The notes beneath the pieces are model-generated. The model did not search any database, was not told where the DNA came from, and saw nothing but the letters and a program-made list of their open reading frames with translations. Positions 1 through 64,000 of a DNA stretch of 64,000 nucleotides are shown piece by piece (position 1 is the first letter of the stretch; each line of letters begins with the position of its first letter). The DNA comes from Rhabdochlamydiaceae bacterium (lineage in GTDB: Bacteria; Chlamydiota; Chlamydiia; Chlamydiales; Rhabdochlamydiaceae). The stretch is taken from contig DATIJP010000064.1 of NCBI GenBank assembly GCA_035478495.1, positions 5,385 through 69,384 of the forward strand, in the 5' to 3' direction. The position numbers were made by a program, and so were the translations under genes.

Positions 1-1273
1 TGTCCTTTCATTCATGATTGCTGCCCTCATTTGTGTCTTTGCTGGCCTCTGCTATGCTGAGCTTGCCTCAATTATTCCTCTTGCTGGAGGCTCTTATTCC
101 TATACTTATGTTGCTATGGGGGAATTTCCTGCTTGGATCATAGGATGGTCCGTTGTCATTCAATATCTTGCTTCTGCTTGCGCTGTCGCTGTTGGCTGGT
201 CAGGCTATTTTGTGAGCATATTGGGAGATTTTGGCATTCACCTGCCTTCCAACTTGGCGTCAGTGCCACTGACTCATAGTGCAGAAACAGGATGGCAAGC
301 CACAGGCAGTCTAATCAACTTACCAGCTGTAATTTTAGTCTTTCTCATTACCACTTTGATCTCCGTTGGAATCAGGGCGGTTGCCAAATTCAATAATCTC
401 ATGGTGTTCATCAAATTGAGCACAATTCTCCTATTCGTTGTTTTTGGCATCCAATACATTCAGGTTGCCAATTGGCATCCCTTCATCCCTGAAAATACAG
501 GAGTTTTTGGAGAATTCGGCTGGAGTGGAATATTGCGCGGCGCTGGACTAGTATTTTTTGCTTATAATGGCTTTGATACTGTTTCCACTCTTTCACAAGA
601 GGCCATCAATCCACAAAAAGATGTGCCCAGAGGGATCCTTGGTTCTTTAGGAATCTCTACAATTGCCTATGTTGCCACCGTGCTCGTTTTAACAGGGATT
701 GCAAACTATACACTTCTCGGCGTCTCTGATCCTATGTCTGTTGCGCTCAATGCAATGGGGGCTAAATTTCTTTGGCTTAGCTTTACTGTAAAGTTTGCCA
801 TTCTCGTTGCTTTAGCTTCAGTGGTTCTCGCGCAATTGCTCGGACAAACGCGCATTTTCTTTGCCATGAGCAAAGATGGTCTGCTTCCAAAACGTCTTTC
901 AAAAGTGCATCACCGCTTTGGCACGCCTCTATTCAATACGGCTCTTACAGGTGTTATCTGTGCATTGATCGCGGGCTTTTTTCCTATAAATATCTTAGGT
1001 TATTTGGTCTCTCTGGCTGTCTTGCTGGTTTTTGGAATTGTTTGCTTAGGAGTTTTGATCCTTCGCTTCACCCACCCAGAATATCACAGACCCTTTAAGG
1101 TTCCTTTTGTCCCTTATGTTCCTCTTGCAGGACTGCTCGCTTGCTTGGCGCAAATGTTTTTCTTGCCGCTCACCACTTGGATACAACTGCTCTGCTGGCT
1201 TGTCATTGGCCTCCTCATTTACTTCACTTACAGCATCAGACATAGCAAAATCCGCAAAGCTGCAAAAAGATAG
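1..1273 (+). CDS. Amino acid permease, APC superfamily (YfnA / cationic amino acid transporter-like); 5' end lies outside the window
   Basis: The reading frame is open from nt 2 (ORF track 14..1273). The protein is polytopic and hydrophobic, with the APC-type motif FAGLCYAELASIIPLAGGSYSYTYV near the N-terminus and a basic C-terminal tail. About 50 N-terminal residues typical of the family are missing. Confidence 0.8.
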   Translation, partial: VLSFMIAALICVFAGLCYAELASIIPLAGGSYSYTYVAMGEFPAWIIGWSVVIQYLASACAVAVGWSGYFVSILGDFGIHLPSNLASVPLTHSAETGWQATGSLINLPAVILVFLITTLISVGIRAVAKFNNLMVFIKLSTILLFVVFGIQYIQVANWHPFIPENTGVFGEFGWSGILRGAGLVFFAYNGFDTVSTLSQEAINPQKDVPRGILGSLGISTIAYVATVLVLTGIANYTLLGVSDPMSVALNAMGAKFLWLSFTVKFAILVALASVVLAQLLGQTRIFFAMSKDGLLPKRLSKVHHRFGTPLFNTALTGVICALIAGFFPINILGYLVSLAVLLVFGIVCLGVLILRFTHPEYHRPFKVPFVPYVPLAGLLACLAQMFFLPLTTWIQLLCWLVIGLLIYFTYSIRHSKIRKAAKR

Positions 1274-1300
1274 CTTGTTTCTTTGCGGGTAAAAAGAAGA

Positions 1301-1480
1301 AAAATAGCAGGATGGCAGGATAAACAGGATAAAAGATTAGCCACGGCGTCCTATGATTTTTTTGTGCGTCCGCATGCAAAAGCGCTTCATTTTTCCTCCT
1401 GTCCATCCTGCCATCCTGCTATTTTTCTTAATTTCTTAATCTTGTTCTTTTATCCTGGCCATCCTGCCATCCTGCTACTT
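1301..1480. repeat. Family A intergenic repeat (CAGGAT/ATCCTG hexamer arrays in inverted orientation), copy A1
   Basis: AGCAGGATGGCAGGAT lies at 1306-1321. Its exact reverse complement ATCCTGCCATCCTGCT lies at 1405-1420 and again at 1461-1476. The same 16-mers recur at 32.6 kb and 43.7 kb. The 74-aa ORF 1283..1507 lies entirely in this repeat and is probably spurious. Confidence 0.8.
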
Positions 1481-1544
1481 TTCTTAAAAAAATGCTGCGC
1501 ACCTTAGTTTGACTTTATTTTTTTTCAGAGTAGAATAGGACTCT

Positions 1545-2732
1545 ATGAAAAAAGATTTATCTCATTTACTTGCCAAAGAGCTAGAGAAACTAAAAGAGAG
1601 CGGCTTATACAAAAAAGAACGCGTGATCACCTCGCCTCAACAAGCGGAAATTAAAATCCAGGGCGGACAAGAAGTAATCAATTTGTGCGCCAATAATTAT
1701 TTGGGCCTTGCCAATAACCGCACTCTTATTCAAACAGCACAGAAAACTTTGGATGATCACGGCTTTGGACTCTCCTCCGTGCGCTTTATTTGCGGTACGC
1801 AAGATATTCATAAGGAATTGGAAAAACGGCTCAGTCAGTTTTTGAAGATGGAAGACACGATCCTCTATTCTTCCTGCTTTGATGCCAACGGAGGATTATT
1901 TGAAACGCTCTTTACCGCCGAAGATGCAATCATCAGCGATGAACTGAACCATGCAAGCATTATCGATGGAATTCGCCTTTGCAAAGCGGGGCGCTTTCGC
2001 TATCGCAATAATGATATGGCTGATCTCGAGGCTAAATTGCAAGAAGCTAAGACGAGTCGATTTCGACTGATTGTCACCGACGGCGTTTTTTCCATGGACG
2101 GGATCATTGCCGATTTAAAACGGATTTGCGATCTCTCCGATCAGTATGATGCCTTAGTGATGGTCGATGATTCCCATGCAGTGGGATTCATCGGTGAGCA
2201 TGGTCGTGGCACGCACGAATATTGCGGAGTGATGGACCGAATCGACATTATAACAGGAACTCTAGGAAAAGCACTCGGAGGCGCCTCAGGAGGCTATACA
2301 AGTGGAAACAAGAAAATTATCGAATGGCTGCGTCAGCGTTCACGCCCCTATCTTTTTTCCAACACAGTGGCACCTGTGATTGTTGGGACCTCTTTAAAAG
2401 TTCTCGATTTTCTTGAATCGGGAAGCAATCTGAGAAAGAAACTCATGGACAATACTCAATATTTCCGCTCCCGTATGGAAAAAAGTGGATTTACTCTCAT
2501 TCCTGGACACCATCCGATTATTCCGGTCATGATTGGAGATGCAAAACTTTCAAGTCTACTGGCAGATCGATTGCTTCATGAGGGGATTTATGTGATCAGT
2601 TTTTCTTATCCGGTGGTCCCTGAAGGAAAAGCGCGTATCCGCACGCAAATTTCAGCCGCCCATGAAAAAGAGCATCTGGACCGTGCATGCGAAGCATTTG
2701 TCAAAGCCGGTCGGGAATTAAAAATCATTTGA
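1545..2732 (+). CDS. kbl: 2-amino-3-ketobutyrate CoA ligase (glycine C-acetyltransferase)
   Basis: 395 aa, full-length alpha-oxoamine synthase pattern with [24 protein letters not shown] and the PLP-lysine context [15 protein letters not shown]. It sits directly upstream of tdh, the classic kbl-tdh pair. Confidence 0.9.
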
Positions 2733-2742
2733 AGAGGGTGCG

Positions 2743-3765
2743 ATGAAAGCATTAGGCAAGTTGAAAAAAGAACCGGGCATTTGGCTGTATGATGCGCCAA
2801 AACCGGTGATCGGACCAACCGAGGTGCTAATCAAAGTGAAAAGAACTGCGATTTGCGGCACCGACCTTCATATTTATAAATGGGATGAGTGGGCGCAAAA
2901 GACGATTCCTGTGCCTATTACCACAGGGCATGAATTTTTTGGGATTATCGAAGAGGTCGGCAAGGATGTAAAAGGATTGAAACCTGGCGATCGAGTGGCA
3001 GGTGAAGGACATCTCGTCTGTGGGATATGCCGTAATTGTCGTGCGGGCAGAGGCCATCTCTGCAGGAATACAAAAGGCATCGGAGTCAATACGACTGGTT
3101 GCTTTGCAGAATATATTGCCATGCCTGCCAGTAATGCTTATCTTTTGCCACCTGAAATTAGCGATATGGTCGCTTCTTTCTTAGATCCGCTTGGAAATGC
3201 AGTCCATACAACTCTCTCATTTGATTTAGTCGGAGAAGATGTTTTAGTGACAGGAGCTGGACCGATCGGCATCATGTGCGCCTTGATCGCCCACCATGTT
3301 GGTGCTCGCAAGGTCGTCATTACGGACGTCAATGAATACAGGCTTAACTTAGCTCGCAAAATGGGATTGAAACATTGTGAAAATATCACCAAAGTCAAAC
3401 TCACCGAAGTCATGAAAAAATTGAAAATTGTCGAAGGTTTTGACATTGCCTTAGAAAATTCGGGTAGCCCTGCAGCACTTCAGCAGATTCTCGATGTGAT
3501 CAATTTTGGTGGAAAGGTCGCATTACTTGGGATTTTGCCTAAAGCAGAAATCGAGTGGAGCAAGGTGATCTTTAAGAGTTTGATCCTCAAAGGAATTTAC
3601 GGAAGAGAAATGTACGAGACCTGGTATAAAATGATTGCGCTATTGCAAAGCGGACTAGAGGTCGAAGGAATCGCCACCCATATCTTCAAAGCCGATGACT
3701 ATCAAAAGGCCTTTGATGTCATTCAAAAAGGCGAATGCGGCAAAGTTGTCTTAGACTGGGATTAG
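2743..3765 (+). CDS. tdh: L-threonine 3-dehydrogenase (Zn-dependent MDR family)
   Basis: 340 aa with the catalytic Zn motif [12 protein letters not shown], the structural Zn cysteine cluster [15 protein letters not shown] and the Rossmann motif VTGAGPIG. It starts 10 nt after kbl. Confidence 0.9.
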
Positions 3766-3770
3766 ACAAA

Positions 3771-4036
3771 TTATTTCTCCCTCTGTGTTCTGTGGTCAAT
3801 TAGCCACCGGCAAAGTCTCTTTTTTGCCGTACAGCAGGTTTGAAAGATTCTGCATCGTTAATTAAAAGATTTACCACAGAGGCATAGAGGGCACAGAGAG
3901 AAGAAGAGTTCATTTTTTTTGCGCGCGAAGCAAAAAAAATGGACTTCTATTTTTTTCGGTTCGCTCCCGAAAAAAATAAAAAAACTCCTCCGAACTCTGT
4001 TTCTCCGTGGCTCTGTGGTTAAAATTTCTTTTTTTT
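3771..4036. repeat. Family C intergenic repeat (CCACAGAG / CTCTGTGG terminal inverted repeats around an A/T-stem hairpin), composite copy C1
   Basis: A half-site TTATTTCTCCCTCTGTGTTCTGTGGT lies at 3771-3796. A full unit ACCACAGAGGCA...CACAGAGAG...TTTTTTTTGCGCGCGAAGCAAAAAAAA...CTCCGTGGCTCTGTGGTT lies at 3873-4020. It is the reverse complement of the unit at 9789-9897 plus an internal duplication. ORFs 3858..4190(-) and 3919..4134(+) are repeat artefacts. Confidence 0.8.
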
Positions 4037-4084
4037 CACACCAGGGCATCTTTGAAGATGCCCTCTTGCATGAATTGCACGAAC

Positions 4085-4426
4085 TTACATTGCTCTTGCT
4101 TGATCTGCAGAACAATTCATTTTGTATAAAATGAATGGCCCTAAGGGTGCTTTGAAAGGTGCGGCATTTTGAAAGATTCCATTGACCCAATCAACTAAAA
4201 CAAAATGCACATGTTTGATCGCACCTTCTTGATTCACAAAAGAAAGTGTAAATTTGCTCTTTTCTTCCCCTAGACGAATCAAATAAGAGAAAGCAGGCTG
4301 TCCCTCTAAGATCTGCTCTGCTTCTTGAACATTTACCTCTCCTTTCCAACCATGTCTGTTTAATTCATCATTAAGATTGAAACGAAATGCCACAACTGAA
4401 GAAGTCCCGCATCGTGCTTTCAACAT
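4085..4426 (-). CDS. Small protein consisting essentially of one eukaryotic-type SH2-like domain
   Basis: 113 aa with an ATG start and a GGGGG SD-like run 5 nt upstream. The motif string W-KGEV-x3-EAEQIL...FSYLIRLGEE...FTLSFV...IKHVHF matches the SH2 consensus W-x-G-x-I-x2-x-EAE-x-L ... FL[VI]R-x-S ... Y-x-LS[VF] ... [VI]KH[YF]-x-[IF], including the phosphotyrosine-binding Arg of the FLVRES strand. Confidence 0.6.
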   Translation of the reverse strand: MLKARCGTSSVVAFRFNLNDELNRHGWKGEVNVQEAEQILEGQPAFSYLIRLGEEKSKFTLSFVNQEGAIKHVHFVLVDWVNGIFQNAAPFKAPLGPFILYKMNCSADQARAM

Positions 4427-4514
4427 AAATACCCCCGGTTAAGGTTAAAAAAAGATTAAGAAATAAGAAAGATTACATAACCGGAATATGAATGCAAGGA
4501 TATTTAAAAAAAAA

Positions 4515-7500
4515 TCAAATATCGTGGTCGATATAGGCCCATTTGAAATCAACTCCCCCTGTGTCAAAATGGAGAGCTTGATGCAGATGTTTTTTTTGCA
4601 TGTAATGGAAAACTTCATAAAAAATAGGAACAACTGGCATCTCAGTCACGAGAATCTTTTCAGCCATTTTTAAAAGTTCAAGTCGTTTAATGGAATCTAT
4701 CTCTTGCTGGGCCTCATCAAGGAGCTTTTGAAATTCTTGATTTTCCCATTTCGCGAAATTCACTTTGTTAGTGCGATATTTGAATGCATTTAGTGTATAG
4801 ATAGCATCATTTACCCAGGATTTCCAAGCAATGCCGCCCACGTGGTAATCCCCTTGGACCATTTTATTAAATAGAGTGTGGAATTCATAATTTTCCTGTT
4901 GGCAAAAAATGCCAAGCACTTTCTCAAGCTGACTTTTAAGAAGTCTGATTATTTTTTCGCGCATCTTATCTGCAGTATAAATAAAGGAAATCACCGGAAA
5001 GTCATCTCTTGTGATGCCAAGCTCGGCAAGCGCTTCTTCAAAAAGTTTGACGGCCAGTTTTTGATCCCCGCGAATCATTGAAGCATCGTAATTTTGCGTA
5101 TGGTCAAGGGGCAAAGGACTGGCCGCAGGCAAACATTCATAAGACAAATGCTTAACCAATTCTTCTCGATTGATCGCATAAGCAAAAGCCTGTCTAATTT
5201 TAGGGTGCTGGAAGGGAAATTTTTCGGTATTGAAAATGCACCAATAGATGCCAAGGGGGCTTGCAAGAACGGTCTCTTTTGAGCCCTCTTCAAAAAATGG
5301 TTCCCATGGACGCATCGGCCTGCCAATCCAATCAATTTCATCTTTTTTAAACATCTCATTGGCAATGATTGCATTGCTTTTTGAAATGAGAATACGTTCC
5401 AAAGATACAGCTTGCTTGTCCCAATAACAATGATTTTTGACAAATTCCATTCCTGTATTTGGATTAAAAGATTTCAGTTTGAATGGCCCATTGCAGACAT
5501 AAACATCCTCTTGTCCCTGCGACCAATTGGGATGAATTTTATCAATCAAATGATTGACAGGCGCATACAAAGGATAGGCCGTAAGCTCTAAGAACTCAGG
5601 AGTAGGATGCTCAAGCTGGATCACCAAAGTTGTGTCATCAATGGCGCGCACCCCAACATCATCTATAGGTAAATTCCCCTCTTTTGCTGCTTTTGCATTT
5701 TTAATGGGATAGAAAAAGTAAGCAAATGGCGTTGAAAATTTAGGAGAGAGGACTTTTTTCCAAGCATACTCAAAATCATAAGCAATCACACGGGTCTCAT
5801 TGGACCAATAACATTCGCGCAATTTAAAGATATACTGCTTAAAATCCTTAGAGATTTCCACAGACTTTGCAATAGAAAGCATCGGCTTGCTTCCATGCCC
5901 GATGCGTGTGAGACCATCAAAGAGCATTTTTAAAATAGGACCTGAAAGCATATCGCCGCTAAAACGCGGATCAAGGATACGCGGAAGATCAAGAAAACTG
6001 AGTTTGAGAACTTGTTGATTTTTAACTTTTTTGGTCCACTCCTTGAGTTGTCTTAAAATTGCTTCTGCGAAGAGTTCCTGTTTGGCCTCCTCTGAAGTTT
6101 CGTAAATGTAACCTAGAATTAATGATCCTTGGAAATTCACCTGAGTTTTGATGAGAGACTTTGAAAAATTATCAAAACGATACACACCGTCCGCCAAAGC
6201 TTCCTTGATCGATGGCTCTCTTGCGCGCACCACAACATAGGTAATATTTTTATCTTTCTCTATTTTCCAAAAACAACTTTCCTTCTTTGGCATTTCGACT
6301 TCTATCGCTTCTAAATAAAGATAAAAAAGTTTCTGGATAGAAGAAAGAGGCAAGGTGGCCTGCATTTCAATCGGGTTTAAAGAGAAAAAGAAGTTTTCCA
6401 AAAGCTCATGATTTCTCTCTGCGACCTCTTTAAAAATATCCTTAAATTGAGAAAAGAGCTCCCCCTGCTTTAAGATCATTCCACCATTGAAGTCGCGGAT
6501 ATCGCCTAAAACCTCATGAAGAATTTGCACGACCTTCTGTCTTGCTAAATAAAAATTTACTGACGAATCAGCCCGCAAAATACCGCGATCTTTAGGAATG
6601 ACAAGATGAAATACATTGGCCTCTTTAGGTGTTCTTTTCCGCAAATAACCTACCGTTTGCACGCGCTCAGGAATATATTTGACTGGCGTGCTTGATCTTT
6701 GAAAACATTTTTCTAAAGGCTGATCTGTCCTTTTAAGCAATCTGACGAGCACTAGTGTAAAGTACATGTCAGTGGGCGTCTGCTTTTCTAGTGAAATCAT
6801 CACTTGAGGAAAGTCGGAGAGATATTTTAATTCTTGGTTGAGAAGAAGAATGTTTTTCATGATCTCTTCTTCATTTCGAATCATAAAAACAGAGGGAATG
6901 AGCTTTTCAATCCGTTTTTTTAATTCATCTTCTAATTCAAGTTTAAGAGTGCGGATCTCACTTTGCGAAAAACCCATTCCATCTTTTTTTTCTAATTCTA
7001 CATAGAGCAACCGAACGGGGTCTTTATATCCTTGATAGGCAAAAAAGGAATCTTTCACGATATGAACACTATCGATAAATTTTAACATGGCAGACAGAAT
7101 ATGCGTTTCTTCAAAGGATTCATATTTGTCAAACAGTGTGAGCCCGATGGCGAGGCCTAAAACAGGCTTTGAACCAAATGGGAATCGAAGCTGAGTGCGG
7201 ATCAAGCGGACTTCCAGATATCTTTTTTCTGGGAATAAACTAATTTCCCGTGAGAGTTTTTTATGCATCAAGTGATGGGATGCGACGAGCCTTGTGACAT
7301 GGCGATGAGGTCTGAAATCACGAAAGTCCTTGTTGGACAAGGCTAAAAATCTGCCCATTTCAGTGAAAATTTCTTTGCTAAAGTCATTAGGCCTTTTATT
7401 GATCAGTCGGATCAATTCTTGATGGATGCAAGTCCCTTTTTGGTCATAAGAAAGCGCTTTGGTGTCCAAAAGATATTCAGCATATTTTGAAGAAGTGATA

Positions 7501-8039
7501 GCAAGCGCCAATTCTTTCGAAAGGATAGGAAGATTATTTTGAATGGCTCCAAGATCTCTACCATCTTCAATGAGGATTTTTAATTCAGAAATAAAGAAAA
7601 GCTCGCAGCCGATTTCTCGAAGATGGCAATACATGTTCTGAAATGAGAGAATCTGAATTTCTCTTTCAGGGATCAGCCATTTTTTGATCACATCAAGCAA
7701 AATATTTTCAGTCTTGACATCTTTTGAAGGCTTGCAAAATAAATAAATCGACAAAGTATCAGGGGTGGCATCGATCTCATTCCACTGAATGAGGGGCAGG
7801 CTTCTATTTAACCACTCCTGCATTTCGCTCTTTTCTTTGAGCAGAAACTCTTTGCAGAGCATCTTGGCAAGAATTTTTTTCATCTGCAAGAGATGTTCAA
7901 CGAGTGCTCTCGATTTAGTCGAATGGGGAAGATAGGGCTGAATATCAAAACAAAAAAAGTGCGCATCCTCTTCGTTTTTTAAAGAAGGCTGCTCCACCTC
8001 CAAAATGGGCTTAGAGTCCAGTAGATCCAACACCTGCAC
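4515..8039 (-). CDS. Large leaderless protein: unknown ~680-aa N-terminal region fused to a family-5 solute-binding (OppA/DppA-like) domain
   Basis: 1174-aa ORF. The codon at 8039 is GTG, so the exact start is uncertain. The C-terminal ~490 aa align by eye with the neighbouring OppA: FDGLTRIGHGSKP vs FEGLMCTGPDGKI; IAYDFEYAWKKVL vs TAFDFEYTWKTLL; YWD; FAYAINREEL vs FTYAIDRQAI; the end of the domain is also conserved. I see no signal peptide or lipobox at the N-terminus. Confidence 0.7.
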   Translation of the reverse strand: MQVLDLLDSKPILEVEQPSLKNEEDAHFFCFDIQPYLPHSTKSRALVEHLLQMKKILAKMLCKEFLLKEKSEMQEWLNRSLPLIQWNEIDATPDTLSIYLFCKPSKDVKTENILLDVIKKWLIPEREIQILSFQNMYCHLREIGCELFFISELKILIEDGRDLGAIQNNLPILSKELALAITSSKYAEYLLDTKALSYDQKGTCIHQELIRLINKRPNDFSKEIFTEMGRFLALSNKDFRDFRPHRHVTRLVASHHLMHKKLSREISLFPEKRYLEVRLIRTQLRFPFGSKPVLGLAIGLTLFDKYESFEETHILSAMLKFIDSVHIVKDSFFAYQGYKDPVRLLYVELEKKDGMGFSQSEIRTLKLELEDELKKRIEKLIPSVFMIRNEEEIMKNILLLNQELKYLSDFPQVMISLEKQTPTDMYFTLVLVRLLKRTDQPLEKCFQRSSTPVKYIPERVQTVGYLRKRTPKEANVFHLVIPKDRGILRADSSVNFYLARQKVVQILHEVLGDIRDFNGGMILKQGELFSQFKDIFKEVAERNHELLENFFFSLNPIEMQATLPLSSIQKLFYLYLEAIEVEMPKKESCFWKIEKDKNITYVVVRAREPSIKEALADGVYRFDNFSKSLIKTQVNFQGSLILGYIYETSEEAKQELFAEAILRQLKEWTKKVKNQQVLKLSFLDLPRILDPRFSGDMLSGPILKMLFDGLTRIGHGSKPMLSIAKSVEISKDFKQYIFKLRECYWSNETRVIAYDFEYAWKKVLSPKFSTPFAYFFYPIKNAKAAKEGNLPIDDVGVRAIDDTTLVIQLEHPTPEFLELTAYPLYAPVNHLIDKIHPNWSQGQEDVYVCNGPFKLKSFNPNTGMEFVKNHCYWDKQAVSLERILISKSNAIIANEMFKKDEIDWIGRPMRPWEPFFEEGSKETVLASPLGIYWCIFNTEKFPFQHPKIRQAFAYAINREELVKHLSYECLPAASPLPLDHTQNYDASMIRGDQKLAVKLFEEALAELGITRDDFPVISFIYTADKMREKIIRLLKSQLEKVLGIFCQQENYEFHTLFNKMVQGDYHVGGIAWKSWVNDAIYTLNAFKYRTNKVNFAKWENQEFQKLLDEAQQEIDSIKRLELLKMAEKILVTEMPVVPIFYEVFHYMQKKHLHQALHFDTGGVDFKWAYIDHDI

Positions 8040-8155
8040 ACCTTAGAATTTTTGATGAATTTAAAATATATGGCCAAATTTTTCAAAGACTCTTTAATTT
8101 TTCTTCAATTTTTTCTGTAAAATAAACCCGCTCCAGGGTATCCTTTACGCACAAA

Positions 8156-9772
8156 ATGATTGCACTGCGTTTATTTTTTTGTTGGTCCATCATGCTGATT
8201 TGTGCCGGATGTCAGGAATCTACTCCTTCCTCTTCTCATATACAATCCAAAATGCTCAGCCTTAGTTTGCCTGGCGATTTGGACGCATTTGATCCGCGCT
8301 ATGTGATTTCTTCTCCCTCAATATTGGCTATTAAAATGGTTTTTGAAGGCCTAATGTGTACTGGCCCCGATGGAAAAATCACTCCTGCAATTGCTGAGAG
8401 CCTTGAAATTTCAGAAGATCAAAAATTCTATACTTTTCATTTGCGTCCTTGCCAATGGTCGAATGGGGATGAGATCACAGCTTTTGATTTTGAATATACA
8501 TGGAAAACACTTCTCGACCCAAACCTAAACACAAAAGGAAAACATAACTTTTACGCCATTAAAAACGCTGAAGCTATTGTTCACGGGAAATTGCCTTTGA
8601 GCGCATTGGGAGTGAAAGTGATCGATCCTAAAACACTTGTCGTTGAATTGGAACACCCTGCCCCTTATTTTTTGGAAATTGTGGCCAGCTCTTCTTTTTT
8701 TCCTGTCAATTCCCGCATCGATCGAGAGTCGCCAGATTGGGCCAAAAATGCCGGAGAACAATTTGTTTGCAATGGACCCTTTCTTCTTTCGAAACATAAG
8801 CAAGAAGATGAAATGATCTTCATCAAAAATCCCGACTATTGGGATGCCGAGCATGTCCAGTTGCCAGGCATTAAAATTTGTATTATTAAAGATGCCACTA
8901 CGATGCTTAGCATGTTTGAGAAAAATGAATTAGATTGGGCAGGAAAACCACTTTCGCGCCTCCCCTTAGACGCAATTCCCCATTTAAGAGAAAAAGGGGA
9001 AATTAACCAATTTCCTTGTGCAGGTCTTGAGTGGTACGTTTTTAATGTGCATGCTTTTCCATTTAATAATAAAAAAATGCGACAAGCTTTTACTTATGCC
9101 ATCGATCGCCAGGCAATTGCAGACCATGTTCTCAAGGAAGGGGAGACACCTGCGCTTGGAATTCTTCCCCCAAGTCTTGCCACGCAAACTCAACCTTTTT
9201 TTACCGATAATAATTTAACCTTGGCCCGAAAATTATTTGATGAAGCATTAGAAGAATTGGGCCTCGAAAAAAAAGACCTTCCAGTCATCAAATTTAATTT
9301 TTCCAATTCACGCCTCATCAGTCAAAAAGTCACAGAAGCTTTGCAGCAACAATGGAAAGAGGCATTTGGCATCCTGGTAAAATTGGATCAGCGAGAAGCA
9401 AAAGTGCATTTTGATACACTGGCAAAAGGTGACTTCCAAATTGGTGGAGCGGGTTGGGTTTCTTGGTTGCGTGATCCCATCTATATCATGCAAACCTTTC
9501 GATTTGCTTCCGATAGCGTGAATTTTCCTAAGTGGGAAGATCCCGAATATCAAAGGCTGCTTGATGCAACGGACCAAGAGTTAGATCCTATCAAAAGAAA
9601 GCAGTTCTTCAATGAAGCCGAAAAAATCTTAATGGATGAATTCCCAGTTGCACCCCTTTATTACATGACAATGGCCTATGCAGTCAACAAACAGCTGAAA
9701 AATGTCTATTTATCTGAATTATTCGAAGTTGATTTCAGATGGGCCTACTTCGAAGAAGAAAGCCAGAATTAA
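8156..9772 (+). CDS. oppA: Oligopeptide-binding lipoprotein, ABC substrate-binding protein family 5
   Basis: 538 aa. Hydrophobic leader ends in a lipobox-like LICAGC. SBP_bac_5 pattern is present throughout (DPRYV, FEGLM, WSNGDEITAFDFEYTW, NPDYWD). Divergent from the 1174-aa fusion gene. Confidence 0.85.
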   Translation: MIALRLFFCWSIMLICAGCQESTPSSSHIQSKMLSLSLPGDLDAFDPRYVISSPSILAIKMVFEGLMCTGPDGKITPAIAESLEISEDQKFYTFHLRPCQWSNGDEITAFDFEYTWKTLLDPNLNTKGKHNFYAIKNAEAIVHGKLPLSALGVKVIDPKTLVVELEHPAPYFLEIVASSSFFPVNSRIDRESPDWAKNAGEQFVCNGPFLLSKHKQEDEMIFIKNPDYWDAEHVQLPGIKICIIKDATTMLSMFEKNELDWAGKPLSRLPLDAIPHLREKGEINQFPCAGLEWYVFNVHAFPFNNKKMRQAFTYAIDRQAIADHVLKEGETPALGILPPSLATQTQPFFTDNNLTLARKLFDEALEELGLEKKDLPVIKFNFSNSRLISQKVTEALQQQWKEAFGILVKLDQREAKVHFDTLAKGDFQIGGAGWVSWLRDPIYIMQTFRFASDSVNFPKWEDPEYQRLLDATDQELDPIKRKQFFNEAEKILMDEFPVAPLYYMTMAYAVNKQLKNVYLSELFEVDFRWAYFEEESQN

Positions 9773-9788
9773 GAAGCGAAATGAACAC

Positions 9789-9897
9789 AACCACAGAGAC
9801 ACGGAGATAAGGAGTTCGGAGGAGATTTATTTTTTCGCGAGCGAAGCAAAAAAATAAAACCTCATTCTTTACTCTTGCTCTCTGTGCCTCTGTGGTT
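9789..9897. repeat. Family C intergenic repeat, copy C2 (complete unit)
   Basis: AACCACAGAGACACGGAGA...TTTATTTTTTCGCGAGCGAAGCAAAAAAATAAA...CTCTCTGTGCCTCTGTGGTT. It has ~20-nt imperfect terminal inverted repeats and a central A/T-stem hairpin. It fills the spacer between the convergent oppA and lepB genes. Confidence 0.8.
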
Positions 9898-11724
9898 CTA
9901 CAATTTTAAAGGCAGCTTTGTTCTTTTGCGATGATAGAGATACCAAGCTCCAAAGCAGATTGCTGCGACTCCCCAAACCACCATTCTAGGGAATACAAAT
10001 GTTGCGTAAGGCGCTTGATTTGGATGGCCAAAACGACTGCCTGGCGGCCAGAAAATAAAATAGGGACCGCCACGGATATTGTCTTGCGGGACAAATCCAA
10101 AATCGCGGCTATCAGAGCTATTCGCATAATTATCGCCAAGCGCCAGATAAGATTTTTCGGGAATTTTCAATCCATATTTTTTGATTTTTTCTAAATCCGG
10201 TTCGCCTTCATCTAGAAAAGGGGTTGAACCCTTCGTTTCACTCTCGATAAACGAGGCAAGAGCAGGGTCGTTTTTGAATAAAAGAGGCGCTCCCATAACA
10301 TAAAGATCGCCGCCCCGGAAATAGCTATACCGCGAAGTGATAAAAAGCTCGCCGCTAAAATCAGAAAAATAGCGGGGCTCAAAATCAATTCCGAAATTAA
10401 ATAAAAATTGCAGTCTATCAAGGCTAAATTGATAAAGAGGATGATCACTTGGAACTTCTTTTGACACCCCATCAAAGGGTAGCTCGTAGGCTTTTCCATA
10501 GTAAAACTCGTAAGTGCCATCAGGAACACCCGCAAGCGGCGAACCAGCCCCACCCTCTTGATTTAATCGATGAGAATAAGCCACGCCATTTTTCACGTGA
10601 AAGCGTGAAGTATAAAGATGAGAAAATAGCCTCTTTAGATGCTCTTCATTTAATGGAATAAATGAAGTGCTTAGCTTAAAACTGGGCCTGATTCTTCCAT
10701 AAGGATCTTTGCCGAGCTTCAATGCTTTAAGCGAAGGATGATGCTTTAATTCCAGATAGGCTAAAGCCTCTTCAGCAGGGAGCTGCTCCTTGCTATAAAA
10801 AGTTTTAATCTGTTCCTTGGTGAGCAGTCTTGTGGTCGCATAATTCTTAATTCCCCAAAGATCTCCAAAATCTTCTACTTGATAAGACGACGGGGCAATT
10901 GTTGTATGAGGCAACATTTCGCCTGCAAAACGGGAATCGCCAAGCATGCGCAAACGTGCAATGGGTTGGTTCATTTGATAAATCGTAGCGCTGCGGTAAA
11001 GAGTTCCATTTGGAAGCGCAAGTGGATCGGAAAGCTCTGTATTTCCATCGAAGCGAATGAATGGGATATGGTCGATTTGAGATAGCCGCTCTGGTTGCAG
11101 CTCAGCTGAGATCATATGGCCCTCTTTGTCGATCCCATAAATATTGCCACCATAAAAATAGAGAATATCGCCTGCCTTTCCTAAAAGACGTTTGACAAAC
11201 TGTTTTTTTCCTGGAAATAGATAAAAATAGAGAGTATCGGGATCGCGCACGTCCATATTCTCAACAGTAAATACAAAAGTTCCTGCACGTTTCAAAAGCT
11301 CCGGATCAAAATAAAAATGGCCGGGAGTAAAAGGGAAATTGATCCCGAAATCGGTTTTTGAAACGACAAGACGATCTTTTTCTTTAAAAGTTGGCCGCAT
11401 AGAGCCGGAGGGAATTTCATAAAGCTCAAACCAGGTCTGCCGAATGAGGAGTGCCACGATAAGTGCAAATGCAAGAGCGAGAACTAGGTCTCTTACATTT
11501 TCAAAGGGACCTTTTTTAAGATAAGTACGGCAAAAGCGCTCGCATTTTTTGGCCTCTTCAGAGGCTTTTTCGCGGTTTTTTTCCATGATTGCAAGCTGCA
11601 ATGCATTCAATGTCTGTTCCATCTCGTTGACTTCATGAGCAGGGAGCTTTTTTCGCTTACGTTTGAAAAGCTCGTAGGTGTGAAATAAAATTTTTTTAGA
11701 TTTTCTTAGAAAATATGTGCGCAT
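9898..11724 (-). CDS. lepB: Signal peptidase I (long chlamydial-type LepB)
   Basis: S26 motifs are present: SGSMRPTF (catalytic Ser box) and GDNYANSSDSRDFGFVP. The ORF track starts at a TTG (11733). The first ATG is at 11724 (MRTYFLRK...), which I prefer. Confidence 0.85.
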   Translation of the reverse strand: MRTYFLRKSKKILFHTYELFKRKRKKLPAHEVNEMEQTLNALQLAIMEKNREKASEEAKKCERFCRTYLKKGPFENVRDLVLALAFALIVALLIRQTWFELYEIPSGSMRPTFKEKDRLVVSKTDFGINFPFTPGHFYFDPELLKRAGTFVFTVENMDVRDPDTLYFYLFPGKKQFVKRLLGKAGDILYFYGGNIYGIDKEGHMISAELQPERLSQIDHIPFIRFDGNTELSDPLALPNGTLYRSATIYQMNQPIARLRMLGDSRFAGEMLPHTTIAPSSYQVEDFGDLWGIKNYATTRLLTKEQIKTFYSKEQLPAEEALAYLELKHHPSLKALKLGKDPYGRIRPSFKLSTSFIPLNEEHLKRLFSHLYTSRFHVKNGVAYSHRLNQEGGAGSPLAGVPDGTYEFYYGKAYELPFDGVSKEVPSDHPLYQFSLDRLQFLFNFGIDFEPRYFSDFSGELFITSRYSYFRGGDLYVMGAPLLFKNDPALASFIESETKGSTPFLDEGEPDLEKIKKYGLKIPEKSYLALGDNYANSSDSRDFGFVPQDNIRGGPYFIFWPPGSRFGHPNQAPYATFVFPRMVVWGVAAICFGAWYLYHRKRTKLPLKL

Positions 11725-11786
11725 AGCATACAATTTGAAAAGATTCCGCTTATTTTCTATAATTCTCTCTTAAAAGAAAACAAGTA

Positions 11787-12671
11787 ATGAAAAAATCAGA
11801 AGAATTACTCATTGGCGCTCATACCTCAATAGCCGGAGGAGTGTATAAGGCTCTTTTGCAAGGAAAAGAGATTGGCGCGACTACAATTCAACTTTTTACT
11901 AGCAACCAGCGTCAATGGAAAGGACATCATTTGACGAGCGAGGAGATTGATCTTTGGAATGCAACCCTCAAAGAAACTGGCCTTAAAGAGCTCATGAGCC
12001 ATGCCAGCTATCTGATCAATTTAGGCTCTCACAATGGGGAGCTGCTCCATAAAAGCCAGGAAGCTTTTAAAGAAGAACTGGTCCGCTGCCATAAATTAGA
12101 TATTGCTTTTTTAAATTTTCATCCTGGAAGCGCCACCGGCTGGACGGAAGAGGAATGCCTAAACCAAATTGTGGCTAGTTTAAAAAAATTTGAACCCCTT
12201 TGCGAAAAGGGAAAGACCCGTCTACTTCTTGAAACAACGGCCGGGCAAGGAAGTTCAATTGGCCATCGTTTTGAACATTTAGCCTATATCCTTGAACATG
12301 TGGACAAAAAAATTCCTATTGGAGTCTGCATTGATACTTGCCATCTTTTTTCAGCGGGATATGATCTCCGCTCGAAAGAGGCTTGGGAAGAAACGTTGAA
12401 AGAATTTGACCGTATCATTGGGATTAAAAAGCTCTATGCTTTCCATCTCAATGATTCATTAAAACCATTTGCTGCAAGGAAAGACCGCCACGCACATCTA
12501 GGCGAAGGCTTGATCGGGCTAGAATGTTTTAAATTTGTGATGGCCCATCCAAAACTGCGTGAAATTCCCAAATATTTGGAAACTCCGCGTGGTCTTGTGG
12601 ATTGGAAAAGAGAGATTCAATTATTAAGGGAATTTTCGAATGAAGAACACACTGTCTTTGCCACGCACTAA
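11787..12671 (+). CDS. nfo: Endonuclease IV (AP endonuclease, TIM-barrel)
   Basis: 294 aa with IGAHTSIAGG, NFHPGS and HLNDSLKPFAARKDRHAHLGEGLIG, which are Nfo metal-ligand motifs. Confidence 0.9.
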   Translation: MKKSEELLIGAHTSIAGGVYKALLQGKEIGATTIQLFTSNQRQWKGHHLTSEEIDLWNATLKETGLKELMSHASYLINLGSHNGELLHKSQEAFKEELVRCHKLDIAFLNFHPGSATGWTEEECLNQIVASLKKFEPLCEKGKTRLLLETTAGQGSSIGHRFEHLAYILEHVDKKIPIGVCIDTCHLFSAGYDLRSKEAWEETLKEFDRIIGIKKLYAFHLNDSLKPFAARKDRHAHLGEGLIGLECFKFVMAHPKLREIPKYLETPRGLVDWKREIQLLREFSNEEHTVFATH

Positions 12672-14046
12672 AATCCATTCTCTTGACCCTTCCCAAATAG
12701 GCAAGGAATTATGGGTCTGCGGTTGGATACGCTCTGTCCGCAATCAGAAAACCTTTACATTTATTGAGCTTAATGATGGCTCTTCGCTTTCTAGTCTTCA
12801 AGTAGTCGCAGAAGAATCTCTCCACAATTACAAAGAGATCTTGCCTTTGCTTTCTACTGGCGCTGCAGTAGGTATCCAAGGAATTTTGGTCGAAAGCCCG
12901 GGACATAAACAAAAGTGGGAGCTAAAGGCCACTGCAATCACAATTTTTGGAACCTGTCCTGCTGAAGAGTATCCCTTACAGAAAAAAAGACATACGTTTG
13001 AATTTTTGCGCTCAATTGCCCATTTGCGCCCACGCACCAATACACAAGGCGCAGTGGCAAGAGTGCGCAGCAGAATTTCTTATAATACGCATCGTTTTTT
13101 CACTGATCGAGACTTTATTTTTATTCCTACCCCGCTCATCACCACTTCAGATACAGAGGGAGGCGGTAAACAATTTAGAGTCACAACACTTGATTTGGAC
13201 AAACTTCCAAAAAATTCCGATGGAACCTGCGATTTCACCAAGGATTTTTTCCATAAGCCCGCTTATTTGACAGTCTCAGGACAGCTTAATGGAGAGGCCT
13301 ATGCCTGTGCCCTATCGGATATTTATACTTTTGGTCCTACTTTCCGCGCAGAGCTTTCCTACACCCCGAAACATCTTGCGGAATTTTGGATGATTGAGCC
13401 TGAGATGGCCTTCACTGATCTTGCCGGCAATATCAAAGTGATTGAAGATTACATCAAATTTGTGATCGATGACATTTTGAACACCTGCAGCGAAGATATG
13501 GAATTTTTTGATCAATTCATCGAACAAGGGCTGTTGCAGCGTCTGCAAGTGGTCTTAAACTCTCCTTTTGCACAGATCACCTACACAGAGGCCATTGATA
13601 TCCTAACTCAATCAGGTCGCACATTTGAATATCCCGTTCAATGGGGAATGGACCTCCAAACAGAACATGAGCGCTATCTCGCCGAAGAATATTGTAAGAA
13701 ACCGGTGTTCCTGACCAATTATCCAGAAAAAATCAAAGCATTTTACATGCGCGCAAATGACGATGGTAAAACAGTTGCCGCAGTCGATCTTCTTGTACCT
13801 AAAATTGGAGAATTGGTCGGTGGCAGCCAGCGTGAAGATAGATTAGATAGGCTTGAGAGAAAGATTATTGATTTTGGACTGAAACCCGATGACTATTGGT
13901 GGTATAACCAGCTTAGAAAATATGGCACTGTTCCTCATAGTGGATTTGGCGTTGGTTTCGAAAGATTTTTGCTCTTTGCTATGGGAATGGAAAATATCCG
14001 CGATGTGATCCCTTTCCCACGATATCCTGGTCACTCCGAATTTTAA
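12640..14046 (+). CDS. asnS: Asparagine--tRNA ligase
   Basis: 468 aa with an N-terminal OB fold (VCGWIRSVRNQKTFTFIELNDGSS) and class II motifs FRAELSYTPKHLAEFWMIEPEMAF and GFGVGFERF. It overlaps the nfo 3' end by 32 nt. Confidence 0.9.
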   Translation: MKNTLSLPRTKIHSLDPSQIGKELWVCGWIRSVRNQKTFTFIELNDGSSLSSLQVVAEESLHNYKEILPLLSTGAAVGIQGILVESPGHKQKWELKATAITIFGTCPAEEYPLQKKRHTFEFLRSIAHLRPRTNTQGAVARVRSRISYNTHRFFTDRDFIFIPTPLITTSDTEGGGKQFRVTTLDLDKLPKNSDGTCDFTKDFFHKPAYLTVSGQLNGEAYACALSDIYTFGPTFRAELSYTPKHLAEFWMIEPEMAFTDLAGNIKVIEDYIKFVIDDILNTCSEDMEFFDQFIEQGLLQRLQVVLNSPFAQITYTEAIDILTQSGRTFEYPVQWGMDLQTEHERYLAEEYCKKPVFLTNYPEKIKAFYMRANDDGKTVAAVDLLVPKIGELVGGSQREDRLDRLERKIIDFGLKPDDYWWYNQLRKYGTVPHSGFGVGFERFLLFAMGMENIRDVIPFPRYPGHSEF

Positions 14047-14054
14047 TTCCCCCA

Positions 14055-14141
14055 GTTATTTCTTCCTCTGTGGTCTCTGTGATCTCTGTGGTTAAAATTT
14101 CTTTTTTTATTTCACCACAGAGGGCACAGAGAGCACAGAGA
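14055..14141. repeat. Family C intergenic repeat, copy C3 (compact palindrome)
   Basis: TTATTTCTTCCTCTGTGGTCTCTGTGATCTCTGTGGTTAAAATTTCTTTTTTTATTTCACCACAGAGGGCACAGAGAGCACAGAG lies between the convergent asnS and purN genes. It is a plausible bidirectional terminator-like hairpin. Confidence 0.8.
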
Positions 14142-14155
14142 AAACAAATCCTGAA

Positions 14156-14851
14156 TTAATGAGATATATGCACTTTATTATCGCTATCTATTGCGATGCG
14201 ACCTTCCGCAATCATTTTAATGGCAGTCAAACAGGCAGGTAGGTCGCTTTGCACCTTCTGCTTTGCTTGATGCAATAAGGCCTTTTGTTTTGTAAGAGGA
14301 TATCCTTCTGTATAATCCACTGAAGGTCCTGTGACAAGGATGGGCCCATTATCTACCCCTTCATCGACTAAAAACACACAAGATGAGGTTTTGGTCTCAC
14401 CTGCTTGAAGCGCAAGATAAACGCTATCGGCCCCGATATATTTTCTTTTTCCTTCCCCGTCAAGAATGGTTAAATCTGCGGGATGCACATTGATGATATT
14501 AAAATGGGACAAAAGCGGCGCTTTAACGAGCCTCATGTAGCCTGCAAGGAGAATCAGATCAATGGAAAATTGGTGCAGAGCCGCACATTCTAAAAGCAAT
14601 CTTACTGCCTCTTCATCATATTCTAGACGAATTTCAGCAGCAGATTTTTTTTCTAATCCTTTTAAGGCAACAAAACGTTGAAAGGAGTGGTCGATGACCG
14701 GAATTTTTTCTAAATGCCCGAGATCTTGAAAGCGACAAGGGCGATCGGATAAAAGGGCTTTGATTTCAAAACAGCCAGGATTTTTTTTTCTCTCTTCTAA
14801 AAGAGCTTCTAAATTACTTCCATGTCCAGAACCAAACACCACAAGATGCAT
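14156..14851 (-). CDS. purN: Phosphoribosylglycinamide formyltransferase
   Basis: Motifs MHLVVFGSGHGSNLEALL, INVHPADL and VFLVDEGVDNGPILV are present. The ORF track extends to 14965, but that start overlaps purD by 83 nt. The homology-consistent start is the ATG at 14851, and 14914 is an alternative. Confidence 0.8.
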   Translation of the reverse strand: MHLVVFGSGHGSNLEALLEERKKNPGCFEIKALLSDRPCRFQDLGHLEKIPVIDHSFQRFVALKGLEKKSAAEIRLEYDEEAVRLLLECAALHQFSIDLILLAGYMRLVKAPLLSHFNIINVHPADLTILDGEGKRKYIGADSVYLALQAGETKTSSCVFLVDEGVDNGPILVTGPSVDYTEGYPLTKQKALLHQAKQKVQSDLPACLTAIKMIAEGRIAIDSDNKVHISH

Positions 14852-14882
14852 CGGGCGATCTTGTTTTGGAGTATAGAGAGGC

Positions 14883-16139
14883 TTAAATGTTGCTAAATTG
14901 ATTGGCGATGTCATGGCGAAAATGGGCTTTTGAAAAATGGATTGATTGAGTAGCCAAATAGGCATGATGAGTGGCCTCTTTTAGAGTAGCGCCGAGTCCG
15001 GTCACTCCAAGAACTCTCCCTCCTGCTGTCATCAGTTCTCCTTTGGTATTTCGTCCTGTCCCTGCATGAAAAATTAAGGTGTTGGGAAAGTTTTTTGCCT
15101 CATCTAATCCTGTGATGATTTCGCCTGTTGTATAATTTCCCGGATACCCTCCTGAGGCCATCACGACGCAGCAAGAAGATAATTGTTTCCAAGAAAGTTT
15201 TTGGGAAGAGAGCTCTTTTTTAGTACAGGCATACATAATTTGACCGAGATCGTTTTCTAATAAAGGCAGCACTGCTTGGGCTTCTGGATCACCAAAACGG
15301 CAGTTGTATTCCAGTAGCATCGGCCCCTTTTGTGTTAACATGAGTCCGAAAAAAAGAATGCCGCAATAGTCAATTCCCTCTTTGCGTAATCCCTCTTTGG
15401 TGCGCTCTAAGATTAACTCCTGGATCTTTTCCATTTCGGAGGAGGTCACAAATGCAGCAGGGGCATAAGCACCCATGCCTCCTGTATTAGGCCCTTGATC
15501 CTGATTGTAAACCTTTTTATGGTCTTGCGAAGGAAGCATAGGAAGAATCTCTTTTCCATCACAAAATGCAAGCAGCGAGATCTCTTTTCCTTGCAAAAGC
15601 TCCTCTAGGACCATTTCTTCCTCTTTGCCCTCCAGCGCTTCTTTTGCCTCTTCTATTGTCTGACAGCTCGTCACCCCTTTGCCTTGTGCAAGTCCGCTAA
15701 CTTTAACAACTATTCCCTTCCACCTGTCAAAATAAGGCGCGCAACTCAAAGAAGCCTCTTTTCTTGTTTTAAAAGTTGCAAAAGAGGCGGTAGGAATCCC
15801 ATATTTGTTCATAAATTGTTTTGCAAAGGCTTTACTGCTTTCAAGTAAGGCCCCTTCTCTAGTGGGGCCAAAAAAAGGAATCCCCGCTTCTTTAAAGGCA
15901 TCTCCCATGCCGCCTGCAAGGAAAATCTCTGGCCCAGCGCACGCCATATCGATCCCGTTTTTTTTGACAAAGTCGATGAGCGCCAAAAAATCAAAGGGAT
16001 TGATAGATGGAGATATTTTTTCACAAAATTCTTCTGTGCCAGGATTACCCGGAATACAATAAACACTATGTCCGGATTGAGATAAGGAGTATGCGATCGC
16101 ATGCTCTCTTCCCCCTGATCCTATGAGCAAAATTTTCAT
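14883..16139 (-). CDS. purD: Phosphoribosylamine--glycine ligase
   Basis: 418 aa with MKILLIGSGGREHAIA, ATP-grasp core and GGMGAYAPA. Confidence 0.9.
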   Translation of the reverse strand: MKILLIGSGGREHAIAYSLSQSGHSVYCIPGNPGTEEFCEKISPSINPFDFLALIDFVKKNGIDMACAGPEIFLAGGMGDAFKEAGIPFFGPTREGALLESSKAFAKQFMNKYGIPTASFATFKTRKEASLSCAPYFDRWKGIVVKVSGLAQGKGVTSCQTIEEAKEALEGKEEEMVLEELLQGKEISLLAFCDGKEILPMLPSQDHKKVYNQDQGPNTGGMGAYAPAAFVTSSEMEKIQELILERTKEGLRKEGIDYCGILFFGLMLTQKGPMLLEYNCRFGDPEAQAVLPLLENDLGQIMYACTKKELSSQKLSWKQLSSCCVVMASGGYPGNYTTGEIITGLDEAKNFPNTLIFHAGTGRNTKGELMTAGGRVLGVTGLGATLKEATHHAYLATQSIHFSKAHFRHDIANQFSNI

Positions 16140-16152
16140 GTCTAATGTTCCC

Positions 16153-17472
16153 CTAATGGTCCATGCTTTTCAAAATTCTGGCAGCAGCTAGAGCGGCATT
16201 GGCAGGATCGATGACAGTCATGGAAGGCACTTTGCTTGGCATTTGCAAAGTGGAATGAATATTTACAAGATAATCACTGTAATCTTTAAAAGGAGGACAT
16301 GCGATCACCGGCCATTTAAGATTTGCAGCTAAAACTCCCGAAAGGGCATTGCTCCTTCCAGCAACTGTGATACATACTAAAGATTCTAAACTTTCATTGT
16401 ATTCGGTAATCAGCTCGAGTGTTTTGCGCGGATCTTTATGGGCAGAAGCATAGACAATAGAAAGTGGAATTTGTTGCTCTTGAAGAGTAGCTACGATCTT
16501 ATCCACATGGGGTTTATCACTTTCACTTCCTGCCCAAATGAGAGCAAATACTCCCTGAATCATCTTGGCCTGTTTTAGATTTGCAATCAGCCGCTTGGAA
16601 ATAGTAGCTGAAGCCGGTTCCAATTTTTGACCAGTGATTGCTTCATAAAGCGAAACATAGCCTGCTCGAACTTTCTCTATAATTTCTGGAGGCAAACTAG
16701 GAATGACTCCACTTCCAGTAAAACCTTGAGAGCGCAACCATTCTCTTAAAAATTCTTTATCGGGAAACTTGACCTCTTTGCGATCGTAATCATCTTGGAA
16801 CCAAAATCTAGATGAATCGGGCGTATGGATCTCATCGATTAAAAGAATTTCTCCATTGGGAGCGATTCCAAATTCATATTTCGTATCCACTAAGATTAAT
16901 CCTTTGGATTTAAGAAGTTCACAACCCCTTTTATAAAGTTTTAAGGCGGCCTCTTTGATATAATTCCAAGTAGAAGCGCTCATTACCCCGGATGCGATGA
17001 GTTCTTCAGCCGTGATATCCTCATCATGTCCCTCTTCACTTTTTGTTGTGGGTGTGACAATGGGCTCTTTGAGTGGATCATTTTGTTTTAAACCTTCAGG
17101 CAGCGGCACACCGCATTTTACTCTTTTCCCTTTCTGATAATCACGCCACATTGAGCCCGCTAAAAATCCTCTTACGATAATTTCTGCTTTGATAGGTTGG
17201 CATCTTTTTGCCAAAAGAACATTTGGATCGGGATGATCAACCAAATGATTGGGAACGAGATCTTTTGTCTGTTCAAACCAGAAGAGCGAAAGCTTTGTTA
17301 ATATAGCCCCCTTGTCCTGAATTGGCTCCGGTAAAATGCGATCAAATACCGAAATCCGGTCACTAGCAACAAGCGCCAATTGATCTTTTAAAAAATAGAT
17401 ATCTCTTACTTTTCCTTTTGTAGGCCTTCCGAGTTCCGGAAGAAAAGTGTTTGGCAGTAGGTGCGTTTGCAT
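16153..17472 (-). CDS. purCE: Bifunctional SAICAR synthetase (N-terminal) / class II-like AIR carboxylase PurE (C-terminal); PAICS-like domain order
   Basis: 439 aa. The N-terminal half has GKVRDIYFLKDQLALVASDRISVFD and LVDTKYEFG (SAICAR synthetase). The C-terminal ~150 aa has AGSESD, ASAHKDP and VAGRSNALSGVLAANLKWPVIACPP. These match the metazoan PAICS/class II strings SAHKGP and VAGRSNGLGPV...PVISCPP, not class I SAHRTP and AGGAAHLPGM. An AGAGGA SD precedes the ATG. Confidence 0.8.
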   Translation of the reverse strand: MQTHLLPNTFLPELGRPTKGKVRDIYFLKDQLALVASDRISVFDRILPEPIQDKGAILTKLSLFWFEQTKDLVPNHLVDHPDPNVLLAKRCQPIKAEIIVRGFLAGSMWRDYQKGKRVKCGVPLPEGLKQNDPLKEPIVTPTTKSEEGHDEDITAEELIASGVMSASTWNYIKEAALKLYKRGCELLKSKGLILVDTKYEFGIAPNGEILLIDEIHTPDSSRFWFQDDYDRKEVKFPDKEFLREWLRSQGFTGSGVIPSLPPEIIEKVRAGYVSLYEAITGQKLEPASATISKRLIANLKQAKMIQGVFALIWAGSESDKPHVDKIVATLQEQQIPLSIVYASAHKDPRKTLELITEYNESLESLVCITVAGRSNALSGVLAANLKWPVIACPPFKDYSDYLVNIHSTLQMPSKVPSMTVIDPANAALAAARILKSMDH

Positions 17473-17495
17473 AGTTCCTCTTTTTTAAAAATTAA

Positions 17496-19142
17496 TTAAT
17501 GATAAAAATAACGTTGCCCTGTAAAGATCATACACATCTCTTGAGCGTCTGCTGCTTGAATGACGCTTAAATCATTGTTCGATCCTCCCGGTTGAATACA
17601 ATATTTAATCCCCTGCGATGCAGCGCTATTGATACTGTCCGCAAAGGGGAAAAAACCATCACTAGCTAATACACAGGTCGATAAATCTTTTTTCGGGTCA
17701 TAAGAAGCAACATTCAGATTTTCTGCACGCAGGTTATCGATCGTTTTAGGAAGTGCAAGCCTTTCAAGACAATCGATTCTATTAGGCTGTCCCGAACCTG
17801 ATCCTATCATCTGATAAGATCCCGGAGCATATTCTCTGACAATGGCAATGGCATTTGATTTTAGAAAATTTACAGCTAAAATTGCAAAACCAAACAGATT
17901 GAGTTGCTCAGGAAGAGGCGCTTTTTTGGTCATGATGCCCCTTGGGCTTGTTTCACTTGAAAGAGAAGGCATAAATAATTCTGCTAATGAACGGGTTGGG
18001 TTTTGTTTTCTTGTTTGGACCAACATTCCCCCACTAATGCTTTTAAAAATGAAAAGATCTTCTCTCTTTTTGCCAAGCTCTAGCAACCTTAAATTGGGTT
18101 TGACCTTTTCTGCCCACTGGATAAATGCGCTTTCAAATTTCGGGGCCACTATAACTTCGATAAATTTTTTAGTAAGAAAGGGGATGAGTTGGCTAGAACA
18201 TTCAAAAGAAAGCCCAATCACACTGCCAAAAGCAGATTTGGAATCACATTCCCAGGCTCTTTCTAATGCTTGCAGCTCATTTTGTCCTGTTGCATATCCG
18301 CAAAGGCTGCCATGCTTTACGATAGAAACACCATAATTGCTGCCTAAGGAAATAAGCTCTTGCGAAGAATAGTAGGCAAGCGTTGCATCTTCATAATTAT
18401 TAAAGGAGATCTGTTTACCGGAGAGAATTTTAGCTTGAGCAAGCCCTCCTGCATTTGCAAATTCATAGATCCATCCTTTTTGATCAGGGTTTTCACCATA
18501 ACGCAGCTCTTGTCCCTTATTAAGCTGAATAAAGTGCATTTTTTCACTTTTCATCCTCTTAGAAAGTTCACTTGCAAGCACCGATTCGTAAGCAGCGCTT
18601 AATTGAATCGCTTTTACAGCCAGAGATTTTCTTGTTTCCAGTGATAAAGAGCCTTCTAATGAAACCAGCTCTTTTAAAAGGGATTCATAATCACCCGGAT
18701 CAACAACTACAGCCACATCAGAAAAATTCTTACAAGCGCTTCTAAGAAGAGTAGATCCTCCAATATCTATCTTTTCGACCACATCTTCTAATCTGTTTTC
18801 AGGATTTAATGCGGCCTTTTCAAAATCATATAAGTTGCAGATGACAAGGTCGATTCCCTCTATCCCCAGTTTTTTAGCTTCCTCTTCATGAACTCCTCGA
18901 CGATAAAGAATTCCTCCCATAATTTTAGGATGCAAAGTTTTTACTCTTCCCCCAAAGCATTCGGGAGATTTTGTATAATCGCTAAGGAGGGTAAAAGGAA
19001 TTTCAAATTTTTTAAGTTCTTCAGCTGTTCCTCCTGAAGCAATCAAATTTATAGAGGGATTGATGGCCAAAAGTCCTTTAAGAAAAAAGCTCAAATGGGT
19101 TTTATCAGTCACGCTTACAAGGACTGTTTGGATTTTTTTCAT
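17496..19142 (-). CDS. purH: Bifunctional AICAR transformylase / IMP cyclohydrolase
   Basis: Motifs VLVSVTDKT, GGTAEEL, VKTLHPKIMGGIL and QPGGSNND are present. The ATG at 19142 (MKKIQ...) has an AAGAGG SD 6 nt upstream. The ORF track start at 19148 abuts that SD. Confidence 0.9.
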   Translation of the reverse strand: MKKIQTVLVSVTDKTHLSFFLKGLLAINPSINLIASGGTAEELKKFEIPFTLLSDYTKSPECFGGRVKTLHPKIMGGILYRRGVHEEEAKKLGIEGIDLVICNLYDFEKAALNPENRLEDVVEKIDIGGSTLLRSACKNFSDVAVVVDPGDYESLLKELVSLEGSLSLETRKSLAVKAIQLSAAYESVLASELSKRMKSEKMHFIQLNKGQELRYGENPDQKGWIYEFANAGGLAQAKILSGKQISFNNYEDATLAYYSSQELISLGSNYGVSIVKHGSLCGYATGQNELQALERAWECDSKSAFGSVIGLSFECSSQLIPFLTKKFIEVIVAPKFESAFIQWAEKVKPNLRLLELGKKREDLFIFKSISGGMLVQTRKQNPTRSLAELFMPSLSSETSPRGIMTKKAPLPEQLNLFGFAILAVNFLKSNAIAIVREYAPGSYQMIGSGSGQPNRIDCLERLALPKTIDNLRAENLNVASYDPKKDLSTCVLASDGFFPFADSINSAASQGIKYCIQPGGSNNDLSVIQAADAQEMCMIFTGQRYFYH

Positions 19143-19152
19143 TATCATCCTC

Positions 19153-19920
19153 TTAATTGAGTGCGTTTTTAAATAGAGATAGACTCTCCGCGTATATAGG
19201 AAGCTCTTTTTGCTGCAGCTTAAGCTGCTCTTTTTTTCGAATCCAATGGGGATCCTGTGTAAAAAAAATAGCTGCTTCCGGATGGGCCATCATCCCCAGA
19301 ATGCGGCCGGTGGGGTCGCAGATGCCAGCAATTGCCTCCGTAGAACCATTGGGATTTTCATGCTGATATCGCAAAACTACCTGCCCATTTTGAAACAAGG
19401 CTTTAATGACCTGATCATTTTGAGCAACAAATTTTCCTTCTCCATGGCGGATCGGTAGATAAAGCGCCTGAAGATTTTGAGTAAAAAGACAGCGCGAAGG
19501 AAGCACCTCATGATCGATCCAGCGGCATTCGAAATGAGCGGAATTGTTAAAAGCTAAGGAGACAGATTGGTTTAAATGGGACTCTAAAGAAGGAAGAAGC
19601 CCTAATTTAACAAGCAGTTGAAAGCCATTGCAGATTCCTAGAATCATTCCTCCACCGGCAACAAAAGAAAAAAGATGATCGCGCAAGCTACAGGCGTGAT
19701 GTGAAAGGCGATTAGCAAGTGCTTTGCCAGCACCCATTTCATCACCAAATGTAAAGCCGCCCGGAAATACAATCAGTTTAAATCTAGACCAATCAAAGCC
19801 GGGGTCAAATAAGCACTTAATGTGCATCGAAGTGACCTTTGCACCTGCACTTTGACAGGCCACCTCCATCTCTCGGTTGCAATTTATTCCATATCCCTCA
19901 AGGACGAGTGCCTCTTTCAT
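19153..19920 (-). CDS. purQ: FGAM synthase, glutamine amidotransferase subunit
   Basis: Triad motifs are present: GICNGFQLL (Cys) and MMAHPE (His/Glu). The start is most likely the ATG at 19920 (MKEALVLEGYGINCNREM), not the ORF-track start at 19941. Confidence 0.85.
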   Translation of the reverse strand: MKEALVLEGYGINCNREMEVACQSAGAKVTSMHIKCLFDPGFDWSRFKLIVFPGGFTFGDEMGAGKALANRLSHHACSLRDHLFSFVAGGGMILGICNGFQLLVKLGLLPSLESHLNQSVSLAFNNSAHFECRWIDHEVLPSRCLFTQNLQALYLPIRHGEGKFVAQNDQVIKALFQNGQVVLRYQHENPNGSTEAIAGICDPTGRILGMMAHPEAAIFFTQDPHWIRKKEQLKLQQKELPIYAESLSLFKNALN

Positions 19921-20079
19921 GAATCTATCCCAATATTCCAAAACTTTGATTTTTGAAAATTTTTTTCACAGATTTTAGTCTCGCTTCGCAGCACATACTT
20001 AGACAAGTAGAGCAAGAAGCGAGACTAAAAGGTGTGGAAAAAAAGGCAAAAAGCATGTTTTTGAAATATTGGGATAGGT

Positions 20080-23031
20080 TCATAAGCTCCTTTTTGCAAA
20101 AGGTTTTTGCCAAGCCTCTTTTAATGTATGAAGCTGCAATTGGATAGTAGGTTCCTGATTTTTTCCCAAAACGGTAAAGGCCTGGTCCTTCCGCACCTTT
20201 CCAATGCAGGAAAGCTCTTCTTTGTTAAAAAGCGACTCAAAATTTGTCACATGGCGAGAGGGTAAAGTCACAATTAATCTGCTGCTTGATTCAGAAAAAA
20301 GAATTTCGGCATCGGATAAGACTCCTTCAACCGGTACTTGACTAAGAGAAATTTCCATTCCAAGTCCGCCACTGAAAGCGGATTCTGCAAGAGCTACCGC
20401 TAATCCGCCGTCAGAACAATCGTGACAAGAAGTAATCATGCCAGCACGAATAGCCCGATGCAGAGCAAGATAGTTTTGCCTAGCCCTATTTGCATTTACA
20501 CTTGGCGCATCTCCCCCTTCAATCTTTTTCATAGCATAGAACTCAGAAGCAAAAAGCTCGTTTTTTGTCATTCCAATGATATAGATTAGATCATCTGCCA
20601 TCTTAACATCCATGGAAATAGCGTTATCGATCGAATCGATCTTTCCGAGTGCAGAAATCAGCAATGTTGGAGGGACTGAAATTTTAATATTGCCGATACA
20701 ATAGTCATTTTTCATGCTATCTTTACCCGATATGATCGGTGTTTTAAACGCCTTGGCATAATGGTAAAGAGCTTTGTTAGCACGAACAAGCTGCGCAAGT
20801 TTAAAAGCTCCATCGGGATTATGAATGGGATTTTCTACGGGATCAGGCCACGAAAAATTATCGAGGATGGCTATCCTTGAAGGATCTGCACCCACAGCAA
20901 CACAATTGCGGATCGCCTCATCAATTGCGACAGCTGTCATGTCGTAAGTATCTTTATCGCTATATTTGGGGCAAATCCCATGGCCAATGACAAGGGCTTC
21001 TTTGCTTGCAAGAAGCTCAAGCGGCTTTAAAATAGCTGCATCGCTTGGACCATCGTGATAAAGCCCTGTAAATGGTTTTAAACAGGTAGCTCCCTGAACT
21101 TCATGATCAAATTGTCGCACCCAATATTCTTTGCTGCACACATTATATCTGCTAAGAATATCTAGCAGCTCTTTCTCGTAGGAAGAGGTAGGAGTGATTT
21201 TTGGAAGCGCATCTTTTTTTGGGGCCCATTCTGCTTTTAAATTCAGTTGCGGCACCCCCTCATGCAGAAAATCAAGATGCAGCAAAGCCACTGTTTTTCC
21301 CTTAAAGAGAACATGAAAATTGCCAGACGCTACGAAGTTGCCGATGGTTACAAGTTCTACTTCGTGAAGATGTGCAAGGGCATAAAGTTCTTGAACTTTG
21401 TCACTGGATACCGCGAGTGTCATACGCTCTTGCGATTCGCTAAGTAAAATTTCCCAAGGAGATAGATTGGCTTGTTTTAAAAGGACCCGATCTAGTTCAA
21501 TTTCACATCCTCCGCAAAATCTTGCCATTTCTCCGACCGACGAGGAGAGTCCTCCCGCTCCATTATCTGTGATCGCGTTATAGAGCTTAAGATCGCGCGC
21601 CTGCAAAAGAAAATCTTGCAGTTTTTTTTGAGTAAAAGGATCTCCAATCTGAACAGCTGTGGTTGGACTTGATTCCGTCAGCCCTTCTGAGGAAAAGGTA
21701 GCGCCATGAATGCCATCTTTTCCTGTTCTTCCGCCTGCAATGATGATCAAATTACCAGGGTAAATCTTCTTTTCATGCGTCTTCTCTCCTTGAATTGCGC
21801 AAGGCATAATGCCGATTGAACCGCAATAGACAAGTGGCTTTCCCAAATATCTATCATCGAATGTAATCGATCCATTGACTGTGGGAATCCCAGACTTATT
21901 GCCGGCATGTTCTATGCCGCGGCAGACTCCTTCAAGGATTCTTTTAGGATGGAGAAGTTTTTGTGGAATTTTTGCAGAAAAATCAGGAGGTGCAAAACAG
22001 AGAATGTCCGTATTAGCGATCAGGCGCGCACCTAAACCCGCACCTAAGATATCTCTATTCACTCCAAGGACCCCTGTGAGGGCGCCTCCGTAGGGATCGA
22101 GGGCGGAAGGGCTATTATGAGTCTCTACTTTAAATGCAAGATTCCATGACTCATTAAAACGGATAATTCCTGCGTTATCTTTAAAAATAGAAACGAGCCA
22201 ATCAATTTCCTCGGATAGTTCTTCGGTAGCTTTCACGATATAAGTGTGAAATAAACTATCAATTTCTTCCTCGTTTCCGTTTTCTTTATAGCTTATCTTT
22301 GCATTGAAAATTTTATGTTTGCAATGTTCGCTCCATGTCTGAGCAATCGCCTCAAGCTCTACATCAGTTGGATCCAATGAAAGAGAGGCTAAGGAGCGAC
22401 TTTCCTTAATCTCAGGACGATCAAAATATTTTTTTATCTCTTTCATCTCTTGAAGAGTTAGAGCCAAATGGCGCCGCTGGCTGAGCTCAATAAGCTCCTC
22501 ATCGCTTAAAACGAGAGAAATCGTCTCAATTTTATCAGAATGCATGGAAAAAATGAGCACATCCTCGATTAAGGGATTCGCTAATAATTGGAGCGCAATT
22601 TTTTCGATCTGATCTTTAGAAAGAGTGCCTGAAAAGAGATATTTCCATCCTGAATAGATCTCTTCATGCGTTTCAAAAGGAGCTTTTAAAAAATCCTCAA
22701 TAGTCGTCCGCGCCGTTTTCCCAGCTGTGTCAGTCACTCCTGGTTTAAATTGCACTTCCACTGCCCAATCTGCTTGCAAGGGAAGCTTTTTTTCTGCGCC
22801 TATTTCAAGGATTGGGTCCAAAAGAAGATGCGTTGTTAGAGCATGGACTTGTGAAGATGTTAGTTTTTTGTGGATCTGATAGAAACGGACAATTTGAAGT
22901 TTTTCTACAGGAATTTTAAAAAACTCGCGAATAGAGTGCAGTAAGTGGTGGGCTTTTGGGTCAGTATGCTCCTCTCGCATACAAATCTCGACCCGATGAG
23001 GGATGAGCGCATTTCTTAAAATTACATCCAT
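20080..23031 (-). CDS. purL: FGAM synthase subunit PurL with two fused N-terminal PurS-like modules (PurS-PurS-PurL)
   Basis: 983 aa. From QTWSEHCKHKIF onward it is a small-type PurL. The ~230-aa N-terminal extension contains two PurS-like repeats. The second reads VEVQFKPGVTDTAGKT...QLLANPLIEDV (compare PurS V.LK.GVLDPQG...LLANPVIEDY). Confidence 0.85.
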   Translation of the reverse strand: MDVILRNALIPHRVEICMREEHTDPKAHHLLHSIREFFKIPVEKLQIVRFYQIHKKLTSSQVHALTTHLLLDPILEIGAEKKLPLQADWAVEVQFKPGVTDTAGKTARTTIEDFLKAPFETHEEIYSGWKYLFSGTLSKDQIEKIALQLLANPLIEDVLIFSMHSDKIETISLVLSDEELIELSQRRHLALTLQEMKEIKKYFDRPEIKESRSLASLSLDPTDVELEAIAQTWSEHCKHKIFNAKISYKENGNEEEIDSLFHTYIVKATEELSEEIDWLVSIFKDNAGIIRFNESWNLAFKVETHNSPSALDPYGGALTGVLGVNRDILGAGLGARLIANTDILCFAPPDFSAKIPQKLLHPKRILEGVCRGIEHAGNKSGIPTVNGSITFDDRYLGKPLVYCGSIGIMPCAIQGEKTHEKKIYPGNLIIIAGGRTGKDGIHGATFSSEGLTESSPTTAVQIGDPFTQKKLQDFLLQARDLKLYNAITDNGAGGLSSSVGEMARFCGGCEIELDRVLLKQANLSPWEILLSESQERMTLAVSSDKVQELYALAHLHEVELVTIGNFVASGNFHVLFKGKTVALLHLDFLHEGVPQLNLKAEWAPKKDALPKITPTSSYEKELLDILSRYNVCSKEYWVRQFDHEVQGATCLKPFTGLYHDGPSDAAILKPLELLASKEALVIGHGICPKYSDKDTYDMTAVAIDEAIRNCVAVGADPSRIAILDNFSWPDPVENPIHNPDGAFKLAQLVRANKALYHYAKAFKTPIISGKDSMKNDYCIGNIKISVPPTLLISALGKIDSIDNAISMDVKMADDLIYIIGMTKNELFASEFYAMKKIEGGDAPSVNANRARQNYLALHRAIRAGMITSCHDCSDGGLAVALAESAFSGGLGMEISLSQVPVEGVLSDAEILFSESSSRLIVTLPSRHVTNFESLFNKEELSCIGKVRKDQAFTVLGKNQEPTIQLQLHTLKEAWQKPFAKRSL

Positions 23032-23990
23032 TCTACACCTACATCTGCATTTCTTATCTCACCGATCACGATGCAATCCTTTCGACTTGCAACAAGCTTA
23101 TGTGCATCGCCCTCTTCCAATGCTGCCACCATTCCGATCCCCATATTAAACACGCGGTACATCTCATCTTCTGCAATATCTCCCCTCTCTTGAAGCCATT
23201 TAAAAATAGGAGGAACTTCCCAGTTGTTTTTACAGATATAAGCTCTTTTCCCTTCAGGAAGAAATCGGGGAACATTTTCCAAAAGACCGCCTCCTGTAAT
23301 ATGGGCCAGCCCTTTAATTTTGAAATTTTTAAGAATATCGAAAATGGTTTTCACATAAATACGTGTAGGGGTCAGCAGGATTTCTCCGATTGTTTTATCG
23401 CTTTGAGGAATCTTTTCCAAAAGGCTTGTTTGGGAATCTTTTAATATTTTCCTTACAAGAGAAAAGCCGTTGCTATGAACACCAGTTGAGACAATGCCAA
23501 CAAGCAAATCTTTCTCTTGAATTTCTTTGCCATCAATGAGCTTTTTTTTAGGGAGGATCCCTACTGCAAACCCTGCCATATCATATTCTTTTTCTTGATA
23601 GAAACCGGGCATTTCAGCGGTTTCTCCGCCTAAAAGAATGCATTCTGCTTCTTTACATCCTTCAATGATTCCGTGAAGAATTGTTTCCGCTTGATCGACA
23701 TCTATTCTCGAGCTTGCCAAATAATCTAAAAGAAAAAGGGGCCTTGCGCCGGTTGTGATCACATCGTTTACACACATCGCAACAAGATCGATTCCGATGG
23801 TCTCATGTTGATTCATTTCAAATGCCAGTTTCAGCTTTGTTCCGACACCATCACAGCTGGCAACTAGATATTGGTCGCCATAAGGATAAAGTCCACTGAA
23901 CCCTCCGATCTCCGGACAGAGATTTTTTAAACGTTCAACGAAGTGATTCCCACGATCGATATCCACACCTGATTTGGCATAACTGCCCAT
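23022..23990 (-). CDS. purM: Phosphoribosylformylglycinamidine cyclo-ligase (AIR synthetase)
   Basis: 322 aa with YAKSGVDIDRGN, CDGVGTKL and HITGGG. An AAGAGGA SD is present. It overlaps the purL start by 10 nt. Confidence 0.9.
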   Translation of the reverse strand: MGSYAKSGVDIDRGNHFVERLKNLCPEIGGFSGLYPYGDQYLVASCDGVGTKLKLAFEMNQHETIGIDLVAMCVNDVITTGARPLFLLDYLASSRIDVDQAETILHGIIEGCKEAECILLGGETAEMPGFYQEKEYDMAGFAVGILPKKKLIDGKEIQEKDLLVGIVSTGVHSNGFSLVRKILKDSQTSLLEKIPQSDKTIGEILLTPTRIYVKTIFDILKNFKIKGLAHITGGGLLENVPRFLPEGKRAYICKNNWEVPPIFKWLQERGDIAEDEMYRVFNMGIGMVAALEEGDAHKLVASRKDCIVIGEIRNADVGVEWM

Positions 23991-24020
23991 AGAAATTCCT
24001 CTTAGTTTTAATAAAATTTT

Positions 24021-25418
24021 TTATTCAAAAATAACGCTATTTTTAATCTCTTCGAGAAATTCGCTTACCTGCTGCGGCGCTCTTCCCACAAGGCGCTCTT
24101 TAGAAGAAAGCATTTGGATCTCTTCTAGAGTAAGCGGCAGGGAACTATTTTCTGCGATTCTAGAAAGTAGATCACTTTTTTCATCTCGATTCCCTTTTTC
24201 CCTGTCCTGCTGAGAAAGAGTTCTTAATGTTTCATGCACCTCTTGCCGGCTTGCCCCTTTTTTCGAAAGGGCCATGAGAACAGGTTCGAGGGACATTGAA
24301 GGCATCTCTTCTTCAAGGTGCTTATTAATCACTTCTTGATTCACTTGCAGATTTTCAGTGATGAATAGGAGTGAATCAAGGATGGCGTCCACGCAAAGAA
24401 AAGCTTCTGGAATACAAAAGCGCCTATTCGCAGAGTCATCAAGACTTCTTTCAAGCCATTGAAGAGAAGCTGTGTATTTGGGATTTTCGGAAAGGGCGAT
24501 CAGATAACGAGCAAGGGAGCAAACTTTTTCGCTTTCGATCGGATTGCGCTTATAAGGCATCGCAGTAGATCCCACCTGATTTTTTTTAAAGGGCTCTGCA
24601 ACTTCTTTTAAATGCACTAAGAGCCTTATGTCGGTGGCCATCTTATGAGCTGAGACTCCAATCCCTGAAAGAAGATCAAGGAGTTGAGAATCCTGTTTTC
24701 TAGTGTAAGTTTGACCAGAAATAGAAAAAACACGATTAAACCCTAATCGCTCTGCAAGCAATTGATCCAGCTCTTTGACCTTTTCATGGTCCCCATTAAA
24801 AAGCTCAAGAAACGAAGCTTGGGTCCCTGTTGCTCCTTTAACTCCTAAAAAACAAAAATTATCCTTTCGATAGTTAAGATCTTTCCAATCCAGCCAAAAA
24901 TCTTGAAGCCAAAGACAAAATCTTTTTCCCACTGTTGTAGGCTGTGCTGGCTGAAAATGGGTATAGCTTAAACAGGCAAGATTGCGATAAAAATCTGCTT
25001 TTTCTAAAAGCGCCTTCATCAGCCGTTTTAATTTTGTTTCAATGAGTTCAAGCGCTTCATGGATCAAAATCATTTCAGCATTATCTGTTACAAGACAAGA
25101 AGTTGCCCCCAGATGAATAATCCCAGCAGCTTCAGGACATTCATCGCCATAAGCTCTGATATGCGCCATGACATCATGTCTGAGTTCTTTTTCATAGTTT
25201 TCCGCTTTTACAAGATCGATGGAGTCAATCTTTTCTTTTAAAAGATCAATTTGTTTTTGCGTAATGGAAAGGCCTAAAAGCATTTCAGCCTCTGCTAATG
25301 CAACCCAAATTTTTCTCCAAGTAGAGAACTTTTTTTGCGCAGAAAAAAGAGTGCGCATTTCACAGCTGCCATATCTTCTAGAAAAAGGAGATTCATAATG
25401 ATCTTCTTTACAGTTCAT
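24021..25418 (-). CDS. purB: Adenylosuccinate lyase
   Basis: 465 aa with SPFSRRYGSCEM, GATSCLVTDNA and the fumarate-lyase signature GSTAMPYKRNP. Its ATG overlaps the purF stop (ATGA). Confidence 0.9.
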   Translation of the reverse strand: MNCKEDHYESPFSRRYGSCEMRTLFSAQKKFSTWRKIWVALAEAEMLLGLSITQKQIDLLKEKIDSIDLVKAENYEKELRHDVMAHIRAYGDECPEAAGIIHLGATSCLVTDNAEMILIHEALELIETKLKRLMKALLEKADFYRNLACLSYTHFQPAQPTTVGKRFCLWLQDFWLDWKDLNYRKDNFCFLGVKGATGTQASFLELFNGDHEKVKELDQLLAERLGFNRVFSISGQTYTRKQDSQLLDLLSGIGVSAHKMATDIRLLVHLKEVAEPFKKNQVGSTAMPYKRNPIESEKVCSLARYLIALSENPKYTASLQWLERSLDDSANRRFCIPEAFLCVDAILDSLLFITENLQVNQEVINKHLEEEMPSMSLEPVLMALSKKGASRQEVHETLRTLSQQDREKGNRDEKSDLLSRIAENSSLPLTLEEIQMLSSKERLVGRAPQQVSEFLEEIKNSVIFE

Positions 25419-26827
25419 AATCTGCTCTCGACTAAACGAAGTTCGGTTAATTCATTCGCATCTTGAATGCATGTGGGATAGTTACCCGTTAAACAGGCTG
25501 TACAGAGATCAGGGAGTCCCACACTCTCTTTAAAATCCTCAACGCTATTATAAACAAGTCCATCGATATCAAGTGCTTTAGAAATTTCTTCAAGACTTTT
25601 TCCCCATGCGATGAGCTCCTCTTGACTTGGAAAATCAATTCCATAGTAACAAGGATAAAGCACTTGAGGATAAGTAGAAGCAAAAAAGATCTTTTTCGCT
25701 CCTGCTTTTCTCGCTAAATAGACAGCTTGTTTGGAAACTGTCCCTCTTACAATGCTATCGTCCACCAGAAGAATCTTCTTATCTTTAAATACGGAATTGA
25801 CAGTAGAAAGTTTCGATATAACTGCCTTTTTTCGACTATCTTGTGTAGGCATAATGAATGTTCTTCCCACATTATCTTGTTTTAAAAACCCTTCTTCTAA
25901 AGGGATATTTAAATCCCTGGCTAATCCTAAAGCTGAAGGTCTTGCCGTATCAGGAATAGGAATGACCACATCTATTTTAAATCCAGCCTTTTTAACATTT
26001 CTAGCCAAAGATTGACCCAATCGAAATCGAATTTGATAGACATCGGTCCCTTCGATCATTGCATTAGGTTTACAAAAATAGTTAAACTCAAAACTACAGT
26101 GGCTATGTTTTTGCTCATTTAAGTCAGCTTGATGGAGCCGATAGTCTTGATCGATAAAGAGTAGTTGACCAGGTTTAACATCGCAAATATTTTGTACATC
26201 TAATTGAACTAATGGACCTGCCTCGGACGAGAAAAAATGCGCTTTTCCCTTCTGTTTTGTTCCATATAAAAAGGGTCTAAATCCAAAAGAGTCTCGAAAA
26301 GCAAAAAGCCCAAAGCCCTCAATAATTCCCAGAATTGAATAGGCGCCTACAACGCGGGAGTGGACCTCTTCCACAGCCCTAGAAAGAGAATCAAATGACA
26401 TTTCTTCTTGCAAATGAGAAAAAAGTATTTTCAAAATGACTTCTGTGTCCGATGTGGTTTCAAAATCAGCTCCTTCTGCCATTAATTCCCGTTTTAGAGA
26501 AATATAGTTGGTGATATTTCCGTTGTGAACAATAGAGAGGGTGAGCTTGTTTTTACTGATGACTAGAGGCTGTACCTCTTGAATACTATTCTTCCCGGCT
26601 GTTGCATAACGTAAATGACCGATGCCCCATGAACCTTCTGGAAGAGGCTGGAAAGAAAAAACCTGATGAACAAGGCCACGATTTTTCAGTAGGGTCGATT
26701 TTTTTTTAGATGCATCATAGATAAAAATCCCTGCCCCGTTCTGACCCCGATGTTGCAAGAGATTTAATCCTTGCAAAAGATTTTCGGCAGCTCTTTCTTT
26801 TCCTATGATTCCAAAAATACCGCACAT
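25415..26827 (-). CDS. purF: Amidophosphoribosyltransferase
   Basis: 470 aa with the Ntn N-terminus MCGIFGIIG and the PRPP loop ILLVDDSIVRGT. Confidence 0.9.
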   Translation of the reverse strand: MCGIFGIIGKERAAENLLQGLNLLQHRGQNGAGIFIYDASKKKSTLLKNRGLVHQVFSFQPLPEGSWGIGHLRYATAGKNSIQEVQPLVISKNKLTLSIVHNGNITNYISLKRELMAEGADFETTSDTEVILKILFSHLQEEMSFDSLSRAVEEVHSRVVGAYSILGIIEGFGLFAFRDSFGFRPFLYGTKQKGKAHFFSSEAGPLVQLDVQNICDVKPGQLLFIDQDYRLHQADLNEQKHSHCSFEFNYFCKPNAMIEGTDVYQIRFRLGQSLARNVKKAGFKIDVVIPIPDTARPSALGLARDLNIPLEEGFLKQDNVGRTFIMPTQDSRKKAVISKLSTVNSVFKDKKILLVDDSIVRGTVSKQAVYLARKAGAKKIFFASTYPQVLYPCYYGIDFPSQEELIAWGKSLEEISKALDIDGLVYNSVEDFKESVGLPDLCTACLTGNYPTCIQDANELTELRLVESRL

Positions 26828-26897
26828 GTGGTGATGATGCCTAAAAAAGAAAAAAGCATTGTGTCAAAATTTTTTCTTTCAGATCAAGACATTTCTT

Positions 26898-27410
26898 TTA
26901 AATCGGATCGATGTAGAGCTTTTGAATCCAGTAGTGAGTTCCTGCATTCAAAAGACGGATAATAATTTTATTTTCCCCTTCATTGAGCTGAATAGGAAAA
27001 TAATCCTCGCGCCAGCCATTGACTGCTGGAAAGAATCGCCGTGCTATGATCTTACCATTCACCTTAATTGAAATCGGAGAATTTCCTGGCAGAGATGAAA
27101 GGTGGCTTAAAATAAGGTTCCAACTTTTTTCCGCTTCTTCTTTTGTTAAAACAGGTTTTATTTCGAGATAACTATGATAAGGAATCGCCATCATCCAATT
27201 CCAGGGATAATAGCGATTAAACCATACTCCTGGTCCCGTTTCCGCAGAGATATTTCCCGCTTCAGAAGTGATCACATCATTAGCAAAGTTCAAGTGGAAT
27301 GCATGCGGAAGTTCCCAATGCGGAACTGGTGCCGTAGCAACCATCTCTACAGCTGGCTTTTCTACGGCACTCATATCGATCGTGTTCAATGCAAGCAATA
27401 ATTCAAACAT
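26898..27410 (-). CDS. Hypothetical 170-aa protein, first gene of the purine operon
   Basis: ATG start with an AGGAG SD 5 nt upstream. It lies 70 nt upstream of purF on the same strand. I recognise no family motif. The C-terminal part (SIKVNGKII...QLNEGENKIIIRLLN) looks like a beta-sandwich. Confidence 0.5.
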   Translation of the reverse strand: MFELLLALNTIDMSAVEKPAVEMVATAPVPHWELPHAFHLNFANDVITSEAGNISAETGPGVWFNRYYPWNWMMAIPYHSYLEIKPVLTKEEAEKSWNLILSHLSSLPGNSPISIKVNGKIIARRFFPAVNGWREDYFPIQLNEGENKIIIRLLNAGTHYWIQKLYIDPI

Positions 27411-27487
27411 AAAAACTCCTATTATTCATTATTTGCGGCGAAAATTGTACTAACTCAAAAACATAAACTCAATTATTCTATGATAAA

Positions 27488-28663
27488 ATGCAGCAAAGAC
27501 CATCCTTTTTCATTTTGCTATTTCTTGTTTCTTTTGCGTCAGTTGGAGCAGTTCTTTTTACACCTGCGCTGCCTTCCATTGCCTCTTTTTTTCAAGTCTC
27601 TGCTGGCAAAGTACAATTGACAATGACTTCATTTCTTCTTGGCTATGCATTTGGACAGCTTCCTTACGGTCCCTTAGCAAATCGATTTGGAAGAAAAGTC
27701 ACTTTATATATCGGCATCTCTTTAGCCATTTTGGGCAGTTTGCTCTGTGCATTTTCATCACCGCTTGATTCATTTGAATTATTGGTTTTTGCGCGATTTC
27801 TACAAGCCTTAGGCGCCTCTGTCGGCCTAAAGGTTAGTTTCACGATGATTGCCGATGTTTATAGCCAAACAGAGGCAACAAAAATGCTCTCTGGCATGAT
27901 GATTGCATTTGCTGTGATGCCTGGGATCGCGATAGCCATTGGCGGATGGTTGACCCAATTATTTAATTGGGAAAGCTGTTTTTATTTCCTAGTTCTCTTC
28001 GGAATATTTATTTTGTGGATTTCTACCAAATTGCCAGAGACAGCAAAATCCTTAGATCATCATGCGTTAAATATAAGTTCAATCACTGCCGGCTACGCAG
28101 AAGCATTTAAAAACAAACTTCTTGTCATTAGCGGATTAATCATGGGTTGCTGTACAGCAACCATCTATGTCTTTGCCTCGAAAGCACCTTTCATCGGTAT
28201 TAGTTTAATTGGACTCTCTCCCGATGTTTTTGGAAATTACAACTTAATCCCCCCTGTAGGAATGCTTTTAGGCGCGCTTGTATCGGCTAAGATCGTAGGG
28301 AAATTCTCTTTACTGAGGATTCTTTTTGCAGCAGCTGCGACTTCTCTTATAGTGGCTTTTACGATGCTTATTCCATTTTTAGTGGGAAAAATCAATCCTA
28401 CCGTCTTGTTTTTCCCTATGCTTCTGATCTATTTTGCCCAAGCGTTAATTCTCGCCAATGCCTCATCTTATGGACTAGCAAATGCAAAAAATAAATCAAA
28501 CGGCTCAGCAGTTATGAATTTCGTCAATTTAAGCACCTCTGTCGCGGCTGTACTCCTCTTAGAATTCATTTATCCAGAATCCGCCATTCTGATGCCGTTA
28601 AGTTTTATGATTTTCTCCTTTATTGCGCTTTTGTTGTGGTTCAAGCTTAAAAAAGCTCTTTAA
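27488..28663 (+). CDS. MFS transporter (Bcr/CflA drug-efflux-like, 12 TM)
   Basis: 391 aa with about 12 hydrophobic segments and the MFS loop motif GPLANRFGRK between TM2 and TM3. Confidence 0.8.
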   Translation: MQQRPSFFILLFLVSFASVGAVLFTPALPSIASFFQVSAGKVQLTMTSFLLGYAFGQLPYGPLANRFGRKVTLYIGISLAILGSLLCAFSSPLDSFELLVFARFLQALGASVGLKVSFTMIADVYSQTEATKMLSGMMIAFAVMPGIAIAIGGWLTQLFNWESCFYFLVLFGIFILWISTKLPETAKSLDHHALNISSITAGYAEAFKNKLLVISGLIMGCCTATIYVFASKAPFIGISLIGLSPDVFGNYNLIPPVGMLLGALVSAKIVGKFSLLRILFAAAATSLIVAFTMLIPFLVGKINPTVLFFPMLLIYFAQALILANASSYGLANAKNKSNGSAVMNFVNLSTSVAAVLLLEFIYPESAILMPLSFMIFSFIALLLWFKLKKAL

Positions 28664-28911
28664 ATAAATACCTAATTATTGTATAATTTAATTATTCTTT
28701 AGTTAATGTGACTGAAGAAGGGAGAAAATTATGAAAAATAACAACTTTGCAATTAAGCTTTTAAGTTCCCTTGCCTCTGTGCATTCTTTCCATCATCATC
28801 AGTAAATCACTGATTTCTAATTAATTAACTTTTTTATTTTGAGTTTTTTGGTCACAAATGTGTGTGCAAGTCAACTCTATTTTTAAATAAATTTTTATAT
28901 AGGAGATTTTT

Positions 28912-29169
28912 ATGTCTTACATTTCGATGGATATTATGGAAGCCAAGGTATGCCCTTATTTAAAAGGGAAAGAACTTGCCTGTTTGAAAGGGCTAAATAA
29001 GGAATTCAATGAATCCATAAAAAATAACGCAACCTTACAATGGCGCATAGATGAGGTCTCAATTCGAATTTGGGAAGAGAGGCAAGCAGTTGCTTCTCGT
29101 GGTTTTCTTGCCAGAGCTGCTGATATCTCAGCACGTGGCTGGGATATCATGCCACCTGGCTATGATTAA
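28912..29169 (+). CDS. Small hypothetical protein with possible F-box-like N-terminus
   Basis: 85 aa. An AGGAG SD lies 6 nt upstream and a hairpin plus T-run lies downstream, which supports a real gene. DIMEAKVCPYLKGKELACLKGLNKEFNESI loosely fits the F-box pattern (I..kI..yL..keL..l..VnK.f...i). Confidence 0.45.
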   Translation: MSYISMDIMEAKVCPYLKGKELACLKGLNKEFNESIKNNATLQWRIDEVSIRIWEERQAVASRGFLARAADISARGWDIMPPGYD

Positions 29170-29176
29170 TTTTACG

Positions 29177-29208
29177 CCAGCTCGATTTTAAAAAATGAGC
29201 TGGTTTTG
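29177..29208 (+). terminator. Putative rho-independent terminator
   Basis: GCCAGCTC (29177-29184) pairs over 7 bp with GAGCTGG (29198-29204), with a 13-nt loop, followed by TTTT. Confidence 0.45.
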
Positions 29209-29210
29209 AA

Positions 29211-64000: not shown

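Follow-up and report, generated by a model that had tools for sequence, protein, structure and literature searches.

Does a 113-aa protein encoded in the genome of a Rhabdochlamydiaceae bacterium carry a true SH2 domain, and if so, does it read phosphotyrosine in the host or serve the bacterium itself? The sequence-only reading of the locus had proposed a stand-alone, eukaryotic SH2-like protein that mimics, or acts as a decoy in, host phosphotyrosine signalling. We followed the gene through its fold, its family, its neighbours and its putative ligand pocket, within the window (the whole 64,000-nucleotide stretch of DNA analysed) and at related loci elsewhere.

The gene and its SH2 fold

The gene and the features around it are as follows.

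4085 to 4426, minus strand: gene of the SH2-only protein, 113 aa, with an ATG start and its stop codon at 4085–4087 (open reading frame list)
4432 to 4436, minus strand: GGGGG run, Shine-Dalgarno-like, 6–10 nt 5' of the ATG (read from the sequence)
4515 to 8039, minus strand: fusion gene, 1174 aa in the open reading frame list (1172 aa in NCBI; Pfam, NCBIfam)
8156 to 9772, divergent from the fusion gene: gene of an ordinary OppA-like protein, its N-terminus lipoprotein-signal-like from sequence only
3911 to 3982, minus strand: two terminator-like hairpins, 3982–3944 and 3941–3911 (consensus scan only)
2743 to 3765, plus strand: tdh, convergent with the SH2 gene, as is kbl

The ATG and the five-G run before it, together with the position just downstream of the 1174-aa fusion gene, had been read from the sequence at the outset and are confirmed here, the one point to correct being the strand, which is the minus one; the stop of the fusion open reading frame is separated by 88 bp from the start of the SH2 gene. 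The hairpins, about 100 nt past the 3' end of the SH2 gene, come before the convergent tdh and kbl; the consensus scan found three terminator-like sites against 0.8 expected in shuffles. The encoded protein has a computed mass of 12.7 kDa and a pI of 7.8, and is identical to GenBank HSX04199.1 ('MAG TPA: SH2 domain-containing protein [Rhabdochlamydiaceae bacterium]'), an entry whose SH2 domain was previously flagged by automated annotation. Three close homologues (45–62% identity) have the same start, and we therefore take the open reading frame to be a real gene; both start and full length are kept in the orthologues at 60–62% identity.

Scanned alone, the 113-aa sequence gave no SH2 match in Pfam, even at E ≤ 10, and no match in NCBIfam. 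A phmmer search of the PDB with this single sequence returned six weak matches, all six of them SH2 domains (best HSH2D, E = 0.0031). A profile (A2) built from the alignment of 104 short family proteins gave 75 PDB matches at E ≤ 0.001, and all 60 of those listed were SH2-containing proteins. The alignments span profile positions 23–111, and the one with the best match, SHP2 (E = 3.7e-7), starts ahead of alphaA and runs through alphaB. The Pfam SH2 model (PF00017) was matched individually by 36 of the 104 family members (best E = 7e-7), so that the Pfam search proposed as a check fails for the single sequence but succeeds at the level of the family.

The structural evidence agrees with the profiles. 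AlphaFold2 run with the 104-sequence alignment returned a canonical SH2 topology (pLDDT 87.3, pTM 0.75); the model made from four sequences only was poor (pLDDT 51.5). When the larger model was compared with the PDB by Foldseek, all 50 of the listed top matches were SH2 domains (probability 1.00, TM 0.47–0.62), including those of Vav2, RasGAP (N-SH2), SOCS2, Src, p85 and PLCgamma1. In the viral structure library the leading named matches (ranks 2–13) were likewise SH2 or SH2-like, comprising ChoanoV1 SH2 proteins, v-Crk and ASFV MGF100. Two regions of the protein can be distinguished.

4088 to 4354, minus strand: SH2 core, residues 25–113 (AlphaFold2, Foldseek, A2 profile)
4376 to 4426, minus strand: N-terminal 17 residues, poorly conserved and of low model confidence, followed by a short helix at residues 18–24

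Within the core, the model places alphaA at residues 33–40, betaB at 47–52, betaC at 59–64, betaD at 70–79, short strands at 84–86 and 92–94, alphaB at 95–103 and, after it, a very short C-terminal BG region. Before the core, pLDDT falls below 50 at residues 1–3 and 8–10, and the family alignment has no conserved columns ahead of residue 18. The SH2 core motifs that the sequence-only reading had picked out, in their order and spacing, were borne out by HMMER alignments to solved SH2 domains, which place W27 as the initial Trp, E35-A-E37 to L40 in alphaA, Y48-L-I-R51 in betaB, F59-T-L-S-F63 in betaC and I70-K-H72 in betaD. The central sheet flanked by two helices, which it had expected of a predicted structure, is present in the model, with only SH2 domains among the listed PDB matches.

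Because the evidence of the family profile, Pfam, AlphaFold and Foldseek combines to the same end, we regard the SH2 fold and the homology to eukaryotic SH2 domains as solid. A chance open reading frame, or a chance likeness to SH2 motifs, might have been argued from the lack of a Pfam match to the single sequence and from a best single-sequence PDB E value of only 0.0031. It is refuted by orthologues that share the start, by a family of more than 100 clusters, by conserved synteny and by listed profile and fold matches that are all to SH2 domains, and we give it practically no weight.

The family and its gene neighbourhood

An exhaustive HMMER search with a four-sequence profile (cut-off E ≤ 1e-3) found 154 cluster representatives, about 105 of which are proteins of 83–157 aa with the same layout. 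The family so described consists of SH2-only proteins, typically 105–135 aa long and with a median pI of 5.9, which fall into about 100 clusters (at 50% identity); Asn87 and Cys105 are near-invariant in them and a second Cys is often present. Few of the sources carry names, and those that do are all Chlamydiae MAGs, of Rhabdochlamydiaceae and Parachlamydiaceae; the taxonomic scope of the family is based on this handful of MAG names and on a partner gene restricted to Chlamydiae. Some genomes have two to three tandem SH2 paralogues. The nearest long relatives each combine several SH2 domains with Cbl-type EF-hand domains or a U-box, and none of the long matches is a Rosetta-stone fusion of the SH2 domain with a partner protein.

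The partner encoded upstream is itself composite. The C-terminus of the fusion protein is an OppA-like SBP_bac_5 domain (residues 721–1092; Pfam, NCBIfam), and its N-terminal region of about 675–680 aa is highly conserved and Chlamydiae-specific, with no homology found in the PDB or Pfam. No signal peptide or transmembrane segment was found in the fusion protein (maximum hydropathy 1.19). More than 168 clusters of proteins, about 1140–1190 aa long, are homologous to the N-terminal region, and their named sources are almost all Chlamydiae (Rhabdochlamydiaceae, Simkaniaceae and MAGs given as Chlamydiae, Chlamydiales or Chlamydiota), with one 'Verrucomicrobia' MAG. In other clades there is also a downstream partner, a MATE-family transporter that scores below the NCBIfam cut-off. 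Neither a conserved Tyr-containing terminal motif nor another obvious SH2 ligand motif was found in the fusion or MATE proteins; conserved internal tyrosines do exist, for instance in R-D-Y-N-G-G at about residue 515. PADLOC defence models gave no match for the fusion, SH2-like or MATE proteins.

Ten loci of family members were looked up, and in nine of them an intact fusion gene lies directly upstream of the SH2-like gene. The tenth (L005) has upstream only a small called gene that resembles the fusion C-terminus, and a MATE gene downstream. Distant members, with 20–30% identity to the window protein, have an SBP_bac_5 gene of 986–1016 aa followed by the SH2-like gene and then the MATE gene, and the window fusion is orthologous to this gene of about 1000 aa (38% identity over 977 aa). 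Gaps in the looked-up loci go down to 1 bp, and in many loci stop and start codons overlap or almost touch, while the outer flanking genes are unrelated in every one of the looked-up loci. A MATE gene adjoins the SH2-like gene in most other clades; in L009, the locus most closely related to the window, the fusion–SH2 pair likewise lacks it, and tblastn found no MATE homologue in the 64-kb window.

The association holds in the reverse direction as well. Five fusion genes were picked regardless of SH2, two from contigs some 2.0 Mb long and one from a Simkaniaceae MAG, and all five had a family member directly downstream. We further scanned metagenomes with a degenerate pattern that was checked on the window and that samples about 20% of the family diversity; 60 loci matched, of which 39 carry 42 family open reading frames and 21 are chance matches. 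All but four of the 42 metagenomic copies lie at most 1.6 kb from a fusion gene, a MATE gene or both, and in the remaining four the sequence upstream is shorter than 360 bp. At least four gene orders occur among these copies: fusion, SH2 and MATE in succession; fusion then SH2; fusion and SH2 divergent (eight loci); SH2, MATE and then fusion; SH2 then MATE with a convergent fusion gene; fusion, SH2, MATE and a second SH2; fusion followed by two SH2 genes; and two tandem SH2–MATE pairs.

The three genes also diverge together. Loci are grouped alike by SH2 and by fusion similarities, and in one clade identities run at 47–59% for the fusion, 42–59% for the SH2 and 50–57% for the MATE proteins; between the window and L009, the fusion proteins are 87% and the SH2 proteins 62% identical. 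These comparisons show that the gene neighbourhood survives extensive rearrangement and that its three genes co-diverge. The protein is thus stand-alone, as the sequence-only reading called it, in its domain architecture but not in its genomics, where it belongs to a gene pair, usually a trio, conserved across Chlamydiae. Such a pattern of linkage probably fits a partner in a bacterial module better than an independent host decoy.

The putative phosphotyrosine pocket

Two residues of the pocket can be placed directly on the DNA.

4274 to 4276, minus strand: codon of Arg51 in the Y-L-I-R ('FLVR') motif, matched in alignments to the betaB5 Arg of HSH2D, the SHP2 N-SH2 and the Drk/Grb2 SH2
4211 to 4213, minus strand: codon of His72, which takes the place of the betaD4 His in alignments with Drk/Grb2 and SHP2

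SH2 domains use the betaB5 Arg as their key phosphate ligand. Of the family representatives, 72 of 103 have this Arg and 32 of 104 lack it, and 87 of 104 have the betaD4 His. About 11 of the representatives without the Arg form a subgroup with a basic N-terminus and the remainder are scattered; W27, L40, N87 and C105 are all better conserved than the Arg across the family. Among module-linked members the frequencies rise to 52 of 54 for the Arg and 53 of 54 for the His, and for this reason selection seems to act on the pocket in the lineage of the window gene.

The remainder of the pocket is less conventional. Two classes of phosphotyrosine pocket have been distinguished, one that uses betaB5 with alphaA2 (the Src class) and one that uses betaB5 with betaD6 (the SAP/LeSH class), and every characterised phosphotyrosine-binding class relies on a second basic residue at alphaA2 or betaD6 (PMC6208348). 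In the window protein alphaA2 is Val33, which is not basic, and the family has Gly, Leu, Glu or Ala at this position and never Arg or Lys. At betaD6 the protein has His74 and the family mostly Pro or Asn, leaving it without the second phosphate-binding basic residue there too. As neither of these residues is present, binding of phosphotyrosine by the 113-aa protein is plausible but not assured, and its pocket may be unable to bind phosphotyrosine at all. A canonical +3 specificity pocket is unlikely in view of the very short BG region that the model predicts after alphaB.

These departures bear on the explanation that the SH2 fold is a structural subunit that helps the fusion protein as a phospho-independent interaction module or as a scaffold akin to a chaperone, its pocket residues being kept for folding or for another ligand. 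This would account for the non-basic alphaA2 and betaD6, for the loss of the betaB5 Arg in roughly 30% of representatives that still have W27, N87 and C105, and for a small protein being encoded beside a large partner, and inactive SH2 homologues are known in Legionella. The near-invariance of Arg51 and His72 in module-linked members, however, points to selection on the pocket itself; the fold is that of SH2 and not of a type III chaperone, and the pI of the protein is not strongly acidic as it is in type III secretion chaperones. On balance we think a scaffold of this kind improbable.

Identity as a type III secretion chaperone of the CesT/SycE type was considered separately and rejected on the SH2 fold and on the pI values (7.8 for the protein, median 5.9 for the family). 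The protein does resemble class I chaperones in its size of about 13 kDa, its position beside a large protein without a signal peptide and its frequent translational coupling, but differs from them in fold and in its lack of a strongly acidic pI.

Role, origin and relation to known SH2 proteins

We favour, with a probability of about one half, the reading that the SH2-like protein is the small partner of the conserved fusion/(MATE) module, acting by docking to an anionic or phosphorylated motif, and not a free agent. The module would consist of the soluble OppA-like fusion protein (about 1000–1170 aa), the SH2-like protein and, usually, the MATE inner-membrane transporter. The pocket formed by Arg51 and His72 would dock a short peptide motif that is phosphorylated or anionic in some other way, and this docking would couple or regulate the fusion protein, plus the MATE transporter where there is one. 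In the window's clade, the MATE gene has gone from the locus and the SH2-like protein has changed more quickly than the fusion protein. Ligand, physical contact with the partners and compartment are what we infer here; for the last of these, the coupling to an inner-membrane transporter inclines us to the bacterial cytoplasm. The same coupling, and an evolutionary rate like that of the neighbouring genes, lead us to favour a role inside the bacterium; co-delivery with the fusion protein into the host is possible. As to origin, it is most likely that an ancestor early in the chlamydial lineage took up the domain once from a eukaryotic host and that vertical inheritance followed.

Several observations run against the module model. 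Shared gene neighbourhood speaks only indirectly for a link between the three proteins. The window has the fusion–SH2 pair only, its genes 88 bp apart, with no MATE gene in 64 kb. No conserved Tyr tail was found in the partner proteins, and the long matches include no fusion of the SH2 domain with a partner. Neither alphaA2 nor betaD6 is basic, and 32 of 104 representatives lack the betaB5 Arg.

A more specific proposal is that the SH2 domain has been domesticated as a cytoplasmic reader or adaptor of an ancient, Chlamydiae-wide OppA-like/MATE export or handling module, where it would recognize a bacterial phosphorylated or anionic ligand and not host phosphotyrosine. We put this forward tentatively. 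To our knowledge, tyrosine phosphorylation inside Chlamydiae has not been established, and we know of no chlamydial tyrosine kinases; with the Legionella precedent, this keeps a host-directed role alive. A host target is also favoured because, as far as we know, every SH2 ligand characterised so far is made by eukaryotic kinases.

The host-directed explanation in full is that of an independent type III-secreted effector that reads or sequesters host phosphotyrosine as a decoy or mimic, comparable to the Legionella SH2 effectors or to SAP. The protein has a true SH2 fold with the betaB5 Arg and betaD4 His kept, and the organism is an obligate intracellular chlamydia whose candidate hosts, such as Acanthamoeba, possess full phosphotyrosine circuitry (22 PTKs, 12 PTPs and 48 SH2 proteins; PMC4053784). 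Translocated SH2 proteins of Legionella provide the precedent (PMC6208348). The variable, disordered N-terminal 17 residues are compatible with, though not specific for, a type III secretion signal, and the tandem paralogues of some genomes would suit an effector. What speaks against an independent effector is the tight linkage, resistant to rearrangement and frequently with translational coupling, to a MATE transporter and a large soluble bacterial protein. Within clades, moreover, the SH2-like protein evolves at the same rate as its neighbours, unlike a fast-evolving effector, and neither alphaA2 nor betaD6 gives it a second basic ligand for the phosphate. The two bacterial SH2 candidates from outside the Legionellales that were assayed by Kaneko et al., K2BDF1 and K2EE31 from uncultivated bacteria, bound no phosphotyrosine peptides (PMC6208348). 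We regard an independent effector as possible but doubtful.

Comparison with known SH2 systems places the family nearest to the eukaryotic domains (PF00017), with Vav2, the p120RasGAP N-SH2, SOCS2/SOCS4, the SHP2 N-SH2, HSH2D, Src and the PLCgamma1 C-SH2 as best matches. It shares with them the fold, the order of elements, the FLVR-type betaB5 Arg, the betaD4 His, the initial Trp and the alphaA Leu. Unlike them, the chlamydial protein is bacterial, consists of the domain only, is part of a bacterial gene module and has one residue fewer between the N-terminal Trp and Gly; its family is further set apart by the near-invariant Asn87 and Cys105 and by the absence of a basic alphaA2 or betaD6.

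SAP (SH2D1A) is an SH2-only adaptor. Like SAP, and like the ASFV MGF100 and ChoanoV1 SH2 proteins, the window protein is a single SH2 domain that makes up nearly the whole of about 110–130 aa. Its sequence identity to the viral SH2-like proteins is below 20%, and SAP differs from it in using both betaB5 and betaD6 for phosphate (PMC6208348).

That the bacterial SH2 domains described so far are mainly those of Legionella, as the sequence-only reading stated, agrees with Kaneko et al. (2018; PMC6208348), whose confident cases are confined to the Legionellales. The Legionella SH2 effectors (LeSH, LUSH, RavO and DoSH) resemble the chlamydial family in belonging to an intracellular, amoeba-associated bacterium, in their presumably eukaryotic derivation and in that some members of both families lack key pocket residues. 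They differ in phylum, in their pocket, which combines a betaB5 and betaD6 Arg pair with an EF-region 'roof' (PMC6208348) where the chlamydial family has no basic partner, and in organization, being often multidomain (with a U-box or protease) and scattered over the genome, whereas the chlamydial proteins are domain-only and sit in a conserved module. No Legionella protein occurs among the 60 listed PDB profile matches or the 50 listed fold matches, all of which are eukaryotic SH2 domains; judged by the matches listed, the chlamydial family resembles eukaryotic SH2 domains more than Legionella ones in both sequence and fold.

A full-text literature search returned no paper on SH2 domains encoded by Chlamydiae, its matches concerning host SH2 proteins that bind TarP or TepP; it found a single experimental study of SH2 domains in bacteria (PMC6208348), which identifies them with confidence in Legionellales only. 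New here are the family, its linkage to the fusion and MATE genes and their co-divergence; the automated SH2 label of HSX04199.1 was already known. The practical value is modest for now. With a Chlamydiae family numbering more than 100 clusters, SH2 'reader' domains would reach into a second major lineage of intracellular bacteria, and the family's fixed partnership with the fusion and MATE genes offers a testable handle on whether bacteria put SH2 domains to use in their own physiology, on the role of the chlamydial fusion protein and on the manner and timing of the movement of SH2 domains between eukaryotes and their endosymbionts. If the domesticated-reader model is true, this would be the first SH2 domain with a function internal to a prokaryote, and Chlamydiae would constitute a deep, vertically inherited reservoir of SH2 domains that bears on when and where these domains spread.

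Variants and long relatives of the SH2-like family

In the alignment of 104 short family representatives, a subgroup carries Ser, Thr or Leu in place of the betaB5 Arg (Arg51 in the window protein). Its members (P0022, P0042, P0052, P0053, P0075, P0079, P0101, P0102, P0109, P0113 and P0146) have an N-terminus rich in Lys and Arg and a C-terminal motif C..CS...C, while W27 is kept, and most of them also keep N87 and C105. This subgroup may represent a paralogous lineage without phosphate binding.

Most family members end in M-H-C-x4-C-x-P-L (window residues 103-113): Cys105 is found in 91 of 101 representatives, 58 of 99 have the second Cys, and 74 of 100 have the Pro. In the window protein N104-C105 is present but the second Cys is absent. 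This Cys motif could bind a metal or form a disulfide.

P0014 and P0018 are the best long matches in the four-sequence profile search. One is a 903-aa protein that combines SH2 domains with a U-box, an architecture resembling that of Legionella LUSH; the other, of 792 aa, has six SH2 domains. A Cbl-type EF-hand accompanies SH2 in several further long matches. GenBank naming of the family is inconsistent: the window protein is called an 'SH2 domain-containing protein', and MBP7074930.1 and MBA3958013.1 are each a 'hypothetical protein'.

Copy number and overlapping reading frames

The number of SH2-like genes differs between loci carrying the module or its genes:

L004, 4556-5900 (Parachlamydiaceae MAG): three tandem SH2-like paralogues
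L042, 11116-12153: two tandem SH2-like paralogues
L025, 2572-4689: one SH2-like copy on each side of the MATE gene
L071, 261-5398: two tandem SH2->MATE pairs

No fusion gene was found within 4-7 kb of the pairs in L071, where both MATE ORFs are broken into two pieces each; these splits could be frameshifts or pseudogenes.

Two further ORFs in the window share sequence with the 3' end of the SH2 gene and with the A/T-rich terminator region:

3858..4190, - strand: 110-aa ORF
3919..4134, + strand: 71-aa ORF

Given their low-complexity translations and TTG start, both look spurious as genes.

The fusion protein and the chromosomal setting of the module

Two neighbouring window genes encode OppA-like proteins:

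4515..8039, - strand: 1174-aa fusion gene, adjoining the SH2 gene
8156..9772, + strand: OppA-like SBP_bac_5 gene, divergent from the fusion gene

The fusion protein is Chlamydiae-wide (>168 homologue clusters, 40-87% identity) and joins an N-terminal region of ~675 aa to an OppA-like SBP_bac_5 domain. The N-terminal region is extremely conserved (e.g. IPSVFMIRNEEE, RDYNGGMILKQ and LENFFF..PIE.QAT), and searches of PDB and Pfam found no homology for it; neither a signal peptide nor a TM segment was found in the protein. The NCBI name, 'peptide ABC transporter substrate-binding protein', probably understates it.

Wider synteny around the divergent OppA-like gene is kept in the window and in L019, L020, L081 and L083, with MurJ, AP_endonuc_2, a class II tRNA synthetase and a signal peptidase near the pair, so that in several lineages the module adjoins genes for the cell envelope and for peptide uptake. 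In three loci of one Rhabdochlamydiaceae lineage (L001-L003; GCA_013572825.1 contig JACCDZ010838821.1 and others), the module is flanked by dnaA and a bactofilin gene, and the mraZ-rsmH-ftsI cluster adjoins it. In these loci the module occupies a core chromosomal neighbourhood rather than an island.

Follow-up and report, generated by a model that had tools for sequence, protein, structure and literature searches.

The genome of an uncultured environmental chlamydia of the Rhabdochlamydiaceae harbors a nine-gene purine operon (purF, purB, purM, purS-S-L, purQ, purH, purC-purE, purD and purN) that is predicted to cover all the steps from PRPP to IMP, and we consider it probable that these genes encode a functional, PurK-independent ten-step pathway and that the chlamydial pur operon is an old accessory module lost in most lineages. 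Profile searches with NCBIfam and Pfam located the nine intact genes on the minus strand at positions 14156-26827 of the window, the 64,000-nucleotide stretch of contig DATIJP010000064.1 that was analyzed. All nine frames are open along the full profile length, without a stop or frameshift in about 12.7 kb, and the catalytic motifs are retained in the Pur proteins wherever they were checked. Three junctions overlap (purF/purB by 4 nt, purM/purL by 10 nt and purD/purN by 32 nt) and the others show gaps of 4-30 nt, with the exception of a 138-nt spacer between purL and purQ; neither a purine riboswitch nor another Rfam element turned up at this locus. From the sequence, we infer enzyme activity and co-transcription of the operon. 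The first-pass annotation had named a chimeric or non-chlamydial contig and inactivating lesions as possible sources of error. The arrangement from purQ to purN-asnS was reproduced on independent contigs from one NCBI assembly and two Logan runs, and the flanks on either side of the operon are syntenic with those of congeners, which rules out an assembly chimera at the operon junction; the intact frames and the identical protein sequences obtained from independent runs speak against lesions. That annotation had also counted ten genes, and nine of them stand. The tenth, orf170 (26898-27410, minus strand), belongs to no Pfam or NCBIfam family and is a resident neighbour upstream of purF, since a 53%-identical orthologue directly adjoins asnS in a congener devoid of the pur operon (G412), and it is therefore not part of the pur unit.

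PurF (25415-26827; TIGR01134, 386.6 bits, cut-off 350), the glutamine PRPP amidotransferase of step 1, starts with MCGIFG, so that the N-terminal Cys nucleophile is present, and its cysteine pattern is compatible with the [4Fe-4S] type; its gene occupies the 5' end of the operon, a position that differs from other chlamydial operons, which carry it at their 3' end. PurB (24021-25418; TIGR00928, 390.9 bits against 326), the adenylosuccinate lyase of step 8 and of the second AMP-branch step, carries the signature GSTAMPYKRNP and is 50-61% identical to an unlinked purB in 27 of 32 chlamydial genomes; the gene lies elsewhere in the genome in other chlamydiae and has been recruited into the operon here. 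The AIR synthetase gene purM (23022-23990; TIGR00878, 405 bits; step 5) is 54-65% identical to purM in other chlamydial operons, while the bifunctional purH (17496-19148; NF002049, 470 bits against 402), encoding the AICAR transformylase and IMP cyclohydrolase of steps 9 and 10, shares 48-60% identity with 22 homologues from chlamydiae. Additionally, purD (14883-16139; TIGR00877, 461.7 bits against 288) encodes the GAR synthetase of step 2. The purN product (14156-14914), a divergent GAR transformylase for step 3, exceeds the Formyl_trans_N cut-off (64.8 against 26.1 bits), matches PurN in 16 of 16 PDB hits, retains the Asn-x-His motif (IINVHP) and the Asp (VDEGVDNGP), and is encoded at the same operon position in other chlamydiae (39-55% identity). 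Its TIGR00639 score of 70.7 bits falls below the curated NCBIfam PurN cut-off of 150.1, which was counted against the reading of a functional pathway.

Step 4 is assigned to two proteins. The 983-aa FGAM synthetase PurS-S-L (20080-23031; TIGR01736, 542 bits over residues 216-979) has a PurS-like tandem of roughly 170 aa at its N terminus ("medium PurL" architecture), a fusion present in every chlamydial operon examined and also in Caldilineaceae and some CPR bacteria. The tandem had been recognized from the sequence at the outset; its second repeat (residues 90-158) passes the Pfam PurS gathering score (28.3 against 22.2 bits), and the first (residues 13-76) is sub-threshold at 13.3 bits. The glutaminase subunit PurQ (19153-19941; PF13507, 228 bits) keeps its triad residues, the Cys (GICNGFQ) and HPE. 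Between the two genes lies a 138-nt MITE-like palindromic insertion (19942-20079, no strand assigned) with nested inverted repeats I1 and I3 and a fold energy of -72 kcal/mol for 175 nt. This repeat occurs at least 55 times in the genome (74-91% identity), and the copy between purL and purQ could lower the expression of the five downstream genes. As annotated, the purQ frame takes its first seven codons from the end of this copy, homologues align only from residue 8-12 on, and the true start of purQ is probably the ATG at 19920.

Steps 7 and 6 are attributed to a 439-aa PurC-PurE fusion (16153-17472; PF01259, 243 bits; PF00731, 108 bits), with the SAICAR synthetase at residues 1-300 and the AIR carboxylase at residues 305-439. 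The PurE domain contains all three class II motifs (GSESD, SAHK and AGRSNALSG), and its best PDB matches were the class II PurE of T. denticola (3rg8, 78.7 bits) and PAICS (4ja0 and 2h31), against 44 bits at most for class I structures. The domain is thus of the CO2-dependent class II and would replace PurK and class I PurE; a genome-wide search found no purK, which would be dispensable because of this class assignment. In 5 of the 20 chlamydial operons examined the PurE catalytic motifs, or the entire domain, have been lost and purB is not linked to the operon; the operon described here has both an intact PurE domain and its own purB. The SAHK and AGRSN(A/G)L motifs are common to PAICS, 3rg8 and the domain described here, and the fusion has the PAICS order of PurC followed by PurE. 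PurK-free direct carboxylation with CO2 is expected. Unlike PAICS, however, the PurC half is long and matches yeast Ade1 and mycobacterial PurC; it gave no match to the PAICS SAICAR-synthetase domain at E <= 1e-10, PAICS matching the PurE domain only, and the fusion is therefore of independent, bacterial origin and common to CPR bacteria. The PurE domain is equally close to the spirochaete enzyme and to insect PAICS.

In Bacillus subtilis, the purEKBCSQLFMNHD operon covers all steps to IMP as one unit, with separate PurS, PurQ and small PurL proteins, a [4Fe-4S]-type PurF, unfused PurS and PurC, and PurK acting with a class I PurE (eleven activities). The chlamydial operon resembles it in being a single unit to IMP, in its separate PurQ and in the [4Fe-4S]-type PurF, and differs in the fused PurS and PurC, the lack of PurK and the gene order. 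Besides, the medium-length mdPurL of some methanogens has about 200 extra N-terminal residues in place of PurS, and its PurQ is a separate protein (Brown et al., 2011, PMC3261824). The N-terminally extended PurL and separate PurQ found here are similar, but they belong to a bacterium, the extension can be recognised as PurS-like from the one repeat that passes in Pfam, and Caldilineaceae and CPR bacteria have the fusion as well.

In the proposed pathway, PRPP supplied by two prs genes located elsewhere in the genome would be converted to PRA by PurF, to GAR by PurD and to FGAR by PurN, with 10-formyl-THF from FolD and GlyA; PurS-S-L and PurQ would then form FGAM, PurM would form AIR, the class II PurE domain would add CO2 directly to give CAIR at no ATP cost, the fused PurC domain would yield SAICAR, and PurB and PurH would complete AICAR and IMP, respectively. 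The genome-wide search that had been suggested for supporting genes recovered intact purA (contig C39), both prs genes, folD and glyA, together with hpt. The AMP branch is accordingly complete, and PurA and PurB would convert IMP to AMP. The GMP branch is broken because guaA persists only as a 98-residue C-terminal relic, with the qualification that the genome is 94.5% complete and its missing portion may contain an intact copy; guanine nucleotides would therefore still be host-derived through NTT transporters or salvaged via Hpt. The reduced host dependence first suggested for this lineage was thus overstated, the adenine branch being the only complete one.

Two further genes named at first reading, guaB and the NTT translocase gene, were confirmed, as was the chlamydial nature of the genome. 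An NTT nucleotide transporter (48986-50530, plus strand; TIGR00769, 448 bits, cut-off 387) is one of three paralogues above this cut-off in the genome, all coexisting with the operon. ATP/ADP exchangers supply energy without a net gain of purine and, on the general biochemistry of NTT proteins, the combination of NTT with a de novo pathway is therefore no paradox. The IMP dehydrogenase gene guaB (30936-32570, start also given as 31044, plus strand; TIGR01302, 641 bits) is of eukaryote type (it scores 619 bits with human IMPDH1, whereas bacterial structures reach 384 bits at best), is missing at the corresponding site in both congeners and has an atypical composition: among the ORFs of the genome its GC3 of 0.515 ranks at the 100th percentile and its codon-usage distance at the 99th.

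Among 400 chlamydial genomes, purH occurs in 28 (about 7%), representing 21 of 212 genera and all belonging to the same taxonomic order as this genome. The order purM-purSSL-purQ-purH-purCE-purD-purN-purF, with the same two fusions, was found in at least 17 other chlamydial genomes spanning families f1, f5, f6, f7, f21, f24, f38 and f43, and many chlamydial operons have guaB immediately before purM and guaA immediately after purF. The canonical chlamydial layout is (guaB)-purM-purSSL-purQ-purH-purCE-purD-purN-purF-(guaA), of which the local copy is a derivative rearranged by the move of purF to the 5' end, the recruitment of the resident purB and the insertion of the MITE-like repeat. In a tree of seven concatenated Pur proteins, the split between the main chlamydial clade and the outgroups (CPR and Chloroflexota) had 100% support, and the chlamydial families mostly clustered. 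The first-pass annotation had offered recent acquisition as one explanation; this clade broadly tracking families, the order shared by so many genomes and the comparison of the operon with the rest of the genome argue against it, the GC content (41.3%), GC3 and codon usage all falling within the genome's distribution and therefore giving no pointer to a recent foreign origin. A published reconstruction inferred a last common chlamydial ancestor without purC, purD and purH (PMC9816063); on that reconstruction, chlamydiae must have regained the module at a later point.

The pur and marker trees conflict within family f1. This genome groups with a member of another genus (G305) and G259 groups with G353; strict f1 monophyly was rejected (AU 2e-7), whereas a clade of f1 plus G268 was not (AU p = 0.115), and an AsnS+PckG tree likewise placed G268 beside f1. 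The operon has therefore likely undergone some transfer among chlamydiae, and one reading is that the genus ancestor lacked it and that this genome gained it from a relative of G305, by insertion between asnS and orf170, where a variable island lies, followed by recruitment of purB and of a foreign guaB. The sister relationship with G305 has 100% support and leaves G305 apart from its own genus; both congeners (G309 and G412) lack the operon at the same contiguous, syntenic site, no operon relic was found there in either, and the site is a variable hot spot whose cargo differs in each of three congeners, so that gain is possible. The foreign composition of guaB, 4 kb away, also indicates a neighbourhood that takes up DNA. 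On the other side, the operon bears no compositional signal, a weak argument since a donor of the same family would share a similar GC, and no integrase, tRNA or direct repeats flank it. PurA (59% identity to an f1 genus against 52% to f24) and PurB (best identity 61%, to an f1 genome) are family-typical, and the decayed guaA argues for long residence of the module. Moreover, the congeners also lack purA, purB and guaA, and in G309 a 13-codon purA relic (NSIARTKLDLLDS) abuts the syntenic flank, which shows that purine genes are eroding in these lineages and therefore favours loss. We infer that the congeners lost the operon, and regard its gain by this genome as a possible but rather doubtful account.

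It is also conceivable, although improbable in our judgment, that the operon is an unused remnant heading for loss like guaA, with all purines imported through NTT. The guaA relic, the repeat inserted within the operon, the PurE losses in five other chlamydial operons and the complete loss in congeners fit such decay, but nine frames are intact, every catalytic motif checked is kept, including those of class II PurE, purA, purB, prs, folD and glyA are undamaged, and independent runs agree on the protein sequences. A recent acquisition from outside Chlamydiota, for instance from CPR bacteria or a eukaryotic host, would fit the PurC-PurE fusions of Peregrinibacteria, Gracilibacteria and Wirthbacteria, which are the nearest ones beyond the chlamydiae (44-49% identity), and a domain order identical to that of animal PAICS. 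It is contradicted for this genome and very improbable, given that chlamydial PurCE homologues are far closer (58-66%) and group in a separate clade (100% support), that the complete gene order is common to chlamydiae only, that PAICS matched over the PurE domain only, a domain equally close to a spirochaete enzyme, and that the composition is native; the ancestral operon may nevertheless reflect a deep link between CPR bacteria and chlamydiae.

This lineage does contrast with the purine-auxotrophic Chlamydiaceae, but complete purine pathways have already been reported, patchily and alongside NTT transporters, in a few chlamydial lineages (Dharamshi et al., bioRxiv 10.1101/577767; Koestlbacher et al., 2021, PMC8242063, supplementary discussion), and this genome adds one more. 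Those papers score KEGG pathway presence, and their available text does not describe the operon order, the within-genus presence and absence, the PurS-S-L and PurC-PurE fusions or a class II PurE without PurK. Taken together, the finding is sound, and the operon of this uncultured environmental chlamydia represents an accessory trait that was already known, here well preserved and rearranged locally.

Nine contiguous pur genes were assigned with NCBIfam and Pfam profiles on the minus strand (14156-26827): purF (25415-26827; N-terminal MCGIFG), purB (24021-25418; GSTAMPYKRNP signature), purM (23022-23990), a purL encoding 983 residues with an N-terminal PurS-like region (20080-23031), purQ (19153-19941; the cysteine of GICNGFQ and the HPE residues), purH (17496-19148), a purC-purE fusion encoding 439 residues (16153-17472; GSESD, SAHK and AGRSNALSG in the PurE domain), purD (14883-16139) and a divergent purN (14156-14914; IINVHP and VDEGVDNGP). 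The pathway was defined as PurF, PurD, PurN or PurT, PurL (with PurQ and PurS), PurM, PurE (class II, or class I together with PurK), PurC, PurB and bifunctional PurH, and an enzyme was found within this segment for each of the ten transformations from PRPP to IMP. All nine frames are open over the entire family profiles, and none of the residues inspected in PurF, PurB, PurQ, PurN and the PurE domain is missing. PurN (252 residues in NCBI's own gene call) is divergent, yet it retains its catalytic residues and its structure matches are exclusively PurN. The complete PRPP-to-IMP operon reported in the first-pass annotation was thus borne out, with all enzymes identified, frames open and inspected motifs present; the operon is real and intact and, judging from the sequence, probably functional. 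PurL combines the FGAR-AT linker and two AIRS/AIRS_C pairs with a PurS domain at residues 90-158 (28.3 bits compared with the Pfam threshold of 22.2), purQ being a separate gene, and it is a PurS-fused ('medium') PurL. The double PurS region implied by the name purS-S-L holds for this second repeat, while the weaker first one, at residues 13-76, stays below the Pfam threshold (13.3 vs 22.2 bits).

The pur genes are tightly packed: three neighboring pairs overlap (by 4, 10, and 32 nt) and the other junctions have gaps of 4-30 nt, apart from a 138-nt spacer between purL and purQ (19942-20079). This spacer belongs to a palindromic MITE-like repeat family with at least 55 copies in the genome (74-91% identity), and the copy between purL and purQ has a fold energy of -72 kcal/mol over 175 nt. 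Because the first seven codons of purQ as annotated come from the terminal inverted repeat of this element, the ATG at 19920 is probably the real purQ start. Scanning 13900-28000 for promoters and terminators returned 32 and 13 candidates, respectively, against 27.4 +/- 6.4 and 13.7 in shuffled sequences; these chance-level counts make the scan uninformative on transcription units. The Rfam scan of the window recovered two tRNAs only and no purine or ZTP riboswitch, and searches of the operon borders for att-like direct repeats, an integrase or a tRNA found none of them, only chance-level short repeats and the spacer palindromes.

The ten genes initially counted in this unit are reduced to nine, as the 170-aa ORF located 5' of purF (orf170, 26898-27410) matched no NCBIfam or Pfam family, and its orthologue in G412, one of two congeners of the present genome (G309 and G412), is 53% identical and is separated from asnS by 128 bp that contain no pur gene, which indicates that orf170 is a neighbor and not the first gene of the pathway. 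A Bcr/CflA-family MFS transporter gene (27488-28663) is transcribed divergently from orf170; its product scored 192 bits (cut-off 200.9) and showed a weak likeness to the purine nucleoside transporter PunC (113 bits), and the gene is missing in both congeners. At the other end, the convergent asnS/purN spacer (14047-14155) is a long GC-rich palindrome and belongs to a family of dispersed repeats of which the genome contains dozens of partial copies; the equivalent asnS/orf170 spacer in G412 is a palindrome of another kind.

Class II PurE enzymes carry SAHK and AGRSN(A/G)L in the 40s and 70s loops, whereas class I enzymes carry SAHR and AGGAAHLPG. The PurE domain of the fusion has SAHK (residue 343) and AGRSNALSG (residue 371), identical letter for letter to the aligned Treponema denticola enzyme (3rg8), and its best structure matches were this class II PurE (78.7 bits), insect PAICS (4ja0, 75.8 bits) and human PAICS (2h31, 64.9 bits). 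Overall, the class II structures 3rg8, 5c5d, 4ja0 and 2h31 scored 65-79 bits and class I PurE at most 44 bits; the domain is, by motif and profile, of class II (predicted AIR carboxylase, EC 4.1.1.21). Moreover, searching the genome for purK with TIGR01161 yielded ATP-grasp noise of at most 35 bits against a cut-off of 318, although the same search recovered purK in 14 of 14 control genomes. The fusion shares with animal PAICS its domain order and the predicted direct carboxylation with CO2, but it falls outside the PAICS family, since PAICS structures cover only the PurE domain (residues 311-438). For the PurC half, the matches were yeast Ade1 (191 bits) and mycobacterial PurC; as this half is not PAICS-type, descent from animal PAICS was rejected and the protein is best regarded as an independent bacterial fusion. 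Brown et al. (PMC3261824) described both features in archaea, a class II PurE unaccompanied by PurK and a medium PurL whose N-terminus resembles PurS; the two architectures are of known kinds.

Of 400 genomes from the phylum, 28 had a match to purH; these represent 21 of the 212 genera and fall without exception in the order of the present genome. Among the 20 of these loci fetched for gene-order comparison, at least 17 showed the arrangement purM-purSSL-purQ-purH-purCE-purD-purN-purF with the same two fusions and 44-66% protein identity, and many carried guaB before purM and guaA directly after purF. The present copy keeps the purM-to-purN core order and both fusions, with purF placed upstream together with purB and not downstream; purB, which elsewhere is unlinked to the operon (at another site in 27 of 32 genomes), lies here between purF and purM. 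The operon is thus a rearranged derivative of a conserved chlamydial pur operon. Its PurE domain is intact, whereas in 5 of 20 chlamydial operons (loci L037, L039, L043, L048, and L049, from genomes G014, G333, G306, G268, and G158) the SAHK and AGRSN motifs are gone or the whole domain is missing, as in the 281-aa protein of G268; the carboxylation step has thus decayed in roughly one in four of these operons. Outside Chlamydiota, where the comparison rests on one pattern-based scan with PurC-PurE, the nearest fusions occur in Peregrinibacteria, Gracilibacteria and Wirthbacteria (44-49% identity) and the gene order is not shared. Additionally, Caldilineaceae MAGs (Chloroflexota; loci L082, L088, and L105) encode a PurS-fused PurL and a protein of PurC-PurE length in the order purSSL-purQ-purCE-...-purF-purD, so that neither fusion is restricted to chlamydiae and CPR bacteria.

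Seven Pur proteins were concatenated into an alignment of 3406 columns, from which a tree was built under LG+F+G4 (a single model, with few outgroups). UFboot support was 100% for the split between the main chlamydial clade, which includes the proteins of the present genome, and the outgroups (Caldilineaceae, Wirthbacteria and other CPR bacteria); the one exception was the divergent operon of G348 (family f43), which lay on the side of the outgroups. Families f5, f6 and f24 each held together, and the family-level history of the operon is compatible with descent followed by many losses. The two congeners, whose AsnS is 92% identical to that of the present genome and whose DNA is about 75-80% identical, have contigs that run unbroken across the site and lack the pur operon, the MFS gene and guaB there; relics of these genes were searched for at both empty sites with tblastn (E <= 1) and blastn (word size 7), and nothing credible was found. 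From asnS to the bactofilin gene the cargo differs among all three species, and in G309 it includes a putative toxin-antitoxin pair and a putative mitochondrial carrier-like protein, both named by eye. Besides, purA, purB and guaA are also missing in both congeners, although they are common in the other genera of the family. The purA flanks in G412 are syntenic and joined by about 300 bp, leaving a clean purA-sized gap, and G309 retains a 13-codon purA relic (NSIARTKLDLLDS vs NSIAVTKLDILDS; C12:30285-30323, locus L211 1446-1484) that abuts a flank syntenic with the purA locus of the present genome. The missing genes and this relic demonstrate that the congeners have shed purine genes, and there is moderate evidence that they lost the operon as well.

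Alternatively, the present genome may have gained the operon from a chlamydia resembling G305, a member of genus g6 in the same family, with which it forms a sister pair in the Pur tree (100% support); set beside the shedding of purine genes by the congeners, we consider such a gain possible but rather doubtful. This pairing is one of the discordances retained within the family (f1), another being G259, which groups with G353 in the Pur tree and with G132 and G392 in the AsnS+PckG marker tree, and some exchange of the operon among related chlamydiae is likely. G305 itself carries a chlamydial pur operon and yielded neither an AsnS nor a PckG match at E <= 1e-60, hence its absence from the marker tree. 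Transfer between families, as might be read from the rejection of strict f1 monophyly (AU 2e-7), was dropped, since a clade of f1 plus G268 was not rejected (p = 0.115; constrained searches in IQ-TREE fast mode, LG+F+G4) and the marker tree placed G268 and G240 beside f1, so that only the discordance within f1 was kept. A recent foreign origin, raised in the first-pass annotation, was rejected because the operon is native in composition (41.3% GC), with the GC3 and codon-usage distance of each gene within the spread of 954 ORFs of the genome.

The draft MAG carrying the operon (1.79 Mb in 92 contigs, 40.7% GC, 94.5% complete) also encodes purA, two prs genes, folD, glyA, hpt and three NTT paralogues; the pur locus was assembled from runs SRR9179560 and SRR9179562. 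One of the NTT paralogues is the Ntt translocase correctly recognized at 48986 of the window, a full-length TIGR00769 match of 448 bits compared with a cut-off of 387. The genes proposed for a genome-wide check were accordingly present (purA, prs, folD, and glyA) with the exception of guaA, and the supply of PRPP and 10-formyl-THF is covered by the two prs genes, folD and glyA. The purA, purB and guaB genes are intact and the route from IMP to AMP is complete. However, guaA persists only as a relic encoding the last ~98 residues of GMP synthase (C20:40826-41119; locus L053 1498-1746), a 101-codon frame ending in GKPPAIMEWE and surrounded by unrelated genes, while an intact guaA occurs in 17 of the 22 other screened genomes with purH matches, usually directly after purF. 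Conversion of XMP to GMP is therefore incomplete, barring an intact guaA in the ~5% of the genome that the assembly lacks, and full purine nucleotide autonomy, which takes purA and purB plus guaB and guaA, is not attained. The suggested reduction in host dependence consequently stands for the adenine branch and fails for the guanine branch; from gene content, the operon would lessen host dependence for adenine nucleotides only.

The IMP dehydrogenase gene guaB (30936-32570, plus strand, likely start at 31044) is of eukaryotic type: its product scores 619 bits with human IMPDH1, and the highest-scoring bacterial structure reaches 384 bits. Within the region this gene stands out as the outlier in composition (GC 48.6%; GC3 0.515, 100th percentile; codon distance in the 99th percentile), and neither congener has it at the equivalent site. 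At most other chlamydial pur loci guaB is of bacterial type and only 41-47% identical to this one, and G348 has a guaB 64% identical to it beside its own divergent pur cluster.

Chlamydiae are textbook nucleotide parasites. Classic chlamydial genomes are incapable of IMP synthesis (PMC4333871), and the loss of purC, purD and purH has been inferred before the last common chlamydial ancestor (Dharamshi et al. 2023, PMC9816063), a reconstruction under which the order-wide operon would be a later regain. The co-occurrence of the purine pathway and NTT transporters in a chlamydia is already known in the literature, and the locus is a newly found, rearranged case of an accessory trait known in environmental chlamydiae, although the anatomy of the operon may be undescribed as far as a partial literature search can tell. 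A speculative reading, to which we give limited credence, is that a chlamydial pur super-operon is seen here in the middle of remodeling, reshuffled, with guaA decayed, guaB replaced, adenine nucleotides self-made and guanine nucleotides host-derived. The starting point would be an old guaB-purM...purF-guaA super-operon encoding an animal-like ten-step route with a class II PurE-PurC fusion and no PurK, a route that would suit a CO2-rich, ATP-parasitic intracellular life. The bacterial guaB would then have been replaced by a eukaryote-type IMP dehydrogenase from the host or another eukaryote, and the bacterium would make its adenine nucleotides and take guanine nucleotides from the host. Of this proposed remodeling, the observed parts are the PurE of class II, the relic of guaA, and a guaB that is eukaryote-like and foreign in composition, whereas the eukaryotic donor of guaB and the physiological split between adenine and guanine are guesses.

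The locus adds a clean and intact example of the order-wide operon arrangement and of a predicted PurK-independent, CO2-using route. Of the three species compared within the genus, one has the operon and two lack it at a single defined site, and the GMP branch is decaying. Purine synthesis at the level of individual lineages matters for host dependence, for efforts to grow chlamydiae without a host and for reconstructing the chlamydial ancestor.

Follow-up and report, generated by a model that had tools for sequence, protein, structure and literature searches.

A PurC-PurE fusion with a predicted class II AIR carboxylase domain in the purine operon of a Rhabdochlamydiaceae bacterium

Results

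Organization of the purine biosynthesis operon

The analyzed DNA (the window) is a stretch of 64,000 nucleotides from the genome of a Rhabdochlamydiaceae bacterium (assembly GCA_035478495.1, contig DATIJP010000064.1, positions 5,385 to 69,384), and all coordinates of this genome given below refer to it. Using Pfam and NCBIfam models together with synteny, a de novo IMP operon composed of purF, purB, purM, purS-S-L, purQ, purH, purCE, purD and a purN-like gene was distinguished on the minus strand (14156-26827). It spans all steps from PRPP to IMP apart from a separate PurE/PurK step, and purCE, a fusion of purC with a purE of predicted class II, is placed between purH and purD in this tight gene cluster.

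The operon is syntenic with six other chlamydial loci, its gene order is common to five chlamydial families, and the purCE fusion occupies the same operon position in five other chlamydial genomes. The GC content of the operon is 41.2%, and that of the rest of the window 41.1%, a comparison that revealed no compositional trace of recent transfer. A composition like that of the surroundings and a gene order common to five families point to an old chlamydial trait kept by few lineages rather than to a recent import, and the fusion most likely predates the divergence of the chlamydial pur operons.

Several other features of the cluster were recorded. The operon is headed here by purF and purB (24021-26827), while at five other loci (L006, L007, L097, L098 and L101) purF stands at the tail, behind purN, and purB is located outside the cluster; in L101, the closest relative, a PRPP synthetase gene comes after purN. 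The 170-aa ORF directly upstream of purF (26898-27410, minus strand) gave no Pfam or NCBIfam match. The PurL protein (20080-23031, minus strand; 983 aa) carries about 90 additional N-terminal residues and a PurS-like segment (Pfam PurS, aa 90-158) fused to a small-type PurL, with purQ remaining a separate gene; this long form of PurL is syntenic in every chlamydial locus examined. The purN-like ORF (14156-14965, minus strand) scores 70.7 bits, far under the PurN cut-off of 150.1 bits. Read from its first ATG it overlaps purD by 83 nt, and its formyltransferase domain begins at aa 39, so that the true start is probably later than the first ATG.

The purCE gene and its product

The fusion gene occupies positions 16153-17472, exactly as given in a preliminary description of this DNA, which did not state the strand; the gene lies on the minus strand, and many stop codons are present on the plus strand across the same interval. 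It is one unbroken ORF of 439 codons plus a TAG stop (16153-16155), with no stop or change of frame over 1320 nt, and starts with the ATG at 17472, preceded at a distance of 3 nt by a GAGGA Shine-Dalgarno sequence. Pfam recognizes two domains in the 439-aa protein, SAICAR_synt (aa 19-248; 3.5e-72) and AIRC (aa 312-438; 2.7e-31). Both the translation and these matches bear out the order proposed earlier, i.e., PurC at the N-terminus and PurE at the C-terminus, as in animal PAICS. The AF2 model of the fusion protein, built with 90 homologues as input, has a pLDDT of 93.4 and a pTM of 0.89. The PurC half (aa 1-300; 16573-17472, minus strand) is assigned to the long-type SAICAR synthetases by NCBIfam models, by matches to yeast Ade1 and Mycobacterium-type PurC of M. 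abscessus, and by Foldseek, and the PurE half (aa 307-439; 16156-16554, minus strand) is a predicted class II AIR carboxylase domain according to PF00731 (108.5 bits; cut-off 30), its match to TdPurE, superposition and a phylogenetic tree.

Class assignment of the PurE domain

A PDB sequence search with the C-terminal 144 aa returned TdPurE (4e-21), Bombyx PAICS (3e-20) and human PAICS (6e-17), and the best class I enzyme at 1e-10, most class I enzymes lying between 1e-6 and 1e-4. For comparison of motifs, the domain was placed in an alignment with relatives (114 fused, 121 stand-alone) and with reference proteins, of which four (from E. coli and Coxiella, and two chlamydial PurEs) represent class I.

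Four minus-strand segments are of particular importance: (i) the GSESD loop (G315-D319; 16516-16530), for which alignment with PAICS and TdPurE predicts ribose and phosphate binding; (ii) SAHK (S343, A344, H345 and K346; 16435-16446), with the predicted catalytic histidine and a class II-specific lysine, replaced by arginine in class I; (iii) the AGRSNAL loop (A371-L377; 16342-16362), i.e., the class II "70s loop", which in class I reads AGGAAHLPG; and (iv) ACPP (A391-P394; 16291-16302), a class II-conserved segment, with GVP as its class I counterpart. The longer strings ASAHKDP, VAGRSNALSGV and WPVIACPP, quoted in the preliminary description, are all present at segments (ii) to (iv). Compared with the motifs of this protein (GSESD, SAHKDP, VAGRSNALSG and ACPP), those at the same sites of TdPurE are GSSSD, SAHKTA, IAGRSNALSG and ACPP, and those of human PAICS are GSTSD, SAHKGP, VAGRSNGLGP and SCPP, whereas the four class I proteins have SAHRTP, AGGAAHLPG and GVP. 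The AGRSNAL loop is thus identical to that of TdPurE. SAHK was found in 235/235 of the fused or stand-alone relatives, as against SAHR in 4/4 class I references, and D319, N375 and L377 are invariant across 90 fused homologues.

For human PAICS, 18 residues of the AIRc active site, together with their roles, have been listed, and the equivalent of the GSESD loop (G273-D277) takes part in ribose/phosphate binding (PMC9376930). Fifteen of the 18 are identical in the PurE half, including the general base H303 (H345 here) and K304 (K346). The three differences in the active-site shell are M272 to A, T275 to E and G334 to A, the last of which is also present in the characterized TdPurE.

In a tree of 70 PurE domains (IQ-TREE, LG+C20) class I and class II are split with 100/100 support; the class II ingroup contains TdPurE and two PAICS sequences, and the domain studied here falls within it, in a chlamydial-type fused clade (97/88). 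The PurE half of the AF2 model superposes on TdPurE (3rg8) at 1.3 Å over 129 residues. The class I model TIGR01162 gave 90.2 bits, under its cut-off of 149.6 bits, and identity with LarB was rejected (18.8 bits; cut-off 175). None of the elements of the class I signature (SAHR, AAHLPG and a PurK partner) was found for this domain or in its genome. By its motifs, tree position and model fit, the PurE half is a predicted class II PurE (AIR carboxylase, EC 4.1.1.21), and the class II assignment made earlier from short strings is upheld by each of these comparisons.

Among known proteins, TdPurE of Treponema denticola (PDB 3rg8, 3rgg and 5c5d) offers the closest parallel for this half, with shared SAHK, AGRSNALSG and ACPP, ~40% identity and a host that is likewise a bacterium without purK; unlike the domain described here, which follows the C-terminus of PurC in the same chain, TdPurE is a stand-alone protein of 159 aa. 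The class I PurE and PurK pairs (E. coli b0523/b0522 and those of genomes G014 and G158, see below) share the PurE fold, the catalytic histidine and the supply of CAIR to PurC, but differ in SAHR and AGGAAHLPG, in the ATP-dependent PurK with its N5-CAIR, and in their position on the other side of the 100/100 split.

The PurC domain and the relation to animal PAICS

The PurC half is recognized by NF010568 (283.4 bits; cut-off 251) and TIGR00081 (219.3 bits; cut-off 189.9), and scores 369 bits with NF009251 (cut-off 371). Its similarity to yeast Ade1 (193.6 bits; 4e-56) and M. abscessus PurC (about 172 bits; 2e-49) contrasts with values of 35.7 bits for the PurC part of Bombyx PAICS and 19.3 bits for that of human PAICS, both lower than those for short archaeal and bacterial PurCs. 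In Foldseek the PurC half matched Ade1 with a TM of 0.82-0.85 at 2.2-2.8 Å. Long-type PurCs as a group (Ade1 1a48, 1obg and 2cnq; M. abscessus 3r9r and 6yvq) share 36-38% identity with it and the same fold (TM 0.81-0.85; 2.2-3.4 Å over about 300 residues), but they have no PurE domain, and their organisms use class I PurE with PurK. The earlier suggestion that this half is of the long type and not of the PAICS type is therefore in agreement with the scores.

Animal PAICS (human 2h31 and 6yb8, Bombyx mori 4ja0) resembles the fusion protein in combining an N-terminal SAICAR synthetase and a C-terminal class II AIR carboxylase in one chain, in 15 of the 18 AIRc active-site residues and, by analogy, in a presumed independence from PurK. 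It differs in the PurC subfamily, the PurC half here being about 40 residues longer than the PAICS type (~260 aa), and in the predicted domain arrangement: the full-length AF2 monomer aligned with PAICS over 444 columns only at about 21 Å rmsd and a TM of about 0.5.

These data bear on the question of whether the fusion shares its descent with PAICS, either because both go back to a single ancestral PurC-PurE(II) fusion or because the gene passed between a bacterium and an early animal lineage. Both have the same order of domains and a class II PurE, an AU test did not reject a single clade of PAICS and chlamydial fused PurE domains (p = 0.40), and a eukaryote, Amoebophrya, apparently has PurC-PurE(II) units of this family. 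However, the PurC halves belong to different subfamilies and superposition of the full-length model on PAICS leaves an rmsd of about 21 Å; moreover, in the best PurE tree the stand-alone TdPurE and PAICS group together (97/89), and at least four changes are forced by the mixing of fused and stand-alone forms. We consider shared descent unlikely and regard the fusion as probably separate in origin from PAICS, as had been proposed. The case for independence is carried by the PurC subfamily; the PurE tree, which leaves the joint clade unrejected, cannot by itself show it.

Absence of PurK and of a second PurE

The genome assembly (1.79 Mb) is 94.5% complete, and the only PF00731 match in it is the fusion gene. 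Pfam and NCBIfam searches of the neighboring genes detected no purK in the operon, as had been noted before, and a search of the whole 94.5%-complete genome detected none elsewhere, the best match to the PurK model reaching 36.7 bits (cut-off 326). Weak ATP-grasp matches were rejected as PurK; they comprise PurD, two frames of the size of CarB (1064 aa) and of biotin carboxylase (453 aa), and an ORF of 392 aa that begins like a D-Ala-D-Ala ligase. The fusion protein is the sole candidate for step 6 of the pathway in this genome.

Among 201 sampled genomes of the phylum, eight gave any match to the fusion protein. A full fusion without PurK was found in G132 (a single contig), G076 and G104, and among chlamydial MAGs, Wirthbacteria and Peregrinibacteria there are further PurK-less genomes whose class II PurE is intact. 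Overall, PurK occurs in 0/11 genomes whose intact class II purE is fused to purC or lies next to it (G000, G132, G076, G104 (= G204), G201, G202, G203, G205, G206, G208 and G209), and in 4/4 genomes with a class I PurE (G014, G158, G207 and G210); as related genomes are not independent, this tally is a pattern and not a statistic. Apparent tblastn fusions in the PurK-containing Caldilineaceae and Levybacteria are not counter-examples, since inspection of the ORFs revealed purC beside a separate class I purE. In a Waddliaceae MAG (G203), whose operon (L009) lacks purN between purD and purF, a 399-aa frame scored 203 bits with the PurK model; it was rejected as PurK on account of this sub-cut-off score and the missing purN, and probably represents a PurT-type GAR transformylase replacing PurN.

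A different function of the PurE domain, that of an N5-CAIR mutase, would require either that its substrate arises without an enzyme when bicarbonate is high or that a PurK supplying it lies in the ~5% of the genome missing from the assembly. Some archaea devoid of PurK do possess a PurE resembling class I (PMC3261824), and the incompleteness of the assembly leaves room for such a gene. Nevertheless, all class-discriminating motifs are those of class II, the class II clade that holds the domain is separated with full (100/100) support, the class I score is below its cut-off, and the single-contig genome G132 has the same fusion with no PurK. In addition, Tranchimand et al., in 2011, reportedly found that TdPurE, with the same motifs, does not use N5-CAIR. 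We judge mutase activity to be very unlikely, and carboxylation of AIR remains the preferred function.

Degenerate PurE domains in related operons

In two of the class I genomes, G014 and G158, the same syntenic operon encodes a PurC with a truncated C-terminal PurE relic, in which GSxSD, SAHK, AGRSNAL and ACPP are all lost (L096, G158:C3, 5659-6897, minus strand; L097, G014:C6, 7172-8386). Elsewhere these genomes carry a class I purE (SAHRTPDR and AGAGGAAHLPGM; PF00731 at 205-208 bits) followed directly by purK, whose product exceeds the PurK cut-off with 385 and 410 bits (pair loci L091, 1393-3041, and L090, 1495-3047). The same decay of PurE is visible in the database proteins P0084, P0085, P0086, P0092, P0101 and P0111. 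This distribution argues that the class II domain may decay after class I PurE and PurK have taken over, and that the intact domain of the present protein would be a working AIR-to-CAIR enzyme.

Comparison with an orthologue of 82% identity, which comes from an independent sample, gave a pN of 0.072 for the PurE half and 0.134 for the PurC half, with an omega of ~0.02-0.07 at saturated dS. The fusion gene is under purifying selection, with stronger constraint on the PurE half than on the PurC half.

The relics raise the possibility that the PurE domain is also here a non-catalytic scaffold, with CAIR or purines obtained from the host via transporters and the operon partly redundant. Dead domains do exist within the same protein family, and chlamydiae are generally nucleotide parasites (PMC4333871). 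We give this explanation very little credence: the catalytic residues are all intact, in the more conserved half of the protein; a purE-purK pair stands in for the lost domain in every relic lineage and is absent from this genome; and without the AIR-to-CAIR step the operon, complete in the rest of its 10 steps, would serve no purpose. Apart from catalysis, the class II PurE may double as an oligomerization core arranging PurC into a PAICS-like channelling particle that evolved convergently. We offer this tentatively, as a rather doubtful suggestion; such a role would explain why a dead relic is kept on PurC in G014, G158 and several database proteins.

Distribution and precursors of the fusion

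Over 100 proteins in the databases, 430-470 aa in length, have the same two-domain frame, with 45-82% identity, and single-frame fusions occur in Chlamydiota, Wirthbacteria and proteins labelled as Woesearchaeota and Beckwithbacteria. With the PurE domain as query, 1216 relatives at E <= 1e-3 were retrieved from 1.8 billion cluster representatives, among them (i) stand-alone proteins of ~130-190 aa, (ii) PurC-PurE proteins of ~430-490 aa and (iii) a large set of PurN-PurC-PurE proteins of ~600-690 aa. Triple fusions with a class II PurE are exemplified by P0244, P0246, P0261, P0264 and P0285; two of the P0244 cluster members have TARA Oceans (marine metagenome) names. In a 1068-aa protein of the parasitic alveolate Amoebophrya sp. 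(P0320), the PurC and AIRC families each match two stretches, and the protein apparently consists of two tandem PurC-PurE(class II) units of the same family, which would mean that non-animal eukaryotes also carry this type of fusion.

In Peregrinibacteria/Gracilibacteria, purC ends with TAA and the class II purE starts at its own ATG 3-30 nt downstream. Recoding of a TGA between the two genes was rejected, because the stop is TAA followed by a fresh ATG and the genes are separate. Such an adjacent purC-purE(II) pair is a plausible precursor state of the fusion.

Although these separate genes lie so close together, and in Caldilineaceae and Levybacteria distinct genes were falsely united by tblastn, there is next to no likelihood that two adjacent genes were merged into the single frame by an error of assembly or gene calling, since no stop or frame change interrupts its 1320 nt, the junction KRLIANLKQAKMIQGVFALIWAGSESD aligns without gaps to the 82%-identical orthologue and about 90 fused proteins, the linker helix is modelled confidently by AF2, and the same fusion recurs in the database proteins and five chlamydial genomes mentioned above.

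Discussion

Proposed function of the fusion protein

The data presented above establish the identity of both domains, the class II signature, the lack of PurK and of another PurE, the purifying selection and the operon context. Beyond them, and by analogy with characterized enzymes, we propose that the product of purCE is very probably a bifunctional enzyme of purine steps 6 and 7, in which a class II PurE would carboxylate AIR with CO2 and a long-type PurC would ligate the resulting CAIR. The C-terminal domain would transfer CO2 directly onto AIR, yielding CAIR without ATP, PurK or N5-CAIR, and the N-terminal domain would convert CAIR, aspartate and ATP into SAICAR. Judging from the biochemistry of TdPurE and PAICS, the carboxyl donor would be CO2 and not bicarbonate or ATP, H345 would deprotonate C4 of the isoCAIR intermediate, and K346 together with the GSESD loop would hold the phosphate and ribose.

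The union of both domains in one chain may keep CAIR, which is labile and thermodynamically unfavored, beside the ATP-driven PurC and in this way pull the reversible carboxylation forward; the channelling logic would be the same as that proposed for animal PAICS. A CO2-rich intracellular niche would favor a route free of PurK. As for its origin, the most likely source of the fusion would be a purC and a purE(II) gene lying close together, as found in Peregrinibacteria.

Significance

The enzyme chemistry and the bacterial class II PurE are already known, the fused family is large, and since this architecture is common in prokaryotic databases, the novelty of the finding is modest. A literature search of partial coverage found no published description of a prokaryotic PurC-PurE(II) fusion, which is absence of evidence only. 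In the source annotations the fused proteins are named "SAICAR synthase" or, wrongly, "PurCD". Automated pathway reconstructions based on the present annotation would score these chlamydiae and CPR bacteria as lacking the AIR-to-CAIR step and may class them as purine auxotrophs, and the correction of pathway annotation is the main practical value of the finding.

The chlamydial loci also provide an example of non-orthologous enzyme replacement, as within one syntenic operon an intact or dead PurE alternates with the absence or presence of class I purE and purK, and they exemplify the repeated fusion of two consecutive purine steps. Inhibitors of PurK and class I PurE, which have been proposed as antimicrobials, would miss organisms of this type. 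According to the classical view, Chlamydiales cannot make IMP (PMC4333871). Recognition of the class II domain would give this organism a complete, ATP-saving 10-step route to IMP of the animal type, as predicted from its gene content.
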